Shown: one piece after another, positions 1-64,000 of the stretch
Position numbering within the stretch: the first letter of the stretch is position 1
Layout: each line of letters opens with the position of its first letter
NCBI GenBank assembly: GCA_963169645.1
Contig: CAUJCO010000007.1
Location: forward strand, 162,737-226,736
Reading direction: 5' to 3'
Length of the DNA stretch: 64,000 nt
Origin: Bacteroidota bacterium
Lineage (GTDB): Bacteria; Bacteroidota; Bacteroidia; Chitinophagales; JADIYW01
Translations under genes and position numbers: made by a program
The notes under the pieces: generated by a model
What the model was told of the DNA's origin: nothing
The model's input: the letters and a program-made list of their open reading frames with translations, nothing else
Database searches by the model: none

Positions 1-1
1 T

Positions 2-187
2 AAAGATGGTAATTTACAATTAGACATTTACGATGTAAGCGGACGTATTTTAAAAACAAGCTACCAACCCGTAACCAAAGGAAACAACCAATTTGAAATT
101 GATATGGATGTACTTGCTAAAGCATCTTATTTGGTACGATTTATTTTTAACGACGAAGTAGTAACTAAAAAAATTATTAAATACTAA
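2..187 (+). CDS. 3' end of a secreted-protein gene: T9SS (Por) C-terminal sorting domain; the gene continues upstream of the window
   Basis: Frame is open from the window edge to TAA at 185-187. The translation KDGNLQLDIYDVSGRILKTSYQPVTKGNNQFEIDMDVLAKASYLVRFIFNDEVVTKKIIKY has the same CTD pattern as the C-termini of 3255-4733 and 15599-17374. Confidence 0.75.
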   Translation, partial: KDGNLQLDIYDVSGRILKTSYQPVTKGNNQFEIDMDVLAKASYLVRFIFNDEVVTKKIIKY

Positions 188-201
188 CTCAATTTATACG
201 A

Positions 202-936
202 ATGAAAAAATTTATACAATTATTGCTTATTTATTTTGCAATAAACATAGCACACGCACAAACAGGAAATGTAGGTGTTGGTACAGCTTTACCTGCTGAA
301 AAATTACAAGTAGCCGGAAATGTATTGGTAGACCAAACTGTAATAGCTACCAAAGGATTAATTTCCGGAAAAATTCAGCGAAAGTATGGTCTGGCAACAA
401 CTGTAGATAATGCCTTCCATACGGTTGAATTAGATGCAGGTTACGGTGCTACAGCTATCTCTGTTTATTCAAACGCATCTTTTGATGGTGATATAAAAAT
501 AATAGGTACTGATATTTCACCACTCTTATCTACTACTTCTGCTTGGTATTATACGGATGCTGCAAACACTTGGACATCTAAAACTGCAGCTACTGTTAAA
601 GGTCAGTCATTTCCAAATGAAGGACGAGATAATTGTTCGCAAAGAGTTTATTGCCCGGATGGATATATTGCAACCGGATGGGAAGCACATGTTAATGCCG
701 CTGGTTATTTAGAAGATCGGTTACATATTAAATGTACTCAATTAGCCTCGGGATATACAACTGTAGAAACAAATGAAGGTGTGGAAAGTATCTTAAGCTT
801 CCCCGGTGCAGATGTTGACAATATGACGCATGTGGGTTCTTGTCCTACGGGAACATTTATAAAAGGAATCTCTATTTATACAGGGACTTACTATGCAGGA
901 CCATTACAAGTAAACTGTACAGGCATTAAAAGATAG
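202..936 (+). CDS. Secreted QTGNVGIGT-family protein (short form) with a C-terminal double CPxG...C module
   Basis: Signal peptide ends IAHA|QTGNVGVGT. The C-terminal ~200 aa are paralogous to 978-1760 and to the C-terminus of 17382-18740. It starts 15 nt after the upstream T9SS-CTD gene. Confidence 0.85.
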   Translation: MKKFIQLLLIYFAINIAHAQTGNVGVGTALPAEKLQVAGNVLVDQTVIATKGLISGKIQRKYGLATTVDNAFHTVELDAGYGATAISVYSNASFDGDIKIIGTDISPLLSTTSAWYYTDAANTWTSKTAATVKGQSFPNEGRDNCSQRVYCPDGYIATGWEAHVNAAGYLEDRLHIKCTQLASGYTTVETNEGVESILSFPGADVDNMTHVGSCPTGTFIKGISIYTGTYYAGPLQVNCTGIKR

Positions 937-977
937 TAGTTTTATAAACCTAATCTAAAAATTCAAAAAATATTGAC

Positions 978-1760
978 ATGAAATACAAATTAACCATCAT
1001 GCTATTTATTGTATTTTACACTCATTTATTTGCTCAAACAGGGAATGTGGGCATTGGTACTTCTGTTACCAGCCCTTCAGAAAAATTACAAGTGGGTGGC
1101 AATATGTTAATTGACAATAATATTATTGCCAATAAAGGATTAATTACAGGTAAAATAGAAACTGCCTCAGTAACCACCCGAACAAACGCAAATGGACATT
1201 ATTGGACTTCTGTTGTTTTAAGCAATGGATATGGTGCAAACGCTGTAAGTGCATATAAACAAAGTGGAGGTGTTGGTGGTTTTGTTGGTTATGATGGAAC
1301 ACGTCCACCAATGAAAATTTCAGGAATTGATATTTCCAGTCTATTATCCACCACACATACTTGGTATAGAACTAGTAGTACAACAGCTTGGAATAGCACT
1401 TCATCTGCACAATATCAAGCATCTGGAACAAGAATCAGTAATTCATCTAATATGGTTTACTGTCCAGATGGATCTATCGTTACAGGTTGGGAAGCTACTG
1501 TGGGATCATCACCAAGTGCTACTTGGATTGATGGTTATTTACATGTTCGCTGTACACAATTAGCATCGGGATATACAACTGTAGAAGCAAATGAAGGTGT
1601 AGAGAGTATATTATCTGCTCCAGATAAGGCTACAGATAATCTCACGCACCTAGCCGCCTGTCCAAATGGTACATTTATTAAAGGAATATCTACTTATAGA
1701 AATGGTGCTTATATAAACAATAATTTAAGAGTAAATTGTACCGGTATCAAAAAACAATAA
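978..1760 (+). CDS. Secreted QTGNVGIGT-family protein (short form), tandem paralog of 202-936
   Basis: Signal peptide HLFA|QTGNVGIGT. It shares the blocks KLQVGGNMLID, KGLITGKIE, VYCPDGSIVTGWE, RCTQLASGYTTVEANEGVESILS, CPNGTFIKGIS and VNCTGIK with 202-936. Confidence 0.85.
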   Translation: MKYKLTIMLFIVFYTHLFAQTGNVGIGTSVTSPSEKLQVGGNMLIDNNIIANKGLITGKIETASVTTRTNANGHYWTSVVLSNGYGANAVSAYKQSGGVGGFVGYDGTRPPMKISGIDISSLLSTTHTWYRTSSTTAWNSTSSAQYQASGTRISNSSNMVYCPDGSIVTGWEATVGSSPSATWIDGYLHVRCTQLASGYTTVEANEGVESILSAPDKATDNLTHLAACPNGTFIKGISTYRNGAYINNNLRVNCTGIKKQ

Positions 1761-1782
1761 CATTGTATCCATCGTATAAAAA

Positions 1783-1814
1783 AATGGCAGGTGTTTTCAT
1801 CTGCCATTTTTTTT
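1783..1814 (+). terminator. Rho-independent terminator after the tandem family genes
   Basis: Stem aatggcag (1783-1790) pairs with ctgccatt (1801-1808) around a 10-nt loop. A T-run follows to 1814. Confidence 0.7.
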
Positions 1815-1919
1815 GTAAAAATCATACTATTATCTTATAATTTGAGTTAAGAAAATTGCTATTTAAATGGTAATCTCAATGCAGATTAATGGGATTCCCT
1901 TTTTCAAGGGAATGACAGT

Positions 1920-1957
1920 GTAGGTGTTGGTCAGATGACTTACAGTCATCCGACCAA
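1920..1957 (+). repeat. REP-like element: GTAG head plus imperfect 14-bp-stem hairpin
   Basis: GTAGGTG, then TTGGTCAGATGACT-TAC-AGTCATCCGACCAA. There is one A/C mismatch in the stem. Confidence 0.8.
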
Positions 1958-2045
1958 TCTTCAAAAAAACTTTGTAGGCTTTGTGTATGTCTTTGTGGGC
2001 TTTGCGGTTAAAAAAGGAGATTCCCTTTCTCAAGGGAATGACAGT

Positions 2046-2083
2046 GTAAGTGTTGGTCAGATGACTTACAGTCATCCGACCAA
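2046..2083 (+). repeat. REP-like hairpin copy 2 (head variant GTAA)
   Basis: Same 14-bp stem and TAC loop as copy 1. Confidence 0.8.
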
Positions 2084-2143
2084 TCTTCAAAAAAACTTTG
2101 TAGGCTTTGTGTATGTCTTTGTGCGCTTTGCGGTTAATATTTT

Positions 2144-2177
2144 GAGTAGTGAGTAGTGAGTAGTGAGTAGTGAGTAG
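2144..2177. repeat. Heptamer microsatellite (GAGTAGT), about 5 copies
   Basis: Direct reading: gagtagtgagtagtgagtagtgagtagtgagtag. Confidence 0.9.
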
Positions 2178-2180
2178 CGT

Positions 2181-2244
2181 GTCATTCCCATGTAAATGGG
2201 AATCTCACGAACACAAATGGGATTCCCTCTTTCGAGGGAATGAC
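2181..2244. repeat. 64-bp double-hairpin element with GTCATTCCC/GGGAATGAC termini (MITE-like)
   Basis: GTCATTCCC-atgtaaat-GGGAATC...GGATTCCC-tctttcga-GGGAATGAC. Near-identical elements lie at 13374-13437 and 13533-13597. Confidence 0.8.
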
Positions 2245-2329
2245 ATTAAAAAACATTGTGGGCTTTGTGTATGTCTTTGTGCACTTTGCGGTTAAAAAAG
2301 GAGATTCCCTTTTTCAAGGAAATGACAGT

Positions 2330-2367
2330 GTAGGTGTTGGTCAGATGACTTACAGTCATCCGACCAA
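2330..2367 (+). repeat. REP-like hairpin copy 3
   Basis: GTAGGTGTTGGTCAGATGACTTACAGTCATCCGACCAA. Confidence 0.8.
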
Positions 2368-2458
2368 TCTTCAAAAAAACTTTGTGTGCTTTGTGTATGT
2401 CTTTGTGCACTTTGCGGTTAAAAAAGGAGATTCCATTTTTCAAGGGAATGACATTGCA

Positions 2459-2570
2459 ACATTATTTCATTACTATATTACTTCATTATTTCATTACTTC
2501 ATTACTTCATTATTTCATTATTTCATTACTTCATTATTTCATTACTTCATTATTTCATTATTTCATTATC
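2459..2570. repeat. Octamer tandem array (TTCATTAY), about 13 copies
   Basis: Direct reading: ttcattat/ttcattac alternate. The array produces the spurious ITSLFHYF-type ORFs. Confidence 0.9.
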
Positions 2571-2606
2571 TTACTTTTGAAGCCAAAAGTAACAAAAGCT
2601 TTTTTT
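2571..2606 (+). repeat. Conserved hairpin plus T-run that closes the octamer array
   Basis: ttacttttg-aagc-caaaagtaa, then caaaagcttttttt. The same module follows the array at 13309-13345. Confidence 0.7.
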
Positions 2607-2831
2607 GAACTACAAGGCAATTTGATGTTTCGTTCCTCACATCAACCGCTTCTAAAATCAACGCAAATGCGTATTGCCTTCCCTTCGTTGATTTTAAAGC
2701 TATTGCTGTGTATTTCAAAAAATCGAACTCTTCTGCGGCATTTTTTTTATATTTAAGTAGTGAGTAGTAGGTATTGAGAGATGATATTTTTTTGTAATAG
2801 ATGAGATTTTCTACTTTTATGGAATGACAGC

Positions 2832-2869
2832 GTAGGTGTTGGTCAGATGACTTACAGTCATCCGACCAA
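2832..2869 (+). repeat. REP-like hairpin copy 4
   Basis: GTAGGTGTTGGTCAGATGACTTACAGTCATCCGACCAA. Confidence 0.8.
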
Positions 2870-2956
2870 TTTTCAAAAAAACTTTGTAGGCTTTGTGTAT
2901 GTCTTTGTGGGTTTTGCGAAAAAAAAGGAGATTCCATTTTTCAAGGGAATGACAGC

Positions 2957-2994
2957 GTAGGTGTTGGTCAGATGACTTACAGTCATCCGACCAA
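2957..2994 (+). repeat. REP-like hairpin copy 5
   Basis: GTAGGTGTTGGTCAGATGACTTACAGTCATCCGACCAA. Confidence 0.8.
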
Positions 2995-3080
2995 TCTTCA
3001 AAAAAACTTTGTGCACTTTGCGTAAAGTCTTTGTGCACTTTGCGGTTAAAAAAGAAGATTCCCTTTTTCAAGGGAATGAC

Positions 3081-3247
3081 AGTAATATATTATTTCATTA
3101 CTACATTACTACATTATTTCATTATTTCATTATTTCATTATTTCATTACTTCATTACTTCATTATTTCATTATTTCATTACTTCATTATTTCATTACTTC
3201 ATTACTTCATTATTTCATTACTACATTATTTCATTACTACATTATCT
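3081..3247. repeat. Octamer tandem array (TTCATTAY with CTACATTA variants), about 20 copies
   Basis: Direct reading. The array runs up to the stop codon of the convergent protease gene. Confidence 0.9.
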
Positions 3248-3254
3248 TCAAAGA

Positions 3255-4733
3255 CTATTGTTTTATCATTTTACCAAAAGAGGTAAAGTCTTCATTGTAG
3301 ATTTTAATAAAATAAACACCACTTGAAAATGTGCTTGAATTGATTTCAACTATTGAAGCTTGTTTGGTAATAGTTTGTTGTAAGATATTTTTTCCGTTTA
3401 TATCATAAACACTCAGTTGTGCATCTTTAGCAAACGGTTGATTTATTTGTATCGCAAAATTGGCTTTAGTTGGATTAGGATATACTTGAATTCCTTTTTC
3501 ATCTAAGGTTGAGTAGTGAATAAACGTTGTAGTATTTTCTTCTACTTCTCTTTTAGATACAATTCCGCTTCTTCTAGTCAGCAAATTATAACGCATTAAA
3601 TTAACTTGTTGCTTAGTGAATAAATTATAACATTGATCGGTAGAGTAATCCATATAGTTTTCAAACATATCCGGCCAATCTCTACCTAAATAATTTTTGG
3701 TGCAGGTATTGATAGTCGTATCACAAGGATTGGTTGTACCTCTAACTAAGTTATTGGCAAAAGCTTGTTCTTCTTCCGGCGTATCATCAATAAAATCATC
3801 TATTTCACAACCATTGTCAAAACCTGGAATAGGTAATACATTTCCCCAAGCGTGTTGTAATCCTAAATAATGTCCCACTTCGTGTACAGTAGTTCTGCCT
3901 TTTGTATAAAAATCTCTGAACCGTTGTGAAGTAGAATCTTGTGCATACCAATTATTTTGGCCAAAGAATCTGAAATCGATTACAACACCATCATTTTTAC
4001 CATGATCTAATGCAAGTGGTCCCCAATTTATTGCATTGGATGGTGGATAAGCGTAACCACCTAAAGCACCGCACGTATCGCATAAGGTTAAACAGCTATT
4101 GCATTTGCGATTACCATAATTCAAATCACACACGTAAATATTTAAATATTTACTGGCAGGCCAAGGCGATTTTCCTTTAGAGCCTGTTAATAAAAAGAAA
4201 TCTTCTTTTAAAGGTTCCACACCCAAAGCCGTCCACAGTACATTGCTAATTGGATCCCAACCGCCAAGGCTACCTAAGCTTCCATTTGTTCTCGTAATTC
4301 CGGTAGTGGCAGCACCATTCGGTGCTTTTTTTGCCAACTCAAATCGGATTTTTGCATTACCTCTAAATGGAATAAAAAATGGTCTTATATTTATACTATC
4401 CGGATTTAATAAATTAAAATCTCGGTTTAGTGCATCTATCTGCGATTGTATCACATTATCCGGCACATTCTCGTATTTATTATTATTTAGATATACAACA
4501 TGAACCACTACTTGTATAGTGTAAGTAGTGTCTGTATTAGCAAGTGTCGTGTCGTATGCAACATTATTTTCTATTCCATTTCCAATACCAATTCGATAAG
4601 CGTCAGAAATATGCGTATTGTTTTGGAATGCTTGTGCGTTGATGAGATCCATAGCGCAACGATTCACGAATTCTTGTGCGGTAACACGCAAAAATATCCA
4701 ACTAAATAATAAAAATAAAATACGCTTTTTCAT
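3255..4733 (-). CDS. Secreted zinc metalloprotease, M43 (pappalysin/cytophagalysin-like), with T9SS C-terminal sorting domain
   Basis: Signal peptide RVTA|Q. Extended zinc motif HEVGHYLGLQH (HExxHxxGxxH). C-terminal VYPNPTKANFAIQ...SVYDINGKNIL...GVYFIKIYN. Confidence 0.85.
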   Translation of the reverse strand: MKKRILFLLFSWIFLRVTAQEFVNRCAMDLINAQAFQNNTHISDAYRIGIGNGIENNVAYDTTLANTDTTYTIQVVVHVVYLNNNKYENVPDNVIQSQIDALNRDFNLLNPDSINIRPFFIPFRGNAKIRFELAKKAPNGAATTGITRTNGSLGSLGGWDPISNVLWTALGVEPLKEDFFLLTGSKGKSPWPASKYLNIYVCDLNYGNRKCNSCLTLCDTCGALGGYAYPPSNAINWGPLALDHGKNDGVVIDFRFFGQNNWYAQDSTSQRFRDFYTKGRTTVHEVGHYLGLQHAWGNVLPIPGFDNGCEIDDFIDDTPEEEQAFANNLVRGTTNPCDTTINTCTKNYLGRDWPDMFENYMDYSTDQCYNLFTKQQVNLMRYNLLTRRSGIVSKREVEENTTTFIHYSTLDEKGIQVYPNPTKANFAIQINQPFAKDAQLSVYDINGKNILQQTITKQASIVEINSSTFSSGVYFIKIYNEDFTSFGKMIKQ

Positions 4734-4746
4734 ACAGTGCTTTTAC

Positions 4747-4754
4747 CAAAAATA
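4747..4754 (-). promoter_or_regulatory. Bacteroidota -7 box (TAnnTTTG) for the protease gene
   Basis: The minus strand reads TATTTTTG, 13 nt upstream of the ATG at 4733. Confidence 0.45.
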
Positions 4755-4826
4755 ACCAATCTTTTTGGGAATATTATTTAGATGATAAAATTTGTTTATC
4801 TTGTTTACGATAATTTCATAATACAT

Positions 4827-5627
4827 ATGATTTCAACCATAATAAAAGATAAACCCACCAAGCTGTTCATTTTATTAGCCGGATTTTTTATAGCCAATGC
4901 ATTTATTGCAGAAGTAATCGGCGTGAAAATTTTTTCGTTGGAAGATACCATCGGAATTACTCCATTTCAAATTCCATTATTCGGTACTATATTTTCGTTT
5001 AACTTAACTGCAGGTGTCTTGTTGTGGCCGGTCGTATTTATCATGACAGATACGATTAATGAATATTATGGAAAAAAAGGCGTTCAATTTTTATCTTATC
5101 TTACCGTCGGTTTGTTGGCGTATGCATTTTTCATGTATTATTTCGCCATTCAATTAGTTCCGGCAAGCTGGTGGTCTGGCTCAAAAGTGGAACAAGGTGT
5201 TCCAAACATGCAAACGGCTTACGAACAAATTTTTGGACAAGGTATTGCAATTATAGCCGGTTCGTTAATAGCCTTTTTGGTAGGTCAAATTGTGGATGTT
5301 TACATCTTCCAAAAAATAAAAAAATGGAGTGGTGAAAAGTACATTTGGTTGCGTGCAACAGGCTCCACCATCGTATCGCAATTCATAGATAGTTTTGTGG
5401 TGTTAATGATAGCTTTTTACATTTATCCAAAATACATCAGTGATGCTAATGGAAAAGCATGGCCATTTGCAATGGTAATGGCTATCTGCATAGGTAATTA
5501 TATTTATAAATTTATTATTGCTGTTGTACTAACACCTATTATCTATCTTATTCACAATTGGATAGAACGATATTTAGGCCACGATTTAGCTGCACAAATG
5601 AAACAAGCTGCATTAGAAAAACATTAA
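4827..5627 (+). CDS. yhhQ: Queuosine-precursor transporter, YhhQ/DUF165 (VUT) family
   Basis: Multi-pass membrane protein with WPVVFIMTDTINEYYGKKG, GQIVDVYIFQKIK and RATGSTIVSQFIDSFVV blocks. The ORF opens at 4782, but the ATG at 4827 (MISTIIKDK) is the more plausible start. Confidence 0.7.
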   Translation: MISTIIKDKPTKLFILLAGFFIANAFIAEVIGVKIFSLEDTIGITPFQIPLFGTIFSFNLTAGVLLWPVVFIMTDTINEYYGKKGVQFLSYLTVGLLAYAFFMYYFAIQLVPASWWSGSKVEQGVPNMQTAYEQIFGQGIAIIAGSLIAFLVGQIVDVYIFQKIKKWSGEKYIWLRATGSTIVSQFIDSFVVLMIAFYIYPKYISDANGKAWPFAMVMAICIGNYIYKFIIAVVLTPIIYLIHNWIERYLGHDLAAQMKQAALEKH

Positions 5628-5682
5628 AAACAACAACTTTAATTTCATATTGGAAATTACAAATTAGTTGTAATATTGTAGT

Positions 5683-5858
5683 GCAAATTGGTTTTCGGTT
5701 TCATATCCGAGATTAAAAGGGAAACAAGTGAAAGTCTTGTACAATCCCAGTTGCTGTAAGCACACCACCATAGTGGTACTGAAGGCTACAACCACTGATT
5801 TGATACATCAAATCGGGAAGGTTTCAGTTAAGTGTAAGTCAGAAGACCTGCCAATTTC
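5683..5858 (+). promoter_or_regulatory. Cobalamin (B12) riboswitch
   Basis: Conserved core AAAAGGGAAacaaGTGAAAgTC...CCCagtTGCTGTAAG, CCACTG...GGGAAGG, and B12 box AGTCAGAAGACCTGCC at 5837-5852. P1 pairs aaattgg (5685-5691) with ccaattt (5851-5857). A near-consensus -7 box TAATATTG lies at 5671-5678. Confidence 0.85.
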
Positions 5859-5897
5859 ATTGAACTAAAAAATGTTCTGAGGAAACATTGGAAGTAT

Positions 5898-7856
5898 ATG
5901 AGAAAAATTGGTCCACATATTTTGCTTTTTTTGCTGCTTGCTACTCTTGCAAGTAAAGGGTATAGTATTGCTTTAGATTCTTTACAGCAATTAGATACCG
6001 TTTGGATTGTTGCCGATAAACAATCTAATTCTTTATTGTTGGATAAATTATATAGTGTTCGCTCCAATGATGCAACGATTGGAATCTTACAACAAGACGC
6101 CGGAAAAATGTTGCAGTTTTTGTTTCCGATTCAAATCAATAGTTATGGCTTGGGAAATATTTCTACGATATCAGTACGCGGCACAAATGATGATCATAAT
6201 TCGGTGTATTGGAATGGATTAAAAGTAAACTCTATGACATTAGGCAGTACGGATATCTCATTAATTCCGGCGATGTTAGATGGTAATGATGTCATTAATT
6301 TACAGAAAAATACCCATGCTATTGGTGGTGCTTTAAATTGGCAAAATATTCCGGATTGGAGGAATAACGTAAAATTCAAATGGCGAAGTGATTTTAATAG
6401 TTTTGCATCGTTTCAAAATTCCTTTCAATTGCGTGTAGGTAACCAACGTGTGCAATGGCATTCAGCAGCATATTATCAAACCGCAAAAAATAATTTTCCT
6501 TATGTAGATGTTTATCGATTTAATAATCCGATAGACACGATGGAACATAATCAATTAAAAGCTGGTGGTGTGTTGAATAGCTTGTTTTTTAAAATGAAAA
6601 AACAACAAACATTTTCTATTCACAATTGGTATAATGAAAAGCACAAAGAAGTACCATCTATCATGGGAACAAATGAAATTAGTGGAAGGAACCAAAAAGA
6701 TAAATCCATTAAAACAGTTGCTAAATACACCAAAATTTTTTCGGATAACGAATTGCAAATTTCAGTTGCTCACACCTATGATTATTTGAAATATACGGAT
6801 AAGCGTTTGCCAACAGATACCTTTTTATTTATCAATTCATCGTATAAAACACATCGACTCGTACATACTTTGTCTTATTCCGATTCTTTAAAACATCAGC
6901 TACATATACAAACAGGATATACCTATGAAATGGATTTAGCGAATGTAAAAGAATATACAAAAACAATTACGGAACACATAGGTGAAGTTTATGGTCAATT
7001 AAGTTGGCACTTAAATGATTTTAATGCAGCATTTAAGTTGTCGCAACCTTTTACTTCGTATCGGTACATTCGGCCGCAGTTTGTAATTGATTGGCAATAT
7101 ACACCAAAACAAAAATGGTACACTTTGGCATTGCATTATGCCGACAAATATCATTTTCCGGATATGAATGACCGTTATTGGAGTCCGGGTGGAAATCCGG
7201 ATTTAATTCCTGAAACAGCATGGTCGTTGGCACTTGAAAACAAGATTAATGTATTAAAACATCGAGACAAATTTTTGCATAATTTGAATTGTAATGTAGA
7301 TGTATATTATACCAAAATAAAAAACAACATTGTTTGGTCGCCAATTAACAGTGTGTTATGGTCACCCAAAAATATCAAAGTTACACAAACGTATGGCAGT
7401 GATTTGGTGTTGAATTATACACTTTCAGAGCAACGTAGATTTCAATTTAATTTGAAAACAATATACAGCTTTAATAAATCAACGATTGTTGAAGATGTGA
7501 ATAACGAAGAATTGAAAGGGAAATATCTTCGATATAAACCAATGCATACATTTAAAAGTAATTTTTATATAGAGCAACAATATTTTGGGTTAGGATTGAA
7601 TTATATGTTTCAGTCGTTGCGATTTACGGATGAAGAAAATTTTGATTTTTTTGCATTAAAACCTTATCATATTCTTGATGCCTTCATCACGTTTAAAGGC
7701 AATATAAAACAACAACACGATGTACAAATTATTTTTAAAATAAATAACATAACCAATGTTGCATATCAATCTATTCGTTCGTATGCACAACCACTACGCA
7801 ATTATTCTATTTCCTTAATTTATAATTTTTCAAAATCTCAAAATTCAGTACAATGA
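5898..7856 (+). CDS. btuB: TonB-dependent outer-membrane receptor, cobalamin-type (BtuB-like)
   Basis: Signal peptide and plug motifs (ISVRGTNDDHNSVYWNGLKVNS), then a long beta-barrel region. It lies immediately downstream of the B12 riboswitch. Confidence 0.75.
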   Translation: MRKIGPHILLFLLLATLASKGYSIALDSLQQLDTVWIVADKQSNSLLLDKLYSVRSNDATIGILQQDAGKMLQFLFPIQINSYGLGNISTISVRGTNDDHNSVYWNGLKVNSMTLGSTDISLIPAMLDGNDVINLQKNTHAIGGALNWQNIPDWRNNVKFKWRSDFNSFASFQNSFQLRVGNQRVQWHSAAYYQTAKNNFPYVDVYRFNNPIDTMEHNQLKAGGVLNSLFFKMKKQQTFSIHNWYNEKHKEVPSIMGTNEISGRNQKDKSIKTVAKYTKIFSDNELQISVAHTYDYLKYTDKRLPTDTFLFINSSYKTHRLVHTLSYSDSLKHQLHIQTGYTYEMDLANVKEYTKTITEHIGEVYGQLSWHLNDFNAAFKLSQPFTSYRYIRPQFVIDWQYTPKQKWYTLALHYADKYHFPDMNDRYWSPGGNPDLIPETAWSLALENKINVLKHRDKFLHNLNCNVDVYYTKIKNNIVWSPINSVLWSPKNIKVTQTYGSDLVLNYTLSEQRRFQFNLKTIYSFNKSTIVEDVNNEELKGKYLRYKPMHTFKSNFYIEQQYFGLGLNYMFQSLRFTDEENFDFFALKPYHILDAFITFKGNIKQQHDVQIIFKINNITNVAYQSIRSYAQPLRNYSISLIYNFSKSQNSVQ

Positions 7857-8929
7857 ACAAAAAACTTCTATTAATGGCACTATCTGTAAGTGTCTTATTT
7901 TCGTGTCAAAAAGAATCAACCGATAAAGTAGATAGCTATACTGCATCCGGCTCGGCATTGGTAGTAAATGAAGGTGGTTTTACTAAAAACAACGGTAGTA
8001 TTTCTTACATATCAAGAGATAATCAAGTAACGAATAACATTTTTGAAATTTCGAACAACGGACAAATTATCGGCGATGTATTACAGTCATTTACACGTGT
8101 TGGAAATCTTGGAATTATTTGCGTTAACAACTCGCAAAAAGTAACAGTTGTGGATGTAAGAACATTTAAACAAGTAGCAGAAATTACCAATGGTACAGAC
8201 TATCCAAGATATGCTGTTGGTATAAATAACGACAAAGCGTATATCACGAATGGAAGTGGTAGCGGAAAAGTATTGGTGTTAAACTTAAATACATTTAATA
8301 TAGACAAAACTATTGCCGTTGGCAATGGACCGGAAGAAATGTTTGTATCTAATGGGAAAGCATTTGTTGCCAATAGTGGTGGTTTTGGAACGGCCAATAC
8401 GATTAGTGTTATTAATACTTCAACGGATGCGGTAACTACTACGATTACCGTAGGCGATAACCCAACAGAATTTGTGAAAGATGCACAAGGTTATATTTGG
8501 GTTTTATGCAAAGGAAATGTAACGTATGCACCACCAACGTATGCACCGGAACGTCAATCGGCTGCAAAACTAGTTCGTATCAATCCATCTATGAATACAG
8601 TTGATAAAGAAATCGAGATAATTCCAACATCGGCTGATTTTAGTTCGGCAGATAATTTAGCAGCAAGTGGTGATGGTAGTAAATTGTATGTTTGTGTTGA
8701 TGGAAGTGTATATCAAATTCCATATGCATCTACCACATTGCCTACAACTGCATTTATTTCCGGATATTTTTATGGCTTAGAAGTACATCCATATACGGGT
8801 GATATTTGGGCTTTAGATGCCGGAAACTTTAATGAATCCGGAAAAGTAATCCGTTATAATGCTACAGCAACAGTAATTGATACATTACGTGTTGGTATCA
8901 TTCCAAATACTGTTTATTTTAATTTCTAA
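7853..8929 (+). CDS. Surface lipoprotein, YncE-like beta-propeller (DUF5074-like), B12-operon associated
   Basis: Lipobox LFSC. Repeated YVTN-like blocks (AYITNGSGSGKVLVLN, NGPEEMFVSNGKAFVANSGG). The ATGA overlap with btuB suggests coupling. Confidence 0.6.
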   Translation: MNKKLLLMALSVSVLFSCQKESTDKVDSYTASGSALVVNEGGFTKNNGSISYISRDNQVTNNIFEISNNGQIIGDVLQSFTRVGNLGIICVNNSQKVTVVDVRTFKQVAEITNGTDYPRYAVGINNDKAYITNGSGSGKVLVLNLNTFNIDKTIAVGNGPEEMFVSNGKAFVANSGGFGTANTISVINTSTDAVTTTITVGDNPTEFVKDAQGYIWVLCKGNVTYAPPTYAPERQSAAKLVRINPSMNTVDKEIEIIPTSADFSSADNLAASGDGSKLYVCVDGSVYQIPYASTTLPTTAFISGYFYGLEVHPYTGDIWALDAGNFNESGKVIRYNATATVIDTLRVGIIPNTVYFNF

Positions 8930-9162
8930 TGCCTGAAACATTTAGCAAAAATTGCCTGCGTTGTCATACTACTTTTGTATGTAATGCAGGCAATATTTCT
9001 TTATGTCAATGTAATAACGTCCAAATTGATAAACGTGTTTTTCAGTATATCAATGCAAATTATAAAGATTGTTTATGTCAAAGATGTTTGCAAGAAATAC
9101 AAGAAATTTTACGTATCTATTCCACTCAACAAGATAACCTCCTTTCCTATCGGAATAAATAA
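8929..9162 (+). CDS. Small cysteine-rich protein (CWC-family-like)
   Basis: 77 aa with CLRC...C...CQC...CLCQRC. TAATG overlap with the upstream gene. Confidence 0.5.
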   Translation: MPETFSKNCLRCHTTFVCNAGNISLCQCNNVQIDKRVFQYINANYKDCLCQRCLQEIQEILRIYSTQQDNLLSYRNK

Positions 9163-9187
9163 AGTTTAACATTAAAAAAATATTGCA

Positions 9188-9195
9188 TACTTTTG
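9188..9195 (+). promoter_or_regulatory. -7 box TACTTTTG
   Basis: Matches TAnnTTTG, 17 nt upstream of the GTG start at 9212. Confidence 0.4.
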
Positions 9196-9211
9196 TTTAA
9201 AATGAAAGTGT

Positions 9212-10480
9212 GTGAAAAAACGTTACATCCTTTTAGTTTTATTTTTTCTATTTGCACTTTACTTGGTATGGTGTAACATCAGTATTATCTACACTCGTAA
9301 ACCATCTGCCAAAACAATTCCACTTATTGATAAAATCCAATATGATACGGATTCGTTTTTTATTAGTAATTCTACATTAATTTGGCAAGGATTTTATCAC
9401 GATTGGACCTATAATCATCGCGTAAACAGATTAGGAGATTGGGTTCAAAATATTCCTTCAGAAAGCGAACAATTTAGAGGTTTATTTAACCATGCTGCGG
9501 CATCCGGTATTGGAGCAGATGTGTTATCATATAATACGTTTTTCACCTATCTGCATTCATCCAAAATAAAAGCATTTACATCAACGGTACATGCTGTTGT
9601 ACGCGGTAGAGAAGCAACTTCTACTACTAAAATAATTTCTGTTAAAGGAAAAATTCCGGCACAAATGCGTGCATATAATCATGCAACAATTTTATTAAAT
9701 GGATTTGATATTTTTTGTAGAAGTAAAGATGATGGAAAAATTATGGGAACCGGCAAAGCCGATAAATTATCCGACTTAATTATAGAAGTAAATCATTTAA
9801 AATGGAAAAATGATTCTTTTGAATTTGACTTAAAAATTAGCTTAGGTGCCGATTGCGATTCACCGGAATGTCTAAATTTTACGCCGGGCGATAATGAATG
9901 GTTTGATTATAACTTTACAGTTGCCTACCAAATAATAGCATACAACGAAGGTGTGCACGTAACAGATAAAAACATTCAACAATCGTATCGTTGGTTTAAG
10001 CCTTTTAAAACACGCCCAAGCATTGACCCAAATGAAATATACAGAACTCAAAAGGCAATGAATAACTTAAAGATAAAAGGCATTCCTGGATATCAAGTTG
10101 GCATTCCTGCAATTCATACATTAAAAATTAATTTACCTAAAGATGAAGGTGGTTTGTTGCGGAAGCGTTTAGAAACGCCGCACATGCTTTCGTTAGATGT
10201 TGCAATAAATAATTTTCGTTATGATGTCCATTCCGGAATTTGCACTTACAATGCTGATTTGTTTTTTAAAAATTGGAAACCCAATATGCCACTTTTATCT
10301 TATGGAAATAATGGAAAAGCATTTATTAATTTAGGTGTTCGATTAGTACAAATTCAAGATGCATCAGCCATTGTTGAAGATGAATCTGTAAAAGGCAAAA
10401 TAGATTGGCAAACAACCGAAGTGGAAGAACGAAATGCCAACGACCCGAATTCTATTAAATCATTTGTATTTGTAAAATAA
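9212..10480 (+). CDS. Hypothetical N-terminally membrane-anchored protein, no recognisable family
   Basis: 422-aa ORF with a GTG start and one N-terminal hydrophobic helix (ILLVLFFLFALYLVW). The stop overlaps the next start by 1 nt. Confidence 0.6.
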   Translation: MKKRYILLVLFFLFALYLVWCNISIIYTRKPSAKTIPLIDKIQYDTDSFFISNSTLIWQGFYHDWTYNHRVNRLGDWVQNIPSESEQFRGLFNHAAASGIGADVLSYNTFFTYLHSSKIKAFTSTVHAVVRGREATSTTKIISVKGKIPAQMRAYNHATILLNGFDIFCRSKDDGKIMGTGKADKLSDLIIEVNHLKWKNDSFEFDLKISLGADCDSPECLNFTPGDNEWFDYNFTVAYQIIAYNEGVHVTDKNIQQSYRWFKPFKTRPSIDPNEIYRTQKAMNNLKIKGIPGYQVGIPAIHTLKINLPKDEGGLLRKRLETPHMLSLDVAINNFRYDVHSGICTYNADLFFKNWKPNMPLLSYGNNGKAFINLGVRLVQIQDASAIVEDESVKGKIDWQTTEVEERNANDPNSIKSFVFVK

Positions 10481-11022
10481 TGATTATACCACGTCAAATA
10501 TATTGTAGTAACTGCGGTGAACAAGTTGTATATAAAATTGCGGAAGGCAGAGAACGATCTGTTTGTGAACATTGCAATACCATTCATTATACCAATCCTA
10601 AAATAGTTGCCGGTGCATTGTGTGTTTGGGAAAATAAAGTATTGTTATGCCGCAGAGCTATTGAACCTCGAAAAGGTTATTGGAATTTGCCTGCCGGATA
10701 TTTGGAAGATTTTGAAAAAGTAGAAGATGGAGCAATCCGAGAAACATGGGAAGAAGCAGGTGCCGAAATTTGCATCGATAAAGTTATTACGGTATATAAC
10801 ATTCCTCAAGCCAATCAAGTGTATGTTCATTTTTTAGCCAACTTGAAAGATGGAATTATTCGCAATGGCGAAGAAAGCATTGAATCTGCATTGTTTACCG
10901 AAGAAGAAATTCCTTGGAATGAAATGGCATTTACGTCTTCTTCATTTGCTTTGCGTCATTATTTTGAAGATAGAAAAAAGGGTGTTTATAATACACATTT
11001 AGGCACTTTTCCTGAAAAATAA
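10480..11022 (+). CDS. NUDIX hydrolase with N-terminal zinc ribbon
   Basis: CSNCG...CEHCN zinc ribbon. Nudix box GYLEDFEKVEDGAIRETWEEAGAE. Confidence 0.85.
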   Translation: MIIPRQIYCSNCGEQVVYKIAEGRERSVCEHCNTIHYTNPKIVAGALCVWENKVLLCRRAIEPRKGYWNLPAGYLEDFEKVEDGAIRETWEEAGAEICIDKVITVYNIPQANQVYVHFLANLKDGIIRNGEESIESALFTEEEIPWNEMAFTSSSFALRHYFEDRKKGVYNTHLGTFPEK

Positions 11023-11046
11023 TCGTTTACTTTATCGCATTTTTAG

Positions 11047-11054
11047 TATATTTG
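11047..11054 (+). promoter_or_regulatory. -7 box TATATTTG, implying a near-leaderless transcript
   Basis: Matches TAnnTTTG and ends 4 nt before the ATG at 11059. Confidence 0.4.
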
Positions 11055-11058
11055 CAGT

Positions 11059-11643
11059 ATGAAAAATTCAACATCTACATCTAATTTTTGGTTAGCAACC
11101 GCATTAATAATTGCATCACTTATATTTCGCATAGTTTCCAATCAATTGGCATTCTTTAATTTCACTCCGGTGATTGCAGTTGCTTTGTTTGCAGGTGCAA
11201 AATTTAAAGACAATAAATGGGCATTTTTAATTCCAATCATTACGTTATTTATTTCAGATGCAGTGTTGGCGTACTTAAATAATTTCAGCTTATTACACGA
11301 AACAATTTTATTTACCTACGGTTCTTTAATGTTGATTATTGCTTTGGGAAAAGTATTACAAAAAGACAAATTAAATGTTCCTAAAATTGCCGGATTATCT
11401 ATATTATCATCTGCCTTATTTTTCATTTTAACAAATTTTGGTGTATGGGCATTTGGTAACATGTACACGCATGATATAGATGGTTTAATAAAATGCTACG
11501 TTTTAGCAATTCCTTTTAATAAAGTTTCTTGGATGGGTGATATGGTATTTTCACTTGCATTGTTCGGCGCCTACGAGTGGATGCAAGCTCCATCGACCAA
11601 CATAACTAAAGCGTTTGTGTCGCACAAAAACGACCAGCAATAA
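11059..11643 (+). CDS. Multi-pass membrane protein (DUF6580-like)
   Basis: About 5-6 hydrophobic helices. Blocks NFTPVIAVALFAGAKF and FFILTNFGVW. The family assignment is from memory only. Confidence 0.5.
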   Translation: MKNSTSTSNFWLATALIIASLIFRIVSNQLAFFNFTPVIAVALFAGAKFKDNKWAFLIPIITLFISDAVLAYLNNFSLLHETILFTYGSLMLIIALGKVLQKDKLNVPKIAGLSILSSALFFILTNFGVWAFGNMYTHDIDGLIKCYVLAIPFNKVSWMGDMVFSLALFGAYEWMQAPSTNITKAFVSHKNDQQ

Positions 11644-11729
11644 TTATCCTTAGTACATTTCTTTCTTACGTAAATGTTATTTTAACAACTGTTACTATCT
11701 TTATTTATTTCAGTTAAATTATAAATGCA

Positions 11730-11737
11730 TACATTTG
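11730..11737 (+). promoter_or_regulatory. -7 box TACATTTG upstream of glmM
   Basis: Matches TAnnTTTG, 22 nt upstream of the GTG start. Confidence 0.4.
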
Positions 11738-11758
11738 CCACTCTAATATTTTTTTATC

Positions 11759-13144
11759 GTGTCATTAATTAAATCTATATCAGGCATACGTGGTACTATT
11801 GGCGGGAAATCAGGAAGTGGATTAACACCTGTAGATATTGCTAATTTCACCTTAGCATTTGGCTCTATCTTAAAGGCTAAAGATGGCAAGAAAATAGTTG
11901 TAGGTAGAGATGCACGTATTTCTGGCGAAATGGTACATCATATTGTGGTTGGCAACTTAATCAGCATTGGTATAGATGTAGTAGATATAGGTTTGGCAAC
12001 TACACCAACGGTAGAAATGGCCGTTGTGGCAGAACAAGCAGATGGCGGTATCATTATCACTGCATCACATAATCCGAAACAATGGAATGCCTTGAAATTA
12101 TTAAATAGCAAAGGTGAATTTATTTCGGATAAAGTTGGAAAAGAGGTACTGAAAAAAGCAACTTCCAAATTTGATTTTTCAGAAGTAGATAAATTAGGAC
12201 AGGTTACTAAAAAAGACTATCTCGATTATCATATCGAACAGATTTTAAAAATTCCTTATGTAGATGTAGAAGCAATTCGCAATAAAAAATTGAAAGTTGT
12301 TGTAGATGCAGTAAATAGTGTTGGAGGAATTGCAGTTCCTAAATTATTGAATGCATTAGGTGTCGAAACCATATATGAAATTCATTGCGAACCGAATGGA
12401 AAATTTGCACATAATCCGGAGCCATTACCGGAGCATCTTTCTTCATTGGCTTCCGAAGTGAAACAACGTAAAGCAGATATTGGTATTGCAGTAGATCCGG
12501 ATGTAGATAGATTGGCATTGATTGATGAAAAAGGAAATCCATTTGGCGAAGAATATACATTGGTTGCAGTAGCAGATTATGTATTACAACATAAAAAAGG
12601 AAATACCGTTTCTAATCTTTCTTCAACAAAAGCATTGAAAGACATTAGCTTAAAACACGGTGTAACCTACACAGCATCCGCTGTAGGTGAAGTAAATGTG
12701 GTAGAGAAAATGAAAGAAACCAATGCTATTATTGGTGGAGAAGGAAATGGTGGAATTATTTTACCGGAATTGCATTATGGCCGTGATGCATTAGTAGGTA
12801 TTGCATTGATACTTTCGCAATTGGCAACTACTAAAAAGAGTGTTCATGCCTTGCGTGCACAATATCCGAATTACGTGATTTCAAAAAATAAAATTCAATT
12901 ACAAGAGGATATGAATTTGGTTGAAATCATTGACAAAATTAAGGAGAAATACCAGCAATATCCACAAAACACCATTGATGGTTTACGCATCGATATTGAT
13001 GAAGATTGGGTACACTTGCGTGGCTCCAACACAGAACCTATTATTCGCATTTATGCAGAAAGCTCCACAGAGCAAACAGCCAATGCCATTGCCCAAAAAA
13101 TGATGAAAGATATTACGGCAATTATTAAACAAATTAATAATTGA
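11759..13144 (+). CDS. glmM: Phosphoglucosamine mutase / phosphohexomutase
   Basis: Active-site TASHNPKQWNALK, metal loop AVDPDVDR, GEGNGG sugar loop. GTG start. Confidence 0.85.
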   Translation: MSLIKSISGIRGTIGGKSGSGLTPVDIANFTLAFGSILKAKDGKKIVVGRDARISGEMVHHIVVGNLISIGIDVVDIGLATTPTVEMAVVAEQADGGIIITASHNPKQWNALKLLNSKGEFISDKVGKEVLKKATSKFDFSEVDKLGQVTKKDYLDYHIEQILKIPYVDVEAIRNKKLKVVVDAVNSVGGIAVPKLLNALGVETIYEIHCEPNGKFAHNPEPLPEHLSSLASEVKQRKADIGIAVDPDVDRLALIDEKGNPFGEEYTLVAVADYVLQHKKGNTVSNLSSTKALKDISLKHGVTYTASAVGEVNVVEKMKETNAIIGGEGNGGIILPELHYGRDALVGIALILSQLATTKKSVHALRAQYPNYVISKNKIQLQEDMNLVEIIDKIKEKYQQYPQNTIDGLRIDIDEDWVHLRGSNTEPIIRIYAESSTEQTANAIAQKMMKDITAIIKQINN

Positions 13145-13600
13145 TAGAGTAGAGAGTAGAGAGATTTGAGATTTAACGCTTCATTATTTCATTGCTTCAT
13201 TATTTCATTACTTCATTATTTCATTACTTCATTATTTCATTATTTCATTATTTCATTATTTCATTACTTCATTATTTCATTATTTCATTATTTCATTATT
13301 TCATTATCTTACTTTTGAAGACAAAAGTAACAAAAGCTATTTTTAGATGTAAGTAGTATGTAGTATGCAGCGTGTCATTCCCATGCAAATGGGAATCTCA
13401 TCGTACTCATTGAGATTCCCGCTTTCGCAGGAATGACCGCGTAGGTGTTGGTCAGATGACTTACAGTCATCCGACCAAATATCAAAAATGCTTTGTGCAC
13501 TTTGCGGTTTAAAATATAACCGTATGCAGCATGTCATTCCCATGCAAATGGGAATCTCATCGTACACAAATAAGATTCCCGCTTTTACGGGAATGACGGT
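13145..13600. repeat. Second composite repeat field
   Basis: The same modules as 1891-3250 occur in the same orientation. They are AGAGTAG repeats, a TTCATTAY array (13179-13307), hairpin ttacttttg-aaga-caaaagtaa (13309-13330), double-hairpin elements (13374-13437 and 13533-13597), and a GTAG hairpin (13441-13478). Confidence 0.9.
13441..13478 (+). repeat. REP-like hairpin copy 6
   Basis: GTAGGTGTTGGTCAGATGACTTACAGTCATCCGACCAA. Confidence 0.8.
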
Positions 13601-13888
13601 AAATCAAAAAACATAGCATCTAACGTATCCAAGAGTAAAATCTATATACATTAAAATGTAATAAAATTTCTTTGATAAATATCAAATCAATTAACATAAA
13701 AAGGATATAACTTTAATTACTGAAACACCATTATTACATGAAAAACAAGCATCCAATTCCAAAATTGATTTGAAATCACACGAAGATTCCACACAGAAGA
13801 GTTAATATATACAATTAGTTTACAAATACGCATACATTATTTCAATAATATCAATAGAAAATAAACCAAATTAATAAAATAAAAAAAC

Positions 13889-15223
13889 ATGAATATGAAA
13901 AGAATTTACACATTTGTAGTACTATTTATACTACTTAAGAGTACATTAGCACAAACCGGAAATGTAGGTATTGGTACTAATGCGCCTAATTCATCTTCAA
14001 AGTTAGATATTACTGCAACAGATAAAGGTTTATTAATACCAAGAGTGGCATTAACAGGAACTACAGATGCAACTACAATAACTTCGCCTGCTACATCTTT
14101 AATGGTATATAATACTGCAACTGCAGGCACTGCACCCAATAATGTAACTCCAGGTTATTATTATAATGCTGGCACAACAAGTGCACCTAATTGGGTGCGA
14201 TTGCAAACAAAAGCAGATAATGATTGGACTAAAACAACTACAACTTCTACACCTGCCATCAAAACAGACGATCAGTATATTACTGGAAAAGTAGGTATAG
14301 GGGATTTTTCTACAACAAATACTTTGAAAAACTTACACATTAAACATTCAAGTAATACTGATGGAATTTTATTGCAAAATACAACAGGAGGTGCTGGTAG
14401 TACCACAAATATATTCTTTTCCACTTATGCTGATTTAGTTGCCGGCACAAACAGACCAGGAGCATCTATAAAGGCAGTAGATGGTGGTGGATATAGTGCA
14501 GATTTAATTTTTAGTACAAAAGTTCCAGGTGCAGATGCGAATGCATTAACAGAAAGAGTATTATTTAAAGCAAACGGTCAAGTACAAGTGAATAATTTAG
14601 CAGGAACCGGCAATAGACCTGTTTCAGCAGATCCAAATGGTGTTTTAATTATTGGCAATAAGCTAAGAGAAACAACCGTACATGATTTATATATACCTTC
14701 CTATATATCTTGTAGTGGTTGTGATAAATTTCTTTGGTTTCCAAGACCAGGCGGAAGCAGTGGCGATGATGAAGATGATAATCCTTTATATGAAAGAAAT
14801 ATGTGGATTGCTCCGTATAATGGACGCATCGTTTCCATTACGTTAGCTGTTGATCCTACAAGCAGCAATAGCGGAGTAGAAATTAGTAATGGTCGTTTTG
14901 TTTTTGAACACGATAATGTACTTTCAGAGTCAGGTGTAAGTTACATTACTAATATGCTAAATGGTTCTTATACTAATGCTGCTAATTGGCAAGGTGGTGA
15001 ATATACCACTGTTTATGGTTCGCCTACCTATTCAATAGGTTCTCCGAATAGAGGAAGATTTAGTGTAAATGAAACACAAAAAATTAGATGGGATAGTAAA
15101 GGATCTACACTCTTTTCTTTTACTAAAGGAGAAACATTAGCACTTGGGTTTTCAGCTAATTATATTGAAGATAATTCCTATCATATAACTGTTGTTTGGG
15201 AATATGATGTAGATGATTATTAA
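13889..15223 (+). CDS. Secreted QTGNVGIGT-family protein (long form, unique C-terminal head)
   Basis: Signal peptide STLA|QTGNVGIGT. The N-terminal ~85 aa (LDITATDKGLLIPRVALT...LMVYNTATAGTAPNNVTPGYYYNAG) are nearly identical to 17382-18740. The C-terminal ~340 aa are unrelated to the other members. Confidence 0.85.
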   Translation: MNMKRIYTFVVLFILLKSTLAQTGNVGIGTNAPNSSSKLDITATDKGLLIPRVALTGTTDATTITSPATSLMVYNTATAGTAPNNVTPGYYYNAGTTSAPNWVRLQTKADNDWTKTTTTSTPAIKTDDQYITGKVGIGDFSTTNTLKNLHIKHSSNTDGILLQNTTGGAGSTTNIFFSTYADLVAGTNRPGASIKAVDGGGYSADLIFSTKVPGADANALTERVLFKANGQVQVNNLAGTGNRPVSADPNGVLIIGNKLRETTVHDLYIPSYISCSGCDKFLWFPRPGGSSGDDEDDNPLYERNMWIAPYNGRIVSITLAVDPTSSNSGVEISNGRFVFEHDNVLSESGVSYITNMLNGSYTNAANWQGGEYTTVYGSPTYSIGSPNRGRFSVNETQKIRWDSKGSTLFSFTKGETLALGFSANYIEDNSYHITVVWEYDVDDY

Positions 15224-15243
15224 TCATATCAGAAAAAAAATAG

Positions 15244-15279
15244 AAGATGGCAGATGAAAATATCTGCCATCTTTTTTTT
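15244..15279 (+). terminator. Rho-independent terminator
   Basis: 12-bp stem aagatggcagat/atctgccatctt with loop gaaaat, followed by T8. Confidence 0.8.
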
Positions 15280-15340
15280 ATTGTGAAAAAATTGAGTATA
15301 CTTCATATTTGTAATTACCAGCATTATTATCACCAATAAA

Positions 15341-15453
15341 GGAGATTTCCACTTTTGTGGAATGACAGCGTAGGTGTTGGTCAGATGACTTACTGTCATC
15401 CGACCAATTTTCAAAAATACTTTGTGCACTTTGCTGTTAAAAAAAAGAATCCC
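15341..15453 (+). repeat. Solitary ~113-bp repeat unit including REP-like hairpin copy 7 (15370-15407)
   Basis: ggagatttccacttttgtggaatgacagcGTAGGTGTTGGTCAGATGACTTACTGTCATCCGACCAAttttcaaaaatactttgtgcactttgctgttaaaaaaaa. Confidence 0.85.
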
Positions 15454-15598
15454 TGACTTTACATCTAATTTGAATAAAGAATTTAATCTTTCATTCTTAT
15501 TATTTAACATCGAGAGGATTGTTTTTATTTGATTATTATAAAAAGTAGTACTAATTTTACTTGCAAAAGCATTTTAATAAATTTTACAACTATGTTAC

Positions 15599-17374
15599 AT
15601 GAATAGATTCTACAAGCTTTTTATTATTTTCTTTATTGTTAATTCAGTTAAATTCAGAGCGTTCAGTGCTAATGAGTTCTACAATTATGGTGCCTCTGTT
15701 ACTCTAAACCAAGGCAGTGGTGATGCTAATCCGGTTTTATATATCAATGGTAGTCTTGTTAATAATGATGGCGTTTTAAATAATTCCAACAGTTTTCTGC
15801 AAATAAACAGTGGAAATTTTGCCAATAACGTTAGCACCTATTATTATCAATCTACAGGCAAAGAAGTATTTTCCGGCACAACAGATAATACGATTAGTGG
15901 CACATGGAATGGTACAACACTAAACCGCAATCAATTTTATAATTTAAAGGTTTACAAAACAAGTGCAACAGGAGAAACCGTTATTTTAGGTTCAGTTAAT
16001 GGTAATTCCGTGAATGTCAATGCAGCAGGAACGTTAGAATTTACCGGCTCTAATGGCATTATCAGAACGCAAACTACATCTGCAGGTTCTCCATATAGTG
16101 GAAATTACACGAACGAACTTTATATTCAAAACCCATCGGCTTCCGCAATAACCGGGCATAGTACAGGCAGTGGTGCTACAACAAAATATATAGAAGGAAA
16201 ACTAAGACGACAAGTAAACGGAACAGATACGTATTTCTTTCCGATTGGTGTATCAAAATCGGGCTTAGATGGTATGGAAGCAATTTCCATTAATATGAAT
16301 GCACTTTCCATTGCCGATGGTTCTACCGGATTATTAGGCTATATACAACCGGCTGCTACGCCAAGCATAAATAGTGACTTAATTAGCAACGGTGGCATAT
16401 TATTTTATGATATTGGTGGATTTATAGGAGCAAATAATAATTTCTCCCAATGTGTTGGCGGACCGGATGGACACGACGATGTTGCTGTCATCAATCAAGC
16501 AATTACACACGAATGGATAGTAACGCCTAATGTAGCTCCAACAAGTGTAAGTTATGACCTCACCGTTTTTCCGGGAAGTAATTTAGACAATATAACCTAT
16601 GCTGCTATGGGCACACCTTGCGATGATATTTATACACAAGCAAAATACTTGGCAAGAGATGGAAGAATTGGAGGCAACACAGCAGTAGGACCAACCGTAA
16701 ATTATTGGGTTCCGGGAGTCTATGGTTTATACCAATCTCCTACCGGAAACACAATTGCCGGACAAAATGGGTTTTCAAGATTTAGGCTATTTGGTGCAAC
16801 CGACAACAATACATCACTTCCAGTTGAATTGGTCAGTTTTATATTAACACCTATCAAAAATGAATATTTTGAGCTCAATTGGCAAACAGCCTCTGAACTA
16901 AATAATGCCGGATTTTATTTACAACGAAGCACTGATGGTACCAATTTTGAAGATATAGGTTGGATTGCCGGAAATGGAACAAGTACTTCAATAAATAAAT
17001 ATAGTTTTAATGACAAGAATGTAGAAGTCAACGTTGGCTATTATTATCGTCTGAAACAAATTGATACAGACAATTCGTTTAATTATTCCAATGTGTTATT
17101 TGGTAAATTAATTGGCAATCATTTCGACGTCTTAAATATCTATCCAAATCCGGCTTCAATTAACCCGACAGTTACTGTATTTTCTCCCATAGAGGATCAT
17201 GTTGAAACAACGATTATGGATGTTTTAGGTCGAAAAATCAAAGTTCAATCAACTAAAATAATAAAAGGTAATAATAGTTTTGATTTAACAATAGAAGATT
17301 TAGCTTCAGCTACCTATCTTATTAAATTCCAATCCAATAACACAACCATAACTAAGAAATTTGTAAAAAAATAA
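15599..17374 (+). CDS. Secreted protein with T9SS C-terminal sorting domain (function unknown)
   Basis: Signal peptide. Internal LPVELVSF...WQTASELNNAGFYLQRSTDG...YYYRLKQIDTDNSFNYSNV domain. C-terminal IYPNPAS...MDVLGRKI...TYLIKFQSNNTTITKKFVKK. Confidence 0.8.
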   Translation: MNRFYKLFIIFFIVNSVKFRAFSANEFYNYGASVTLNQGSGDANPVLYINGSLVNNDGVLNNSNSFLQINSGNFANNVSTYYYQSTGKEVFSGTTDNTISGTWNGTTLNRNQFYNLKVYKTSATGETVILGSVNGNSVNVNAAGTLEFTGSNGIIRTQTTSAGSPYSGNYTNELYIQNPSASAITGHSTGSGATTKYIEGKLRRQVNGTDTYFFPIGVSKSGLDGMEAISINMNALSIADGSTGLLGYIQPAATPSINSDLISNGGILFYDIGGFIGANNNFSQCVGGPDGHDDVAVINQAITHEWIVTPNVAPTSVSYDLTVFPGSNLDNITYAAMGTPCDDIYTQAKYLARDGRIGGNTAVGPTVNYWVPGVYGLYQSPTGNTIAGQNGFSRFRLFGATDNNTSLPVELVSFILTPIKNEYFELNWQTASELNNAGFYLQRSTDGTNFEDIGWIAGNGTSTSINKYSFNDKNVEVNVGYYYRLKQIDTDNSFNYSNVLFGKLIGNHFDVLNIYPNPASINPTVTVFSPIEDHVETTIMDVLGRKIKVQSTKIIKGNNSFDLTIEDLASATYLIKFQSNNTTITKKFVKK

Positions 17375-17381
17375 AAATTGT

Positions 17382-18740
17382 ATGATAAAGAAATTTACAT
17401 TATTAACAGCAACATTATTCGTATTAAGTTATGCCAATGCACAAACAGGAAATGTAGGAATTGGAACAGCAGCTCCGGATGCTTCCTCTGTATTGGATAT
17501 AACTTCGACTGATAAAGGTTTATTGATTCCGAGAGTGGCATTAACCGCAACCAATGCAGCCGGACCAATTACGTTACCTGCCTCTTCTTTATTAGTGTAT
17601 AATACTGCAACAGCAGGTACAGCACCGAATAATGTAACGCCGGGATATTACTATAATGCCGGTTCTACAGGTTCTCCTAATTGGAAACGTTTAACTGTAA
17701 AAGCGAACAATGGGTTATCCTTAAATTCTGACGATAATGTGCAATTAGGTGGTGCTTTAATCCAGCCTACTATCATTTCTGGGTTAACTGCTACTAACAC
17801 CATAAGTTTTACAGGAACAGGACAAAATGCATTTAGTGTAGATGGTTCAACTTTTTCTGTTGACGTTTCCAACAATCGAGTTGGTATTGGAACTACTGCT
17901 CCTGATAATACATTAACAGTAAACAATGCAGGTACAACAGGAAGCAATACTTCTTCATATCCACTGGGAATTCAACGAGCAGGTTCTACAGATTTAACAT
18001 TAGGCTCTGATGCAAATTATGCTTTTTTCCAGTCTTGGAATAGCAAACCACTTTTAATAAATGCACAAGGCAATAATGTAGGAATAGGTACTTCTTCTGC
18101 ACCTAAAGAAAGATTACATATCGATGGCAATGTATTGTCTAATAAAAATTATATTGCCACACAAGGCATCGTTACCGGTAAAATAGAACGAATAGTTGGC
18201 CCAGGCACTGGTGCAGATAACCAATGGCATACTGTAGAGCTTAGCAATGGATATGGTGGCACTACAATTTCCGCTTATGCTACCGGTTCTTACTTAGATG
18301 GCGAGATTAAAATACAAGGTGTAGATATATCCGATTTATTAGATAATTCAACAATAGGTTGGTACACAACTGATGCAGGAAATACATGGAAATCAGTTTC
18401 TACAACAAAAGATGCAAGTTCGGGACTTACTGGTGATTCTAGAGGTTATCAAGTTTATTGTCCAAATGATTATATTGCAACCGGCTGGCAGGTTTATGCA
18501 AACTCTCAATTAGACCATTATCTAAAACTTAGATGTACAAAACTTAAATCTGCTTATGGTACGGTTGAAATCACTGAAGGCATAGAATCTGTCTTGAGTA
18601 GTCCTCGAAATACAGGAGATAATATTACACATTTTAGTGCTTGTCCGGCAGGTACTTTTATCAAAGGACTAAGCATTTATGCTAATACTTATTTAGATGG
18701 AAACCTAACTGTAGGGTGCACCGGTATTAAACTTAAATAA
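17382..18740 (+). CDS. Secreted QTGNVGIGT-family protein (long mosaic form): N-module + middle module + double CPxG...C C-module
   Basis: YANA|QTGNVGIGT. Residues 21-100 match 13889-15223, residues 122-241 match 18752-20278, and residues 230-452 match 202-936 and 978-1760. It starts 7 nt after the T9SS-CTD gene. Confidence 0.9.
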   Translation: MIKKFTLLTATLFVLSYANAQTGNVGIGTAAPDASSVLDITSTDKGLLIPRVALTATNAAGPITLPASSLLVYNTATAGTAPNNVTPGYYYNAGSTGSPNWKRLTVKANNGLSLNSDDNVQLGGALIQPTIISGLTATNTISFTGTGQNAFSVDGSTFSVDVSNNRVGIGTTAPDNTLTVNNAGTTGSNTSSYPLGIQRAGSTDLTLGSDANYAFFQSWNSKPLLINAQGNNVGIGTSSAPKERLHIDGNVLSNKNYIATQGIVTGKIERIVGPGTGADNQWHTVELSNGYGGTTISAYATGSYLDGEIKIQGVDISDLLDNSTIGWYTTDAGNTWKSVSTTKDASSGLTGDSRGYQVYCPNDYIATGWQVYANSQLDHYLKLRCTKLKSAYGTVEITEGIESVLSSPRNTGDNITHFSACPAGTFIKGLSIYANTYLDGNLTVGCTGIKLK

Positions 18741-18751
18741 ATAAATATGTT

Positions 18752-20278
18752 ATGAAAAAAATATTAATCATCATACTTTTCTTAGGAAAAATATATAGTT
18801 TCGCACAAACCGGAAATGTAGGAATTGGTACGGCTGCACCGGATGCTTCCTCTGTACTAGATATAACTTCAACTGATAAAGGCTTATTGATTCCAAGAGT
18901 AAGTATTGGAAATGTTTCTACTTTTGGACTTTCCGGTAGTACAAATACTGCAGGTATGATAGTTTATAATACCAATGCGAGTATTTCAGGTGGTTATGGT
19001 GTAGGTTTTTATTTTTGGAATGGTAGTAGTTGGCAGAAATTAAAACAAGGTGCCCCCATTAATGCCCAAAATGCTATAAATCTAAATACTACTACACCAA
19101 ATGCATCTGCACAATATCCTTATGTAGAATTAGGCGGTGCGTTAGTTCGTCCTACAGTAATTAGTGGCTTAACATCAACTAACACTTTAAGTTTTACAGG
19201 AACAGGACAAAATGCATTTAGTGTAGATGGTTCTACTTTTTCAGTTGATGTTTCCAACAATAGAGTTGGTATTGGAACTACTATACCATCCAACACACTT
19301 AATGTTAATAATGCAGGTACTACAGGAAGCAATACAGATTCATATCCTTTAGGAATTCAACGTTCAGGTGCTACTGATCTAACTTTAGGTAGCGATGGTT
19401 CTTATGCACTTATGCAATCTTGGAACGGAAAACCATTGTTAATAAATACACAAGGTAATAATGTTGGAATTGGTACTACTTCTGCTCCGAGTAAATTAAC
19501 TGTAAATGGCACTATTGAAGCATTAGACTTTACCGGAGCCAATGGAAGAAATATAATAGTTGGTGATGATGCTTTTCTTTCTGATGTAGATGCAGCAAAT
19601 ACCATTGGTTTAATTAGTATGACAAATGCAACTTTAGGTACATTAAGATTAGGAAATAACAGTGCTGCCAATATAAATGGAATGAATGGGAATTTAGGTC
19701 TTAAAACGACCACAAATGTACAAGAAGTCAATATTGGAGGTAGAATGTATATTACCAATGGTGTAATTCAGACTGGTGGAACAGCCGTTACAGGAACTTC
19801 CGATTTAGGTTTATATTCTAGAACATCCGGTAACTACATACGAATTGTAACGAATAATGCACCTGTAAACTTTTATTCTGATGACAATACAGGAACTAGC
19901 ATAAATGTATCCATTACCAATACCGGCGTTTTAGAAGCACAAAAAGGATTTAGAACTGAAAGACATATCAGATTCTATAGAAGAAGTAGAGGTAACAATG
20001 GTGGTGGTGTAGATAATTTAGGAAATTATGATTTTTGCTATCTAGCCGGAGTTGCATTTAGAAACTCGGATAGTGTATCAGATGAAGATGATGATTACCA
20101 ATGTAATGTGTATTCGCAGGATATTAATGGAAATGCTGATTATGATGAAGGAGAAAATACGGATTACTCAGCAAATTTTGGTTACACAAGCCGTCCTTAT
20201 TGGAGAATGTACTCTGAATGTTATCAAGATTGCTCGAATTCAACTTGCACTGCCATCTGTATCAATTTTGATTACTAA
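18752..20278 (+). CDS. Secreted QTGNVGIGT-family protein (long form, acidic Cys-rich C-terminal head)
   Basis: YSFA|QTGNVGIGTAAPDASSVLDITSTDKGLLIPRV is identical to 17382-18740. It has the shared middle module. The unique C-terminus contains DEDDDYQC...ECYQDCSNSTCTAIC. Confidence 0.9.
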   Translation: MKKILIIILFLGKIYSFAQTGNVGIGTAAPDASSVLDITSTDKGLLIPRVSIGNVSTFGLSGSTNTAGMIVYNTNASISGGYGVGFYFWNGSSWQKLKQGAPINAQNAINLNTTTPNASAQYPYVELGGALVRPTVISGLTSTNTLSFTGTGQNAFSVDGSTFSVDVSNNRVGIGTTIPSNTLNVNNAGTTGSNTDSYPLGIQRSGATDLTLGSDGSYALMQSWNGKPLLINTQGNNVGIGTTSAPSKLTVNGTIEALDFTGANGRNIIVGDDAFLSDVDAANTIGLISMTNATLGTLRLGNNSAANINGMNGNLGLKTTTNVQEVNIGGRMYITNGVIQTGGTAVTGTSDLGLYSRTSGNYIRIVTNNAPVNFYSDDNTGTSINVSITNTGVLEAQKGFRTERHIRFYRRSRGNNGGGVDNLGNYDFCYLAGVAFRNSDSVSDEDDDYQCNVYSQDINGNADYDEGENTDYSANFGYTSRPYWRMYSECYQDCSNSTCTAICINFDY

Positions 20279-20307
20279 TTAGTTTCATTTTTACATTACC
20301 AATTCGA

Positions 20308-21705
20308 TTGAAACGTTTTTATTTATTTATATTTCTTGTCTGTACACAAATTGTAAGTGTAAAAGCTCAAAAATTACATCTCGCTTTCAGTGACAGTATT
20401 ATAGAAAAACCATTTAATATTTGGATTAAAACATATAACAATGGCGTTTTTTCAATTAAAGATTCCTTTCTTGTAACTAACGAGAACAAACAAAATATCT
20501 ATTTTAATTTGCCCAATTATATTGGCTATGTCGAGGTTGTAAAAGACAATAAAAATGCTAATAACGGAATTGGTATTTTATTCAATCCGAATGAAAAAGA
20601 GGCTATTTTTTTGTTTAATCAAGAAGATATAAAAACGAATAATTTTCTGTTTAAAAACTCACTTGATAATATTCGATATAATTTAATGATCGAATATATG
20701 GATAAATTCTTTCAGAGATTTGGTGCCTTGCGTAAAGAAAGAAATACTTTAAATCCATTTGATTCTATATATCTCAATAAAGTATTGCAAAATGAATCCA
20801 ATCAAGATGCACTTTATGCGGAAATGAATTTAATTGTCGATTCTATTTTAAAAGTCGATACTGCTTTATATACAACTAAATTAGCCAATTTATTAAAAAC
20901 TCCTTGTAGCACTTCGCTCCCATCTTACAAAAAATACTTTGATAATTTTAATGCTTTATTGCATTATCACTTGTTTGATTATGTCGATTTCACTGATGAA
21001 CATATCATCAATCATCCATTTTTTTACGATAAAATTGATCAATATTTCAATTTATATTGTAATGCAACTAATATCCAAAATGGCATCGATATACTTATGC
21101 AAAACGCTTCAAAAAATGAAAAAGTAAAAGAAGTTGTCATTAATTATTTAGTCAGTTATTTCTTATTAAATAAGAATGATGAATTGGTCGCTTATGTGTA
21201 TGAAAAATACGGAGAATTGTGCAGTATAAATTTAGGCGCTAAACAAATGAAAGAATTTTCCAATATTGTGCACACACAAGTTGGTTCAACAATTCCGGAT
21301 ATTGTTTTATACGATTCAAAAAACAATATGCAATCTTTGCTTCAAACGGCATCAAAAAATAAATATACTATCGTATATGTTTGGTTGTCGTCTTGTAGTG
21401 CTTGTAATACCAAAACACCCAAATTATCGGAAGAAGCCAAACCATATTTAAATAAAGGATTGAGTGTATTTTCCATTTCGTTAGACGATAAAAAGGACAC
21501 TTGGTTTGAGTCCATTTTAAAATATCAAACGGATAAATGGATAAATGTTGCTGAATTAGTTTCTTTACAAAACTCATCAATTTTACCTAAACTCAATATC
21601 AGAGCAACACCAAAATTATTTATTATAGACAACAAAGGAACGATAATAGCCAAAGACATATACCAAGATGAATTAAATTCCAAACTAAAATCTTTGTTCA
21701 AATGA
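20308..21705 (+). CDS. Exported TlpA-like thioredoxin-fold thiol-disulfide oxidoreductase with a long N-terminal domain
   Basis: TTG start, signal peptide SVKA|Q. The C-terminal thioredoxin fold carries the redox motif WLSSCSACN (CxxC). Confidence 0.7.
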   Translation: MKRFYLFIFLVCTQIVSVKAQKLHLAFSDSIIEKPFNIWIKTYNNGVFSIKDSFLVTNENKQNIYFNLPNYIGYVEVVKDNKNANNGIGILFNPNEKEAIFLFNQEDIKTNNFLFKNSLDNIRYNLMIEYMDKFFQRFGALRKERNTLNPFDSIYLNKVLQNESNQDALYAEMNLIVDSILKVDTALYTTKLANLLKTPCSTSLPSYKKYFDNFNALLHYHLFDYVDFTDEHIINHPFFYDKIDQYFNLYCNATNIQNGIDILMQNASKNEKVKEVVINYLVSYFLLNKNDELVAYVYEKYGELCSINLGAKQMKEFSNIVHTQVGSTIPDIVLYDSKNNMQSLLQTASKNKYTIVYVWLSSCSACNTKTPKLSEEAKPYLNKGLSVFSISLDDKKDTWFESILKYQTDKWINVAELVSLQNSSILPKLNIRATPKLFIIDNKGTIIAKDIYQDELNSKLKSLFK

Positions 21706-22187
21706 AATTTTTATTATCTATACTAACCATTTGCTATCTTATACCATTTCAATTAAGCGCATCTGATAATTCAATTTCAACAATAACAAGCATTTCAAAA
21801 AACGAATTTGATAAAATAAAAAACCCGAATATTGGTCAAATCGTTTTAATAAAAGAAGAAGCAGCACTATATTATTTCAATGGAAAATATTGGATGAAAC
21901 TTAAAGGCGAATGTTTTCCTGAGCCTATATCTCCAAATATTGATAGCATAGTTGTGTCGGATAAAAATGTACTCTTTTATTTCAATGATGAAAAGAAAGC
22001 AACACAACAATATCTCATAAAAAATATGGATTCCGACAATGAATATTTAGTAAAAGAAAGTCCAGCAAAAATCAACTTAAATCTTAAAAAAGGATTTTAT
22101 AACTTCAGCATTTTAGGTAAAAATGAATGTGGAATTTCCGGTCCTCGTTCATCAAAAAGTATTGAAATTATTGAGGAACAAAAGTGA
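21702..22187 (+). CDS. Hypothetical exported protein
   Basis: 161 aa with a signal peptide and an ATGA overlap with the upstream gene. No recognisable motif. Confidence 0.55.
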   Translation: MKFLLSILTICYLIPFQLSASDNSISTITSISKNEFDKIKNPNIGQIVLIKEEAALYYFNGKYWMKLKGECFPEPISPNIDSIVVSDKNVLFYFNDEKKATQQYLIKNMDSDNEYLVKESPAKINLNLKKGFYNFSILGKNECGISGPRSSKSIEIIEEQK

Positions 22188-22214
22188 TAACCTACGCTAT
22201 AATTTTCAACAAGC

Positions 22215-22646
22215 TCAGCTAAGCAGATTTCTGAATGCACTATACATCAACACGGCGAAGCCGCCAACTTCTCCAATTATTAAAAGATACATTCCATACG
22301 TGGTAATTAAATTGCGGTGCTTAAATTGATTTTCCGTATGTTTTGTAATTCCTAAAATGATATACGTAACGATGGCACTTCCAAAAAATAAAATTGGAAT
22401 TAGCACAGCAAGTATTTCTATGGTTTCTGACAAGGTGCTTAATCGTGCAAACTCTTTTAGTACTAAACAAGCAAAAGCGTACATCAATGCTGCACGATGT
22501 GCGATGTCAATATATATATGCGTTTGATGTGTCGGACTTTTCATGATACTGAAATATTTCCAAATTCCGGTTAATAAACCCATCATAAAATAAATTCCAC
22601 AAGCTATTACAGCAACAATTTCAGCAGGTTGTAAGTTTGTTTGCAT
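22215..22646 (-). CDS. Small integral membrane protein (4 predicted helices), unknown function
   Basis: 143 aa with four hydrophobic segments. Confidence 0.55.
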   Translation of the reverse strand: MQTNLQPAEIVAVIACGIYFMMGLLTGIWKYFSIMKSPTHQTHIYIDIAHRAALMYAFACLVLKEFARLSTLSETIEILAVLIPILFFGSAIVTYIILGITKHTENQFKHRNLITTYGMYLLIIGEVGGFAVLMYSAFRNLLS

Positions 22647-23093
22647 ACATCAAAAATTTGTTCGTAAATGTAAGCTTTTAAAACTCATTATTACTTAATT
22701 TAAGATAATAGCTGTAGCAAAAACAATTTTAAATTTGAAGATAAAAATTTAAGTTATCCTATTTTACAAATAGATTTCGTACCTACAATTCAATATTACG
22801 TAGTGTATTTAAATCACATTAAAAATCTATTAACCAAATAGAATCTTTTATACCATAGCTACAATTTCTAATTCAGGCAATTTTATTCTAGTAATGTTTG
22901 TAATAATCGGCTTTCGCTTCATCATCATTTATGATGGCTTTATATATGCCGTAGATTTTTTTTGCAAGTAATCATTTCTATAAAAAACAACCATTCATAA
23001 ATCCAAATAAACATTTCATAAATCCAAATAACCAAATAACAGTAGAAGTTAGACCTTTGTATCATATTTATTTATCAATAAAACAAAAGTCAA

Positions 23094-23504
23094 ATGAAAA
23101 AACTAACAACAATTTTTATGTTATTCATGGCAGTTGCAATGATTACATCATGCGGAAAAGAAGAAAAAGAAACAGAAAAAGAAAGAGTTCTAAAACTACT
23201 TACAAGTGGTAATTGGTACTACGTAAATTTTGAAAATAATAAAACAGGTTATGAACAAGACTGTTTTGATAATACAGATTATTGGGAGTTTGAAGCTAAT
23301 GGAAATTTAGAGGACAGCTGGGATTTTGGTAATGGAACTTATACCATTAGCGAAGATGGTAAAACAATAACAGCAACAATTGGCGATGGTACGTTTACAA
23401 TTTCAAACATTACAATAACAGAAACTGATTTTTCATTTAATATGTCTAATTCAACGTATTATTTTGATTACACTTTGTCTAAAACAGCAGGTAGTTGCTC
23501 TTAA
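23094..23504 (+). CDS. Small lipoprotein (lipocalin-like)
   Basis: Lipobox MITSC|GKEE. 136 aa. Confidence 0.6.
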   Translation: MKKLTTIFMLFMAVAMITSCGKEEKETEKERVLKLLTSGNWYYVNFENNKTGYEQDCFDNTDYWEFEANGNLEDSWDFGNGTYTISEDGKTITATIGDGTFTISNITITETDFSFNMSNSTYYFDYTLSKTAGSCS

Positions 23505-23544
23505 TTGGCTATTTTCAACTTAAACACCTTGTATAATAAATAGT

Positions 23545-23578
23545 ATGATGCCTAAAATTATTTAGGCATCATTTTTTT
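23545..23578. terminator. Terminator hairpin between convergent genes
   Basis: 12-bp stem atgatgcctaaa/tttaggcatcat followed by T7. Confidence 0.75.
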
Positions 23579-23603
23579 ATATGAAGTAATAAATATAGAA
23601 CCG

Positions 23604-24362
23604 TTATTTCGAAAAAGATTGGGAAAAAGATTCAAATAGTTTTTTTGTTACACGATGGTTGAATATTTTTTCATCTAAGCTGCTCACCCACCGAATTCCA
23701 CGAACAGCATTGGTTACAAATAGCTCATCTGCTTGATATAATTCCGAAACGGTAATTGATTTTTCTTCAATTGCATATTCCGGAAACTTGGATAAAATAT
23801 AGGCTCTGCATACGCCAGAAACCGGAGCATCTTGTAATGGTGGTGTAAATATTTTATCATCTTTCACCATAAAAATATTATAAATAGAAGTGTCAGCTAC
23901 TACTTTATTTTCATTCAAAACAATGGCATCATCAAAGCGGTTACTGCGTGCATACGCGGCCGCTGCATCATAGATTGTTCTGTCGGTATGTTTTAAATTA
24001 GCAAAGGCATCTATCATTTTAAATTGCTTAGGCAAAAGCGTTAATTTCAATCCATCTTCCTTCCAAACAAAAGTAGTTTCTTCTAATGGTTTTAAAGTAC
24101 AATTCCATTTTAATGTTGCAATATCGGGCATGTAATTGTGTGCTCTATTTTTTTGGATTTCCATTCGAAGTCTAAAATTCTTGAGTTGTTTCTCGATACA
24201 TTCATATTTTAAAAGTCGAGCAATTCTATCTTCAATTTGGTATGGATTGGTTGGCACATTCAACAATTTTAAACTATTGCATAAACGTTGCACATGCCCT
24301 TCTTTCAGTACGAGTTTACCGTTTACAACTTTAATAGTTTCTATCAATCCGATGGGCTGCAT
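23604..24362 (-). CDS. Class IV aminotransferase-fold enzyme, probable aminodeoxychorismate lyase
   Basis: 252 aa with the family pattern NLKHTDR (PLP Lys), NIFMVKDDKIFTPP, GVCRAYIL and ELFVTNAVRG. The symbol pabC is not asserted. Confidence 0.6.
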   Translation of the reverse strand: MQPIGLIETIKVVNGKLVLKEGHVQRLCNSLKLLNVPTNPYQIEDRIARLLKYECIEKQLKNFRLRMEIQKNRAHNYMPDIATLKWNCTLKPLEETTFVWKEDGLKLTLLPKQFKMIDAFANLKHTDRTIYDAAAAYARSNRFDDAIVLNENKVVADTSIYNIFMVKDDKIFTPPLQDAPVSGVCRAYILSKFPEYAIEEKSITVSELYQADELFVTNAVRGIRWVSSLDEKIFNHRVTKKLFESFSQSFSK

Positions 24363-24458
24363 AAGTGTACTAAATATAAAGAACTCCGTTGAAAAACGGA
24401 GTTCTTTATCAGTAATATTAAATGGAATTTAATATTGAGATGGAATTAGATATTATGA

Positions 24459-24926
24459 TTAGTTTGTTTTTTTATAAACATTCCAACCATAATCTGCTGT
24501 GGCGTTATCAGCAGGTCGTTTAAAATTCTCTGCTTCCGTTTTTCCATTTACACACTCATGTTTGTAAATAGTAACAGATGAATCCGTCACATCTTTAAAA
24601 AACATTACAAAATAAACGTTACTTTTAGATATCGAGCCACCTTTTCCAATTGTAATAAGTTTTAAACTATCCGGTTCGTAACTGTGTAATATTTGTGTAT
24701 AAGAAGTATTGTAAACAAATCCTTCCATTTTATACAAGATAGAATCCGGATAGAAAGTATGCGTAGAAGTTTGTGAACCGATTCCGGGAATAGTAAATTT
24801 CCAACTATACGCACCGGAGAATGGAATTTTATTCGTATTCTTTTCTTCTTCTATTATTTCTTCTTTCGTACAACTAAAAAACAGAAGCGTAAAACTCAAT
24901 AACAATAATACAGATGTCGGTTTCAT
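24459..24926 (-). CDS. Small lipoprotein, last gene of the TonB-receptor operon
   Basis: Lipobox LFFSC|TKEE. 155 aa. Confidence 0.6.
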   Translation of the reverse strand: MKPTSVLLLLSFTLLFFSCTKEEIIEEEKNTNKIPFSGAYSWKFTIPGIGSQTSTHTFYPDSILYKMEGFVYNTSYTQILHSYEPDSLKLITIGKGGSISKSNVYFVMFFKDVTDSSVTIYKHECVNGKTEAENFKRPADNATADYGWNVYKKTN

Positions 24927-24944
24927 AAAAATAGCGTTTGAATG

Positions 24945-25526
24945 TTATTTAAGATTTGTTGAGCCATCCGGTTGGTAAACAAAACGTATAGTATAATATT
25001 TAGAAATATCTAATAAACCATCTGGTGTTGCCGGAGCATTTTTGTAATAACTAATGAATTCTAATTTTGCATATTTTCCGGTTGCCGTTTTAATCACGAA
25101 TACTTTTCCGGCTAATGGTGTAATTGTATGATTTGGTGGACCGGCATAATTATACCAACCATTGTTGCTGCCGCCAGGAATGGCTGTTGTAGCTCCATCT
25201 TGTGTATATCCAATCGTAGGTGCTGTTGTTACTTCAGAGAATAACGTATCCATAATGATAACACCGGCAACACCAGGACCGCTTGTACCACCATTAAAAC
25301 GTACAGTTGTTCCTTTAAATGCAATATCCCAATTGGTTGTAGTAGAATCGGAGAACGGAACCGTATCTGCATTCGCAAGACTGTAGTATTGGAAGTTGGA
25401 ATACGATGCATTGATGTTCGTATCAATAATTGCTGTTAAAGGTGTTTCAATTTGTTCTTCTTTTGGGTCGCAACTGATAAGCCCAAAAAGTCCGGCGATA
25501 AAAGAAAATAAAAATAGTTTTTTCAT
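24945..25526 (-). CDS. HmuY-like lipoprotein
   Basis: Lipobox LISC|DPKE. Block FQYYSLANAD...NWDIAFKGTTVRFNGGTSGPG, typical of the HmuY family. It lies directly downstream of a TonB-dependent receptor. Confidence 0.55.
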   Translation of the reverse strand: MKKLFLFSFIAGLFGLISCDPKEEQIETPLTAIIDTNINASYSNFQYYSLANADTVPFSDSTTTNWDIAFKGTTVRFNGGTSGPGVAGVIIMDTLFSEVTTAPTIGYTQDGATTAIPGGSNNGWYNYAGPPNHTITPLAGKVFVIKTATGKYAKLEFISYYKNAPATPDGLLDISKYYTIRFVYQPDGSTNLK

Positions 25527-25533
25527 GTTGTAA

Positions 25534-27651
25534 TTATTTAGTTGAGTTTAAAAAATTTATTGTTAAACCAACCAACCCGGTGATGCCATTCATAGAAGGA
25601 ATATTGGTTGGTCGTTTTGTATTTAGCATATTATCAATTCCTACCATTAAATGGTATTTATCTTTGAAGGATTTTGTGAACGAGAAATTCATTAATGCAT
25701 ATCCTTTTGCGTACTCAGAAGCCACATCTAAAATTTGATTTCCATTCAAATCTGTCCACCCATATTTACCTTTGTATATTACGCGTAAATAGGTATTAAA
25801 TGCATGTTTTTTGTTTTCGTAGTAAATCTTTACATTGAAAGAATGTTTACTTCTATCAAATAAACCACCGTATTCTTTTTTAGTAACACGAACCGTTTCT
25901 AATGTTACCGGATCGCGGCGAAATACTTTTCCTTCTTCTAATTTTTTGAGTACATCCAAATTTTTTGCTTCCACAAAATTGTAACCTATACTAAGATTTA
26001 AGCCTTTGATAATGGTGTAGGTTAAATTAGCTTCTACACCTTGAGTATATACTTTATTCAGGTTAAAATAAGTGTATATTAAAGAGCCATTGGTTTTAAT
26101 TGCAGTTGGTGTTGCTTCAATCAAATCTGTAATTTGGTTTCTGAAATAATTAGCTGTAATGGAAAGCTTGGACGGTATTGGATTAATAATAACTTCTGCA
26201 TTGGCAGCCCAAGATTTTTCCGGCACTAAGTTTTGTATTTGCTCTTTGGGAATGCTATAACTTTGTATTTGACCTAACTGCTCTAATTCTTCTAATTTCG
26301 CTAATGCTACCTCAGCACCAAATACCGAGTAGTTTACTAAAGCATTGGTAAAATTCAAATATTGTTGTCTGATTTCGGGTGCTTTAAAACCGCGTCCGCC
26401 GGAAATTTTGATAGCAAAATAATCGTTGACATTAAAACGTGCAGAAATTTTTGGCGACAACCATTGTATTTTATAATCACTCGGAAAATCGGAACGATTA
26501 CCAACGTTTACGATGATTCTATTTTTCCAATCATATTGATATTGAAAGAAAACATACTCTTGATGTTGTTGGATAAACTGTCCAACTCTGTTCGATTTAA
26601 TTGTATTATAGAAACCACCGACACCTGCTGAAAAAAGATGCCCTTTTTTGGTATAATCCAATTGAGCTTCTAATTTGATTAATAGTTGTTTTAAATTATC
26701 AACGTACAAATCAGCATCTAAATTTTCTCCGTTGATATTACTATTATACGTGTAATACGAATTATAATTTTTTAGGTTAAATACAATATTTTTCTTTACA
26801 AATTTAAAATAAGGTGAGAAGGCAAATTCGTTAATAATATCACGTTGTGTAGCAATGATATTGACATTTGAATCATTGAGGTAATTATCTTTATTGTGTA
26901 AATTAGAATAATAATATTTCAAACCTATTCCTGTTTGAATATAATCGTTTACTCGAACACCAATTTTATTGTTAAAGGTAAAATCGTTATACGGTGCACC
27001 TTCTTTAAAAATTGTGGATTTATTGGTATGATATCCATTGGAAAAATTATGTACTAACATGCTTTCAAAGCTTACTTTCTTTTTAGAAAATGCACCAATG
27101 AAAGAAGTTGTCAAGATAGCCGGAGATTTGTATTGTATCGATAATTCGGCTTGTTTGTTTATGTTTCCAATATCTTCTGTAATAATATTGATAACACCGC
27201 CAATTGCATCACTTCCGTATAAACAAGAAACCGGACCTTTCACAATTTCTACACGTTTAATATTGCCCACAACAATTCTTGACAAATCAACTACGCCGGC
27301 ATTTTTTCCAATAATTGGTTCGCCATTTATCAATATCAATGTATATTCTGCTGATAGACCTTGTAATTGTACGCCGGTTCCGAGGAAATGCGTTAATTGA
27401 ATGCCTGTTTGTTCTTGTAATAAATCGCCTAATTTTACGGTTCCTGTGGCTTGTATGTATTTTTTAGCAATTACACTTAACGGTACGGTTGACGTTGAAA
27501 TTTTTGACTCGGTTTTAGTGGCAGTCACTACAATTTCTTCTATTAATGATTCATCTGTTTCAATCTTATTTTCATGAGTAGAGTCTGCAGGAAGTGCAAA
27601 TGAAATTGTAGCAACTGCACAAAAAAATAGTATTAAAATTAAGCGTAACAT
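25534..27651 (-). CDS. TonB-dependent outer-membrane receptor
   Basis: Plug motifs EEIVVTATKTE, LINGEPIIG and DAIGGVINIIT, followed by a long beta-barrel. Confidence 0.85.
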   Translation of the reverse strand: MLRLILILFFCAVATISFALPADSTHENKIETDESLIEEIVVTATKTESKISTSTVPLSVIAKKYIQATGTVKLGDLLQEQTGIQLTHFLGTGVQLQGLSAEYTLILINGEPIIGKNAGVVDLSRIVVGNIKRVEIVKGPVSCLYGSDAIGGVINIITEDIGNINKQAELSIQYKSPAILTTSFIGAFSKKKVSFESMLVHNFSNGYHTNKSTIFKEGAPYNDFTFNNKIGVRVNDYIQTGIGLKYYYSNLHNKDNYLNDSNVNIIATQRDIINEFAFSPYFKFVKKNIVFNLKNYNSYYTYNSNINGENLDADLYVDNLKQLLIKLEAQLDYTKKGHLFSAGVGGFYNTIKSNRVGQFIQQHQEYVFFQYQYDWKNRIIVNVGNRSDFPSDYKIQWLSPKISARFNVNDYFAIKISGGRGFKAPEIRQQYLNFTNALVNYSVFGAEVALAKLEELEQLGQIQSYSIPKEQIQNLVPEKSWAANAEVIINPIPSKLSITANYFRNQITDLIEATPTAIKTNGSLIYTYFNLNKVYTQGVEANLTYTIIKGLNLSIGYNFVEAKNLDVLKKLEEGKVFRRDPVTLETVRVTKKEYGGLFDRSKHSFNVKIYYENKKHAFNTYLRVIYKGKYGWTDLNGNQILDVASEYAKGYALMNFSFTKSFKDKYHLMVGIDNMLNTKRPTNIPSMNGITGLVGLTINFLNSTK

Positions 27652-27673
27652 TTATTATAAAGGGTCGTTATAT

Positions 27674-28600
27674 TTATTTTTTTAAATGCTCATTTATTAT
27701 TGTTCGGATAGCAACCTTTGCTTTTTCAGCGTTGTATTTCTTTTCTTTCATCAACTCAATATTTAAGGCAAACAATTTTTCGTGTAAGGCTTTTCCATCC
27801 AAAACTCTGTTTACTTTTAATTCAGGTGTAACCGGAATAATTTCATCCCACACACTTCTTACATCGTACCAGAATACTTTATTTTTTTCCCACCAATCTA
27901 TACCGGCTTTACATCTGCTTTCATCCACTTTTGCATACGTATTATGGCCAACTTCTTCAGCAATCAACGTATCTTGCACACCATCGTGACGCGCAATTTT
28001 TTTATTATCTTGTTCGTGTATAAAACCTGAATCGGAAATATGCAATCTGTTTAAACGGTTTAATACATTATAGTCAGAACGTTTAGAATATTCTCTTCGC
28101 GGAAGTGGTGCATCGGTATTAGATTCCCATAACGTTTTTCCATCATAGTACGCAAATGTTGCATAACCATCGTATTGAGGTCTATCATCTACTTCAAATA
28201 CTTTTTGTGTCCACGTACCTTTTACTTTATTTTGAGGAAGAAGCACGTTACTCCATTCATAATCTTTATTGTATTTATAAATAGAATTGTTTTCATAACT
28301 CCAATCTTCTCTCCAATGTTTTACTATCATATCTTGATCTATAATTAAGATATGTTGCAATTTCACAGAACCATCTTTTTGTGGCTCGTAAGAAACCCAC
28401 TCTAAGGCTTCTTCGCGATATTTATCTTTTAATTTGTAATCTTTTGGGTATCCAAATGTTTCTTTGTATTTAAAATCTACTTCAAAACAACCACATAAAT
28501 TTTTTATGGCATTTTTGTCTTTCTCATAATTTGATTCGTGTGCATTGGCATTTACTGCAATAGAAAATAGGGCAAGTGTGAGTAGGTAAATTTTCTTCAT
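27674..28600 (-). CDS. Exported conserved hypothetical protein, first gene of the receptor operon
   Basis: Signal peptide ANA|HES. 308 aa with a CGC motif near the N-terminus. No family recognised with confidence. Confidence 0.6.
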   Translation of the reverse strand: MKKIYLLTLALFSIAVNANAHESNYEKDKNAIKNLCGCFEVDFKYKETFGYPKDYKLKDKYREEALEWVSYEPQKDGSVKLQHILIIDQDMIVKHWREDWSYENNSIYKYNKDYEWSNVLLPQNKVKGTWTQKVFEVDDRPQYDGYATFAYYDGKTLWESNTDAPLPRREYSKRSDYNVLNRLNRLHISDSGFIHEQDNKKIARHDGVQDTLIAEEVGHNTYAKVDESRCKAGIDWWEKNKVFWYDVRSVWDEIIPVTPELKVNRVLDGKALHEKLFALNIELMKEKKYNAEKAKVAIRTIINEHLKK

Positions 28601-28691
28601 TATTATAAACTTTTTTTAAACGTGCACAAAAATAATATGCACTATTTAAAATAAGTCTAAATAAAAATAAATACCTATAAAAATACCTAAG

Positions 28692-29594
28692 CTAACCAAA
28701 TTTAGGTATCAACAAAAGCATAAAATAGAGTATCATACTGCCATCATACACAATTTTTATCCATAGTTTAGGCACTATATCGGATTTTAATTGTGTATAA
28801 ACTTGCAATCCGGTTACTAAAAAGATGAGTGAAATTAAAGTAGCATCGTCTATATATTTATTGGGAAGATGCATCCAATTAATCAACATAAAAATAAATA
28901 TGAGTGCAAATACATACATTATCGCCAATAGAAAAGCAATAAATTTTGATTTTTTTATGCCTAAAACTGAAGGAATGGTATGCATGTTGGTAGCTTTGTC
29001 TGTCTCTGCATCGTTAATATCAAAAGGAAGTGTAATAAAGAAGATATATACAAACTGTACTAAAAATAAAAGAATTACTAATTTAGATAAATCGGTAGGT
29101 TGCTGCACCACCAACGATTCCGTATAAGGTAAGATAACCGATGTGGCACTCCAAACAAAGGCTATCAAAAATATTTTCACAAATGGAAAATCGCGTAAAC
29201 GCGTATCAATTCCAAAAATTTTAAAAATAGGTACCGGATACAAAATAGAAATTCCACCTATAAAAACAAGTACTAAGATTGTTTTAAGTTGAAGAAAAAA
29301 TGTGAAAACAACTGCAAAAAATCCGGAAACATAAATTGTAATCTTATTAAAATTGGGATAGCGTTCAAACCATTGCACCACCAATTCATCTTTGTTAGAG
29401 TACGCTCCTTTTTTAAAATACACCCAACGACTGATTTGATACACAAACCATGTAGAGAAGAAAATTTGTGCAGATAAATACCAAAGAGATGCAATATGTA
29501 AATCCAACAAAATCACATTTGCCCATAAAAAACAGACAGCTGCTATGGCAATAAATAAGTTGGTTTCTATTAATAACTTAATAAATCGGAACAT
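28692..29594 (-). CDS. UbiA-family membrane prenyltransferase
   Basis: About 8 hydrophobic helices. Asp-rich motif FDINDAETDK. Confidence 0.6.
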   Translation of the reverse strand: MFRFIKLLIETNLFIAIAAVCFLWANVILLDLHIASLWYLSAQIFFSTWFVYQISRWVYFKKGAYSNKDELVVQWFERYPNFNKITIYVSGFFAVVFTFFLQLKTILVLVFIGGISILYPVPIFKIFGIDTRLRDFPFVKIFLIAFVWSATSVILPYTESLVVQQPTDLSKLVILLFLVQFVYIFFITLPFDINDAETDKATNMHTIPSVLGIKKSKFIAFLLAIMYVFALIFIFMLINWMHLPNKYIDDATLISLIFLVTGLQVYTQLKSDIVPKLWIKIVYDGSMILYFMLLLIPKFG

Positions 29595-29625
29595 AAAAAA
29601 ATCCGTCTAACACGCGTCAGACGGA
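29595..29625 (-). terminator. Rho-independent terminator of the M42 peptidase gene
   Basis: The minus strand reads tccgtct-gacgcgtgtt-agacgga followed by T7. Confidence 0.7.
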
Positions 29626-29668
29626 ATTCAATATACAATTTATTTTCTAAAAGGAGATGCTGTTGTTA

Positions 29669-30751
29669 TTAACTCAAATATTTCAATCGCATTTTAGGTG
29701 TAATTTTTTTCAACGATTCGAAAATCAGTTTAATCACATCTTCCACATCTGATTTTGCTACCGTTTCTACTGTAGTATGCATGTATCGTAGTGGCAATGA
29801 AATTAACGCACTCGGAACACCACCACCTGTGTACGCAAATGCATCGGTATCGGTTCCGGTAACGCGGCTGGCAGCATCTCGTTGGAATTTAATTTTTTCT
29901 TTTTCTGCAGTATCAATAATCAACTCACGAACGATGTTGTGTACTGCAGGTGCATACGTAATTACAGGGCCTTCACCGCATTTAAAATCGCCATGAACTT
30001 TTTTATCTATCATAGGTGTAGTCGTATCATGGCAAACATCCGTTACGATTGCAATATTTGGTTTGATTCTATTTACAATCATCTCGGCACCTCTTAAACC
30101 AACTTCTTCTTGTACAGAATTACAGATATACAAACCAAAAGGTAATTTTGTTTTAGATTCTTTCACCAAACGTGCTACTTCTGCAATCATAAATCCGCCC
30201 ATACGGTTATCCAATGCCCTTCCGGTATAGAATTTTTTATTCAATATCATCAACTCATCTTCAAAAGTGGCAACCGTGCCTACGTGTATGCCCATGCTTT
30301 CCACTTCTTTTTTATTTTTGGCACCTACATCAATCGTGATATTTTTTAAACTCGGTGCCGTATCTTTTGAAGTATCTCTTAAATGGATAGCCGGCCAACC
30401 GAAGATACCTTTTACAATACCTTTTTTAGTATGTAAGTTCACACGCATAGATGGAGCAATCATATGATCGGAGCCTCCGTTGCGAATAACATTGATAATA
30501 CCATCTTCACCAATATAACTTACAAACCAAGAAATCTCATCTGCATGTGCTTCAATGACTACTTTGAATTCAGCTTCCGGATTGATTACGCCATATACTG
30601 TTCCATAATGGTCTACCTGATAATCATCAATATATGGTTTGATGTAATTCAACCAAATCTTTTGTCCTTCAGCCTCAAAGCCTGTTGGAGAAGCATTGTT
30701 TAAATATTTAAATAAAAAATCTTCTGCTTTTTTGTCAATAGAGTATTTCAT
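29669..30751 (-). CDS. M42-family aminopeptidase (FrvX/YpdE-like)
   Basis: HADEIS, DNRMGG and QEEVGLRGA metal-ligand blocks. 360 aa. Confidence 0.85.
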   Translation of the reverse strand: MKYSIDKKAEDFLFKYLNNASPTGFEAEGQKIWLNYIKPYIDDYQVDHYGTVYGVINPEAEFKVVIEAHADEISWFVSYIGEDGIINVIRNGGSDHMIAPSMRVNLHTKKGIVKGIFGWPAIHLRDTSKDTAPSLKNITIDVGAKNKKEVESMGIHVGTVATFEDELMILNKKFYTGRALDNRMGGFMIAEVARLVKESKTKLPFGLYICNSVQEEVGLRGAEMIVNRIKPNIAIVTDVCHDTTTPMIDKKVHGDFKCGEGPVITYAPAVHNIVRELIIDTAEKEKIKFQRDAASRVTGTDTDAFAYTGGGVPSALISLPLRYMHTTVETVAKSDVEDVIKLIFESLKKITPKMRLKYLS

Positions 30752-30921
30752 AAGATTAAAAAATTAATTAAAATGGATAGGTTGATATTAAAGTTAAAAA
30801 ATTACACTTTGAATAATATTATTGGAAGTAATCCAATAAAATGTATTGCAAATGTACAATTTTTCTAACACGTTACTGTATTATTTTAGGTATTTTAAGA
30901 TTTTATGAGCCTATCTAAAAT

Positions 30922-30948
30922 AAAAAAACCACGATTAAATCGTGGTTC
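30922..30948 (-). terminator. Rho-independent terminator of the PhoD-like gene
   Basis: The minus strand has stem aaccacgat/atcgtggtt followed by T7. Confidence 0.7.
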
Positions 30949-30993
30949 AAAATCTTTAGAAATTACTTTAAAAAAAATGAATTTACAAATGTA

Positions 30994-32043
30994 TTACATT
31001 TGCAATTCATCTAATGAAATAATTTGTTGTTTAGCTACATTTCCGGCATTATCGCAAATATCTAAACTAATTTGTATAGGAGAGGCATTCCAATCTATAT
31101 TAATCATACCAAAGCTATAATTCCTATACACATCACCAATTCTGTATTGGCTCGGACGCTCATTATATTCATTATGTGTTAAGCCACTCGATGTAAAATC
31201 ATAAATAGGATATTGACCGGCAATTGTACGCTTATTATATTCCGAAAAATGAACATCACCACTAACAACAAAAACACCATTGGCATTGGCATCTTTAATC
31301 GCCTTATAGAAATTTTGCATTTCATGCGGATAATTAGCCCAAGTTTCCCAGCCGTTTTGTTCTACGCCAAATTGCGTACTGGAAACAACAATTCGGATGG
31401 TTGCAGGTACCGTTAATTGTTGTCTGAACCAGTTCCATTGTGTAGCTCCTAAAATAGATTTAGTGGTATCGTTTGTTGGTGATAATGGTTCCATGCTCAA
31501 AACATCTAAGAAATTCCGGCAATCTAAAAGGATAATTTGTACTCTATGATTAGCATCACCATATAAATAGGAAGTATAAATTCCATCGTGTGTGCGGATA
31601 TCGTGTGTAGATGGGATTTGCCAAAATTTCATAAATTTTTCTTTGGATTGTACTTTAAACGGAAATTCTTTTCCGGCATTATTCAAACCATAATCGTGAT
31701 CGTCCCAAGTTGCAATACTTGGCACTGCAGCACGAAAATTTTTATAATCAAAATTATTTTTCAGCATATCGTATTGTGCTTGTATCCAATTTGGATAATC
31801 AGGATTGCTAATAATATTATCGGCATACACATTGTCGCCCATGGCAATATACAAATCCGGATTCTTAGCTTGTATTGCTCTGAAAATAGATAGATTTCCA
31901 CTTTGATAACAACAAGAAGTAATTGCTATTTTAGATAGATTTAAACTTAAATCATTTTGTTTGATGGTTGGTTCGCTTCCACCTGTAGGAATACATGCAG
32001 AAATAGCAAATGTGGCTATTAATAAATAGAATATTTTTTTCAT
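30994..32043 (-). CDS. PhoD-like metallophosphatase (lipoprotein)
   Basis: Lipobox ISAC. Blocks GDNVYAD, WDDHDYG and VVSGDVHFSE. Confidence 0.75.
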   Translation of the reverse strand: MKKIFYLLIATFAISACIPTGGSEPTIKQNDLSLNLSKIAITSCCYQSGNLSIFRAIQAKNPDLYIAMGDNVYADNIISNPDYPNWIQAQYDMLKNNFDYKNFRAAVPSIATWDDHDYGLNNAGKEFPFKVQSKEKFMKFWQIPSTHDIRTHDGIYTSYLYGDANHRVQIILLDCRNFLDVLSMEPLSPTNDTTKSILGATQWNWFRQQLTVPATIRIVVSSTQFGVEQNGWETWANYPHEMQNFYKAIKDANANGVFVVSGDVHFSEYNKRTIAGQYPIYDFTSSGLTHNEYNERPSQYRIGDVYRNYSFGMINIDWNASPIQISLDICDNAGNVAKQQIISLDELQM

Positions 32044-32097
32044 AAAAAGGATTTATCTGTGTTCAAGAAAGATACATCCAATTTACAAAATAAAAAA

Positions 32098-33648
32098 TTA
32101 CAAAGGTATATTTCCGTGTTTCTTTTTTGGTGTATGTACTACTTTGTTTTCCAACATCTGAAACGCTCTGATAAGTTTGATTCTTGTTTCTTGTGGGTCA
32201 ATCACTTCATCAATAAAGCCGCGTGCTGCTGCTTTATACGGATTAGCAAAAGTGTCTGTATATTCATCTACTTTTTCTTGTAACTTTTGCTCCGGATTAG
32301 CTGCATTTTTTATTTCATTTTTAAAGATAATTTCGGCAGCTCCTTTTGGTCCCATTACAGCGATTTCAGCACTCGGCCAAGCAAAATTCATATCAGCACC
32401 AATATGTTTAGAATTCATCACATCATACGCACCGCCGTATGCTTTACGCGTAATTACAGTAACTTTAGGTACGGTTGCTTCGCTCAATGCATACAGTAAT
32501 TTAGCACCATTGGTAATAATACCATGCCACTCTTGGTCCGTTCCGGGCAAAAATCCGGGTACATCGACCAATACTAATAATGGAATATTAAAGGCATCGC
32601 AGAAACGAGTAAAACGAGCACCTTTCCTACTGCTATTGATATCCAAAACTCCGGCTAAATATGCAGGTTGATTGGCTACGATTCCAATACTTCTTCCGGC
32701 AATTCGGGCAAATCCAACAACTAAATTCTCTGCAAAATCTTTGTGCACTTCCATAAAGGAGTTTTCATCACAAGTGTGCGCAATTACTTCGCGAATATCA
32801 TACGGTTGATTGGGATTTTGTGGAAGTATATTTTTCAATTCATCTCTCCATTCAGATTGTGCAGATTGATATGGATAGTTGGGTGCAGCTTCTTCGCAAT
32901 TTTGTGGAAGAAAACTCAATAAAGTTTTTATTTGTGAAATACATTCTACTTCATTTTTTGCAGTAAAATGCGTAACACCACTTTTGGTAGCATGTGTAAT
33001 GGCACCGCCTAATTCTTCTGAGGTTACTTCTTCGTGCGTTACCGTTTTAACAACATTCGGGCCAGTAACAAACATATACGAAGTATTTTCCACCATCATT
33101 GTAAAATCGGTCATTGCCGGTGAGTACACAGCACCACCTGCACAAGGCCCCATGATAGCCGAAATTTGTGGTACTACACCGGAAAATTGTACATTGCGAT
33201 GAAAGATATCTGCATAACCACCTAAGGACACTACACCTTCTTGAATACGTGCTCCACCCGAATCATTTAAGCCAATGACAGGTGCCCCTGTTTTAGCAGC
33301 TAAATCCATTATTTTGCAGATTTTTTCGGCATGTGTTTCAGACAGTGAACCACCAAATACGGTAAAATCTTGAGAGAAAATATATACCAATCGTCCGTTT
33401 ACTTTTCCGTAACCGGTAACCACACCATCTCCTAAATATTGTTCTTTATCTATTCCAAAATCCGTAGCACGATGTGTTACCAACATACCTAATTCTTCAA
33501 AAGTTCCTGCATCTACTAACAATTCAATGCGTTCACGGGCTGTTAATTTTCCTTTTTTATGTTGGTCGTCAATTCTTTTTTGTCCGCCACCGAGTAATGC
33601 ATCTTGTTTTTTCTGTTGAAGAGATGCTAACTTTTGTTCATGTGTCAT
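32098..33648 (-). CDS. Acyl-CoA carboxylase carboxyltransferase (beta) subunit, propionyl-/methylmalonyl-CoA type
   Basis: 516 aa. Strongly conserved blocks [37 protein letters not shown] and AYGGAYDVM. Confidence 0.9.
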
Positions 33649-33708
33649 ATTTACAAAAATAAGGTTTAATAATGAATGATGAGTGAGCTAAGGAAAATTA
33701 ATTGTTCC

Positions 33709-34461
33709 TTAAAAGTCGATTTTAAATTTATTCTCTAATTGATAGATTAATTTAACGTCCGAACCTTGTGGCGGTCTGGTGTCAAACGTCAATTTATAAT
33801 TTAAGCCAAATGATAAAATTTTATGAAATCTAAAAAACAACGCGTTATCTGTTGAAATCCTATAATCCTTTATATCGTCAAATCTGGGTTGATAATAAGT
33901 AGTGCTTATCAACTCTATTGTTTTTATTGGTCTGAAACTAAAACTCAAATAACCACTAAATCTTCCTTGTACGAGCTTTTGTGTTTTGTCGTTATTAATT
34001 TCATATTCCAGCATATACAATGTACCTAAATAGCTTTTTATTTTTTCTACTTCAACCAACTTAAATCGCGGTCCGGTGCCGAGCAAAAAACGCATACGCA
34101 AGCCGGTTAATTTATTGTATTGCACTTGCGAAAAGGCTTCCCATCTCAACCATTTTCTAATTTTATAATTATATCTGAAATGAAAAAAACCGGAATTAGC
34201 AATTTTATTATTCCCGGATTTTAAAATATCCAAACTTCCTAAAATTAAATATAAACTCTTTTTGGATTTATATTGCACATGTGCTGCATTAGAAAAGGCA
34301 AAATACTTCTCTTTTTGTTTTCCAAAAGTGAAACCCAAATTGTAATTACCTTCCCATCCAATTGTGTCAGTCTTATAGCGTTGACTTTCAATATTTACTA
34401 TTTGTGAAAAAAGAGGAAATGCAAAAAAACAGAAGATGAGTAACGTTAGTGTTTTTGTCAT
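33709..34461 (-). CDS. Outer-membrane beta-barrel protein (DUF481-like)
   Basis: Signal peptide, alternating beta-strand pattern, and C-terminal aromatic residue (KIDF). Confidence 0.5.
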   Translation of the reverse strand: MTKTLTLLIFCFFAFPLFSQIVNIESQRYKTDTIGWEGNYNLGFTFGKQKEKYFAFSNAAHVQYKSKKSLYLILGSLDILKSGNNKIANSGFFHFRYNYKIRKWLRWEAFSQVQYNKLTGLRMRFLLGTGPRFKLVEVEKIKSYLGTLYMLEYEINNDKTQKLVQGRFSGYLSFSFRPIKTIELISTTYYQPRFDDIKDYRISTDNALFFRFHKILSFGLNYKLTFDTRPPQGSDVKLIYQLENKFKIDF

Positions 34462-34616
34462 TATGGTTTATCAAAATATAGTGTGTACAAAACTAAATTA
34501 TCTAAATAAATAACACATCAATTAACCAAAAATAAAAAGTAAGATTCTTAACATAAAAACAATGCTTTTATTTAGATTTATTCTAAATAACAATTGTTTT
34601 ATTGTACTAATTATCG

Positions 34617-34624
34617 TAATTTTG
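34617..34624 (+). promoter_or_regulatory. -7 box TAATTTTG for the suf operon
   Basis: Matches TAnnTTTG, 41 nt upstream of the sufB ATG. Confidence 0.45.
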
Positions 34625-34664
34625 CACTTACTAAATTTTAGGTACAAACTAACTTGTTTTAAGT

Positions 34665-36110
34665 ATGACAGAGCAAGATGCGATAATTGATGAAGTAGTA
34701 AACTCCGAATATAAATATGGTTTTGTAACCAATATTGAACAAGAATCCGCACCCAAAGGATTAAATGAAGATATTATCCGATTTATTTCCGCTAAAAAAG
34801 AAGAACCGGAATGGATGTTGGAATGGAGATTAAAAGCCTATAAAGAATGGCAAAAAATGACAGAACCGGCTTGGGCAAATGTTCATTATCCAAAAGTCGA
34901 TTTCCAAGATGTCGTTTATTATACTGCACCAAAACCTAAAAAAAATCTAAATTCTTTAGATGAGGTTGATCCGGAATTATTAAAAACATTTGAAAAATTA
35001 GGTATCTCATTAGATGAACAAAAACGTTTATCGGGTGTGGCTGTAGATGTCGTGTTTGATAGTGTATCTGTTAAAACAACTTTTCAAGAAACATTAAAAG
35101 AAAAAGGAATTATATTTTGCTCCATGAGTGAAGCCGTTCGCAACCACGGCGATTTAGTAAAAAAATACATAGGTACGGTTGTTCCTCAAAAAGATAATTT
35201 TTATGCAGCATTAAACAGTGCTGTATTTAGTGATGGCTCTTTTTGTTACATTCCAAAAGGGGTGCGCTGCCCAATGGAACTCAGCACATATTTCAGGATA
35301 AACGCTGCCGGTTCCGGTCAGTTTGAACGTACTTTATTAATTGCAGACGAAGGTGCGTATGTTTCCTATTTAGAAGGATGTACTGCTCCACAACGCGATG
35401 AAAACCAACTACACGCTGCGGTGGTTGAGCTTATTGCACTCGATAATGCCGAAATAAAATATTCTACCGTACAAAATTGGTATCCGGGCGACAAAGATGG
35501 GAAAGGTGGTATTTTCAACTTCGTAACCAAACGCGGAATGTGCAAAGGTAGTAACTCTAAAATATCTTGGACACAAGTGGAAACCGGTTCAGCAGTAACG
35601 TGGAAATATCCAAGTTGTATTTTAGCCGGTGATAATTCTATCGGTGAGTTTTATTCCGTTGCATTAACCAACCATTTCCAACAGGCAGATACCGGAACCA
35701 AAATGATTCATATCGGAAAAAATACTAAAAGTAGAATTGTTTCGAAAGGTATCAGTGCCGGAAAATCTCAAAACTCATATCGCGGATTGGTGAAAGTACA
35801 TAAGAAAGCCGAAAACGCTCGAAACTTCTCTCAATGTGATTCCTTATTGATGGGCAATCTTTGTGGTGCACACACCTTTCCTTATATTGAAGTCAGCAAC
35901 AACACTTCTAAAGTAGAGCACGAAGCAACAACATCAAAAATTGGTGAAGATATGTTGTTTTATTTCCAGCAACGCGGCATCGACGAAGAAACAGCAGTTG
36001 CCATGATAGTAAATGGTTTTTGTAAAGAAGTAATGGACCACTTACCAATGGAATTTGCCGTTGAAGCCAGAAAATTATTAGAAATCAGTTTAGAAGGAAG
36101 TGTAGGATAA
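34665..36110 (+). CDS. sufB: Fe-S cluster assembly scaffold SufB
   Basis: 481 aa with high-identity SufB blocks ([22 protein letters not shown]). It is followed by sufC and sufD. Confidence 0.95.
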
Positions 36111-36184
36111 AATAATTAGTAATTAGTAGTAAGTAAAGAGTAGTAAGTATAAAAATCAATCAAAAATAACAATAATTAAAAAGT

Positions 36185-36934
36185 ATGTTGTCGATTAATA
36201 ATTTACATGTATCTATAGAAAACAAAGAAATCCTAAAAGGTTTGTCACTACAAGTAAATGCTGGTGAAGTACATGCTATCATGGGCCCTAACGGAACAGG
36301 AAAATCTACCTTAGGAAATGTATTAGCGGGAAAAGAAGGTTACGAAATTACAGACGGTTCTGTATTGTTTGATGGTATCGATTTAATGGAATTAGAGGCA
36401 CACGAACGAGCACAAAAAGGTGTGTTTTTAGCTTTCCAATATCCGGTAGAAATTCCGGGTGTAAGCAATGCCAATTTCCTTAAAGCAGCTGTAAACGAAC
36501 AACGCAAAGCCAATGGTGAAGAACCAATGCCACCTAATGAATTTTTAAAAATGATGCGCGAAAAAATGGAATTGGTAGAGATGAAAAAAGATTTTATTTC
36601 GCGTTCTGTCAACCAAGGATTTTCCGGTGGTGAAAAAAAACGTAACGAAATATTCCAAATGGCAATGTTGCAACCTAAATTGGCTATTTTAGATGAAACT
36701 GATTCCGGTTTAGATATCGATGCATTAAGAATTGTAGCAAATGGCGTGAATAAATTACGCAGTAAAGACAATGCATTTATCGTTATCACACATTACCAAC
36801 GCTTATTAGATTACATAGTACCTGATTTTGTACATGTAATGTATAATGGAAAAATTGTAAAATCAGGCGATAAAAATTTAGCATTGGAATTAGAAGAAAA
36901 AGGTTACGAAGAATTTGAACACGCTACTTTATAA
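36185..36934 (+). CDS. sufC: Fe-S cluster assembly ATPase SufC
   Basis: Walker [10 protein letters not shown], signature FSGGEKKR, Walker [11 protein letters not shown]. Confidence 0.95.
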
Positions 36935-37004
36935 TCAACTAAATAAAGTACACTATCATTTCGTATAAATAGTAATTTTTTCTTTCGTTCGAAAAATAAA
37001 TTTA

Positions 37005-38228
37005 ATGACACAGCAATTAGAAAATATACTTCCGATTTTGCAAGACGAACATCAAAAACAAGCTTTGCAAAACGCAATGAATATAGGTGTTCCATCTATG
37101 AAAAATGAAGAATGGAAATACACTTATTTTCAAAAAATTTGGCAACAAGATTTCAACCCTATTCTATCGTCTGCAACTTTCGATTTCAATGACATAAAAA
37201 CTTTCATTGATAACAATGCAACCTCATCTAATCGACTGGTATTTGTCAATGGACAATTTCAACATGAATTATCTAACTTACAAAATCATCCTGCAATAAA
37301 TTTTTGGAATGCTAAAAACACAGCATCCACTAATAGCAATGATTTCCTTTTAGAATTAAACAATGCACTTTCAACAGATGGAATATTTTTAGAAATAGGA
37401 AACAACGTTGTAGTAGATGATTTAATTGAGATATTTTATTTACATAGCATTGCAGCGCCTTTTATCAATATTAAAAATAAGATAAAAATTGGGAAAAATG
37501 CCGTTGTGAAATTTGCCGAACAATTTATCAATTACGACGAACAAACTGCATACTACAATACAGTAACAACATTAGAAGTTGCAGAAAGTGCCAACATAGA
37601 ATGGAATAAAATACAAGATGGTGGCAATAACTTTTACATAACCGATAATATGCACATCGAACAAGCTACTAAATCAATTTGTGCCGTAAATACTTTTTCA
37701 TTTTCTGGCGGCATTACACGCAATGTTTTAACGTACGATGTAAATGGTGAGCGATCAGAATCACACATGAATGGACTGTCATTGCTTTTAAATAATGAAC
37801 ACGTAGACAACCGTACATTGGTGAATCATAATGTTGCTAATTGCGAAAGTTATGAACTTTATAAAAACATTTTAGGCGGCACTTCAACCGGCGTGTTTAA
37901 TGGAAAAATTATCGTAGCTCAAGCAGCACAAAAAACCAACGCTTTTCAAAGCAATCGCACTATTTTAGTAAGTAATGATGCAACTATTAATACCAAACCA
38001 CAATTAGAAATATTTGCTGATGATGTAAAATGTTCACACGGTGCAACATCGTCTCAAATAGAAGACAGCGAATTATTTTATTTACAAGCACGTGGTATCG
38101 GAAAAGAAACAGCACGTGGCTTATTAGTATTTGCTTTTGGTGAAGAGGTAGTAGAAAAAATAAACCATCAACCGCTCAAAGAAAAAGTAGAGAAAAGAGT
38201 GGCTGAAATATTGAAGATTGAATTATAA
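37005..38228 (+). CDS. sufD: Fe-S cluster assembly protein SufD
   Basis: C-terminal SufB/D beta-helix blocks (TKPQLEIFADDVKCSHGAT) and its position in the operon. Confidence 0.9.
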   Translation: MTQQLENILPILQDEHQKQALQNAMNIGVPSMKNEEWKYTYFQKIWQQDFNPILSSATFDFNDIKTFIDNNATSSNRLVFVNGQFQHELSNLQNHPAINFWNAKNTASTNSNDFLLELNNALSTDGIFLEIGNNVVVDDLIEIFYLHSIAAPFINIKNKIKIGKNAVVKFAEQFINYDEQTAYYNTVTTLEVAESANIEWNKIQDGGNNFYITDNMHIEQATKSICAVNTFSFSGGITRNVLTYDVNGERSESHMNGLSLLLNNEHVDNRTLVNHNVANCESYELYKNILGGTSTGVFNGKIIVAQAAQKTNAFQSNRTILVSNDATINTKPQLEIFADDVKCSHGATSSQIEDSELFYLQARGIGKETARGLLVFAFGEEVVEKINHQPLKEKVEKRVAEILKIEL

Positions 38229-38278
38229 TAAGACAATGTAGGAATGCAATTATAGTATTGTATAAATAGTAAAACAAA

Positions 38279-39496
38279 ATGTTAGACATACAAAAAATAC
38301 GAGCTGATTTTCCCATTTTAAACGAAAAAATTCGAGGAAAACAATTAGTGTATTTAGACAATGGTGCATCTACACAAAAACCAAAAGCAGTTATTGATGC
38401 CGAAACATTTTATTACGAACATCAATATGCTAATATTCATCGTGGTGTTCATTATTTATCACAAATTGGCACCGATTTATATGAGCAAGTGCGTCGTCAA
38501 ATCCAAGCTTTTATAAATGCAAAACACGAACACGAAATAATTTACACCAAAGGCACTACTAATTCCACCAATTTGGTTGCCTACACTTTTGGAAGAAAAT
38601 TTATTCAAGAAGGCGATGAAATAGTGGTAACAGAAATGGAACATCATTCCAACATCGTTCCATGGCAAATTTTATGCGAAGAAAAAAAATGTATTCTAAA
38701 AGTAATACCATTACAACAAGATGGTACAATTCGTATTGATGATGCTGAAAAAATTATCACACCGAAAACAAAATTAGTTTCTTTCACGTACGTTTCGAAC
38801 GCGTTAGGAACTGTCAATCCGATAAAAGAGCTAATTACAATTGCACATAAAAATGGTGCAAAAGTTTTGGTAGATGCCGCTCAGGCCATTCAACATTTTA
38901 CTATAGATGTGCAAGCTTTAGATGTTGATTTTTTAGTATTCTCCGGACATAAATTATACGGCCCAACCGGCACCGGTATATTATATGGAAAAGAGGACAT
39001 CTTAAACGAAATGCCACCCTTTGAAGGTGGTGGCGACATGATAAAAACGGTTTCTTTTAAAGGAACTGAATTCAATGATTTACCATTTAAGTTTGAAGCA
39101 GGAACACCACATATCGCAGGCTGTATCGCATTAGGAACTGCGATTGAATATATTCAAAATATTGGTTTAGAAAACATCTATCAATACGAAACCGAATTGT
39201 TAGCGTATGCAACACAAAAATTATCTGCTATTGATGGATTAACGATTTACGGAAATGCCCAACAAAAATCATCAGTTATTTCGTTTTTGTTAGATGGCAT
39301 ACATCCGTATGATGTGGGTGTTTTGTTAGATAATCAAGGTATTGCTATTCGCACCGGACATCATTGTGCACAACCCGTAATGGATTTTTATGGAATTGTT
39401 GGAACATGCCGTGCAACATTGGCTTTCTACAATACAAAAGAAGAAATTGATATGTTAGCAGATGGAATCGTAAGAGCAAAAAAAATGTTACAGTAA
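38279..39496 (+). CDS. sufS: Cysteine desulfurase SufS (class II)
   Basis: FSGHKLYGPTG (PLP Lys) and RTGHHCAQP (catalytic Cys). Confidence 0.95.
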   Translation: MLDIQKIRADFPILNEKIRGKQLVYLDNGASTQKPKAVIDAETFYYEHQYANIHRGVHYLSQIGTDLYEQVRRQIQAFINAKHEHEIIYTKGTTNSTNLVAYTFGRKFIQEGDEIVVTEMEHHSNIVPWQILCEEKKCILKVIPLQQDGTIRIDDAEKIITPKTKLVSFTYVSNALGTVNPIKELITIAHKNGAKVLVDAAQAIQHFTIDVQALDVDFLVFSGHKLYGPTGTGILYGKEDILNEMPPFEGGGDMIKTVSFKGTEFNDLPFKFEAGTPHIAGCIALGTAIEYIQNIGLENIYQYETELLAYATQKLSAIDGLTIYGNAQQKSSVISFLLDGIHPYDVGVLLDNQGIAIRTGHHCAQPVMDFYGIVGTCRATLAFYNTKEEIDMLADGIVRAKKMLQ

Positions 39497-39508
39497 TTGA
39501 CACATTGT

Positions 39509-39934
39509 ATGAAATTGGAAAGTATAAACGAGCTACAAGAAAACATCATAGAGGATTTTTCTATGTATGAAGATTGGAATGAGAAATACGAATATTTAAT
39601 CGAATTTGGAAAATCATTACTTCCATTAGATGAAAAATATAAAATAGAAGAAAATAGAATACACGGCTGTCAATCCAGAGTATGGTTGCATGCAGAAATG
39701 CAAAACGATATCTTACTTTTTTTTGCTGATAGCGATGCTATTATTACAAAAGGAATTGTGGGTTTATTAGTAAAAGTATTGAGTAACCATACGCCAAAAG
39801 AAATTGCAGAAACAGATTTATATTTTATTGAAAAAATAGGATTAAAAGAACACTTATCACCTACGAGAGCCAATGGTTTAGTAAGCATGATAAAAAAGAT
39901 GAAATCATACGCTGCCGTTTATAGCAACTTATAA
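39509..39934 (+). CDS. sufE: Sulfur acceptor SufE
   Basis: IHGCQSRVWL active-site Cys block. The ORF opens at a TTG at 39497; the ATG at 39509 is preferred. Confidence 0.85.
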   Translation: MKLESINELQENIIEDFSMYEDWNEKYEYLIEFGKSLLPLDEKYKIEENRIHGCQSRVWLHAEMQNDILLFFADSDAIITKGIVGLLVKVLSNHTPKEIAETDLYFIEKIGLKEHLSPTRANGLVSMIKKMKSYAAVYSNL

Positions 39935-39955
39935 TTAATATACACAATACATAAA

Positions 39956-40285
39956 ATGGAAATGATAATGCAAAAAACATTTATAGAAATAAAAGACGAA
40001 GTAGTAGCACAAATTCATACCATCTATGATCCGGAAATTCCTGTAAATATTTATGATTTAGGTTTGATTTACGAAGTAAATGTAGATGTAGATTGCAATG
40101 TGCATGTATTGATGACTTTAACAGCACCTAACTGTCCGGCAGCGGAAAGTTTACCACAAGAAGTAGATGAAAAGATTAAAGCAATTGAAGGTGTAAAAAG
40201 TTGCAAAGTAGAACTCACTTTTGAACCAACTTGGGATCAAGAAATGATGAGTGAATCCGCCAAATTAGAATTGGGCTTTTTATAA
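39956..40285 (+). CDS. sufT: DUF59/SufT-like Fe-S assembly protein
   Basis: 109 aa. IYDPEIPVNIYDLGLIY and TLTAPNCP blocks. Confidence 0.8.
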   Translation: MEMIMQKTFIEIKDEVVAQIHTIYDPEIPVNIYDLGLIYEVNVDVDCNVHVLMTLTAPNCPAAESLPQEVDEKIKAIEGVKSCKVELTFEPTWDQEMMSESAKLELGFL

Positions 40286-40331
40286 ATCAATATTTCAAAA
40301 TATCATTAATTAAAAGAATTAAATTATTATC

Positions 40332-40745
40332 ATGTATCCAGAACAAATGACAAGACCGATGGCTGCAGAATTAGAAAATGCAGGATTTACATCGCTTAAA
40401 ACTCCAGATGAAGTGAGTGCCATCTTAGACCAAAAAGAAGGAACCGTGTTTTTGGTAATTAACTCAGTTTGTGGTTGTGCAGCAGCAAATGCCCGACCAG
40501 CAGCTATTACCGCCGTAAACCAAGGAAAAAAACCGGGAAAATTAGTTACCGTATTTGCCGGTGTGGACACAACAGCTGTTGCAAAAGCAAGAGAATATAC
40601 TTTTCCTTTTCCACCAAGCTCGCCAAGTATGGCTTTATTTAAAGATGGCAAATTAGTACACATGGTGGAAAGACACATGATTGAAGGAAGACCAACACAA
40701 ATGGTATCCAACAATCTGATCGCAGCTTTTGAAGAATACTGCTAA
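40332..40745 (+). CDS. Bacilliredoxin (BrxA/BrxB, YphP/YqiW family, DUF1094)
   Basis: VINSVCGCAAANARPAA (CGC redox motif), TVFAGVD and PSSPSMALFKDGKLVH. It is collinear with Bacillus YphP as I recall it. Confidence 0.85.
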   Translation: MYPEQMTRPMAAELENAGFTSLKTPDEVSAILDQKEGTVFLVINSVCGCAAANARPAAITAVNQGKKPGKLVTVFAGVDTTAVAKAREYTFPFPPSSPSMALFKDGKLVHMVERHMIEGRPTQMVSNNLIAAFEEYC

Positions 40746-40760
40746 ACCTAAAAAAAACAA

Positions 40761-41717
40761 ATGAGCAACTTACGCATTGTATTTATGGGAACACCGGATT
40801 TTGCGGTACCTTCATTGGATATTCTTATCCAACATAAATACAATGTAGTTGCCGTTGTTACGGCTCCCGACAAACCTTCCGGCCGCGGACAACAACTCAA
40901 CCAATCGGCCGTAAAAAAATATGCAGTTGAAAAAAACATACAAATTCTGCAACCGGAAAAGCTCAAAAACCCTGATTTTATAGAGGCTTTACAGCAATTA
41001 GAAGCCGACTTATTTATTGTTGTTGCATTTAGAATGTTGCCCGAAGTAATATGGAAAATGCCACCATTAGGAACGTTTAACTTACATGCATCTTTATTGC
41101 CACAATATCGCGGTGCAGCACCGATTAATTGGGCTGTTATCAATGGCGAAAAAGAAACCGGCGTATCCACCTTTTTTCTGCAACACGAAATAGATACCGG
41201 AAATATTTTGCTTCAAGAAAAAATAAAAATAGAGGAAGAAGATAATGTCGGTATCGTTCACGATAAACTAATGCAACTCGGTTCAAAAATGGTACTGAAA
41301 ACCGTTGAAAAAATTGAACAAAATTCAATACAGGCAATTCCACAACATATATTTGAAAACAACGCTTCCAATCTAAAACATGCTCCCAAAATTTTTAAAG
41401 AAACATGTTGCATTGATTGGAATAAATCCGCTGTCGAAATACAGCATCTTATTCGTGGTTTATCGCCGTATCCTGCAGCATTTACTTATATAAACAATAA
41501 GGTATTAAAAATTTTTACTTCAAAAATCGATACCAATTCTTATTCAACAACTTTAAAAGTTGATAGCAGCAACAACAAAACACTTGAAATTTGCACCGAT
41601 CAAAAATCCTATTTAGCTATTAAATGCAAAGATGTTTTTTTATCAATTTTAGAAGTGCAATTAGAAGGTAAAAAACGCATGAAAATAGAAGAATTTCTGC
41701 GCGGTTTTCGATTCTAA
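40761..41717 (+). CDS. fmt: Methionyl-tRNA formyltransferase
   Basis: IVFMGTPDFAVPSL, NLHASLLPQYRGAAPINWA, GVSTF. Confidence 0.95.
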   Translation: MSNLRIVFMGTPDFAVPSLDILIQHKYNVVAVVTAPDKPSGRGQQLNQSAVKKYAVEKNIQILQPEKLKNPDFIEALQQLEADLFIVVAFRMLPEVIWKMPPLGTFNLHASLLPQYRGAAPINWAVINGEKETGVSTFFLQHEIDTGNILLQEKIKIEEEDNVGIVHDKLMQLGSKMVLKTVEKIEQNSIQAIPQHIFENNASNLKHAPKIFKETCCIDWNKSAVEIQHLIRGLSPYPAAFTYINNKVLKIFTSKIDTNSYSTTLKVDSSNNKTLEICTDQKSYLAIKCKDVFLSILEVQLEGKKRMKIEEFLRGFRF

Positions 41718-41893
41718 CATGTACTGTAATTGACATTAAAAATTTCTAATCTTTTGTATAAAAATGCATCAATAGCATTAGCCTCTTGCTACTCAACTAC
41801 TTATACACACACACGAATAACTCGATTCTCTAAATTATCTATTGTTTAGTTGCTTGTCTGATATTGTTATTAATTTCGAATTGAATTAGAAGA

Positions 41894-42748
41894 ATGACAA
41901 ACACCACCCATAAACCGCAAGCAAAGATTCGGAAAGTAAATTTCAAATTTGAAAAACCATTTCCGAAACATTGGTTCAACAATAATCCGATTGCCACGCA
42001 TTTTATGAATGCTCAACATTTGGTTTTTCCGGATGGAGAGAAATTTTTCATTCGAAGTGTAAAAGCATTTGCGGAAGTATATAAAAATGATCCGGAATTA
42101 AAAAAACGAGTAGACAATTTCATCGGACAAGAAGGAACACATTTTGCAGAACATCAAAAATTTTGGGATATTATGATTGACCAAGATTTAAAGCCAATGG
42201 GTTTTGTCGATTTCTATAGAAACTCTGCTTGGAATGGTTTAGAAAGTTGGTTTAGAAATAAATTAGTTAAAAATAGATTGGGCGATAAATTGGCATTAAG
42301 TATTACCGTTGCATTAGAACATTACACGGCAATGCTAGCAGAATCGGGCATTTTAAACAAAGAAATGACAGAAAAAATGCCTAAAGAAATGCAAGATTTA
42401 TTTATGTGGCATGCTGCAGAAGAAATTGAACATAAATCAATTCCCTTCGATGTATTAAAAAAAGTAGATGATAATTATCCATTGAGAATTAGTGGTATGC
42501 TTTTAGCTTCTATTGGTTTATGGTATTACCTTACCAAAGGAACCATTTATTTGACACAACAAGATGAAGATGTAAACAGAAAAGACATTCCAAAATATGC
42601 GTTCGATTTCTTGAACAACTTCAGAAAAAATTTCGGTGGTACTTTATCAAAACAATATTATCAATATTTCAAACGAGATTTCCATCCGGATCAAATCGAC
42701 AATTATCATTTAGCAGTTGAATTATTAAAAAACAAAAACTACGCATAA
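41894..42748 (+). CDS. Predicted metal-dependent hydrolase (PF10118-like), paralog 1
   Basis: FPDGEKFFIRSV, GQEGTHFAEH and WHAAEEIEHKSIPFDV histidine/glutamate blocks. Confidence 0.65.
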   Translation: MTNTTHKPQAKIRKVNFKFEKPFPKHWFNNNPIATHFMNAQHLVFPDGEKFFIRSVKAFAEVYKNDPELKKRVDNFIGQEGTHFAEHQKFWDIMIDQDLKPMGFVDFYRNSAWNGLESWFRNKLVKNRLGDKLALSITVALEHYTAMLAESGILNKEMTEKMPKEMQDLFMWHAAEEIEHKSIPFDVLKKVDDNYPLRISGMLLASIGLWYYLTKGTIYLTQQDEDVNRKDIPKYAFDFLNNFRKNFGGTLSKQYYQYFKRDFHPDQIDNYHLAVELLKNKNYA

Positions 42749-42798
42749 AAAATACAAACAAACATACTTCTTTTAATCAAACATTAAACAACATTAAA

Positions 42799-43683
42799 AT
42801 GGCAGCAACAACTAAGAAAAAGGAAGCAACTCCTGAAAAAAAGGCGTACGATCCTTCAGAAATTAAAGTTCGTCGTGTAAATTTTCAATTTAAAACGAAC
42901 AACAATCGTTTTTACTATAAAAATAATCCATTTAGCACACATTTTATTAATGTGCTACACGTGTTATTTCCTACAGGTGAGCGTTTCTTCGTAAACTCTG
43001 TATTAAAACATCAAAAATCCATTTCGGATGATAAATTAAAAAAACAAATCAGAAATTTCTGCGGACAAGAAGGAATACACAGCAGTATGCATGAGCGTTT
43101 TTGGAACATCTTAAAAGCACACGATTACAAATTTGAAGGCTATGAAAGTCATATCGATACGTTGTTACATAAATTGGTTGCAAAAATTGAAGTGGAAGGC
43201 ACCAAAATCAACAACATAGATTTAGTAGCAACCGCCTGCTTAGAACATTTTACAGCACTATTTGGTCATGCCATGTTTATGCGTGTGGACACCGATCCAA
43301 AAACTGTTCCGGCAGATATGGTAGAGTTATTTAAATGGCATGCGTGCGAAGAAATTGAACATAAAAATGTTGCATTTGACGTAATGAAAGTAGTAGATAA
43401 AGATGAGTTTGCAAAACGTGTAGCACTTATGCCCATTGCAACAGCTGTATTATATTTCTACTTAGCAGTTGGAACACTTATGTTCTTATATCAAGATAGA
43501 AAACATCTAAAAGTTAGCCAATTGCCCAAACAATTCTATGAGTTTGCAACCGGATTATTTGTGGAGTTACACGGCGATTTAGTAAAAGAATATTTCAGTT
43601 TCTTTAAGAAAGATTTCCATCCTTCCGATTTAAATGATTATCATTTAGCAGAAGAATTTTTAAAAGATAAAGCGTATGCATAA
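42799..43683 (+). CDS. Predicted metal-dependent hydrolase (PF10118-like), paralog 2
   Basis: Same blocks as paralog 1 (FPTGERFFVNSV, GQEGIHSSMH, WHACEEIEHKNVAFDV). Both proteins end in KxKxYA (KNKNYA / KDKAYA). Confidence 0.65.
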   Translation: MAATTKKKEATPEKKAYDPSEIKVRRVNFQFKTNNNRFYYKNNPFSTHFINVLHVLFPTGERFFVNSVLKHQKSISDDKLKKQIRNFCGQEGIHSSMHERFWNILKAHDYKFEGYESHIDTLLHKLVAKIEVEGTKINNIDLVATACLEHFTALFGHAMFMRVDTDPKTVPADMVELFKWHACEEIEHKNVAFDVMKVVDKDEFAKRVALMPIATAVLYFYLAVGTLMFLYQDRKHLKVSQLPKQFYEFATGLFVELHGDLVKEYFSFFKKDFHPSDLNDYHLAEEFLKDKAYA

Positions 43684-43704
43684 CATTCATTCTATTGGAT
43701 AACA

Positions 43705-43737
43705 AAAAACAGCACACATTTTAGTGTGCTGTTTTTA
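43705..43737. terminator. Bidirectional terminator hairpin between convergent genes
   Basis: Stem cagcacac/gtgtgctg with loop atttta, flanked by an A-run and a T-run. Confidence 0.75.
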
Positions 43738-43756
43738 TTATATTTTGCAAGATAAG

Positions 43757-44722
43757 CTACGCTCCATTTTGAAAAAAATGCACCACTCTTTTTTCCAACC
43801 AATTATGTTCTTCTTTCAAGTTTTCGCAAAAACCAACATGACCACCACCAATCGGAATTTCTAAACTAAAAAAGTTGGATTTTTTGGCCAACTGAATTGG
43901 ATAACATTCTTTGGTAAGCAACGGATCATTATCAGCATTTATGAGTAAAGTTGGTGTTTTTATGTGTTTTAAATAGGCAGATGCTTGTACTTTTAAAATG
44001 TAATCTTCTAAATTTTTAAAATGATGCAATGGAACGGTACAACGGTCCGTAAATTCCCATAAATTCTTTGCTTCCATAATCCGTTGATAATTCATTGCAT
44101 TGGGAAAACGAGCTTGTTTTTTCAATACTTTTTCTTTCACTTGTTTAGTGAAACGACGTTCATAAATTTTATTCCAACCTTTAATTAAGTGCGGAAAAGA
44201 TGTTTCATAATGTATCGGAACAGAAACGGTAAGTGCCGCAATGATGGATTTTGCAGAATGCCATTTTTCTTCGCCTAAATATTTCAATGTCATGTTTCCG
44301 CCCATTGAAACACCAATCAAATAATGTGCATCGTAAGATTGTGTGTTTAAAATATGGCTAACTACGTAATCCAAATCATCCGTTTTTCCGGAATGATAAC
44401 CAAAATACTGTCGGTTATCTTCACCGCTGCAACCTCTAAAATTCCAAACACAAACATCGAACCCATTGTTGTTTAAAATTTTTGTCAAGCCACGTGCATA
44501 CACTCTATCCGAGCTTCCTTCAAAACCATGCGAAATAAGAATCAATTTTTTGCTTCCTACTTTGCTCCAATCTAAATCCAAGAAATCATCATCCCAAGTT
44601 TCGATGCGTTCTCGCACGTATTGCACACCTTCTACTTTTCTGTACAAGTTTGGCACTATCGTTTGCAAATGCTTCGTGTAAAGCCACTTTGGAGTTTGTA
44701 TAATCGGTGATGTATAGAGCAT
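43757..44722 (-). CDS. Alpha/beta hydrolase, YheT-like
   Basis: ISHGFEGSS and nucleophile elbow GVSMGGN. 321 aa. Confidence 0.75.
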   Translation of the reverse strand: MLYTSPIIQTPKWLYTKHLQTIVPNLYRKVEGVQYVRERIETWDDDFLDLDWSKVGSKKLILISHGFEGSSDRVYARGLTKILNNNGFDVCVWNFRGCSGEDNRQYFGYHSGKTDDLDYVVSHILNTQSYDAHYLIGVSMGGNMTLKYLGEEKWHSAKSIIAALTVSVPIHYETSFPHLIKGWNKIYERRFTKQVKEKVLKKQARFPNAMNYQRIMEAKNLWEFTDRCTVPLHHFKNLEDYILKVQASAYLKHIKTPTLLINADNDPLLTKECYPIQLAKKSNFFSLEIPIGGGHVGFCENLKEEHNWLEKRVVHFFQNGA

Positions 44723-44747
44723 TTATGTTGATGCAATTTTAATTTAA

Positions 44748-45614
44748 TTAATCCAAAAAGTCAAGTAGATACTGATTCACCGCTTCCGGACAATCATTCT
44801 GTACCCAATGTGAACAATTAGATATGTATTTAACATCAAAGGTTGCATCAATATATTTTTCGGTACCGTAGGTTAATTCTTTTCCGAGTGCTTTATCATC
44901 TTCACCCCAAATTAAAAGTGTAGGAGCTTGAATTTTTTGTTTTAAAATTTGCGTATTGGGTTTGGTTTGTAGCATCGCACGATAATAATTGATAGACGAC
45001 GTTAACGCACCTTCTTGTTTATAAGCTGCTACAAAAGCATTCAAATCTTCTTCTGTAAAATTTTGTTTATTAAACATCCAACCTTTAACGAATGTTTTAT
45101 AAAATAATGGCAACGTGTATTTATACATCAACTCCGGAACAACAGGCACTTGATGTACGAAAATATACCAACTTCTCAAGATTTGCATCGGATTAGATTT
45201 TACATTGTCCAACATAATTTTAGGATGTGGACAATTACAAACAGCCAATTTATCCGTCAACTCCGGATACATGGTAGCAAACACCCAAGCAATAGCTCCG
45301 CCCCAATCATGCCCAACTATATGTGCTTTTTTAAATCCGGATTTTTTGATTAAATCAGCAATATCGCTTGCAACAACATCGGCTTTGTAATTAGCAATTC
45401 CTTTTGGTTTATCACTTAAATTAAAACCGCGCATATCCGGAGCCCACACTGTATATTCTTCGGCTAATACCGGAATTTGTAAACGCCATGTGTACCAAAA
45501 TTCAGGCCATCCGTGTAATAGAATTACTAACTTTTTTCCTTTACCTTGTTTTGCAACATGCAATTTAATTCCATTTACTTCTACAAAGTCATGTTGAATA
45601 GTTGACATAAGCAT
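44748..45614 (-). CDS. Alpha/beta hydrolase, epoxide-hydrolase/haloalkane-dehalogenase-like
   Basis: LLHGWPEFWYTWR, nucleophile GHDWGG, and a C-terminal His (CSHW). Confidence 0.8.
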   Translation of the reverse strand: MLMSTIQHDFVEVNGIKLHVAKQGKGKKLVILLHGWPEFWYTWRLQIPVLAEEYTVWAPDMRGFNLSDKPKGIANYKADVVASDIADLIKKSGFKKAHIVGHDWGGAIAWVFATMYPELTDKLAVCNCPHPKIMLDNVKSNPMQILRSWYIFVHQVPVVPELMYKYTLPLFYKTFVKGWMFNKQNFTEEDLNAFVAAYKQEGALTSSINYYRAMLQTKPNTQILKQKIQAPTLLIWGEDDKALGKELTYGTEKYIDATFDVKYISNCSHWVQNDCPEAVNQYLLDFLD

Positions 45615-45689
45615 ATTATTTTTTATTACAATAAAAATACGAAAAGTATTTATTTTATTGATATTTTGGACTAATCGAATAAAAACAAA

Positions 45690-47306
45690 TCACAACTTTT
45701 GTTTAATTTTTAACGCTTGTTTAGCAGCACGAATTTTATCTCCTAAAGAAATAACTCGATTTTTTTTAGCAACGTATTTCTCCGGAATAAAACCATCTTT
45801 TACTTCATATTGGCAAATAGTATTGCCGTATTTATCTATACAAGAAAGCTTAACGGATACATTGCCATTTACTTCCACTTTGCCAAATGCATCTTTATAA
45901 TTGGCATTTCCAATTCCTTGTCCGCCTTTATTCCAAAGATTTAATTGCAATTTATTTTGGATGATAGAAACTAACTTTGAATTTTTTTGTGCCAAGCCAC
46001 CTGCCATCACTTCCGGAAATCCGGCATTTGTGCCATCATCAATGGCAGCTGTATGGGCATCACCACTTAATACAATCACATTTTTTATTTTATTATCATG
46101 ACAAAAATTAAGCACCTGAGCTTGAGTTTCCGGAAACGCAAACCACATAGATGACAAAGCAGCAGCAATGTAAGCACCTGTCATGTTATCATATAATTTT
46201 CGTTGTTGCACGCGTTTCAACAGCATTAAATCCAGGATTTTTTTGTATGATTTATTAAACGTAACGCCGCTAACTATAAATTTCCATTGTGCCGATGATT
46301 GTTGCAATCCGCGTAACAACCAGTTTAGTTGTGCCGTATCTAAAATAGCATGATGTTGTGGAACACGGTATGCATAGAAATCACCTTTTGAAACAAACGA
46401 TGAAGTATTGGGTGACCGTGTGGAACGCGTATCTAAAAAGAAAAATTCAGCATTTCCACATACAAAAGAGTGATAAACTTGTTGTTTTATTTCATGATAA
46501 GATGGAAAGAAAGTGTGCAAGCCATTTATAGCCATTAGACGCAAACTATCCGGATAGGAAATTTCTTGAATCGTTGTTGTATTTCCATTTAATTTCAATT
46601 TTGTATAACTCATTTTAGAAAAATCATCAAACACGCCATCTTCATCATCAAAAACAAAATCTATAGGTGTAGTTTGTAATAACGATTTCAAAAAGGGCAT
46701 CTCATATCTTTTTTGATACAATTCTTTTTGATGTTCGAGACTTTGTGTATAGTAAAATTTTTCTTCTTTAAAATTATGGGTGTACAACCAATCGCCTAAA
46801 TGTAAAAAGAAATTGGGTTGATGTATTTTCATTTCTAAAAAGATAGAATCATCATAGTGTTGCTCTGTACAAGAACCAAAGACAAAAGAGAATGGAATAG
46901 TCGTATCATTTTTTGCCGGATATGTTTTAAAAGAGCCACTATACGCATCTCGAAAATCATCTTGATTGGTTTGCGTTTGTATCGTGTAATGATACATTGT
47001 ATTGGATGATAAATTTTCCAGTCTAATTTTTCCTACACCATTTGTTATATCAATCGGGAAAAATTTAGTATTGGATGACTCGTTTTTGACTAGTATAAAA
47101 TAACGGATGGAGGACGTATCGGCCAAAAATAAAACAGTTGCAGAACTTGGTGTTACCGCTCCAACAACCGGAACACCAATAATATTATGTTGTGCATTGG
47201 AATTAGTAGAAAAACAAAATATGCAACATATCAAATAGACAATATTAAGATAACTCCTTAACGACAAAAGAAACTTAACAGGTCTAATTTTTGATTTATC
47301 TGTCAT
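45690..47306 (-). CDS. PhoD-like metallophosphatase (exported)
   Basis: Signal peptide SNA|Q. Blocks HLGDWLY, DDEDG and VLSGDAHTAAIDDG. Confidence 0.7.
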   Translation of the reverse strand: MTDKSKIRPVKFLLSLRSYLNIVYLICCIFCFSTNSNAQHNIIGVPVVGAVTPSSATVLFLADTSSIRYFILVKNESSNTKFFPIDITNGVGKIRLENLSSNTMYHYTIQTQTNQDDFRDAYSGSFKTYPAKNDTTIPFSFVFGSCTEQHYDDSIFLEMKIHQPNFFLHLGDWLYTHNFKEEKFYYTQSLEHQKELYQKRYEMPFLKSLLQTTPIDFVFDDEDGVFDDFSKMSYTKLKLNGNTTTIQEISYPDSLRLMAINGLHTFFPSYHEIKQQVYHSFVCGNAEFFFLDTRSTRSPNTSSFVSKGDFYAYRVPQHHAILDTAQLNWLLRGLQQSSAQWKFIVSGVTFNKSYKKILDLMLLKRVQQRKLYDNMTGAYIAAALSSMWFAFPETQAQVLNFCHDNKIKNVIVLSGDAHTAAIDDGTNAGFPEVMAGGLAQKNSKLVSIIQNKLQLNLWNKGGQGIGNANYKDAFGKVEVNGNVSVKLSCIDKYGNTICQYEVKDGFIPEKYVAKKNRVISLGDKIRAAKQALKIKQKL

Positions 47307-47359
47307 AAAAAACTATCTATAAAAAGTGAATAACATATAACTATTAACTGATACTTTCC

Positions 47360-47367
47360 TACTTTTG
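47360..47367 (+). promoter_or_regulatory. -7 box TACTTTTG
   Basis: Matches TAnnTTTG, 18 nt upstream of the TTG start at 47385. Confidence 0.4.
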
Positions 47368-47384
47368 TATAAAGCTATAAAAAT

Positions 47385-48404
47385 TTGGCATTTCAAGATA
47401 GAATAATTTTCATTGTCGGCAATTCGCGCAGTGGCACTACTATGATGCTACGCATTTTTAATAAGCATCCGGAATTGATGGTGTTAAATGAATTGCATTT
47501 TTTTGAACAACTTTGGTCGCCACAAGATAAAGGCAAACCGATTTCAAAAGAAGAAGCTGTTACTTTAGCATCTAAATTATTGCTTACACAACGTGTTGGT
47601 TATATGACGCACGATCAAGACTATCTACAATATACCGATGAAGCAACAAAATTAGTAGATGCGTTGGATGAAAAAAAAATAGTGGCAGAAGCTATTTTTA
47701 ATCATTTCACCAAACGAGAAGTAATGCTCAATCACAAAACAATTGTGTGCGAAAAAACACCACAAAATGTTTTTTATTTAAAAGAGATTTTTGAACTCTA
47801 TCCGAATGCAAAAATCATCAATATGGTGCGCGATCCAAGAGCAATTTTGCTATCTCAAAAAAACAAATGGAACAGACGAAATTTAGGTGGTAATTATATG
47901 ACCGCAAAAGAAGCATTGCGTTTACGAATCAATTATCATCCAATTACATTAAGTAAACTATGGAATGCTGCAATTAACGCGGCACAATTATTTAGCAATG
48001 ACAAACGCATTTTGACGGTACGTTTTGAGGATTTATTGGAACAACCGGAGCACACAATACAAACCATCTGTCATCATATTGATGTTATTTTCAACAAGAA
48101 TATGCTAAACATTACTCAGGAAAGTTCATCTATCGAAAAAGATAGTAAAGAAATAGGATTTAAAAAGGAACGTGCCAGCAACTGGAAAAAAGGTGGATTA
48201 AACACCACCGAACGCTGGATTTGCCAACAACAATGTGGCCACAACTTGGCTATTTACAACTATCCGATAGAAAATTTACAACCTAATTTTGCTTATTTAC
48301 TTTATTATTATATCAGCTTTCCAATTAAACTTGGAATGGCATTTTTGATGAATTTAAATAGAATGAAAAATATTGTAGAAACGCTGAAGAGAAGATTGAT
48401 GTGA
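47385..48404 (+). CDS. Sulfotransferase (PAPS-dependent family)
   Basis: 5'-PSB loop GNSRSGTT at the N-terminus and a 3'-PB-like MVRDPRA block. A TTG start is required to include the PSB loop. Confidence 0.7.
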   Translation: MAFQDRIIFIVGNSRSGTTMMLRIFNKHPELMVLNELHFFEQLWSPQDKGKPISKEEAVTLASKLLLTQRVGYMTHDQDYLQYTDEATKLVDALDEKKIVAEAIFNHFTKREVMLNHKTIVCEKTPQNVFYLKEIFELYPNAKIINMVRDPRAILLSQKNKWNRRNLGGNYMTAKEALRLRINYHPITLSKLWNAAINAAQLFSNDKRILTVRFEDLLEQPEHTIQTICHHIDVIFNKNMLNITQESSSIEKDSKEIGFKKERASNWKKGGLNTTERWICQQQCGHNLAIYNYPIENLQPNFAYLLYYYISFPIKLGMAFLMNLNRMKNIVETLKRRLM

Positions 48405-48510
48405 GACATGAGATATGAGATTTTAGATTTATGATTTATGATTTTAGATTTTAGATTTATGATTTATGATTTATGATTTTAAATTTTAGATTTATATTTT
48501 TAAATTTTTT
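48405..48510. repeat. Heptamer microsatellite field (GATTTAT/GATTTTA/GAGATAT), starting at the first base after the stop codon
   Basis: Direct reading: gacatgagatatgagattttagatttatgatttatgattttagattttagatttatgatttatgatttatgattttaaattttagattt. Confidence 0.85.
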
Positions 48511-48579
48511 CAGATGCTTTCAATTGTTGATTTAAAAGAGAAACATAATTAAAAAAATAAAAGTGAGATTGAAAAAAGT

Positions 48580-49335
48580 ATGCTTCAAAAACAACACCTA
48601 TTTAATTTAGATTTTGTAGCAGCAGATAATTTTGATGCTATTATTCAATCGTTATTAACCGAAAAAAATGACACGCATTTTCCTGCTGTAATTACACCAA
48701 ATGTTGACCTAACTGTTCATCTAAATAAAAACAAAAAGCTATTAGCTATCTTTCGAAATTCAAGATTTATTTTGCCGGATGGTGCACCCATTATTTGGTT
48801 TTCTAAACTCTTAGGCCGGCCTTTAAAAAAGCGATTAGCCGGCAGCGATTTATTTCCGATAATTTGGAAATCCGGCATACAACATCAAAAAAAAATGGTA
48901 TTAATATTACCCAACGAAGCGGTAAAAAATAAATTACAAGCAGAATATCCAAATACAATTTGTTACATACCACCATTTTTTGATGCAACAGAAAAAGATG
49001 TGGATCTTGAAGCACAAACCATTTTTCCTATCATAGATAAACATCAACCAGATTTTGTTTTCTTAGGATTACGCTATCCAAAACAAGAAATGTTGATTAT
49101 ACAATTGCATGAAAAAATAAAAAATAGTTCAATCAAAATGCCTGTATTTTTTAACCTCGGTGCATCGTATGAATTTTATACCGGCTTAAAAAACAGAGCA
49201 CCAAAATGGATGCAAAAAATCGGATTGGAGTGGTTACATCGTTTCTTATCAGAACCCAAACGTACCTTTAAACGGTATTTTTATGATGATTTGTATATTT
49301 TTGTATTATTCATCCGAGAAATACGCAAAAAATAA
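48580..49335 (+). CDS. WecB/TagA/CpsF-family glycosyltransferase
   Basis: ITPNVD, LPDGAPIIW, GLRYPKQE and LEWLHRFLSEPKR blocks. Confidence 0.8.
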   Translation: MLQKQHLFNLDFVAADNFDAIIQSLLTEKNDTHFPAVITPNVDLTVHLNKNKKLLAIFRNSRFILPDGAPIIWFSKLLGRPLKKRLAGSDLFPIIWKSGIQHQKKMVLILPNEAVKNKLQAEYPNTICYIPPFFDATEKDVDLEAQTIFPIIDKHQPDFVFLGLRYPKQEMLIIQLHEKIKNSSIKMPVFFNLGASYEFYTGLKNRAPKWMQKIGLEWLHRFLSEPKRTFKRYFYDDLYIFVLFIREIRKK

Positions 49336-49356
49336 AACAGCTTAAAATTCCATTCT

Positions 49357-49818
49357 ATGCAACACCCATTAGATGATATTGATTTTAAGATTTTATCTAT
49401 CTTGATGAAAGATGCTAAAACACCTTATACAGACATTGCCAAAGAATTGTTTGTATCCAGTGGAACGGTGCATGTACGCATGAAAAAGATGGAAGAAATG
49501 GGCATTATTAAGAGTTTTAATTTGCAATTAAATTACCATAAACTCGGCTATGATATCACCGCATTTTTGGGCATTTATCTCAGCAAAAGTTCTAAATATG
49601 ATGAAGTTGCAAAAGCATTAGAAGATATTCCCGAAATTGTGGACTTACATTACACAACCGGAAATTATTCGATGTTTTTGAAATTGGTTTGCAAAGACAC
49701 AGAACATCTACGTAAAATTTTGATGGAAAAAATTCAAAGTATTCCGGAAATTACACGCACCGAGACTATGATTTCTTTACAAGAAAACTTAAATCGTCCG
49801 TTAAAATTTGAAGAATAA
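49357..49818 (+). CDS. Lrp/AsnC-family transcriptional regulator
   Basis: N-terminal HTH (LDDIDFKILSILMKDAKTPYTDIAKELFVSSGTVHVRMKKM) plus a RAM domain. Confidence 0.9.
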   Translation: MQHPLDDIDFKILSILMKDAKTPYTDIAKELFVSSGTVHVRMKKMEEMGIIKSFNLQLNYHKLGYDITAFLGIYLSKSSKYDEVAKALEDIPEIVDLHYTTGNYSMFLKLVCKDTEHLRKILMEKIQSIPEITRTETMISLQENLNRPLKFEE

Positions 49819-49833
49819 TTTTTTAGTATTCAA
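49741..49833 (+). repeat. Direct repeat copy A (93 nt): last 75 nt of the Lrp/AsnC coding sequence, its stop codon, and 15 nt downstream
   Basis: Aligned by hand to 50769-50861: 89/93 identical, and the last 66 nt are identical. Confidence 0.9.
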
Positions 49834-50707
49834 ATTTATATTTTAACGGCAATAAAGAATAATCAGCTAAATAAATCAGTTTAGCACTTTCTGCAGTAAT
49901 TAATAATTCACTGACATCTTTATTAGAATTAAATGTATAATTGAAGAAAAATGCATCACCATCTTTATTGGTAATTTTTTTCACTAAAGGCATATTTTTT
50001 GTCTGAAATGGGATAAATTCAACAATGCCATCAAAAAAATATCCAAAAAACATAGAACTATATGCAAGAGGAAAAGATGCTCGATTTCTAAAATTGTAAA
50101 ACAATGGAATAGTAGAAACATGTTGATTATCTGTAAAATAATGAACTGTATCAATCATTAATGGTTCAACACCATAACCTTGTCCACTATGTACTATTGC
50201 TTTATCATCAAAATAACTAAACCTTGCAGAATCTTCCCACCCACCACATCTATCTGAAAATGGGTGACGTTTATAATGAGACATTGCACCATCTAGATTA
50301 TAGAAAATATAATATTCATCCGATGCATATAATCCATCACATCCGTAAGGTCTAAATTCTAAATATTCTAGATTTCCTAGTGAATTATACCAAAAACCGA
50401 AATTATAAAAGGCGAAAGTTGAGTTATCTTTAATACCGTAAAATGATGTGCTATCATCATAGTATAAATTAGTATAGCTATCAATTCCAGGATTTGCGTA
50501 TATACTATCAAAATAATTTTCACTTGAATTTTTATAAAATTGATACGTCTGAATTAAACTATCCCAACCTGTTTTCAAACTATAAATACTCACCTTCTTT
50601 GGAAATGCATTTACATGTGGAGCCGTTTTAAAATTTTTATCATTTTCACAAGAAAACGACAACAAAAGGAGTATAAAAGCGAATAAATATGTTTTCATAT
50701 AATACAA
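49823..50707 (-). CDS. Hypothetical lipoprotein carried between the 93-nt direct repeats
   Basis: Lipobox LLSFSC|END. 294 aa, aromatic-rich (Y/F). Its last 11 nt, including the stop codon, lie inside repeat copy A. Confidence 0.6.
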   Translation of the reverse strand: MYYMKTYLFAFILLLLSFSCENDKNFKTAPHVNAFPKKVSIYSLKTGWDSLIQTYQFYKNSSENYFDSIYANPGIDSYTNLYYDDSTSFYGIKDNSTFAFYNFGFWYNSLGNLEYLEFRPYGCDGLYASDEYYIFYNLDGAMSHYKRHPFSDRCGGWEDSARFSYFDDKAIVHSGQGYGVEPLMIDTVHYFTDNQHVSTIPLFYNFRNRASFPLAYSSMFFGYFFDGIVEFIPFQTKNMPLVKKITNKDGDAFFFNYTFNSNKDVSELLITAESAKLIYLADYSLLPLKYKFEY

Positions 50708-50768
50708 ATATATAGAAAGTTTACAAATTAATTAATATCCACAAATAAATATTCAAAAAATTAAAAAT

Positions 50769-50861
50769 ATCCTGGAAATTACACGCACCGAAACGATGAT
50801 TTCTTTACAAGAAAACTTAAATCGTCCGTTAAAATTTGAAGAATAATTTTTTAGTATTCAA
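50769..50861 (+). repeat. Direct repeat copy B (non-coding relic of the Lrp/AsnC 3' end)
   Basis: See copy A. No upstream reading frame is attached to it. Confidence 0.9.
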
Positions 50862-50919
50862 CGCTACTTTACGCATTTATTAAGCATTATTCACTGAATT
50901 GTACTTACACTATTTTTAT

Positions 50920-50927
50920 TATCTTTG
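50920..50927 (+). promoter_or_regulatory. -7 box TATCTTTG
   Basis: Matches TAnnTTTG and ends 5 nt before the ATG at 50933. Confidence 0.4.
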
Positions 50928-50932
50928 TTTCG

Positions 50933-51916
50933 ATGCAAATTTTTGACAACATATTACAAACAATTGGAAACACACCTATTGTTCGCTTAAATAAAATTAC
51001 GGCTCATATTCCGGCAACTATCGCTGTTAAGATTGAATCCTTTAATCCGGGAAACTCTATTAAAGATAGAATGGCAGTAAAAATGATAGAAGATGCGGAA
51101 AAAGATGGCCGATTAAAACCGGGTGGAACAATTATAGAATGTACTTCCGGAAATACCGGAATGGGATTGGCGATGGCAGCTTGTATCAAAGGTTATAAAT
51201 GTATTTTTACTTCTACCGACAAGCAATCAAAAGAAAAATTTGATATGTTGCGTGCATTAGGTGCTGAAGTAATTGTTTGCCCAACGAATGTAGATGCAGA
51301 TGATGAACGCTCCTATTATTCCGTTGCCAAAAAATTAGCACAAGAAATTCCAAATTCTGTTTGGATGAACCAATACGATAATTTATCTAACAGACAAGCA
51401 CACTATGAAAGTACCGGACCGGAAATTTGGAAACAAACAGATGGGAAAATTACACACTTTGTAGTTGGCATAGGCACAGGTGGCACCGTAACCGGAACAT
51501 CCAAATATTTGAAAGAACAAAATCCGGCTATAAAAACGTATGGAATAGATACCTATGGTTCTATATTAAAACAATTTCATGAAACGGGAACTTTTGACCC
51601 GAAAGAAATTCATAGCTACATCACCGAAGGAATTGGCGAAGATATCATTCCTCAAAATTATGATTTTAGTTTAATTGATTATATTGAAAAAGTAACAGAC
51701 AAAGATGCTGCTTTAATGCAACGTAGATTGGCAAAAGAAGAAGGTATTTTTGCCGGAAACTCTGCCGGTTCAGCAGTACAAGGTGTGTTACAAATTCACG
51801 AAAAATTTCCATTTACCAAAGATGATTTAGTGGTAATTATTTTACATGATCATGGTTCACGCTATGTTGCCAAATTCTTCAATGACGATTGGATGTGTGA
51901 AAAAGGATTTCTATAA
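50933..51916 (+). CDS. PLP-dependent cysteine synthase / cystathionine beta-synthase family enzyme
   Basis: NPGNSIKDRMA (PLP Lys), TSGNTG, GIGTGGTVTG. Confidence 0.85.
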   Translation: MQIFDNILQTIGNTPIVRLNKITAHIPATIAVKIESFNPGNSIKDRMAVKMIEDAEKDGRLKPGGTIIECTSGNTGMGLAMAACIKGYKCIFTSTDKQSKEKFDMLRALGAEVIVCPTNVDADDERSYYSVAKKLAQEIPNSVWMNQYDNLSNRQAHYESTGPEIWKQTDGKITHFVVGIGTGGTVTGTSKYLKEQNPAIKTYGIDTYGSILKQFHETGTFDPKEIHSYITEGIGEDIIPQNYDFSLIDYIEKVTDKDAALMQRRLAKEEGIFAGNSAGSAVQGVLQIHEKFPFTKDDLVVIILHDHGSRYVAKFFNDDWMCEKGFL

Positions 51917-51920
51917 AACA

Positions 51921-51948
51921 AAGAGTGTTGCCACTAAGCAACACTCTT
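51921..51948. terminator. Bidirectional terminator hairpin
   Basis: 11-bp stem aagagtgttgc/gcaacactctt between convergent genes. Confidence 0.65.
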
Positions 51949-51978
51949 AAATTAACAAACATAGGAATACAACTGGAA

Positions 51979-52581
51979 CTATTTTGGAATTCCATATTTT
52001 TCGCAAATTTCATCATACGTCATTTGAGCTAAAGGTTTGCTTAATCGCACGTGTCTTACAGATGGAATTATTACGTATCTAAATTTATGTTTACTGCTAA
52101 TAGCCGGAATACCTGCCGGATTTCCGGATGTTTGAATGAATTGTATTTTTCCTTTAGAAAGTGAAAAATCCCAAATACTTAAGAAGCCATTCACTACTGT
52201 AGTTGTTGCCAATGCACGTGTTTGGTTGTTATCATTATCCAATCTACAATACGCCATTACAACACCTTTATCTAAAATTTCTTGAGTAATTTTAGGTGCA
52301 TTTACAGTAAAGTAACGAACATTTGTTGGTGTAGCCGGAGTTCCTGTACCGTTTACGCCGCCGCTATTACCACCACCGCCGCCGTTATTTCCGGTTGTTT
52401 CTGCTTGTGGAGATAACCAATCAGAATAAATAACATCTGTACCTTGTAAAACAACAGAATCTATTTTTACAATAGTGTCTCTTACATACTCTTTTTGTGG
52501 AATAAAGATGGTACTCTCTTTTTTGCATGCAACTGTAGTTAATAGTAGTGCAGTTGCAAATAGGTTGATTAAGTTTTTCAT
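51979..52581 (-). CDS. Lipoprotein with a Gly-rich linker, paralog of 52750-53295
   Basis: Lipobox TVAC|KKE. GNNGGGGGNSGGVNGTGTP linker. Its C-terminus (MTYDEICEKYGIPK) resembles that of the neighbouring gene. Confidence 0.6.
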   Translation of the reverse strand: MKNLINLFATALLLTTVACKKESTIFIPQKEYVRDTIVKIDSVVLQGTDVIYSDWLSPQAETTGNNGGGGGNSGGVNGTGTPATPTNVRYFTVNAPKITQEILDKGVVMAYCRLDNDNNQTRALATTTVVNGFLSIWDFSLSKGKIQFIQTSGNPAGIPAISSKHKFRYVIIPSVRHVRLSKPLAQMTYDEICEKYGIPK

Positions 52582-52689
52582 AGTTTTAAAATTTAAAATG
52601 TGATTTGATGATATAAAACTGCATCAACTAAATTAAATACGACCGAATGACTGCGTAAATGGAAATATGAATGCGTAAACGGTAAGAAA

Positions 52690-52720
52690 TAAAAAAACGC
52701 CATTCAATTTGAATGGCGTT
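52690..52720 (-). terminator. Rho-independent terminator
   Basis: The minus strand has stem cgccattca/tgaatggcg followed by T7. Confidence 0.75.
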
Positions 52721-52749
52721 TACAATGTTACTATGCTGTCAACATACAA

Positions 52750-53295
52750 TTACTCTTTGATATTGTAAGCATGACAGAATTCTTCGTAAGACATAGTTCT
52801 AGGATCTTTTGTTCTTCCATTGATGACAGTTGACGCCGGAATGACAAAAATCTTAGCACTTGTAAAATGTCTATCCGATCCGGAGTAAGAAGTTCCATCT
52901 ATATCACGAAGTTGAATATAAAAGGAGCTTGGTAAAGCAAGATAACTTCTCGATTGATAGGAACCGGCACATCCTAAACCCTCCATGTTATACCAAAAGT
53001 TATCACACAATGCATCGCTGAGTAAATAGAAACCAACAATAAGACTGCTGTTGGCATCTGTAGTCGTTAAACCGGTTAGTGCAAAAGATTTAGAGGAAGT
53101 AGAGGTTGACAATGTGAAATCTGTTTCAAATTTATACATTTTCACATTTGCATTACCAGGTACTCCTTGTGGTCCTGCTGGACCTGCTGGTCCTGTCGGT
53201 CCTTGTGGTCCTTGTGGTCCTGTTGCGCCTTCTTTCGTACATGCGATTGCGAATATTACTGCAAATACGCATAAAATTTTAATCATACTTTTCAT
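52750..53295 (-). CDS. Lipoprotein with a short collagen-like (G-X-Y) tract
   Basis: Lipobox AIAC|TKE, followed by GATGPQGPQGPTGPAGPAGPQGVPGNA. The ORF extends to 53346, but the ATG at 53295 (MKSMIKIL) gives a canonical signal peptide. Confidence 0.65.
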   Translation of the reverse strand: MKSMIKILCVFAVIFAIACTKEGATGPQGPQGPTGPAGPAGPQGVPGNANVKMYKFETDFTLSTSTSSKSFALTGLTTTDANSSLIVGFYLLSDALCDNFWYNMEGLGCAGSYQSRSYLALPSSFYIQLRDIDGTSYSGSDRHFTSAKIFVIPASTVINGRTKDPRTMSYEEFCHAYNIKE

Positions 53296-53467
53296 AATTT
53301 TTGTTTTTATTAATCCAAATTTGGCACGTATTTGAAAATCTGTCAATACATAATTAGTATTCGGGAAGTTTGATTGAGAATTTGGGAAAGAAACGCTATT
53401 AATAAACTATTTTTACAGCCAAAATATAGTAGTACATACTGCTACAAATTGATTATAGAATTGAAAA

Positions 53468-54220
53468 ATGGATTTAAAAATTGTTTCTTTAGTTCCTTCT
53501 ATTACTTTATTGCTCTGCGATTTAGGTTTAGAACATGCACTTGTGGGCAGAACAAAATTTTGCACCGAACCGAAGGAGAAACTAAGCGGAATTCCAATTA
53601 TTGGTGGAACCAAAAATATTGATTTTCAAAAAATACAGGATGCGCAGCCAACACTCCTATTTGCAACAAAAGAAGAAAATGTAAAAGAACAAATACAAGC
53701 ACTAAAAAAACACTTTAAAACCATTGTATTTGAAGTAAATAATTTGGAAGATAATTACAAGATGATTGAAAAAATTGGGAAGTTAACGCAAACATCTGAA
53801 AGAGCAGCACAAATAATCCAACAAACCATTCAAAATTTCCAATTATTAGACACTAAAAAAATAAACCCACCTATTCCAACGCTCTATCTCATTTGGAAAA
53901 AACCATATATGACTATCGGAAAAGACACGTTTATTCATGCCATGATGGAACGTATAGGCTTGTGTAATCTATTCAGTCATCAAACCAGATATCCGATTAT
54001 TCAAAACATGCAAACTTCATTTTTTGAAAAATGTAAATTAGTTATCTTATCCAGTGAACCATATCCATTTACAGAAGCACATATTCGAGCAATTCGTGAA
54101 CAATTGCCCAATGCTCAAATTTTATTGGCTGATGGTGCGTATTTTTCTTGGTATGGTAGCAAAATAACGGAAGCACCTGCATATTTTCAACAATTAATCG
54201 AAAAAATCAACAAATCATAA
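53468..54220 (+). CDS. Helical-backbone metal-receptor / BtuF-like periplasmic binding-protein homolog
   Basis: IVSLVPSITLLLCDLGLEHALVGRTKFC N-terminal block, typical of the cobalamin/siderophore-binding fold. No signal peptide is apparent. Confidence 0.6.
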   Translation: MDLKIVSLVPSITLLLCDLGLEHALVGRTKFCTEPKEKLSGIPIIGGTKNIDFQKIQDAQPTLLFATKEENVKEQIQALKKHFKTIVFEVNNLEDNYKMIEKIGKLTQTSERAAQIIQQTIQNFQLLDTKKINPPIPTLYLIWKKPYMTIGKDTFIHAMMERIGLCNLFSHQTRYPIIQNMQTSFFEKCKLVILSSEPYPFTEAHIRAIREQLPNAQILLADGAYFSWYGSKITEAPAYFQQLIEKINKS

Positions 54221-54260
54221 AAAAACAAGCCAATTCGAGTGGCTACTTATGAGTATTGAT

Positions 54261-54268
54261 TATCTTTG
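54261..54268 (+). promoter_or_regulatory. -7 box TATCTTTG upstream of fbaB
   Basis: Matches TAnnTTTG, 21 nt upstream of the ATG. Confidence 0.45.
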
Positions 54269-54288
54269 CACTCGAAAAAAATTGAAAT

Positions 54289-55344
54289 ATGAGCAAATAT
54301 ATAGAGCTTTTAGGCGAAGAAAGAGCCAAATATTTATTGGAACATCAATCTAAAACCATTGATAAATCGTTATTACATTTGCCAAGTGGCGATTTTGTCG
54401 ATAAAATTTGGATTCAAAGCAACCGCAGTCCGCAAGTATTGCGTAGCTTACAACAAATATACGGCAATGGCCGGTTAGCCAATACCGGTTATGTTTCAAT
54501 TTTGCCGGTAGATCAAGGTATTGAGCACAGTGCAGGTGCCAGCTTTGCTCCTAATCCTATTTATTTTGACTCAGAAAATATTGTAAAATTAGCCGTAGAA
54601 GGTGGTTGTAATGCAGTTGCTTCTACGTATGGCGTTTTAGGTTCTGTAGCACGCAAGTATGCTCATAAAATTCCATTTATTGTAAAAATAAACCATAACG
54701 AATTTTTGTCTTATCCGAATTCTTTTGACCAAATTATGTTTGGAACAATCAAAGATGCTTGGAACATGGGTGCAGTTGCTGTAGGTGCTACAATTTATTT
54801 TGGATCTGCTGAATCGAAAAGACAAATTGTAGAAGTTGCCAAAGCATTTGAGTATGCACATGAATTGGGTATGGCTACTATTTTATGGTGCTATACACGT
54901 AACAACGATTTTAAAAAAGATGGTGTTGACTATCATACGGCAACCGACTTATCCTCACAAGCCAACCATATTGGTGTAACGATACAAGCGGATATCATCA
55001 AACAAAAATTACCGACTTTAAATGGTGGTTATAACGCATTGAAATTTGGTAAAACACACCCAAAAGTGTATTCCGATTTAACGACAGATCATCCAATTGA
55101 TTTAACACGTTATCAAGTAGCCAATTGCTATATGGGTCGTGCGGGTTTAATTAATTCCGGTGGTGAAAGTAAAGGACAAACCGATTTAGCAGAAGCGGTG
55201 GAAACAGCAATTATCAATAAAAGAGCTGGCGGTATGGGATTAATTTCAGGACGAAAAGCATTCCAAAAAGATGTAAAAACCGGTGTTGCATTATTAAATG
55301 CTATTCAAGATGTGTATTTAGATGACACGGTAAGCATTGCCTAA
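54289..55344 (+). CDS. fbaB: Class I fructose-bisphosphate aldolase (DhnA/FbaB type)
   Basis: Collinear with E. coli FbaB as I recall it: [79 protein letters not shown]. Confidence 0.9.
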
Positions 55345-55363
55345 AAATGTACAACAATTAACT

Positions 55364-55397
55364 AAAAATGCCTCCACGAATTGGAGGCATTTTTTTG
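55364..55397 (+). terminator. Rho-independent terminator of fbaB
   Basis: Stem tgcctcca/tggaggca followed by T8. Confidence 0.8.
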
Positions 55398-55424
55398 TAT
55401 ATAAAAGATGATTTTTAAAAAAGA

Positions 55425-55520
55425 AGGCAAGTTACTTACAGCGCACCGCTCAACCAACTACCTTTGCTGCCTTCCGACCCTGGAGGATTCGCCAGGAGCT
55501 GGTCGTATAAGACTTGCCCG
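55425..55520 (-). ncRNA. ffs: Small SRP RNA (4.5S-type)
   Basis: GC-rich island. The minus strand reads ...CCTCCAGGGTCGGAAGGCAGCAAAGGTAG..., matching the conserved domain IV motif (CAGGxCxGGAAGGAAGCAGC). The terminal helix pairs ggcaagt with acttgcc. A -7 box TATATTTG lies at 55524-55531 (minus strand) and a T-run follows the 3' end. Confidence 0.85.
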
Positions 55521-55716
55521 ACACAAATATACAACATAATTCTTGCTTCTAAATTAAAAATAAGGTTAATTATAGGAAATAACATTTTATTTATTGGCAT
55601 ATAGATATGTATGTTGTTGCACATTAGAAATATTAGTAAATCATTACGTTTTTTAAATAATTTTTATGCTTACTATATTAGATATTTTACATTAAAATGT
55701 GTTGTATTTTTGGTAT

Positions 55717-56784
55717 ATGGAAGCAACTACAAAAACTACATTTAGCAAAGAGCAATTATTGGAAGATTTAAAGAATTGGAATTCGATGATAAAAAAATAT
55801 CAAGTTCCTAGCACAAAAGAAGCCATGATACAAATTGCGAATAGTTTTTCATTTTATGTTCTCTTATTAGGATTGCAATTTTATTTGTACGACAAATCAT
55901 TTTTTTGGTCTGCATTGGTAGCTTTGTTAAATGGATTTATGTTATCTCGTATTTTCATTATCCAACACGATTGTGGCCATAGCTCCTTTACAAAATATAA
56001 AACTTTGAATGAAGTAATTGGTACGGTTTGCAGTGTTTGCACTTTAATTCCATATCGTTATTGGGCAAAAAACCACAGTTTTCACCATGCACACAACGGG
56101 CAATTAGAAGTAAGTGATGTAGGCGATATTGAAGTATTTACAACCGAGCAATATGCGAATGCAAATTGGAGACAAAAATTATATTATCGCATTTACAGAA
56201 ATCCATTTTATTTATTTACCATTGGTGGTTTTATTTATGTGGTTATTTACAATCGTTTTGCATTTGTAAATTCTGATTATTTTAAAAAAGTAAAAAAGAG
56301 TGTTAATATCAGTAATGCTTTATTTATTGCTGTTTATGCATTATGTGCATACTTATTTGGTGTAGAGCGTTTCTTGGTAGTACAGTTTACCAACTTATTT
56401 TTCTTTGGTGTATATGCACTTTGGTTCTTCTATATCCAACATCAATACGAACATATTTTTAAAGCAAAAAAAGCAGAATGGAATTATGTCGTTGCGGCAG
56501 TGAAAGGTAGCACATATTATAAGTTACCACGTATATTTCATTGGTTATCAGGCAACATCGGCTATCATCATATTCATCATTTAAGTCCGGCTATTCCAAA
56601 TTATAATTTAAGAAAATGCCATTTGGAAAATCCGGTTTTCTTAAAACACACAAATACAATTACTTTTTGGCAAAGTTTAAAAACATTGCGTTCTAATCTT
56701 TGGGATGAGAAAAACCAAAAAATGATTTCATTTGGTGAGTTTAAAAGAATGCGTAAAGCACTAAAGAATTCAGTTCAAAAATAA
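55717..56784 (+). CDS. Membrane fatty-acid desaturase
   Basis: Three His boxes (HDCGH, HSFHH, HHIHH). The ORF opens at a GTG at 55699; the ATG at 55717 is preferred. Confidence 0.85.
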   Translation: MEATTKTTFSKEQLLEDLKNWNSMIKKYQVPSTKEAMIQIANSFSFYVLLLGLQFYLYDKSFFWSALVALLNGFMLSRIFIIQHDCGHSSFTKYKTLNEVIGTVCSVCTLIPYRYWAKNHSFHHAHNGQLEVSDVGDIEVFTTEQYANANWRQKLYYRIYRNPFYLFTIGGFIYVVIYNRFAFVNSDYFKKVKKSVNISNALFIAVYALCAYLFGVERFLVVQFTNLFFFGVYALWFFYIQHQYEHIFKAKKAEWNYVVAAVKGSTYYKLPRIFHWLSGNIGYHHIHHLSPAIPNYNLRKCHLENPVFLKHTNTITFWQSLKTLRSNLWDEKNQKMISFGEFKRMRKALKNSVQK

Positions 56785-56938
56785 TTAGCGTTATCGTTAA
56801 CTATAATTTTTTTCTTATCAATTGGATTAACTTGAACCATTAATAAGAAATCAAATTGCTTTGCAACAATACCTCGAAAGAGGTAACTCACAAAATAATT
56901 ATTTTTTTGATACTTGAATTGTTGCTAAAAAATCAGAA

Positions 56939-58291
56939 CTATTCTTCTTTATCTTCTTTTTTAGCTTCGGATTTTTTTAATGCTTCCTTATCTACTTTTT
57001 TAATTGACACACCGTCTTTTAAATCTTTACTAATGGTATTATATGGACCAACAATTACCTCATCTTTAGCCTGTAAGCCTTCCATAATTTCGATATAGGT
57101 ATCATCTTGTATGCCCAATTTTACGTGTTTTAATTGTGCTTTACCATTTTTGCTTGTAAATACAATTTCATCGGTGTGGTTGGCGCCATTATATATAGAA
57201 TCTTTAGTGGTAACCGCTTGGATAGGAATTGCCAAAACGCTTTCTTTCTTTTTTGTTCTAATCTCTACGGTTGCTGACATACCGGGCAAAAATGGCTTCG
57301 GTGTTTCTGCTAATAAATCAGCGTACGAACTTTCTAATAAGCGAACTTTTACTACAAAATTCGTCGATTGATCAGCAGTAGTTAATGCGCTAGAAGCACC
57401 TTTAGATGTATTGGCAACTTCAGTAACTATGCCCACAAATTTTCTATCTAAATAAGCATCTACTTCTACCATTGTTGTATCATTAACTTTCACTTTGGTA
57501 ATTTCACTTTCACTTACATCCACACGCACTTCCATATTATCAAAGTTGGCTATTCGCATCATTTCGGTTCCGGTCATTTGCAAGGTTCCTACTACCTTCT
57601 CTCCTTTCTTTACATTAAGCAAAGAAATAATGCCATCCATTGGTGCATAAATCGTCGTTTTATTCAAATTTAATTTGGCTTCTTTAATTGTTGCTTCCAT
57701 CGATTTTATAGTATAGTTTGCTGCATCTGCGTTGTGTTTAGCCGTTTCAATATCGGCTTTTGCTGCATCTACATTTGCTTTCGTTGTTTTAAAGGCGGTT
57801 TCAGCCGTTTCTAAATCAGCTTTTGAAATTAATTTTTTGGCGAACAATTCTTTCGCTCTTGTGAATGCTATTTCATTGGCGTTATATTGCGCATTTGCTT
57901 GTGCCAACATGGCGTTGGATTGCGAAATGCGAGCTTTAGCCGTTGCTAATTGAGCTTTGGTATTGTCGAGTTGTGCATTGTATTGTTCCACCACCGCTTG
58001 GTAACTTTCCGGTTTAATGCGCGCCAATAGTTGACCTCGCTGTACTTTATCGCCTTCTTTTACGGTTAATTCAATAATTTCTCCACTCACATCCGAACTA
58101 ATTTTTACTTCTTCTTCCGGATATATTTTTCCGCTAGCCGTTACAGATTGAATGATTGTACGATGGGTTGCAAGTTGGGTTTCTACTTCAAATGATTTAT
58201 TGGCGTTTCTTGTTTTGGAAACATAAACAGCAATGCAGATTGCTACCAATGTGATGCCTCCTAATATATACAGTAATTTGTTGTTTTTCAT
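56939..58291 (-). CDS. Efflux periplasmic adaptor (HlyD/MacA-type membrane fusion protein)
   Basis: N-terminal anchor, long Ala/Gln-rich coiled-coil hairpin, and beta-barrel/lipoyl blocks (ISSDVSGEIIELTVKEGDKVQRGQLLARI). Confidence 0.85.
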   Translation of the reverse strand: MKNNKLLYILGGITLVAICIAVYVSKTRNANKSFEVETQLATHRTIIQSVTASGKIYPEEEVKISSDVSGEIIELTVKEGDKVQRGQLLARIKPESYQAVVEQYNAQLDNTKAQLATAKARISQSNAMLAQANAQYNANEIAFTRAKELFAKKLISKADLETAETAFKTTKANVDAAKADIETAKHNADAANYTIKSMEATIKEAKLNLNKTTIYAPMDGIISLLNVKKGEKVVGTLQMTGTEMMRIANFDNMEVRVDVSESEITKVKVNDTTMVEVDAYLDRKFVGIVTEVANTSKGASSALTTADQSTNFVVKVRLLESSYADLLAETPKPFLPGMSATVEIRTKKKESVLAIPIQAVTTKDSIYNGANHTDEIVFTSKNGKAQLKHVKLGIQDDTYIEIMEGLQAKDEVIVGPYNTISKDLKDGVSIKKVDKEALKKSEAKKEDKEE

Positions 58292-58340
58292 GTCGTTGAT
58301 TTTGCTTGATTTTTTTCAGATAATCGTGTTTGCTTATACT

Positions 58341-59771
58341 TTAAAATGAAATAGATTTTCCTTGATAAAAATCTAATAATTTGGAATAGAAAAGATATTC
58401 ATATTTAGATTGAGTCAACTTGGAAATTGCTACATCAAAGTTTGATTTTGCCATGTTTAATTGTAATTGGTTTATACTTCCTAAATTAAAGCGTTCGTTG
58501 GCAAAGTCATACGATTTTTTGGCCGTTGTAAAATTTACATTAGCGGCTGTATAATTATCCATTGCGGCTGTGGCATTCAAATACGCTTTTTGAATTTTAT
58601 TAAATAAATCTATTGATGCTTGATTTTCTGATAACAAAGCAAGTTGATATTGTAACTTAGATTGTTTTACAGCAGTTTGAGTTTGGTATTTATTAAAAAT
58701 TGGCACTGTTAATGATAAACCGAAAGCATAACTTAAATTTTGATTCAACTGATTTTTATACGGATTTTTCTTTATTTCAGTTTTTGTTTCCGGCATTAAT
58801 ACTTGCTGAAACGTACCTTCTACAAATGCACCGGACGGAACAAAATTTCCTGTTGAAATAATATTATTTAGTTTGCTTTGTGTAGTAAAAAACGTATTGA
58901 TATTCCCTACAAAATTCAATGTTGGAATATAGCCTGTTTTTGCCACTTTAATTTGTCGCTGTGCACTCAATGATTTATAGTTGGCACTTTTAATTTCCGG
59001 ACGCAATGCCAATGCAGCCGCATAAACAGTTTGCACATCAGTTAAATTGGTAATTGAAAAATCCGCAGGTAATTGTGGTATCTCCACTTTAAAATCTGTT
59101 TTAGCATCTAATTGTAAAATAGTTTTCAAATCTAAATTAGCAAGTTCCAATTGGTTTTTAATTTGTGCTATTGTCAAATTCTCCGAACTCAACTGTGCCT
59201 CCACATCTACGATAGAAGATTCTGCTGCAGCACCAGCTTTTATTAATTCGGTGGTACGTTCAAATTGTTCTGTTGTGATGGTATGTTGTTTTTGAGCTTG
59301 TTCGTATTGCTCATTCGCATTCATAATATTTAAAAAAGCAGATAGTATTTGTAATTGAATATTACTTTCAACTACTTCTTTATCGAAACGAAGTGCTTGT
59401 AAATCTAATTGAGATTTTTTGACATTGCGGACAGTTTGCAAACCGTCAAAAATTGGTTGCGATATATTTAAACTATAATCTTGATAATGGACAGATTGTT
59501 TTTCATACGTATTCGAAAAATAGTTGTAATTATTTCCGATACCTAAATTATAATTTGAGCCTGCATGGATGTTCGGAGTGTAAATGGTTTTGGCTGCTTT
59601 CACATTTGATTCACTCAATTGTACATTCAAATTTGCCTGTTGAATTTGTATATTATTTTTCAATGCGTAATCTATACATTTTTGCCAATCCCAAACTTCT
59701 TGTGAAAATGATTGCACATAAGAAAATAAAATTAAAAAAAGTAAAACAGTACACTTCAAGCTATACTTCAT
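58341..59771 (-). CDS. TolC-family outer-membrane efflux protein
   Basis: Signal peptide SFS|Q and two-fold repeat architecture. It lies upstream of the adaptor gene. Confidence 0.85.
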   Translation of the reverse strand: MKYSLKCTVLLFLILFSYVQSFSQEVWDWQKCIDYALKNNIQIQQANLNVQLSESNVKAAKTIYTPNIHAGSNYNLGIGNNYNYFSNTYEKQSVHYQDYSLNISQPIFDGLQTVRNVKKSQLDLQALRFDKEVVESNIQLQILSAFLNIMNANEQYEQAQKQHTITTEQFERTTELIKAGAAAESSIVDVEAQLSSENLTIAQIKNQLELANLDLKTILQLDAKTDFKVEIPQLPADFSITNLTDVQTVYAAALALRPEIKSANYKSLSAQRQIKVAKTGYIPTLNFVGNINTFFTTQSKLNNIISTGNFVPSGAFVEGTFQQVLMPETKTEIKKNPYKNQLNQNLSYAFGLSLTVPIFNKYQTQTAVKQSKLQYQLALLSENQASIDLFNKIQKAYLNATAAMDNYTAANVNFTTAKKSYDFANERFNLGSINQLQLNMAKSNFDVAISKLTQSKYEYLFYSKLLDFYQGKSISF

Positions 59772-59881
59772 AAATTGAATTCATTTTTGTTATTAGTATA
59801 ATTTTAACTATAAATATTACAGTAAAAACTGACATAAAAGTACATCTAAAAGTTTTATCTTCAACCAGAAAAAATGGAATA

Positions 59882-60304
59882 ATGTTGGATTTTGATACGA
59901 TTTGTATGAAAGAAGCTTTAAAACTTGCGAAACAAGCTTTTGATGAAGATGAAGTTCCAGTTGGTGCGGTTGTTGCGTACGGCGATAGAATTATAGGGAA
60001 AGCATACAATCAAGTAGAAAAATTAAATGACCCAACGGCACATGCTGAAATATTAGCCATTACGGCAGCATGTAATTTTTTAGGAAGCAAGTATTTAGAT
60101 AAATGTACGTTATACGTTACATTGGAACCTTGTATGATGTGTACCGGCGCCATCCGTGAAGCACAAATTGCAACAGTTGTGTATGCTGCACCTGACACAA
60201 CACATAAGAAACTACAAGCGAATTTATTTGAAACAAAAAGTGGAATATTGGAAGCAGAAGCTACAGCTTTGATAAAGTCTTTCTTTAAAAGAAAACGTTT
60301 ATAA
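59882..60304 (+). CDS. tadA: tRNA adenosine(34) deaminase
   Basis: HAEILAI and PCMMCTGA zinc motifs. 140 aa. Confidence 0.9.
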   Translation: MLDFDTICMKEALKLAKQAFDEDEVPVGAVVAYGDRIIGKAYNQVEKLNDPTAHAEILAITAACNFLGSKYLDKCTLYVTLEPCMMCTGAIREAQIATVVYAAPDTTHKKLQANLFETKSGILEAEATALIKSFFKRKRL

Positions 60305-60342
60305 AATTCATCCAAATCTACTATTTACAAATAGATATAAAT

Positions 60343-60366
60343 AAAAAAGGTTGCATTACTGCAACC
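60343..60366 (-). terminator. Rho-independent terminator of ssb
   Basis: The minus strand reads ggttgca-gtaa-tgcaacc followed by T6. Confidence 0.7.
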
Positions 60367-60386
60367 TCTGCTCATAATTGTATGGT

Positions 60387-60725
60387 TTAGTTTTTCTTAT
60401 CCAATAATAGAAAATCCGATGCTACAATTTCTGTAATGTATCGCTTCACACCGTCTTTATCTTCATATTGGCGATAGGTAATTTTTCCGGACACTGCGAC
60501 TTGCATTCCTTTATCTAAAAATTTTTCGACTAAATCCGCTTGTTTACCCCAAACCAACACATTGTGCCATTGCGTATTTTCTACGCGTTCACCTTTGTTG
60601 TCGTAGTAATAGTCGGATGTGGCTACGCTAAATTTAGCGTACTTTTTGTCGTCTCCAAATGTTTTGATTTCGGGTTTTTGTCCTAAGTTTCCGATTAACT
60701 GTACTTGATTTCTGATTGCTGACAT
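60387..60725 (-). CDS. ssb: Single-stranded DNA-binding protein (OB fold only, 112 aa)
   Basis: NQVQLIGNLGQKPE...TQWHNVLVWGKQAD...V.GKITYRQYEDKDG. There is no Gly-rich tail and no acidic C-terminal tip. Confidence 0.85.
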   Translation of the reverse strand: MSAIRNQVQLIGNLGQKPEIKTFGDDKKYAKFSVATSDYYYDNKGERVENTQWHNVLVWGKQADLVEKFLDKGMQVAVSGKITYRQYEDKDGVKRYITEIVASDFLLLDKKN

Positions 60726-60953
60726 GTTTTTACTTTTTAATACGTTAAAAAATCAATTTCGTAGAATGCTCTTTCATTTTCGCGATTAAGTACATGAAGT
60801 TGCTTTCTTCTCACATAAAGAGTCGATTAGCATAAAAATTCCATAAAAAAATGAGAAAAAATTTAGATAAAAATCACAACCTACTGATTTTAAACAACTT
60901 AAAATAAAATAAAAAACTAAGAAAACACCTAAAGGATTACTTTAAATACAAAA

Positions 60954-61703
60954 CTATGGATACATTTGATACAATATTCGACTTAACTCCGATTGGTACA
61001 ATTCATGTTCGTGCACATTAAAATGATTCGCATTTTCAACCTCAAAAAAATGGTGCGTAGATTTTAAATAAGGAATTAATTTTTTGGACAGCTGTATCGG
61101 AATTAACTTATCGGCATTGCCGTGAAAAATAAACGTATCGCATTGTACTTGAGGTAAATAAGTATGATTTTCCAACTTAAACTTCAACTTTCTAAATGGA
61201 AATAACTTTACTTTTTGATGAAATAAATCCGGCATATCAAAATACGGTGAAACCAATACAAGAGCACTTGCCTTAATTTTTGTAGCTAAATTACTTGCTA
61301 ATGCTGTGCCTAAAGAGCGTCCGTATAAAATGACGTGATGCGTATGATGTATAGTTTGTATTGCTTTGTGATAAACTGTTTCAACTACTTTGTGCAATAA
61401 ATCTTCCGTGAGTTTTCCTTTACTTTTACCATACGTTGGATAATCCATTAACAACACATCGTAGTTATTTTCAATAAAAAATTCGGTTTTAGGTAAATGG
61501 TATTGAATGTGTTTTAATGTACCATGTAAGAAAAAAACTATCCCTTTGCTGTTGGGTGCCTTTAAATGAAGTAAATTGATTAAAAAAGGTTCGCCATCAA
61601 TTGTAAACTCAAAATTATGTTCTATATATGGATATTTACTCTGGAAAACATGCGATTTTCTCAAACGCTTCGACCGGAATATGATAGCACGCTGTAATAA
61701 CAT
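60954..61703 (-). CDS. Alpha/beta hydrolase
   Basis: HGT oxyanion region, nucleophile elbow GRSLGTA, and a C-terminal His. Confidence 0.7.
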   Translation of the reverse strand: MLLQRAIIFRSKRLRKSHVFQSKYPYIEHNFEFTIDGEPFLINLLHLKAPNSKGIVFFLHGTLKHIQYHLPKTEFFIENNYDVLLMDYPTYGKSKGKLTEDLLHKVVETVYHKAIQTIHHTHHVILYGRSLGTALASNLATKIKASALVLVSPYFDMPDLFHQKVKLFPFRKLKFKLENHTYLPQVQCDTFIFHGNADKLIPIQLSKKLIPYLKSTHHFFEVENANHFNVHEHELYQSELSRILYQMYP

Positions 61704-61822
61704 ACCTTAAATATAAATAGTAAAGTTTTTGTTTCAATACGCAACTATTTTTTTAGGATATATATAACAATTAAGGCTCGGAAAAATCCGAGCCCCAAGG
61801 TTTAAAATGCTAGACGTGTCAA

Positions 61823-62428
61823 CTATTTGATCAAGTCATCTATATATTGCATAAACTCTACATCGTTAACAGAAGTTCGTGGATTTACCGAAGCCACCAC
61901 TTTGCCGTTTTTATCTATAATAAATTTTTGATAGTTCCATTTAACCGGAGCATCTACAACACCGTTTTCATCTTTAGAAGTCAAATATTTATACAATGGG
62001 TCGATATCATTTCCTTTAACTGAAATTTTAGAAAACATTGGAAAACTTACGCCATAATTTTTAGTGCAGAACGTTTTTATTTCGGCATTACTCAATGGTT
62101 CTTGACCTAAAAAATTATTTGCCGGAAATCCCAAAACAACGACACCTTTATCTTTGTATTTTTTATAAAAGGCTTCAATTTCTTCTAATTGACCAACCAA
62201 CCCACATTGGCTTGCTGTATTTACAATAACGATTGTTTTTCCTTTATAGGTTGCTAAAGAAATGGATTTACCATCGATGTCTTTCATCGTAAAATCATAG
62301 ATAGATTGCGTAGGCAAAGCATTACCAATACTTGCCGAAGATTTAGCGGTGGAATTCGTATTGCATCCGGATGCCATAAATACAATGGATAACAACGCTA
62401 AAAAAAGTTTATTGTACATACGTTTCAT
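61823..62428 (-). CDS. Glutathione peroxidase family protein with a lipoprotein signal
   Basis: VNTASQCGLVG, LGFPANNF and WNYQKF blocks. N-terminal lipobox MASGC. Confidence 0.85.
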   Translation of the reverse strand: MKRMYNKLFLALLSIVFMASGCNTNSTAKSSASIGNALPTQSIYDFTMKDIDGKSISLATYKGKTIVIVNTASQCGLVGQLEEIEAFYKKYKDKGVVVLGFPANNFLGQEPLSNAEIKTFCTKNYGVSFPMFSKISVKGNDIDPLYKYLTSKDENGVVDAPVKWNYQKFIIDKNGKVVASVNPRTSVNDVEFMQYIDDLIK

Positions 62429-62654
62429 ATTTCATTAACAATATTACCGAATATTCGGTTCAAAGTCAATATTTGAACTTTTTATTCTATAACATTACAA
62501 TCAAATACAAAAATCATTCCAAATGCAAACAAATGTTATATCTAATTTCGCTTCACAGAATTTGTACATATTCTTTGAAATATTTTCACATAAAGTACAA
62601 GAAATGAAGACATAAGAATAATCGGATAAAACCTGCAACTAACTAATAATGTAG

Positions 62655-62662
62655 TATTTTTG
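62655..62662 (+). promoter_or_regulatory. -7 box TATTTTTG
   Basis: Matches TAnnTTTG, 20 nt upstream of the ATG at 62682. Confidence 0.4.
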
Positions 62663-62681
62663 TAACATCATAATTATATAT

Positions 62682-63413
62682 ATGGATTTAATTAGCAATG
62701 ACAAGCAACTACAAGATGCCACTTTACCGGAAACAAAACGCTATCACATTTTGATAGCAGACAAAGATAAAGCTTGCATCGAGGAAACTATAAAAACATT
62801 TAAATCGGATAATTACAAATTCACCGAAATAACCAAGAACAAAGATTTATTAGCAGTTATAAAAAAAGAGAAACCGGAACTCATTATACTTGAAGTAGAT
62901 TTAGACGGAACAGATGGAATTGAAACTTGTTGGGATATCCGTGCAGATGAGCAACTCTCAAAATTACCGATTGCTTTTTATTCAACTCGTTCCGATGATT
63001 TTACGCAAATAGCAGCCTTTGAAGCCGGTGCCGATGAATTTGTATGCAAAAGCACGCGTTCTCGTTTATTCAGAAATAGAATTAAAGCTTTACTTCGCAG
63101 AAGTTATGAAAAACAAGAAGCAACAAAAGCCGTTAAAAAATTTGGCAACTTAGAAATAGATGTCGAGCAAGTTGTAATCTTCAAAAAAGGAGAACCGCTT
63201 AAATTGTCCAAAAAAGAATTCCAGTTAGTCGATTTATTAAGTTCCAGACCGGGAAAGGTTTTTAAACGCAATTATATCTTATTAAAAGTTTGGGGCGATG
63301 ATATTATTGTCGGAGACAGAAACATTGATACACATATCAAAAAAATAAGAAAAAAAATAGGCAAGCAACGTATTGAAACAGTACGCGGAATTGGTTATAA
63401 ATTTATTGCTTAG
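62682..63413 (+). CDS. OmpR/PhoB-family response regulator (receiver + winged helix)
   Basis: The receiver domain carries the LEVDLDGTDG phospho-acceptor region. The C-terminal domain has LSKKEFQLVDLL...RNIDTHIKKIRKK...VRGIGYKF. Confidence 0.85.
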   Translation: MDLISNDKQLQDATLPETKRYHILIADKDKACIEETIKTFKSDNYKFTEITKNKDLLAVIKKEKPELIILEVDLDGTDGIETCWDIRADEQLSKLPIAFYSTRSDDFTQIAAFEAGADEFVCKSTRSRLFRNRIKALLRRSYEKQEATKAVKKFGNLEIDVEQVVIFKKGEPLKLSKKEFQLVDLLSSRPGKVFKRNYILLKVWGDDIIVGDRNIDTHIKKIRKKIGKQRIETVRGIGYKFIA

Positions 63414-63507
63414 TTTAACATTTCCTCCATCTTTTCTTATAATCGCAGATAAAACAAATTGCTATTTATAAAAGAAAAGTTTAATTTGAATTCATAAAAT
63501 TAAAATT

Positions 63508-63930
63508 ATGAATACAAGAATCTTTGTTGCAGCTTTAGTAGGTGCAATTTTATCTTTTCTTTTAGGATGGCTTATATACGCTTTCTTGGTTACTGATTTC
63601 TATTCAACGCATTCACTTATGAAATATTATGTAGGTTTGGAAAAATCACCTCCAAATTTAATTGGCATCTTTCTTTCTTGCTTTTCCTACACATTACTAT
63701 TGGCGGTTATCTTCGGTAGTCTTGCAAATATCACAACAATAAAAAATGGTGCATTAGCAGGAATAGCTATTTCGTTGCTAATGTATTTAAGTTTTAATTT
63801 AGGTATGTGGTCGATGATGAATTTAATAGGAAAAAGCATCGTTCTTGTAGATACACTTATAAATGCCATTACAGGTGGAATTATTGGTGCTGTTATTGCA
63901 TGGATTCTTGGTTATAAAAAAAGTGAGTAA
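63508..63930 (+). CDS. Small integral membrane protein (DUF1761-like)
   Basis: 140 aa with four hydrophobic segments. Confidence 0.5.
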   Translation: MNTRIFVAALVGAILSFLLGWLIYAFLVTDFYSTHSLMKYYVGLEKSPPNLIGIFLSCFSYTLLLAVIFGSLANITTIKNGALAGIAISLLMYLSFNLGMWSMMNLIGKSIVLVDTLINAITGGIIGAVIAWILGYKKSE

Positions 63931-64000
63931 AGATTCTATTGGATATTAAAGTGTAAATAATAAAAATTACATTAGCTTAGCTATACAATAACTACACGTA

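Follow-up and report, generated by a model that had tools for sequence, protein, structure and literature searches.

The repeat locus

The DNA analysed here, referred to as the window, is a stretch of 64,000 nucleotides (C7:162737-226736) in a draft assembly (G000) of 2.7 Mb with 14 contigs, a G+C content of about 33.5%, and a marker completeness of 100%. Near the start of the window, flanked by a terminator-ended fibre-like gene and by the 3' end of a - strand gene for an M43 peptidase with a T9SS-CTD, positions 1891-3075 form a mosaic to which at least five repeat families contribute. The features of this main locus and of the further sites in the window are listed below.

1893-1916, + strand: hairpin A, GATTCCCnn-TTNC-nnGGGAATGAC, which precedes every hairpin B
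2019, 2221, 2303, 2429, 2930, 3057, 13414, 13574, 15344 (starts), + strand: other copies of hairpin A
2181, 13374, 13533 (starts), - strand: copies of hairpin A
1920-1957, + strand: hairpin B copy 1, GTAGGTG followed by a 31-nt imperfect palindrome
2046-2083, + strand: hairpin B copy 2, with the 5' tag variant GTAA
2330-2367, + strand: hairpin B copy 3
2832-2869, + strand: hairpin B copy 4, behind a hairpin A of the A* subtype, within a block of about 560 nt common to C14:196.4k and C14:215.7k
2957-2994, + strand: hairpin B copy 5
13441-13478, + strand: hairpin B copy 6, in an A-B-C unit 3' of a phosphoglucomutase-family gene
15370-15407, + strand: hairpin B copy 7, with A->T at 15394, in a lone A-B-C unit behind a terminator
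1958-2018, + strand: module C, an A-run and CTTTG repeats of the CTTTGTGCACTTTGCGGTT type, 42 copies in G000 (alignment)
2084-2137, 2245-2302, 2368-2428, 2870-2929, 2995-3056, 13479-13512, 15408-15445: other copies of module C
2143-2177, + strand: 7-mer satellite (TGAGTAG)x5
2460-2569, + strand: 8-mer satellite CATTAYTT, with more arrays at 3089-3250 and 13180-13307
2570-2745, + strand: element X, a leading hairpin (2570-2593) and a multi-stem fold of about 150 nt
3058-3077, - strand: hairpin A with a GAAA loop followed by a T-run, terminator-like, 3' of the M43 peptidase/T9SS gene on the - strand (3255-4733)
2020-2039: second terminator-like hairpin A site

A protein-coding reading of the locus was rejected, as the ORFs over 1863-3326 pass through the repeats. 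At the gathering score, Rfam 15 gave only a cobalamin riboswitch and an SRP RNA in the window, both outside the repeat stretch, and nothing credible at E ≤ 5 in 1780-3300; without an Rfam match, a known RNA family was discarded as the identity of the repeats. Inspection by eye also led us to reject a Bacteroidota promoter (-33 TTTG / -7 TAnnTTTG) in module C or before element X; the leading hairpin of X contains TACTTTTG in G000 and CACTTTTTG in most other species.

Copies of hairpin B in the genome

Hairpin B is a 31-nt imperfect palindrome, TTGGTCAGATGACT-TAC-AGTCATCCGACCAA, and its seven copies in the window start at 1927, 2053, 2337, 2839, 2964, 13448, and 15377, all on the + strand. Six of them are exact, and the seventh differs by the A->T exchange at 15394, where the 3' arm begins. 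One A.C mismatch is present in all seven, and GTAG (GTAA in copy 2) begins 7 nt 5' of every palindrome. According to 100 shuffles, no copy is expected by chance. A previous sequence-only reading of the window had reported the seven + strand copies, their common mismatch and the one extra change in copy 7, all of which we confirmed; its coordinates mark the GTAG starts 7 nt before the palindromes.

The genome-wide count which that reading had proposed yielded 11 copies, seven on C7 and four on C14, one of the latter on the - strand. Exact-pattern, mismatch-tolerant, and profile searches agreed on this number; further diverged copies were rejected, since the profile search returned the same 11 only. 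The copies are spread over six loci, all of them are intergenic, and there is no inverted doublet among them. Contigs C4 and C10 terminate in the mosaic, and B copies, perhaps even a gene, could be missing from the assembly. Both B-bearing contigs show a weakly negative GC skew. The better-folding strand of 10 of the 11 copies would thus be the lagging-strand template, as one would expect of Y1 elements, the skew being weak and the copies non-independent.

The A-B-C unit and the repeat mosaic

Every one of the 11 B copies in G000 sits within a composite unit of A hairpin, B hairpin, and CTTTG repeats (A-B-C). The junctions of this unit are homologous in all 11 cases, with GACAG[C/T]GTAGGTG on the 5' side of B and T[C/T]TTCAAAAA on the 3' side, and the A hairpin ahead of B belongs to several subtypes. 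The sequence-only reading had passed over this larger unit and the mosaic structure of 1891-3075. Units consisting of A and C without B are also present in G000.

Hairpin A itself was found in 64 copies with a loose pattern and in 49 copies in the exact frame, in both orientations. Its two inner pairs covary, and the loop of the opposite strand is GNAA. The possibility that A is the REP of a Y1 gene was rejected, as the A motif lies beside none of about 45 Y1 loci. Within the mosaic, hairpin A sits at module boundaries.

In the whole genome, the mosaic has about 20 loci, and a recurrent order, A-[B]-C-A-8mer-G-X-7mer followed by A-[B]-C, was seen in 23 clusters. The main locus of the window harbors five of the seven window copies of B within 1.2 kb and contains a 126-nt tandem repeat with 97% identity. 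The block of about 560 nt that includes copy 4 is common to three loci with at least 95% identity, and both of its ends lie in C modules. A link of the mosaic to one gene family was rejected, since the flanking genes are mostly unrelated and occur in any orientation.

This organization resembles that of the BIMEs of E. coli and the BOX elements of S. pneumoniae, which also consist of short intergenic modules in a preferred order and a variable number. As in BIMEs, REP-type hairpins occur among the modules, two REP-type families (B and the REP of the gene RAYT-2 described below) being nested at different loci. The mosaic differs from BIME and BOX in that its modules are unrelated to theirs in sequence and in that it includes 7-mer and 8-mer microsatellites and the structured element X of 190 nt. 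In contrast to BIME and BOX, a binding protein (IHF, gyrase) is not known for the mosaic.

The hairpin B family in other genomes

In a public species collection, the exact B stem was found in G000 and only two other genomes, both MAGs of Chitinophagales/Saprospirales. Within the genus, five of 33 genomes contain the core TCAGAYGACT-N3-5-AGTCRTCCGA, and within the order eight of 401, belonging to three families and carrying 1-10 copies each; a reversed control pattern had no match. The family retains a 14-bp stem through compensatory change. Four outer stem pairs, which were unconstrained by the search, covary (GC/UA/AU/CG), as the Y-R pair inside the stem also does. In the stem alignment as a whole, 97.4% of the cells pair, 27 cells are changed on both sides, and none of 500 shuffles attained the observed score. 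REPIN-like inverted doublets of B, 6-19 nt apart, are present in two of the genomes, G003 and G047.

When both positions of the mismatch were left free, 24 of 25 B hairpins showed A.C, one showed A.A, and none showed a Watson-Crick pair. On the complementary strand, the A.C mismatch becomes a G.T or G.U wobble, and the - strand folds more stably both as DNA (-12.7 versus -10.3 kcal/mol) and as RNA (-20.9 versus -18.2 kcal/mol). Judged from this alignment, the A.C mismatch is a selected feature that goes beyond mere common descent, because it is kept in eight genomes of three families while other stem positions covary. The mismatch had been taken in the sequence-only reading as evidence for descent from a master copy, an argument that is too weak in view of this conservation.

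The GTAG tag behaves differently from the stem. It is present in 10 of the 11 copies in G000 (GTAA in the other), 3 nt from the stem foot, and in G047 the tag is GTAG or ATAG at the same distance. In three of seven copies pooled from G112, G383, and G253 it overlaps the stem, and it is absent from all B copies of G003, including those adjacent to a Y1 gene. GTAG is thus conserved only in the A-B-C lineage, i.e., in G000 and partly in G047. In PMC6006769 and PMC3733652, the criterion for REPs was a conserved GTAG or GT[AG]G tag separated from the stem foot by 0-2 nt on its 5' side, a range outside which hairpin B falls. The proposal that GTAG marks B as a REP is at odds with the 3-nt distance from the foot and with the absence of the tag in G003.

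Y1 transposase genes and their relation to hairpin B

As previously stated from the sequence, no RAYT or other Y1 transposase ORF is located within the 64-kb window. One such gene, RAYT-1 (C7:227125-227673), begins 389 nt past the window end, and a second gene, RAYT-2, is located at C13:202154-202714. With 94.3 and 80.8 bits, respectively, both exceed the NCBIfam REP_Tyr_transpos cut-off of 80 bits. RAYT-1 is flanked by inverted hairpins that occur nowhere else in G000; these also contain an A.C mismatch and have AGTCATCC in common with B. Multiple copies of another hairpin, GGTT[CT]GTG-N4-CAC[GA]AACC, flank RAYT-2; G000 has about 60 of them at about 15 loci, often as doublets. At C6:8198-8435 such doublets are nested in the mosaic, in like manner to B at other mosaic loci. 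Hairpin B is present beside neither of the two genes, contrary to the expectation that Y1 genes flanked by inverted B copies would be found. Y1 homologues thus exist in G000, and B is limited to six loci; the sequence-only reading had tied the fate of its REP/RAYT interpretation to these two points.

A Y1 gene directly adjacent to the exact B core was detected in one genome only, G003. It encodes a protein of 190 amino acids with the motifs NHFH and YIHQNP, is single-copy in G003, and is 25% identical to both RAYT-1 and RAYT-2. At this locus (L030), B-family hairpins are located at 1326-1348 and 1968-1990 on the same strand, so that the gene is bracketed by GGTCAGACGACT-CCA-AGTCGTCCGAAC and GTTCAGACGACT-CCA-AGTCGTCAGAAC, each followed by the common 3' tail CACTTGTTT. 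The sole NCBIfam match of the protein is NF047646 (REP_Tyr_transpos), whose cut-off of 80 bits it misses with a score of 62.6, and there is no match to the class 1 IS200 TnpA model NF033573. G000 lacks an orthologue of this gene, the distant RAYT-1 and RAYT-2 being its only homologues there. G003 has one more Y1 gene, only distantly related to the first, 2.2 kb from a B doublet.

Other homologues of the G003 gene within the genus have different flanks. Hairpins of the form GAYGACT-N3-AGTCRTC occur within the gene or at its ends in seven of 80 metagenomic homologues (35-55% identity), compared to less than one of 80 expected by chance according to our own estimate. The homologue in G112, which is 52% identical to the G003 protein, is flanked by 97-nt direct repeats containing AGTCATCCGATGACT. 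Apart from the distant Y1 gene 2.2 kb from a doublet in G003, Y1 genes were not found next to the dispersed B copies of other genomes.

The TnpA_Y1 subclass 2.6 of Bacteroidetes (Quentin et al., 2018), which equals RAYT group 5 (Bertels et al., 2017), comprises genes "flanked by atypical secondary structures", further copies of which are present at other genomic sites (PMC6006769). The G003 gene and its hairpins appear to fit this description, the assignment being made by motifs only. Common to both are a protein of about 190 amino acids with an NHxH HuH motif and YIHQNP, hairpin flanks, and a Bacteroidota host. The B family likewise has "atypical" flanking structures without a strict GTAG. 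The G003 locus differs from REP/RAYT systems in that its flanking hairpins are direct, as in IS200, rather than inverted, and in that the NCBIfam score of its protein does not reach the cut-off (62.6 versus 80 bits). Like IS200/IS605 elements and PATEs, it carries a subterminal hairpin at either end of the gene, both pointing the same way, shows insertion without an obvious target duplication, and has one strand with the more stable fold. It is unlike IS200/IS605 in that its protein does not belong to the class 1 TnpA of IS200, the gene is single-copy, and tnpB is absent.

Comparison with the sister species G047

The genome G047, which is about 88-90% identical to G000 in syntenic DNA, carries the A-B-C mosaic as G000 does, and three different searches detected no Y1 gene in it. 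Orthologous sites of the two genomes differ in their B content; one of them is A-C in G000 and A-B-C in G047. One unit is inverted between the genomes with respect to a flanking gene that both have. A further site contains two intact stand-alone doublets in G047 and only a decayed stand-alone B relic in G000.

The B sequence of G000 is identical at 31 of 31 positions to that of two G047 copies, and the flanking DNA is about 10-12% diverged. Because this identity persists despite the diverged flanks and G047 is without a Y1 gene, it gives a weak hint (roughly p = 0.04-0.15, own estimate) that B might be under selection independent of a transposase.

Element X

Element X has a length of about 190 nt and is present in 11 copies in G000 that are 94-100% identical. 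Its predicted fold comprises 38 pairs, 19 of which show compensatory changes, and 96.5% of the cells pair in an alignment of 21 copies from 13 genomes. None of 500 shuffles attained the observed values, and slid controls reached only 4-9 pairs. By BLAST, X was found in 21 of the 33 genomes of the genus. A covariance model detected it in G000, in all six other congeners sampled, and in one genome of another family; five genomes sampled from sister genera gave no match. Outside G000, the copies of X in other species are solitary and in unique contexts. It has no match in Rfam, and a coding function was rejected, as the sole plausible frame of 43 codons carries a 1-nt indel between X copies.

In kind, X resembles the structured intergenic repeats of 100-150 nt represented by ERIC, Correia (NEMIS), and RUP. 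Like them, it is multi-copy and intergenic, has about 150-190 nt, an end-to-end closing stem, and compensatory changes. It differs from these repeats in its unrelated sequence, in its branched fold with conserved unpaired loops, and in its near restriction to one genus. X is thus a well-supported structured element and a lead for RNA work.

Origin and maintenance of hairpin B

Our main reading, to which we assign a probability of roughly 0.55, is that hairpin B is a REP-type single-stranded DNA hairpin that persists in G000 as an orphan passenger of a BIME-like mosaic. B would be an orphan because its cognate transposase gene is missing from G000, and its spread is attributed to tandem and segmental copying of the unit because all copies have homologous junctions in one composite unit. 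With respect to the kind of hairpin, the earlier REP/RAYT interpretation is right: the selection on stem and mismatch, the bracketed Y1 gene of G003, and the metagenomic links speak for it. With respect to the present state in G000, which has no cognate gene, it is wrong.

According to the passenger reading, the B family would be the recognition element of one RAYT-like Y1 (HUH) lineage in Bacteroidota, belonging to class 2 and nearest to subclass 2.6 of Quentin et al. (2018). By analogy to TnpA_REP of E. coli and TnpA of IS608, the enzyme might bind the folded B strand, with the wobble or mismatch serving as a specificity mark, and would cut and rejoin DNA beside the hairpin. An ancestor common to G000 and G047 would have received one B copy on the 3' side of an A hairpin already in place. 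Later, B would have been copied passively with A-B-C by the 126-nt tandem duplication, by segmental copies of about 560 nt between mosaic loci, and by inversion. A single capture of B beside A before the split of the two species, followed by copying with the mosaic, is the simplest history.

Hairpin B shares with REP/REPIN-RAYT systems the short, dispersed, intergenic imperfect palindrome with a conserved irregularity, as well as the doublets in relatives. It differs from them in that a cognate gene was not found in G000 and in that, instead of tens to hundreds of copies with REPINs, there are 11 copies without doublets in G000, all in one composite unit. If B is indeed a passenger, a REP-type hairpin can outlast its transposase through capture by, and co-copying within, another repeat system. 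Such a capture would be a third outcome, distinct from active REP/RAYT pairs and from decaying relics; RAYT-2 with its own family of about 60 copies provides an internal control in G000. The invariant A.C/G.T, kept over three families, is a candidate recognition determinant for a poorly studied RAYT subclass of Bacteroidota.

An unlikely alternative is that B acts at the RNA level. The mosaic would be transcribed, mainly from the - strand of the window, and A and B would serve as 3'-end stabilizers, terminators, or protein-binding sites under selection in the host RNA. This would agree with the perfect G.U-containing stem of B on the - strand, with the GNAA (GNRA-type) tetraloops of A, and with the scoring of A plus U-run as a terminator just 3' of the - strand peptidase gene. 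The identity of B in G047, which is without Y1, and the strong structural covariation of the neighboring element X point in the same direction. However, the units occur in both orientations relative to genes, one being inverted between species at one site, the B family is patchy over three families at low copy number, as would be expected for mobile DNA, and Rfam gave no match.

Even less probable is an intact resident REP/RAYT system in which B is still mobilized in trans by RAYT-1 or RAYT-2. Both proteins pass the REP_Tyr_transpos cut-off, RAYT-1 lies on the same contig as B only 389 nt beyond the window, its flanking hairpins have the A.C mismatch and AGTCATCC like B, and B occupies six loci with 10 of 11 copies in one orientation, on strands of equal, weak GC-skew sign. 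On the other hand, B flanks neither gene, the flanking hairpins of RAYT-1 are unique in the genome, and RAYT-2 owns a different REP family of about 60 hairpins with multiple copies flanking it. Moreover, the identical composite context of every B indicates that the unit was copied rather than the hairpin, and the mosaic of G047 keeps B without any Y1 gene.

A chance palindrome amplified locally by tandem or segmental duplication, without a recognition function, could account for the five of seven window copies in one 1.2-kb locus with 126-nt periodicity, for the near identity of the copies, and for their number of only 11 in G000, but it is very improbable and largely refuted by the covariation across genomes, as seven other genomes from three families contain the core with its mismatch, with compensatory exchanges in the stem, in inverted doublets, and adjacent to a Y1 gene.

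With respect to the mosaic as a whole, we tentatively consider, with the odds clearly against it, that its parts, most notably element X and hairpins A and B, are RNA or ssDNA elements of this Chitinophagales genus alone, transcribed and selected for their structure, and represent an undescribed class of structured repeats. Hairpin A could then provide recombination or inversion points, and the G.T wobble of B could be the specificity determinant of an uncharacterized Y1 lineage. Module C resembles both the 5' start and the 3' end of X and, as a speculation, might be an X with an internal deletion.

RAYT-like genes and their hairpins

The genome under study (G000) carries two RAYT-like Y1 genes, neither of which is flanked by hairpin B:

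C13:202154-202714, RAYT-2; its REP family occupies about 15 loci, e.g. C8:88480-88810, C12:199722-200070 and C13:178870-180420
C7:227125-227673 (locus L001 1426-1974), RAYT-1, 389 nt past the window end (REP_Tyr_transpos, 94.3 bits)

RAYT-2 and hairpins of the type GGTT[CT]GTG-N4-CAC[GA]AACC are a classical REP/RAYT pair. At least four copies lie upstream and at least five downstream of the gene, and about 60 are scattered over G000, frequently as doublets with a pitch of 30 nt. The stems show C/T-G/A covariation. The hairpins that flank RAYT-1 are inverted, read CACGAGNC...GNCTCGCG and contain an A.C mismatch; no other copy of them was found anywhere in G000. A tandem duplication of about 145 nt spans the 3′ end of RAYT-1 and the hairpins downstream of it.

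In a congener (G003), a Y1 transposase gene is bracketed by hairpins of the B family, and some metagenomic homologs of this gene contain a related perfect hairpin within the gene itself:

L139 position 1707, intragenic hairpin (gene match 1501-2091)
L161 position 1133, intragenic hairpin

This arrangement recalls a feature reported for subclass 2.4, 'REP inserted in tnpA_REP'.

Hairpin A and the A-B-C unit

Hairpin A forms, together with hairpin B and module C (CTTTG repeats), the A-B-C unit:

1893-1916, hairpin A, GATTCCCnn-TTNC-nnGGGAATGAC; 12 further copies in the window, also present genome-wide

It was found in 22 of the 45 genomes of the family, distributed over three genera, with the highest abundance in G000. 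Both inner base pairs covary (TT/AA, AC/GT, AT/AT, TC/GA, GC/GC and GT/AC), and on the opposite strand the loop reads GNAA. Inverted A-/A+ pairs with a spacing of about 41 nt are frequent. No Y1 genes flanked by hairpin A were found.

Comparison with the sister species G047 revealed an orthologous intergenic site (C14:196100-196480 in G000; C7, L015 1-420, in G047) at which the A-B-C unit has opposite orientations relative to the flanking gene. At C6:174121-174389, hairpin B is missing from the G000 unit but present in G047.

Element X

Element X is a further module of the same intergenic mosaic:

2570-2745, element X, about 190 nt, multi-stem structured; also on G000 contigs C4, C9, C10, C13 and C14 (L185-L218)
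G110 C1:210597-211377, 485588-487293 and 2532982-2533850 (L226), distant relatives (43-57 bits)

Eleven copies were counted in G000; since two contig ends (C4:1-536 and C10:1-839) fall within mosaic clusters, the assembly breaks at mosaic repeats, and the counts for A, C and X are therefore probably too low, possibly also that for B. BLAST detected element X in 21 of the 33 genomes of the genus, and its covariance model matched G000 and all six other sampled genomes of the genus. Compensatory changes occur at 19 of the 38 pairs of the fold, and the unpaired loops CAAATGCTGATTGCC and AACTCTTCTGCGG are conserved. No Rfam family corresponds to element X. In G110, which belongs to another family, the distant relatives form tandem clusters with a pitch of 0.6-0.8 kb, in DNA without convincing ORFs.

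Matches to known RNA families in the window

5672-5869 (+), cobalamin riboswitch (98 bits), upstream of the ORF at 5898-7856
55421-55526 (-), small SRP RNA match

For the SRP RNA, the Bacteroidales model scores best, although the host belongs to the Chitinophagales.

What the first reader, a model, noticed from the sequence alone, without database searches (positions are those of the whole stretch)
13889..22187. Candidate undescribed cell-surface system: modular QTGNVGIGT proteins + T9SS cargo + TlpA-like oxidoreductase
**Gene layout.** Five same-strand genes are packed with gaps of 7, 11, 29 and -4 nt: 15599-17374, 17382-18740, 18752-20278, 20308-21705 and 21702-22187. A related stand-alone gene (13889-15223) precedes them.

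**Family features.** Three of these genes, plus two more at 202-1760, encode Sec-exported proteins whose mature N-terminus is invariably QTGNVGIGT. Cleavage contexts are IAHA|Q, HLFA|Q, STLA|Q, YANA|Q and YSFA|Q. None has a lipobox or a T9SS C-terminal domain, whereas the gene immediately upstream does have a T9SS CTD.

**Module structure.** Every module inside the proteins opens with the same short motif:
- QTGNVGIGTaaP at the N-terminus
- NRVGIGTTaP at the middle module
- GNNVGIGTssaPkerLhidGNV at the head junction

This is the pattern I associate with phage-tail-fibre-like stalk repeats.

**Oxidoreductase link.** The heads are Cys-bearing, and the next gene is an exported CxxC thioredoxin-fold protein. 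That suggests a dedicated disulfide-folding partner.

**Status.** I recognise no described system with this composition, and the function (adhesin, fibre or lectin) is inference.
Basis: partly seen in the sequence, partly recalled or inferred. Interest (0 to 1): 0.8.

Follow-up and report, generated by a model that had tools for sequence, protein, structure and literature searches.

The report
Tail-fibre-like surface fibres with T9SS partner
An uncultured Chitinophagales bacterium carries a conserved, unstudied gene cluster: a type IX secretion (T9SS) cargo protein, exported phage-tail-fibre-like proteins with interchangeable tips, and a dedicated thioredoxin-like enzyme, which probably together build surface adhesin fibres like those recently found in Bdellovibrio.

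Summary
Five genes lie at 15599-22187 with gaps of 7, 11, 29 and -4 nt. Five proteins in the window start A|QTGNVG(I/V)GT after a signal peptide. The upstream gene has a type-A T9SS sorting domain (CTD), and the downstream gene is a CxxC redoxin.

**What the parts are**
- The leading Q is the known Bacteroidetes Q-rule.
- VGIGTxxPxxxL is the capping-loop motif of trimeric beta-helix fibres. A family profile hits the Bdellovibrio MAT (mosaic adhesive trimer) fibres Bd2133 (E 1e-12) and Bd3182 (1e-7).
- Relatives carry Pfam PF26696 (PTL_trimer). Some end in Peptidase_S74, GP38 or Collar tips.

**Is the linkage conserved?**
- Among close partner relatives, a fibre gene follows directly in all 13 pairs examined.
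- The 465-aa redoxin belongs to a small subfamily of 17 clusters. It follows a fibre gene in 11 of 11 loci, and in 10 of 11 that fibre has the Cys-rich "head B".
- Across the whole fibre superfamily (at least 15,000 clusters) these partners are a minority: 20 of 79 and 2 of 79 loci.

**Verdict**
This is a new, T9SS-linked variant of MAT/tail-fibre-like adhesins. Surface display via the partner, and disulfide help from the redoxin, are inferred.

The parts
15599..17374 (+). T9SS cargo 'partner' protein (591 aa). It has a signal peptide, a ~380-aa beta-rich body with no known relatives, an FN3-like LPVELxSF...YYRLKQxDxDG domain (about nt 16811-17128), and a type-A T9SS C-terminal sorting domain (nt 17138-17371).
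   Evidence: Pfam and NCBIfam CTD hits. The AF2 model has pLDDT 91.4. Foldseek hits only FN3/CTD tandems, e.g. PorU. The PDB profile search hits only CTDs. About 95 full-length clusters exist. A PTL_trimer gene is always the next gene.
17382..18740 (+). Fibre protein 1 (452 aa).
- Signal peptide, then A|QTGNVGIGT.
- ~90-aa conserved module (nt 17442-17717).
- Stalk with NRVGIGT (~17880) and GNNVGIGT (~18078) capping-loop motifs.
- Head A (nt 18117-18737): three internal repeats and 4 Cys.
   Evidence: More than 2134 relatives, most annotated PF26696. AF2 pLDDT is 80.6, with the module and head confident. The profile hits Bd2133 and Bd3182. Head A alignment.
18752..20278 (+). Fibre protein 2 (508 aa). 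It has the same N-terminus and stalk. Head B has 6 Cys, with its conserved core about nt 19919-20275 and the ending ...CYQDCSNSTCTAICINFDY.
   Evidence: Head B occurs in the fibre directly upstream of the redoxin gene in 10 of 11 loci.
20308..21705 (+). Exported 465-aa thioredoxin-fold protein. It has a ~320-aa N-terminal domain of unknown function and a TlpA/redoxin-like domain (nt 21277-21672) with CSAC (nt 21394-21405).
   Evidence: Pfam AhpC-TSA, Thioredoxin_8 and Redoxin hits are above threshold. The subfamily has 17 full-length clusters, sharply separated from generic TlpA proteins. It is always next to a fibre gene.
21702..22187 (+). Small exported protein (161 aa, 2 conserved Cys). Its start overlaps the redoxin stop by 4 nt. 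Function unknown.
   Evidence: Conserved in the same position in L082, L084, L086 and L091. No family hit.
13889..15223 (+). Stand-alone fibre protein (444 aa). It has the same N-terminus and conserved module. Head C contains a CSGC motif.
   Evidence: It has its own terminator.
15242..15275 (.). Bidirectional intrinsic-terminator-like hairpin (15-bp stem). It separates the stand-alone gene from the five-gene cluster.
202..936 (+). Minimal family member (244 aa): signal peptide, A|QTGNVGVGT capping motif, then head A directly.
   Evidence: Head A match E 2e-62.
978..1760 (+). Minimal family member (260 aa): signal peptide, A|QTGNVGIGT capping motif, then head A directly.
   Evidence: Head A match E 2e-49.

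Best explanation
The cluster 15599-22187 is a conserved Bacteroidota module that makes phage-tail-fibre-like (MAT-like) trimeric fibres with exchangeable binding tips.

**Shown**
- The fibre proteins are Sec/SPI substrates whose mature N-terminus (Q, following the Bacteroidetes Q-rule) runs straight into the VGIGTxxPxxxL capping-loop motif.
- That motif punctuates the trimeric beta-helix stalks of Bdellovibrio MAT fibres and of S74 phage fibres.
- Each globular module or head is preceded by this motif.
- Heads are swapped between paralogues (A, B and C here; S74, GP38 and Collar elsewhere).
- The upstream type-A-CTD protein and the downstream 465-aa redoxin are specifically and repeatedly co-encoded with such fibres.

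**Inferred mechanism**
1. After Sec export and N-terminal pyroglutamate formation, the fibres trimerise in the periplasm.
2. The redoxin forms or corrects the disulfides of the Cys-rich head B. It tracks that head type.
3. The CTD-bearing partner is taken through the T9SS and attached to the cell surface, as type-A cargo is.
4. The partner then serves as carrier and/or anchor for the CTD-less fibres.
5. The variable tips point outward as adhesins or lectins. Head A is a three-repeat, disulfide-stapled, dermatopontin/beta-prism-like domain.
For: **Fibre nature**
- The family profile hits Bd2133 (8OND, E 1.4e-12) and Bd3182 (8OJN, E 1.1e-7) over repeated G-x-VGIGT-x-x-P-x-x-x-L-x-V segments. Pairwise BLAST against the window protein also aligns these motifs.
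- The MAT paper defines this capping-loop consensus and the trimeric beta-helix.
- Foldseek top PDB hits are the same Bdellovibrio fibres, though weak. Eight BFVD hits with E<1e-3 are phage fibre-like proteins.
- Relatives end in Peptidase_S74, GP38 or Collar.

**Export**
- Signal peptides with A|Q are visible in the sequences.
- The Q-rule literature was located.

**Not phage**
- The flanks are housekeeping genes.
- There is 1 weak hit in 50,697 phage records and 1 hit in IMG/VR.

**Partner linkage**
- Among partner relatives that align over their full length (window, L001, L003, L062, L082-L089), all 13 partner genes are followed within 7-70 nt by a fibre gene, in about 9 different genomic contexts.
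- In the 79-locus sample, 20 of 22 partner-like hits are immediately adjacent on the same strand.

**Redoxin linkage**
- The subfamily has 17 clusters.
- In 11 of 11 loci it follows a fibre gene. In 10 of 11 that fibre has head B. Head B is absent from the four redoxin-less partner loci.
- All fibre Cys lie in the heads.
Against: - No experiment or structure shows trimerisation, surface location, or partner-fibre contact for this family.
- No described precedent for CTD-less proteins riding on or docking to a T9SS cargo was found.
- Most superfamily members (about 59 of 79 sampled loci) have no partner-like gene nearby, so the partner cannot be a general requirement.
- The two minimal proteins (202-936, 978-1760) have almost no stalk.
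- The partner body has no recognisable homologue, so its role is guessed from gene linkage only.
- TlpA-like proteins are usually reductases. The CxxC dipeptide varies (CSAC, CHAC, CHSC, CPHC, CARC), so the direction of the redox reaction is unknown.
- The head A lectin assignment is weak: DERM is below threshold, and Foldseek to beta-prism lectins gives E 0.07-1.
Confidence: 0.5

Rival explanations
1. The fibres are real MAT-like trimers, but the T9SS partner does not carry or anchor them. The fibres would stay in the periplasm, be packed into outer-membrane vesicles, or reach the surface by an unknown route. The partner would be a co-regulated but physically independent surface protein.
For: The fibres have only a Sec signal, with no CTD and no lipobox. 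About three quarters of sampled fibre loci lack a partner-like gene. In Bdellovibrio some MATs are found in a vesicle proteome.
Against: The partner-then-fibre adjacency is invariant across partner identities from 85% down to 30%, in unrelated flanks and with 7-70 nt gaps. A further 11 of 55 immediate neighbours in partner-less loci are other T9SS cargo. That is more than I would expect by chance, but no genome background rate was measured here.
Confidence: 0.22
2. The proteins are offensive rather than adhesive. They would be secreted lectin-like bacteriocins or prey-capture fibres, as MATs are used by Bdellovibrio. The tandem paralogues with swapped heads would reflect an arms race with target cells.
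For: Tandem arrays with diversified tips are common (window; L009 x4; L039 x3; L070 x3). MAT fibres serve prey recognition (PMC10769870). The small head-only proteins at 202-1760 resemble soluble lectins.
Against: No toxin domain and no candidate immunity gene was recognised in the cluster. The only other conserved genes are a redoxin and a small exported protein. Nothing is known about the lifestyle of this MAG.
Confidence: 0.15
3. The genes are a prophage or tailocin remnant, that is, ordinary phage tail-fibre genes.
For: The capping-loop motif and the S74, GP38 and Collar tips are shared with phage fibres. PHROG tail-fibre profiles give weak hits. One viral contig has a tail fibre carrying the ~90-aa module.
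Against: Every member has a Sec signal peptide with Q at +1. There are no other phage genes and the flanks are housekeeping. The genes are conserved with T9SS and redoxin partners in many genomes. They are almost absent from phage databases.
Confidence: 0.03
4. The adjacency is chance. T9SS cargo and TlpA-like genes are both abundant in Bacteroidota, so the neighbours mean nothing.
For: Both families are highly paralogous in the phylum. The redoxin is found in only 2 of 79 fibre-anchored loci.
Against: Reverse censuses anchored on the partner (13 of 13) and on the redoxin subfamily (11 of 11) always return a fibre gene as the direct neighbour. The redoxin also tracks head B.
Confidence: 0.02

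Closest known systems
Bdellovibrio bacteriovorus MAT (mosaic adhesive trimer) fibres, e.g. Bd2133, Bd3182 and Bd1334 (Caulton et al. 2024, PMC10769870; PDB 8OND, 8OJN, 8OML)
   Same: - Chromosomal and non-phage.
- A Sec signal peptide is followed at once by a conserved beta-rich domain.
- The stalk is built from beta-helix segments capped by the V-G-x-G-x-x-x-P-x-x-x-L motif. Profile hits are E 1e-12 and 1e-7.
- There are many paralogues with swapped C-terminal tips, in S74 and non-S74 subgroups.
- The surface anchor is unknown.
   Different: - A different phylum.
- The fibres here are much shorter (244-508 aa against about 1000 aa).
- The conserved ~90-aa domain is a repeat module rather than a unique N-terminal domain. 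Its homology to the MAT N-domain was not tested.
- The heads differ (A, B and C have no PDB relatives).
- The genes are linked to a T9SS type-A cargo gene and a dedicated redoxin. The parts of the MAT paper I read do not mention such partner genes, and to my knowledge Bdellovibrio has no T9SS.
Phage tail fibres and tailspikes with intramolecular-chaperone S74 domains (T5 L-shaped tail fibre 4UW8, K1F endosialidase 3GW6)
   Same: The triple beta-helix stalk logic and the capping-loop motif are shared. Relatives of the window proteins end in Peptidase_S74, GP38 or Collar domains.
   Different: The window proteins have signal peptides, no S74 domain, no phage context, and almost no hits in phage collections.
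Pfam PF26696 'PTL_trimer'
   Same: The precomputed annotation covers about 100 of the 120 listed relatives and the orthologous genes in L082-L092.
   Different: The model is absent from the local Pfam copy, so its boundaries and description could not be read. No paper uses the name. The family label says nothing about the partner, the redoxin or function.
T9SS type-A cargo proteins, which are CTD-dependent and, per the established model for type-A cargo, cleaved and attached to the cell surface
   Same: The partner (15599-17374) has a canonical type-A CTD preceded by an FN3-like domain.
   Different: The fibres themselves lack any CTD. A CTD cargo acting as carrier or anchor for CTD-less partners has no precedent that I could find.
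TlpA/ResA/DsbE-type periplasmic thiol-disulfide oxidoreductases
   Same: The thioredoxin fold with CxxC, and export.
   Different: It scores far below every NCBIfam equivalog cut-off. It has a 320-aa N-terminal extension. It forms a small subfamily confined to fibre loci.

Membership tests
Pfam PF26696 PTL_trimer | Direct match of the window proteins to the PF26696 HMM | not testable with these tools
   The local Pfam-A copy lacks the model: the window proteins and the PF26696-annotated homologues P0001 and P0017 all return no such hit.
Pfam PF26696 PTL_trimer | Clear homology to proteins that carry the precomputed PF26696 annotation | tested here: met
   P0001 (E 6e-127, 51% identity, full length) and most of the 120 listed hits carry PF26696. 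The genes at the equivalent positions of the syntenic locus L082 (11787-13301, 13319-14956) carry it too.
MAT fibres (Bdellovibrio) | Sec signal peptide | tested here: met
   All five proteins have a typical n-h-c region ending AxA|Q. No predictor was run, so this is read from the sequence.
MAT fibres (Bdellovibrio) | Beta-helix stalk with capping-loop motif V-G-G/N-pi-x-x-P-x-x-x-L | tested here: met
   The profile of alignment A1 hits Bd2133 at E 1.4e-12 and Bd3182 at E 1.1e-7 across these motifs. BLASTP of 18752-20278 against Bd2133 aligns NVGIGTTSAPSKLTV with NVGIGATAPTAKLEV. The consensus comes from the paper.
MAT fibres (Bdellovibrio) | Conserved ~130-aa N-terminal domain homologous to that of MATs | not tested
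   No MAT N-terminal sequence was available, because the PDB entries hold only C-terminal parts. The ~90-aa domain here is a repeat module, which argues against a one-to-one equivalence.
MAT fibres (Bdellovibrio) | Homotrimer | not testable with these tools
   Only monomer AF2 was available. The stalk region 185-245 has low confidence in the monomer model.
MAT fibres (Bdellovibrio) | Variable C-terminal tips on a common stalk | tested here: met
   Heads A, B and C occur in the window. S74, GP38, Collar and others occur in relatives.
MAT fibres (Bdellovibrio) | Cell-surface location | not testable with these tools
   This needs an experiment.
Phage tail fibre / Peptidase_S74 proteins | S74 intramolecular chaperone domain | tested here: not met
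   No PF13884 hit in any window protein. It is present in some relatives.
Phage tail fibre / Peptidase_S74 proteins | Phage or tailocin gene context | tested here: not met
   The neighbours are a vitamin transporter, a TonB-type receptor, a NUDIX protein and phosphoglucomutase. There is 1 weak phage hit.
T9SS cargo | C-terminal sorting domain (type A or B) | tested here: met
   For 15599-17374 only: PF18962 at 43.2 bits and TIGR04183 at 41.9 bits. Not met for the five fibre proteins.
TlpA/ResA/DsbE oxidoreductases | Thioredoxin fold with CxxC | tested here: met
   AhpC-TSA at 43.1 bits, Thioredoxin_8 at 41.5 and Redoxin at 39.3, all above their cut-offs. CSAC lies at 363-366.
TlpA/ResA/DsbE oxidoreductases | Membership of a named equivalog (ResA, DsbE, StoA, TrbB) | tested here: not met
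   The best NCBIfam scores are 25-31 bits against cut-offs of 123-170.
Dermatopontin (PF14704), head A | Score above the Pfam gathering threshold | tested here: not met
   13.5 bits for the window protein and at most 23.9 bits in relatives, against a cut-off of 28.3. Four of 15 heads hit at E<0.01. The resemblance is limited to the repeated CPxGxxxxG...D...C unit.
Jacalin-like beta-prism lectins, head A | Significant structural match | tested here: inconclusive
   Foldseek gives E 0.07-1 and TM 0.17-0.30 with the full-length model. Three internal sequence repeats are visible.

The most novel reading that the evidence does not exclude
The co-encoded type-A-CTD protein is a dedicated carrier or anchor that brings CTD-less, periplasmically assembled trimeric fibres to the Bacteroidota cell surface. 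This would be a two-partner ('piggyback' or docking) route through or onto the T9SS. A private thiol-disulfide oxidoreductase would act as folding factor for one tip type. If so, this could also suggest how MAT-like fibres are anchored in general, which the Bdellovibrio work left open.
Probability: 0.3. Interest if true: 0.8.

Novelty: new variant of a known kind. Interest (0 to 1): 0.6.

Why it matters
The ~90-aa fibre module occurs in at least 15,000 protein clusters (50% identity level). The relatives with a stated source are almost all Bacteroidota. Every window copy is named 'hypothetical protein' by its source. No paper on the family or its Pfam name was found.

Linking these proteins by sequence to the structurally solved Bdellovibrio MAT fibres gives them a concrete structural and functional model: trimeric fibres with swappable binding tips.

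The conserved operon adds two testable components that the MAT work lacks. The first is a T9SS cargo protein that may be the missing surface anchor or carrier. The second is a tip-specific redoxin.

If the partner really mediates display of CTD-less proteins, that would extend what the T9SS is known to do. It would matter for adhesion, biofilm and cell-cell recognition in environmental and host-associated Bacteroidota.

Tried and rejected
**Searches that found nothing or very little**
- Local Pfam, NCBIfam and PHROGs on the fibre proteins gave no usable hits.
- A single-sequence PDB search found nothing. Only the family profile worked.
- The head A profile against PDB found nothing meaningful.
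- The partner profile against PDB found only CTDs. Foldseek with the partner model was swamped by FN3/CTD tandems.
- The phage record search gave 1 weak hit.
- One IMG/VR scan with the whole protein found no relative, and one with a module alignment found 1 locus.
- Literature searches for PF26696, PTL_trimer, VGIGT, tail-fibre plus T9SS, and T9SS piggybacking found no description of this system.

**Ideas rejected**
- The small ORF 21702-22187 is related to the fibre module: hhalign probability 6%.
- Prophage remnant: rejected on context and signal peptides.
- Chance adjacency: rejected by the reverse censuses.
- The ~90-aa domain is a unique N-terminal anchor: rejected because it repeats along long fibres.

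Full report
**1. Observation**

The gene layout is exactly as described. ORFs 15599-17374, 17382-18740, 18752-20278, 20308-21705 and 21702-22187 lie on the + strand with gaps of 7, 11, 29 and -4 nt. A related gene lies at 13889-15223, and two short relatives lie at 202-936 and 978-1760.

A six-frame scan finds A|QTGNVGIGT four times and A|QTGNVGVGT once, each at the end of a typical signal peptide. The internal motifs NRVGIGTT.P and GNNVGIGT.SAP occur in the two cluster proteins. None of the signal peptides has a Cys.

Other checks:
- 15599-17374 has a type-A T9SS sorting domain at residues 514-591.
- 20308-21705 has a C-terminal redoxin/thioredoxin-like domain above Pfam thresholds, with CSAC at 363-366.
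- All Cys of the mature fibre proteins are in their C-terminal heads.
- A strong terminator hairpin (15242-15275) follows the stand-alone gene. No + strand terminator-like site lies inside 15599-22187, which is consistent with one operon but does not prove it.
- The surrounding genes are housekeeping: a vitamin transporter, a TonB-type receptor, a NUDIX protein and phosphoglucomutase.
- The window is a 294,588-bp contig of an uncultured Chitinophagales MAG. The sources name the fibre proteins 'hypothetical protein'.

**2. What the fibre proteins are**

Local Pfam, NCBIfam and PHROGs and a single-sequence PDB search gave nothing useful. A search of the large protein collection returned more than 2134 relatives. 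Those with source names are almost all Bacteroidota. Most are annotated with PF26696. That model is missing from the local Pfam copy, and its name, PTL_trimer, appears in the gene tables. Some relatives end in Peptidase_S74, GP38 or Collar domains.

A profile built from 120 family members hits three solved structures, all Bdellovibrio MAT fibres:
- Bd2133 (8OND) at E 1.4e-12.
- Bd3182 (8OJN) at E 1.1e-7.
- A third at E 0.85, which is not significant.

The aligned segments are the repeated motifs, for example ...G-N-V-G-I-G-T-x-x-P-x-x-x-L-x-V. The MAT paper describes these as capping loops of a trimeric beta-helix with consensus V-G-G/N-pi-x-x-P-x-x-x-L, shared with S74 phage fibres. BLASTP of a window protein against the Bd2133 fragment aligns the same motifs.

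The AF2 monomer model (pLDDT 80.6) is confident for the ~90-aa module and the head and poor for the stalk, as expected for an obligate trimer. Foldseek puts the Bdellovibrio fibres on top in PDB, though weakly, and finds phage fibre-like proteins in BFVD.

The leading Q is explained by the Bacteroidetes Q-rule, under which SPI cleavage exposes Gln that is cyclised to pyroGlu (PMC5837995, PMC10653852). In relatives the mature N-terminus is usually Q-N-VGIGT or Q-VGIGT. So the fibre motif begins within 0-3 residues of the cleavage site throughout the family.

**3. Modules**

The conserved ~90-aa domain after the first motif (residues 21-112 of 17382-18740) is not a unique N-terminal domain:
- It occurs five times along a 2340-aa relative (L062) and four times in L088.
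- It occurs up to ten times per protein in the representative library.
- It matches 15,466 cluster representatives at E<=1e-3 and 3,657 at E<=1e-10.

Head A is found in 17382-18740, 202-936 and 978-1760. It consists of three internal repeats (DNxxH...CPxGxxxxG...YAxxxLDxxLxxxC), with four invariant Cys in the last two repeats. It gives sub-threshold dermatopontin hits in 4 of 15 members. It gives weak Foldseek matches to jacalin-like beta-prism lectins and has no PDB sequence relatives.

Head B (18752-20278) ends in a conserved Cys-rich segment. Head C (13889-15223) has a CSGC motif. Neither has known relatives. The two short proteins are just the capping motif plus head A.

**4. Is it a system?**

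*Anchored on the fibre.* Among 79 genome loci from across Bacteroidota, tandem arrays of 2-4 fibre genes are common.
- A homologue of the partner was found in 22 loci. In 20 of them it is the immediately adjacent same-strand gene (gaps -47 to +84 nt), either upstream or downstream. An alignment shows similarity over the whole length, not only the CTD.
- The redoxin was found in only 2 of 79 loci.
- In partner-less loci, 11 of 55 immediate same-strand neighbours are other T9SS cargo: 9 Por_Secre_tail and 2 CHU_C.

*Anchored on the partner family* (about 95 full-length clusters). In L082-L089, with partner identity from 85% down to 30% and unrelated flanks, the next gene is always a PF26696 protein: nine pairs, two of them in L089. 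Adding the window, L001, L003 and L062 makes 13 of 13. A 465-466-aa redoxin follows the fibre gene(s) in 5 of these 8 loci.

*Anchored on the redoxin.* It belongs to a small subfamily of 17 full-length clusters. E-values fall from 1e-105 to 1e-52 and then to 1e-15 before generic TlpA proteins begin.
- Three further loci (L090-L092) again show a fibre gene directly upstream.
- In all, 11 of 11 redoxin loci have a fibre directly upstream.
- In 10 of 11 that fibre carries head B. The exception is L001, which has an 8-Cys head A.
- Head B is absent from the four redoxin-less partner loci.
- The small ORF 21702-22187 is conserved after the redoxin in L082, L084, L086 and L091.

It is a sub-system within a far larger fibre superfamily.

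**5. The partner**

The AF2 model is confident (pLDDT 91.4). Foldseek and PDB profile searches recognise only the C-terminal FN3-like domain plus CTD, for example PorU and other T9SS CTDs. The ~380-aa beta-rich body, which has two nearly invariant Cys, has no recognisable relative.

**6. Mechanism (inferred)**

1. The fibres are exported by Sec with Q-rule processing.
2. They trimerise in the periplasm.
3. The private redoxin handles the disulfides of head B.
4. The partner is exported and surface-anchored by the T9SS.
5. The partner carries or anchors the fibres, and the variable tips point outward as adhesins or lectins.

No precedent for T9SS piggybacking was found. No tool here could test the partner-fibre interaction, trimerisation or localisation. 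I put about 0.5 on this full chain. I put about 0.85 on 'MAT/tail-fibre-like fibre with swappable tips', and about 0.8 on 'partner and redoxin are functionally linked'.

Rivals:
- The fibres are not displayed via the partner (periplasm, vesicles or another route).
- The role is offensive or prey-binding rather than adhesive.
- The prophage-remnant and chance-adjacency readings are effectively excluded by the signal peptides, the genomic context, the phage database searches and the reverse censuses.

**7. Comparison and novelty**

The closest described system is the Bdellovibrio MAT fibre family (PMC10769870). It shares the signal peptide, a conserved domain directly after it, the capping-loop beta-helix stalk, the swappable S74 and non-S74 tips, and an unknown anchor.

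The differences are the phylum, the shorter length, the repeat nature of the conserved module, the novel heads, and the operonic link to a T9SS cargo and a dedicated redoxin.

I rate this a new variant of a known kind, not categorically new. The domain is in Pfam and the stalk class is structurally known. Interest is 0.6: the family is very large and unstudied, and the operon supplies a concrete, testable candidate for the anchor or carrier that the MAT work left unidentified.

Noticed in passing
window 3255-13144 compared with L082 1-9870: The ~10-kb block from the M43-CTD peptidase gene to the phosphoglucomutase gene is inverted relative to the closest relative (GCA_041393035.1). In the window the block lies between fibre genes (978-1760 and 13889-15223). 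In L082 the M43 gene sits directly upstream of the partner, with no stand-alone fibre between them.
   Followed up: partly
L084 6864-7907; L086 7065-7814; L083 5300-6571: A GldB lipoprotein gene lies directly upstream of the partner gene in L084 and L086. A T9SS_plug_1st gene lies three genes upstream in L083. This may be further linkage to gliding or T9SS genes.
   Followed up: no
L062 7412-14434; L088 9925-15276: Giant fibre relatives (2340 and 1783 aa) repeat the ~90-aa conserved module five and four times. L088 ends in a GP38-like tip.
   Followed up: partly
L093 4883-6337 (IMG/VR contig): This is the only viral-contig hit. It is a PHROG tail-fibre protein whose C-terminal end carries the ~90-aa module, next to other tail-fibre-like genes. 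It hints at module exchange between phage and cellular fibres.
   Followed up: partly
window 21702-22187: A small exported 161-aa protein with two conserved Cys is conserved after the redoxin gene in several loci. It is distantly related to longer proteins next to fibres in L014 (12585-13610) and L088 (16152-17105, weak Fib_succ_major). Function unknown.
   Followed up: partly
window 3255-4733 (-): A second T9SS type-A cargo is in the window: a Peptidase_M43 (pappalysin-like) protein with Por_Secre_tail.
   Followed up: no
window 14711-14722 (residues 275-278 of 13889-15223): Head C of the stand-alone fibre has its only two Cys as a CSGC motif. CxxC motifs also occur in the heads of several relatives (CNDC, CDGC, CGGC).
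   Followed up: no
window 15229-15510 (-): A 93-aa ORF on the opposite strand overlaps the terminator hairpin in the 375-nt gap before the cluster. It is probably spurious.
   Followed up: no
L089 1896-12154: Two partner-fibre pairs lie on one contig. Each pair is followed by a convergent Metal_hydrol (PF10118) gene, which suggests duplication of a three-gene unit.
   Followed up: no
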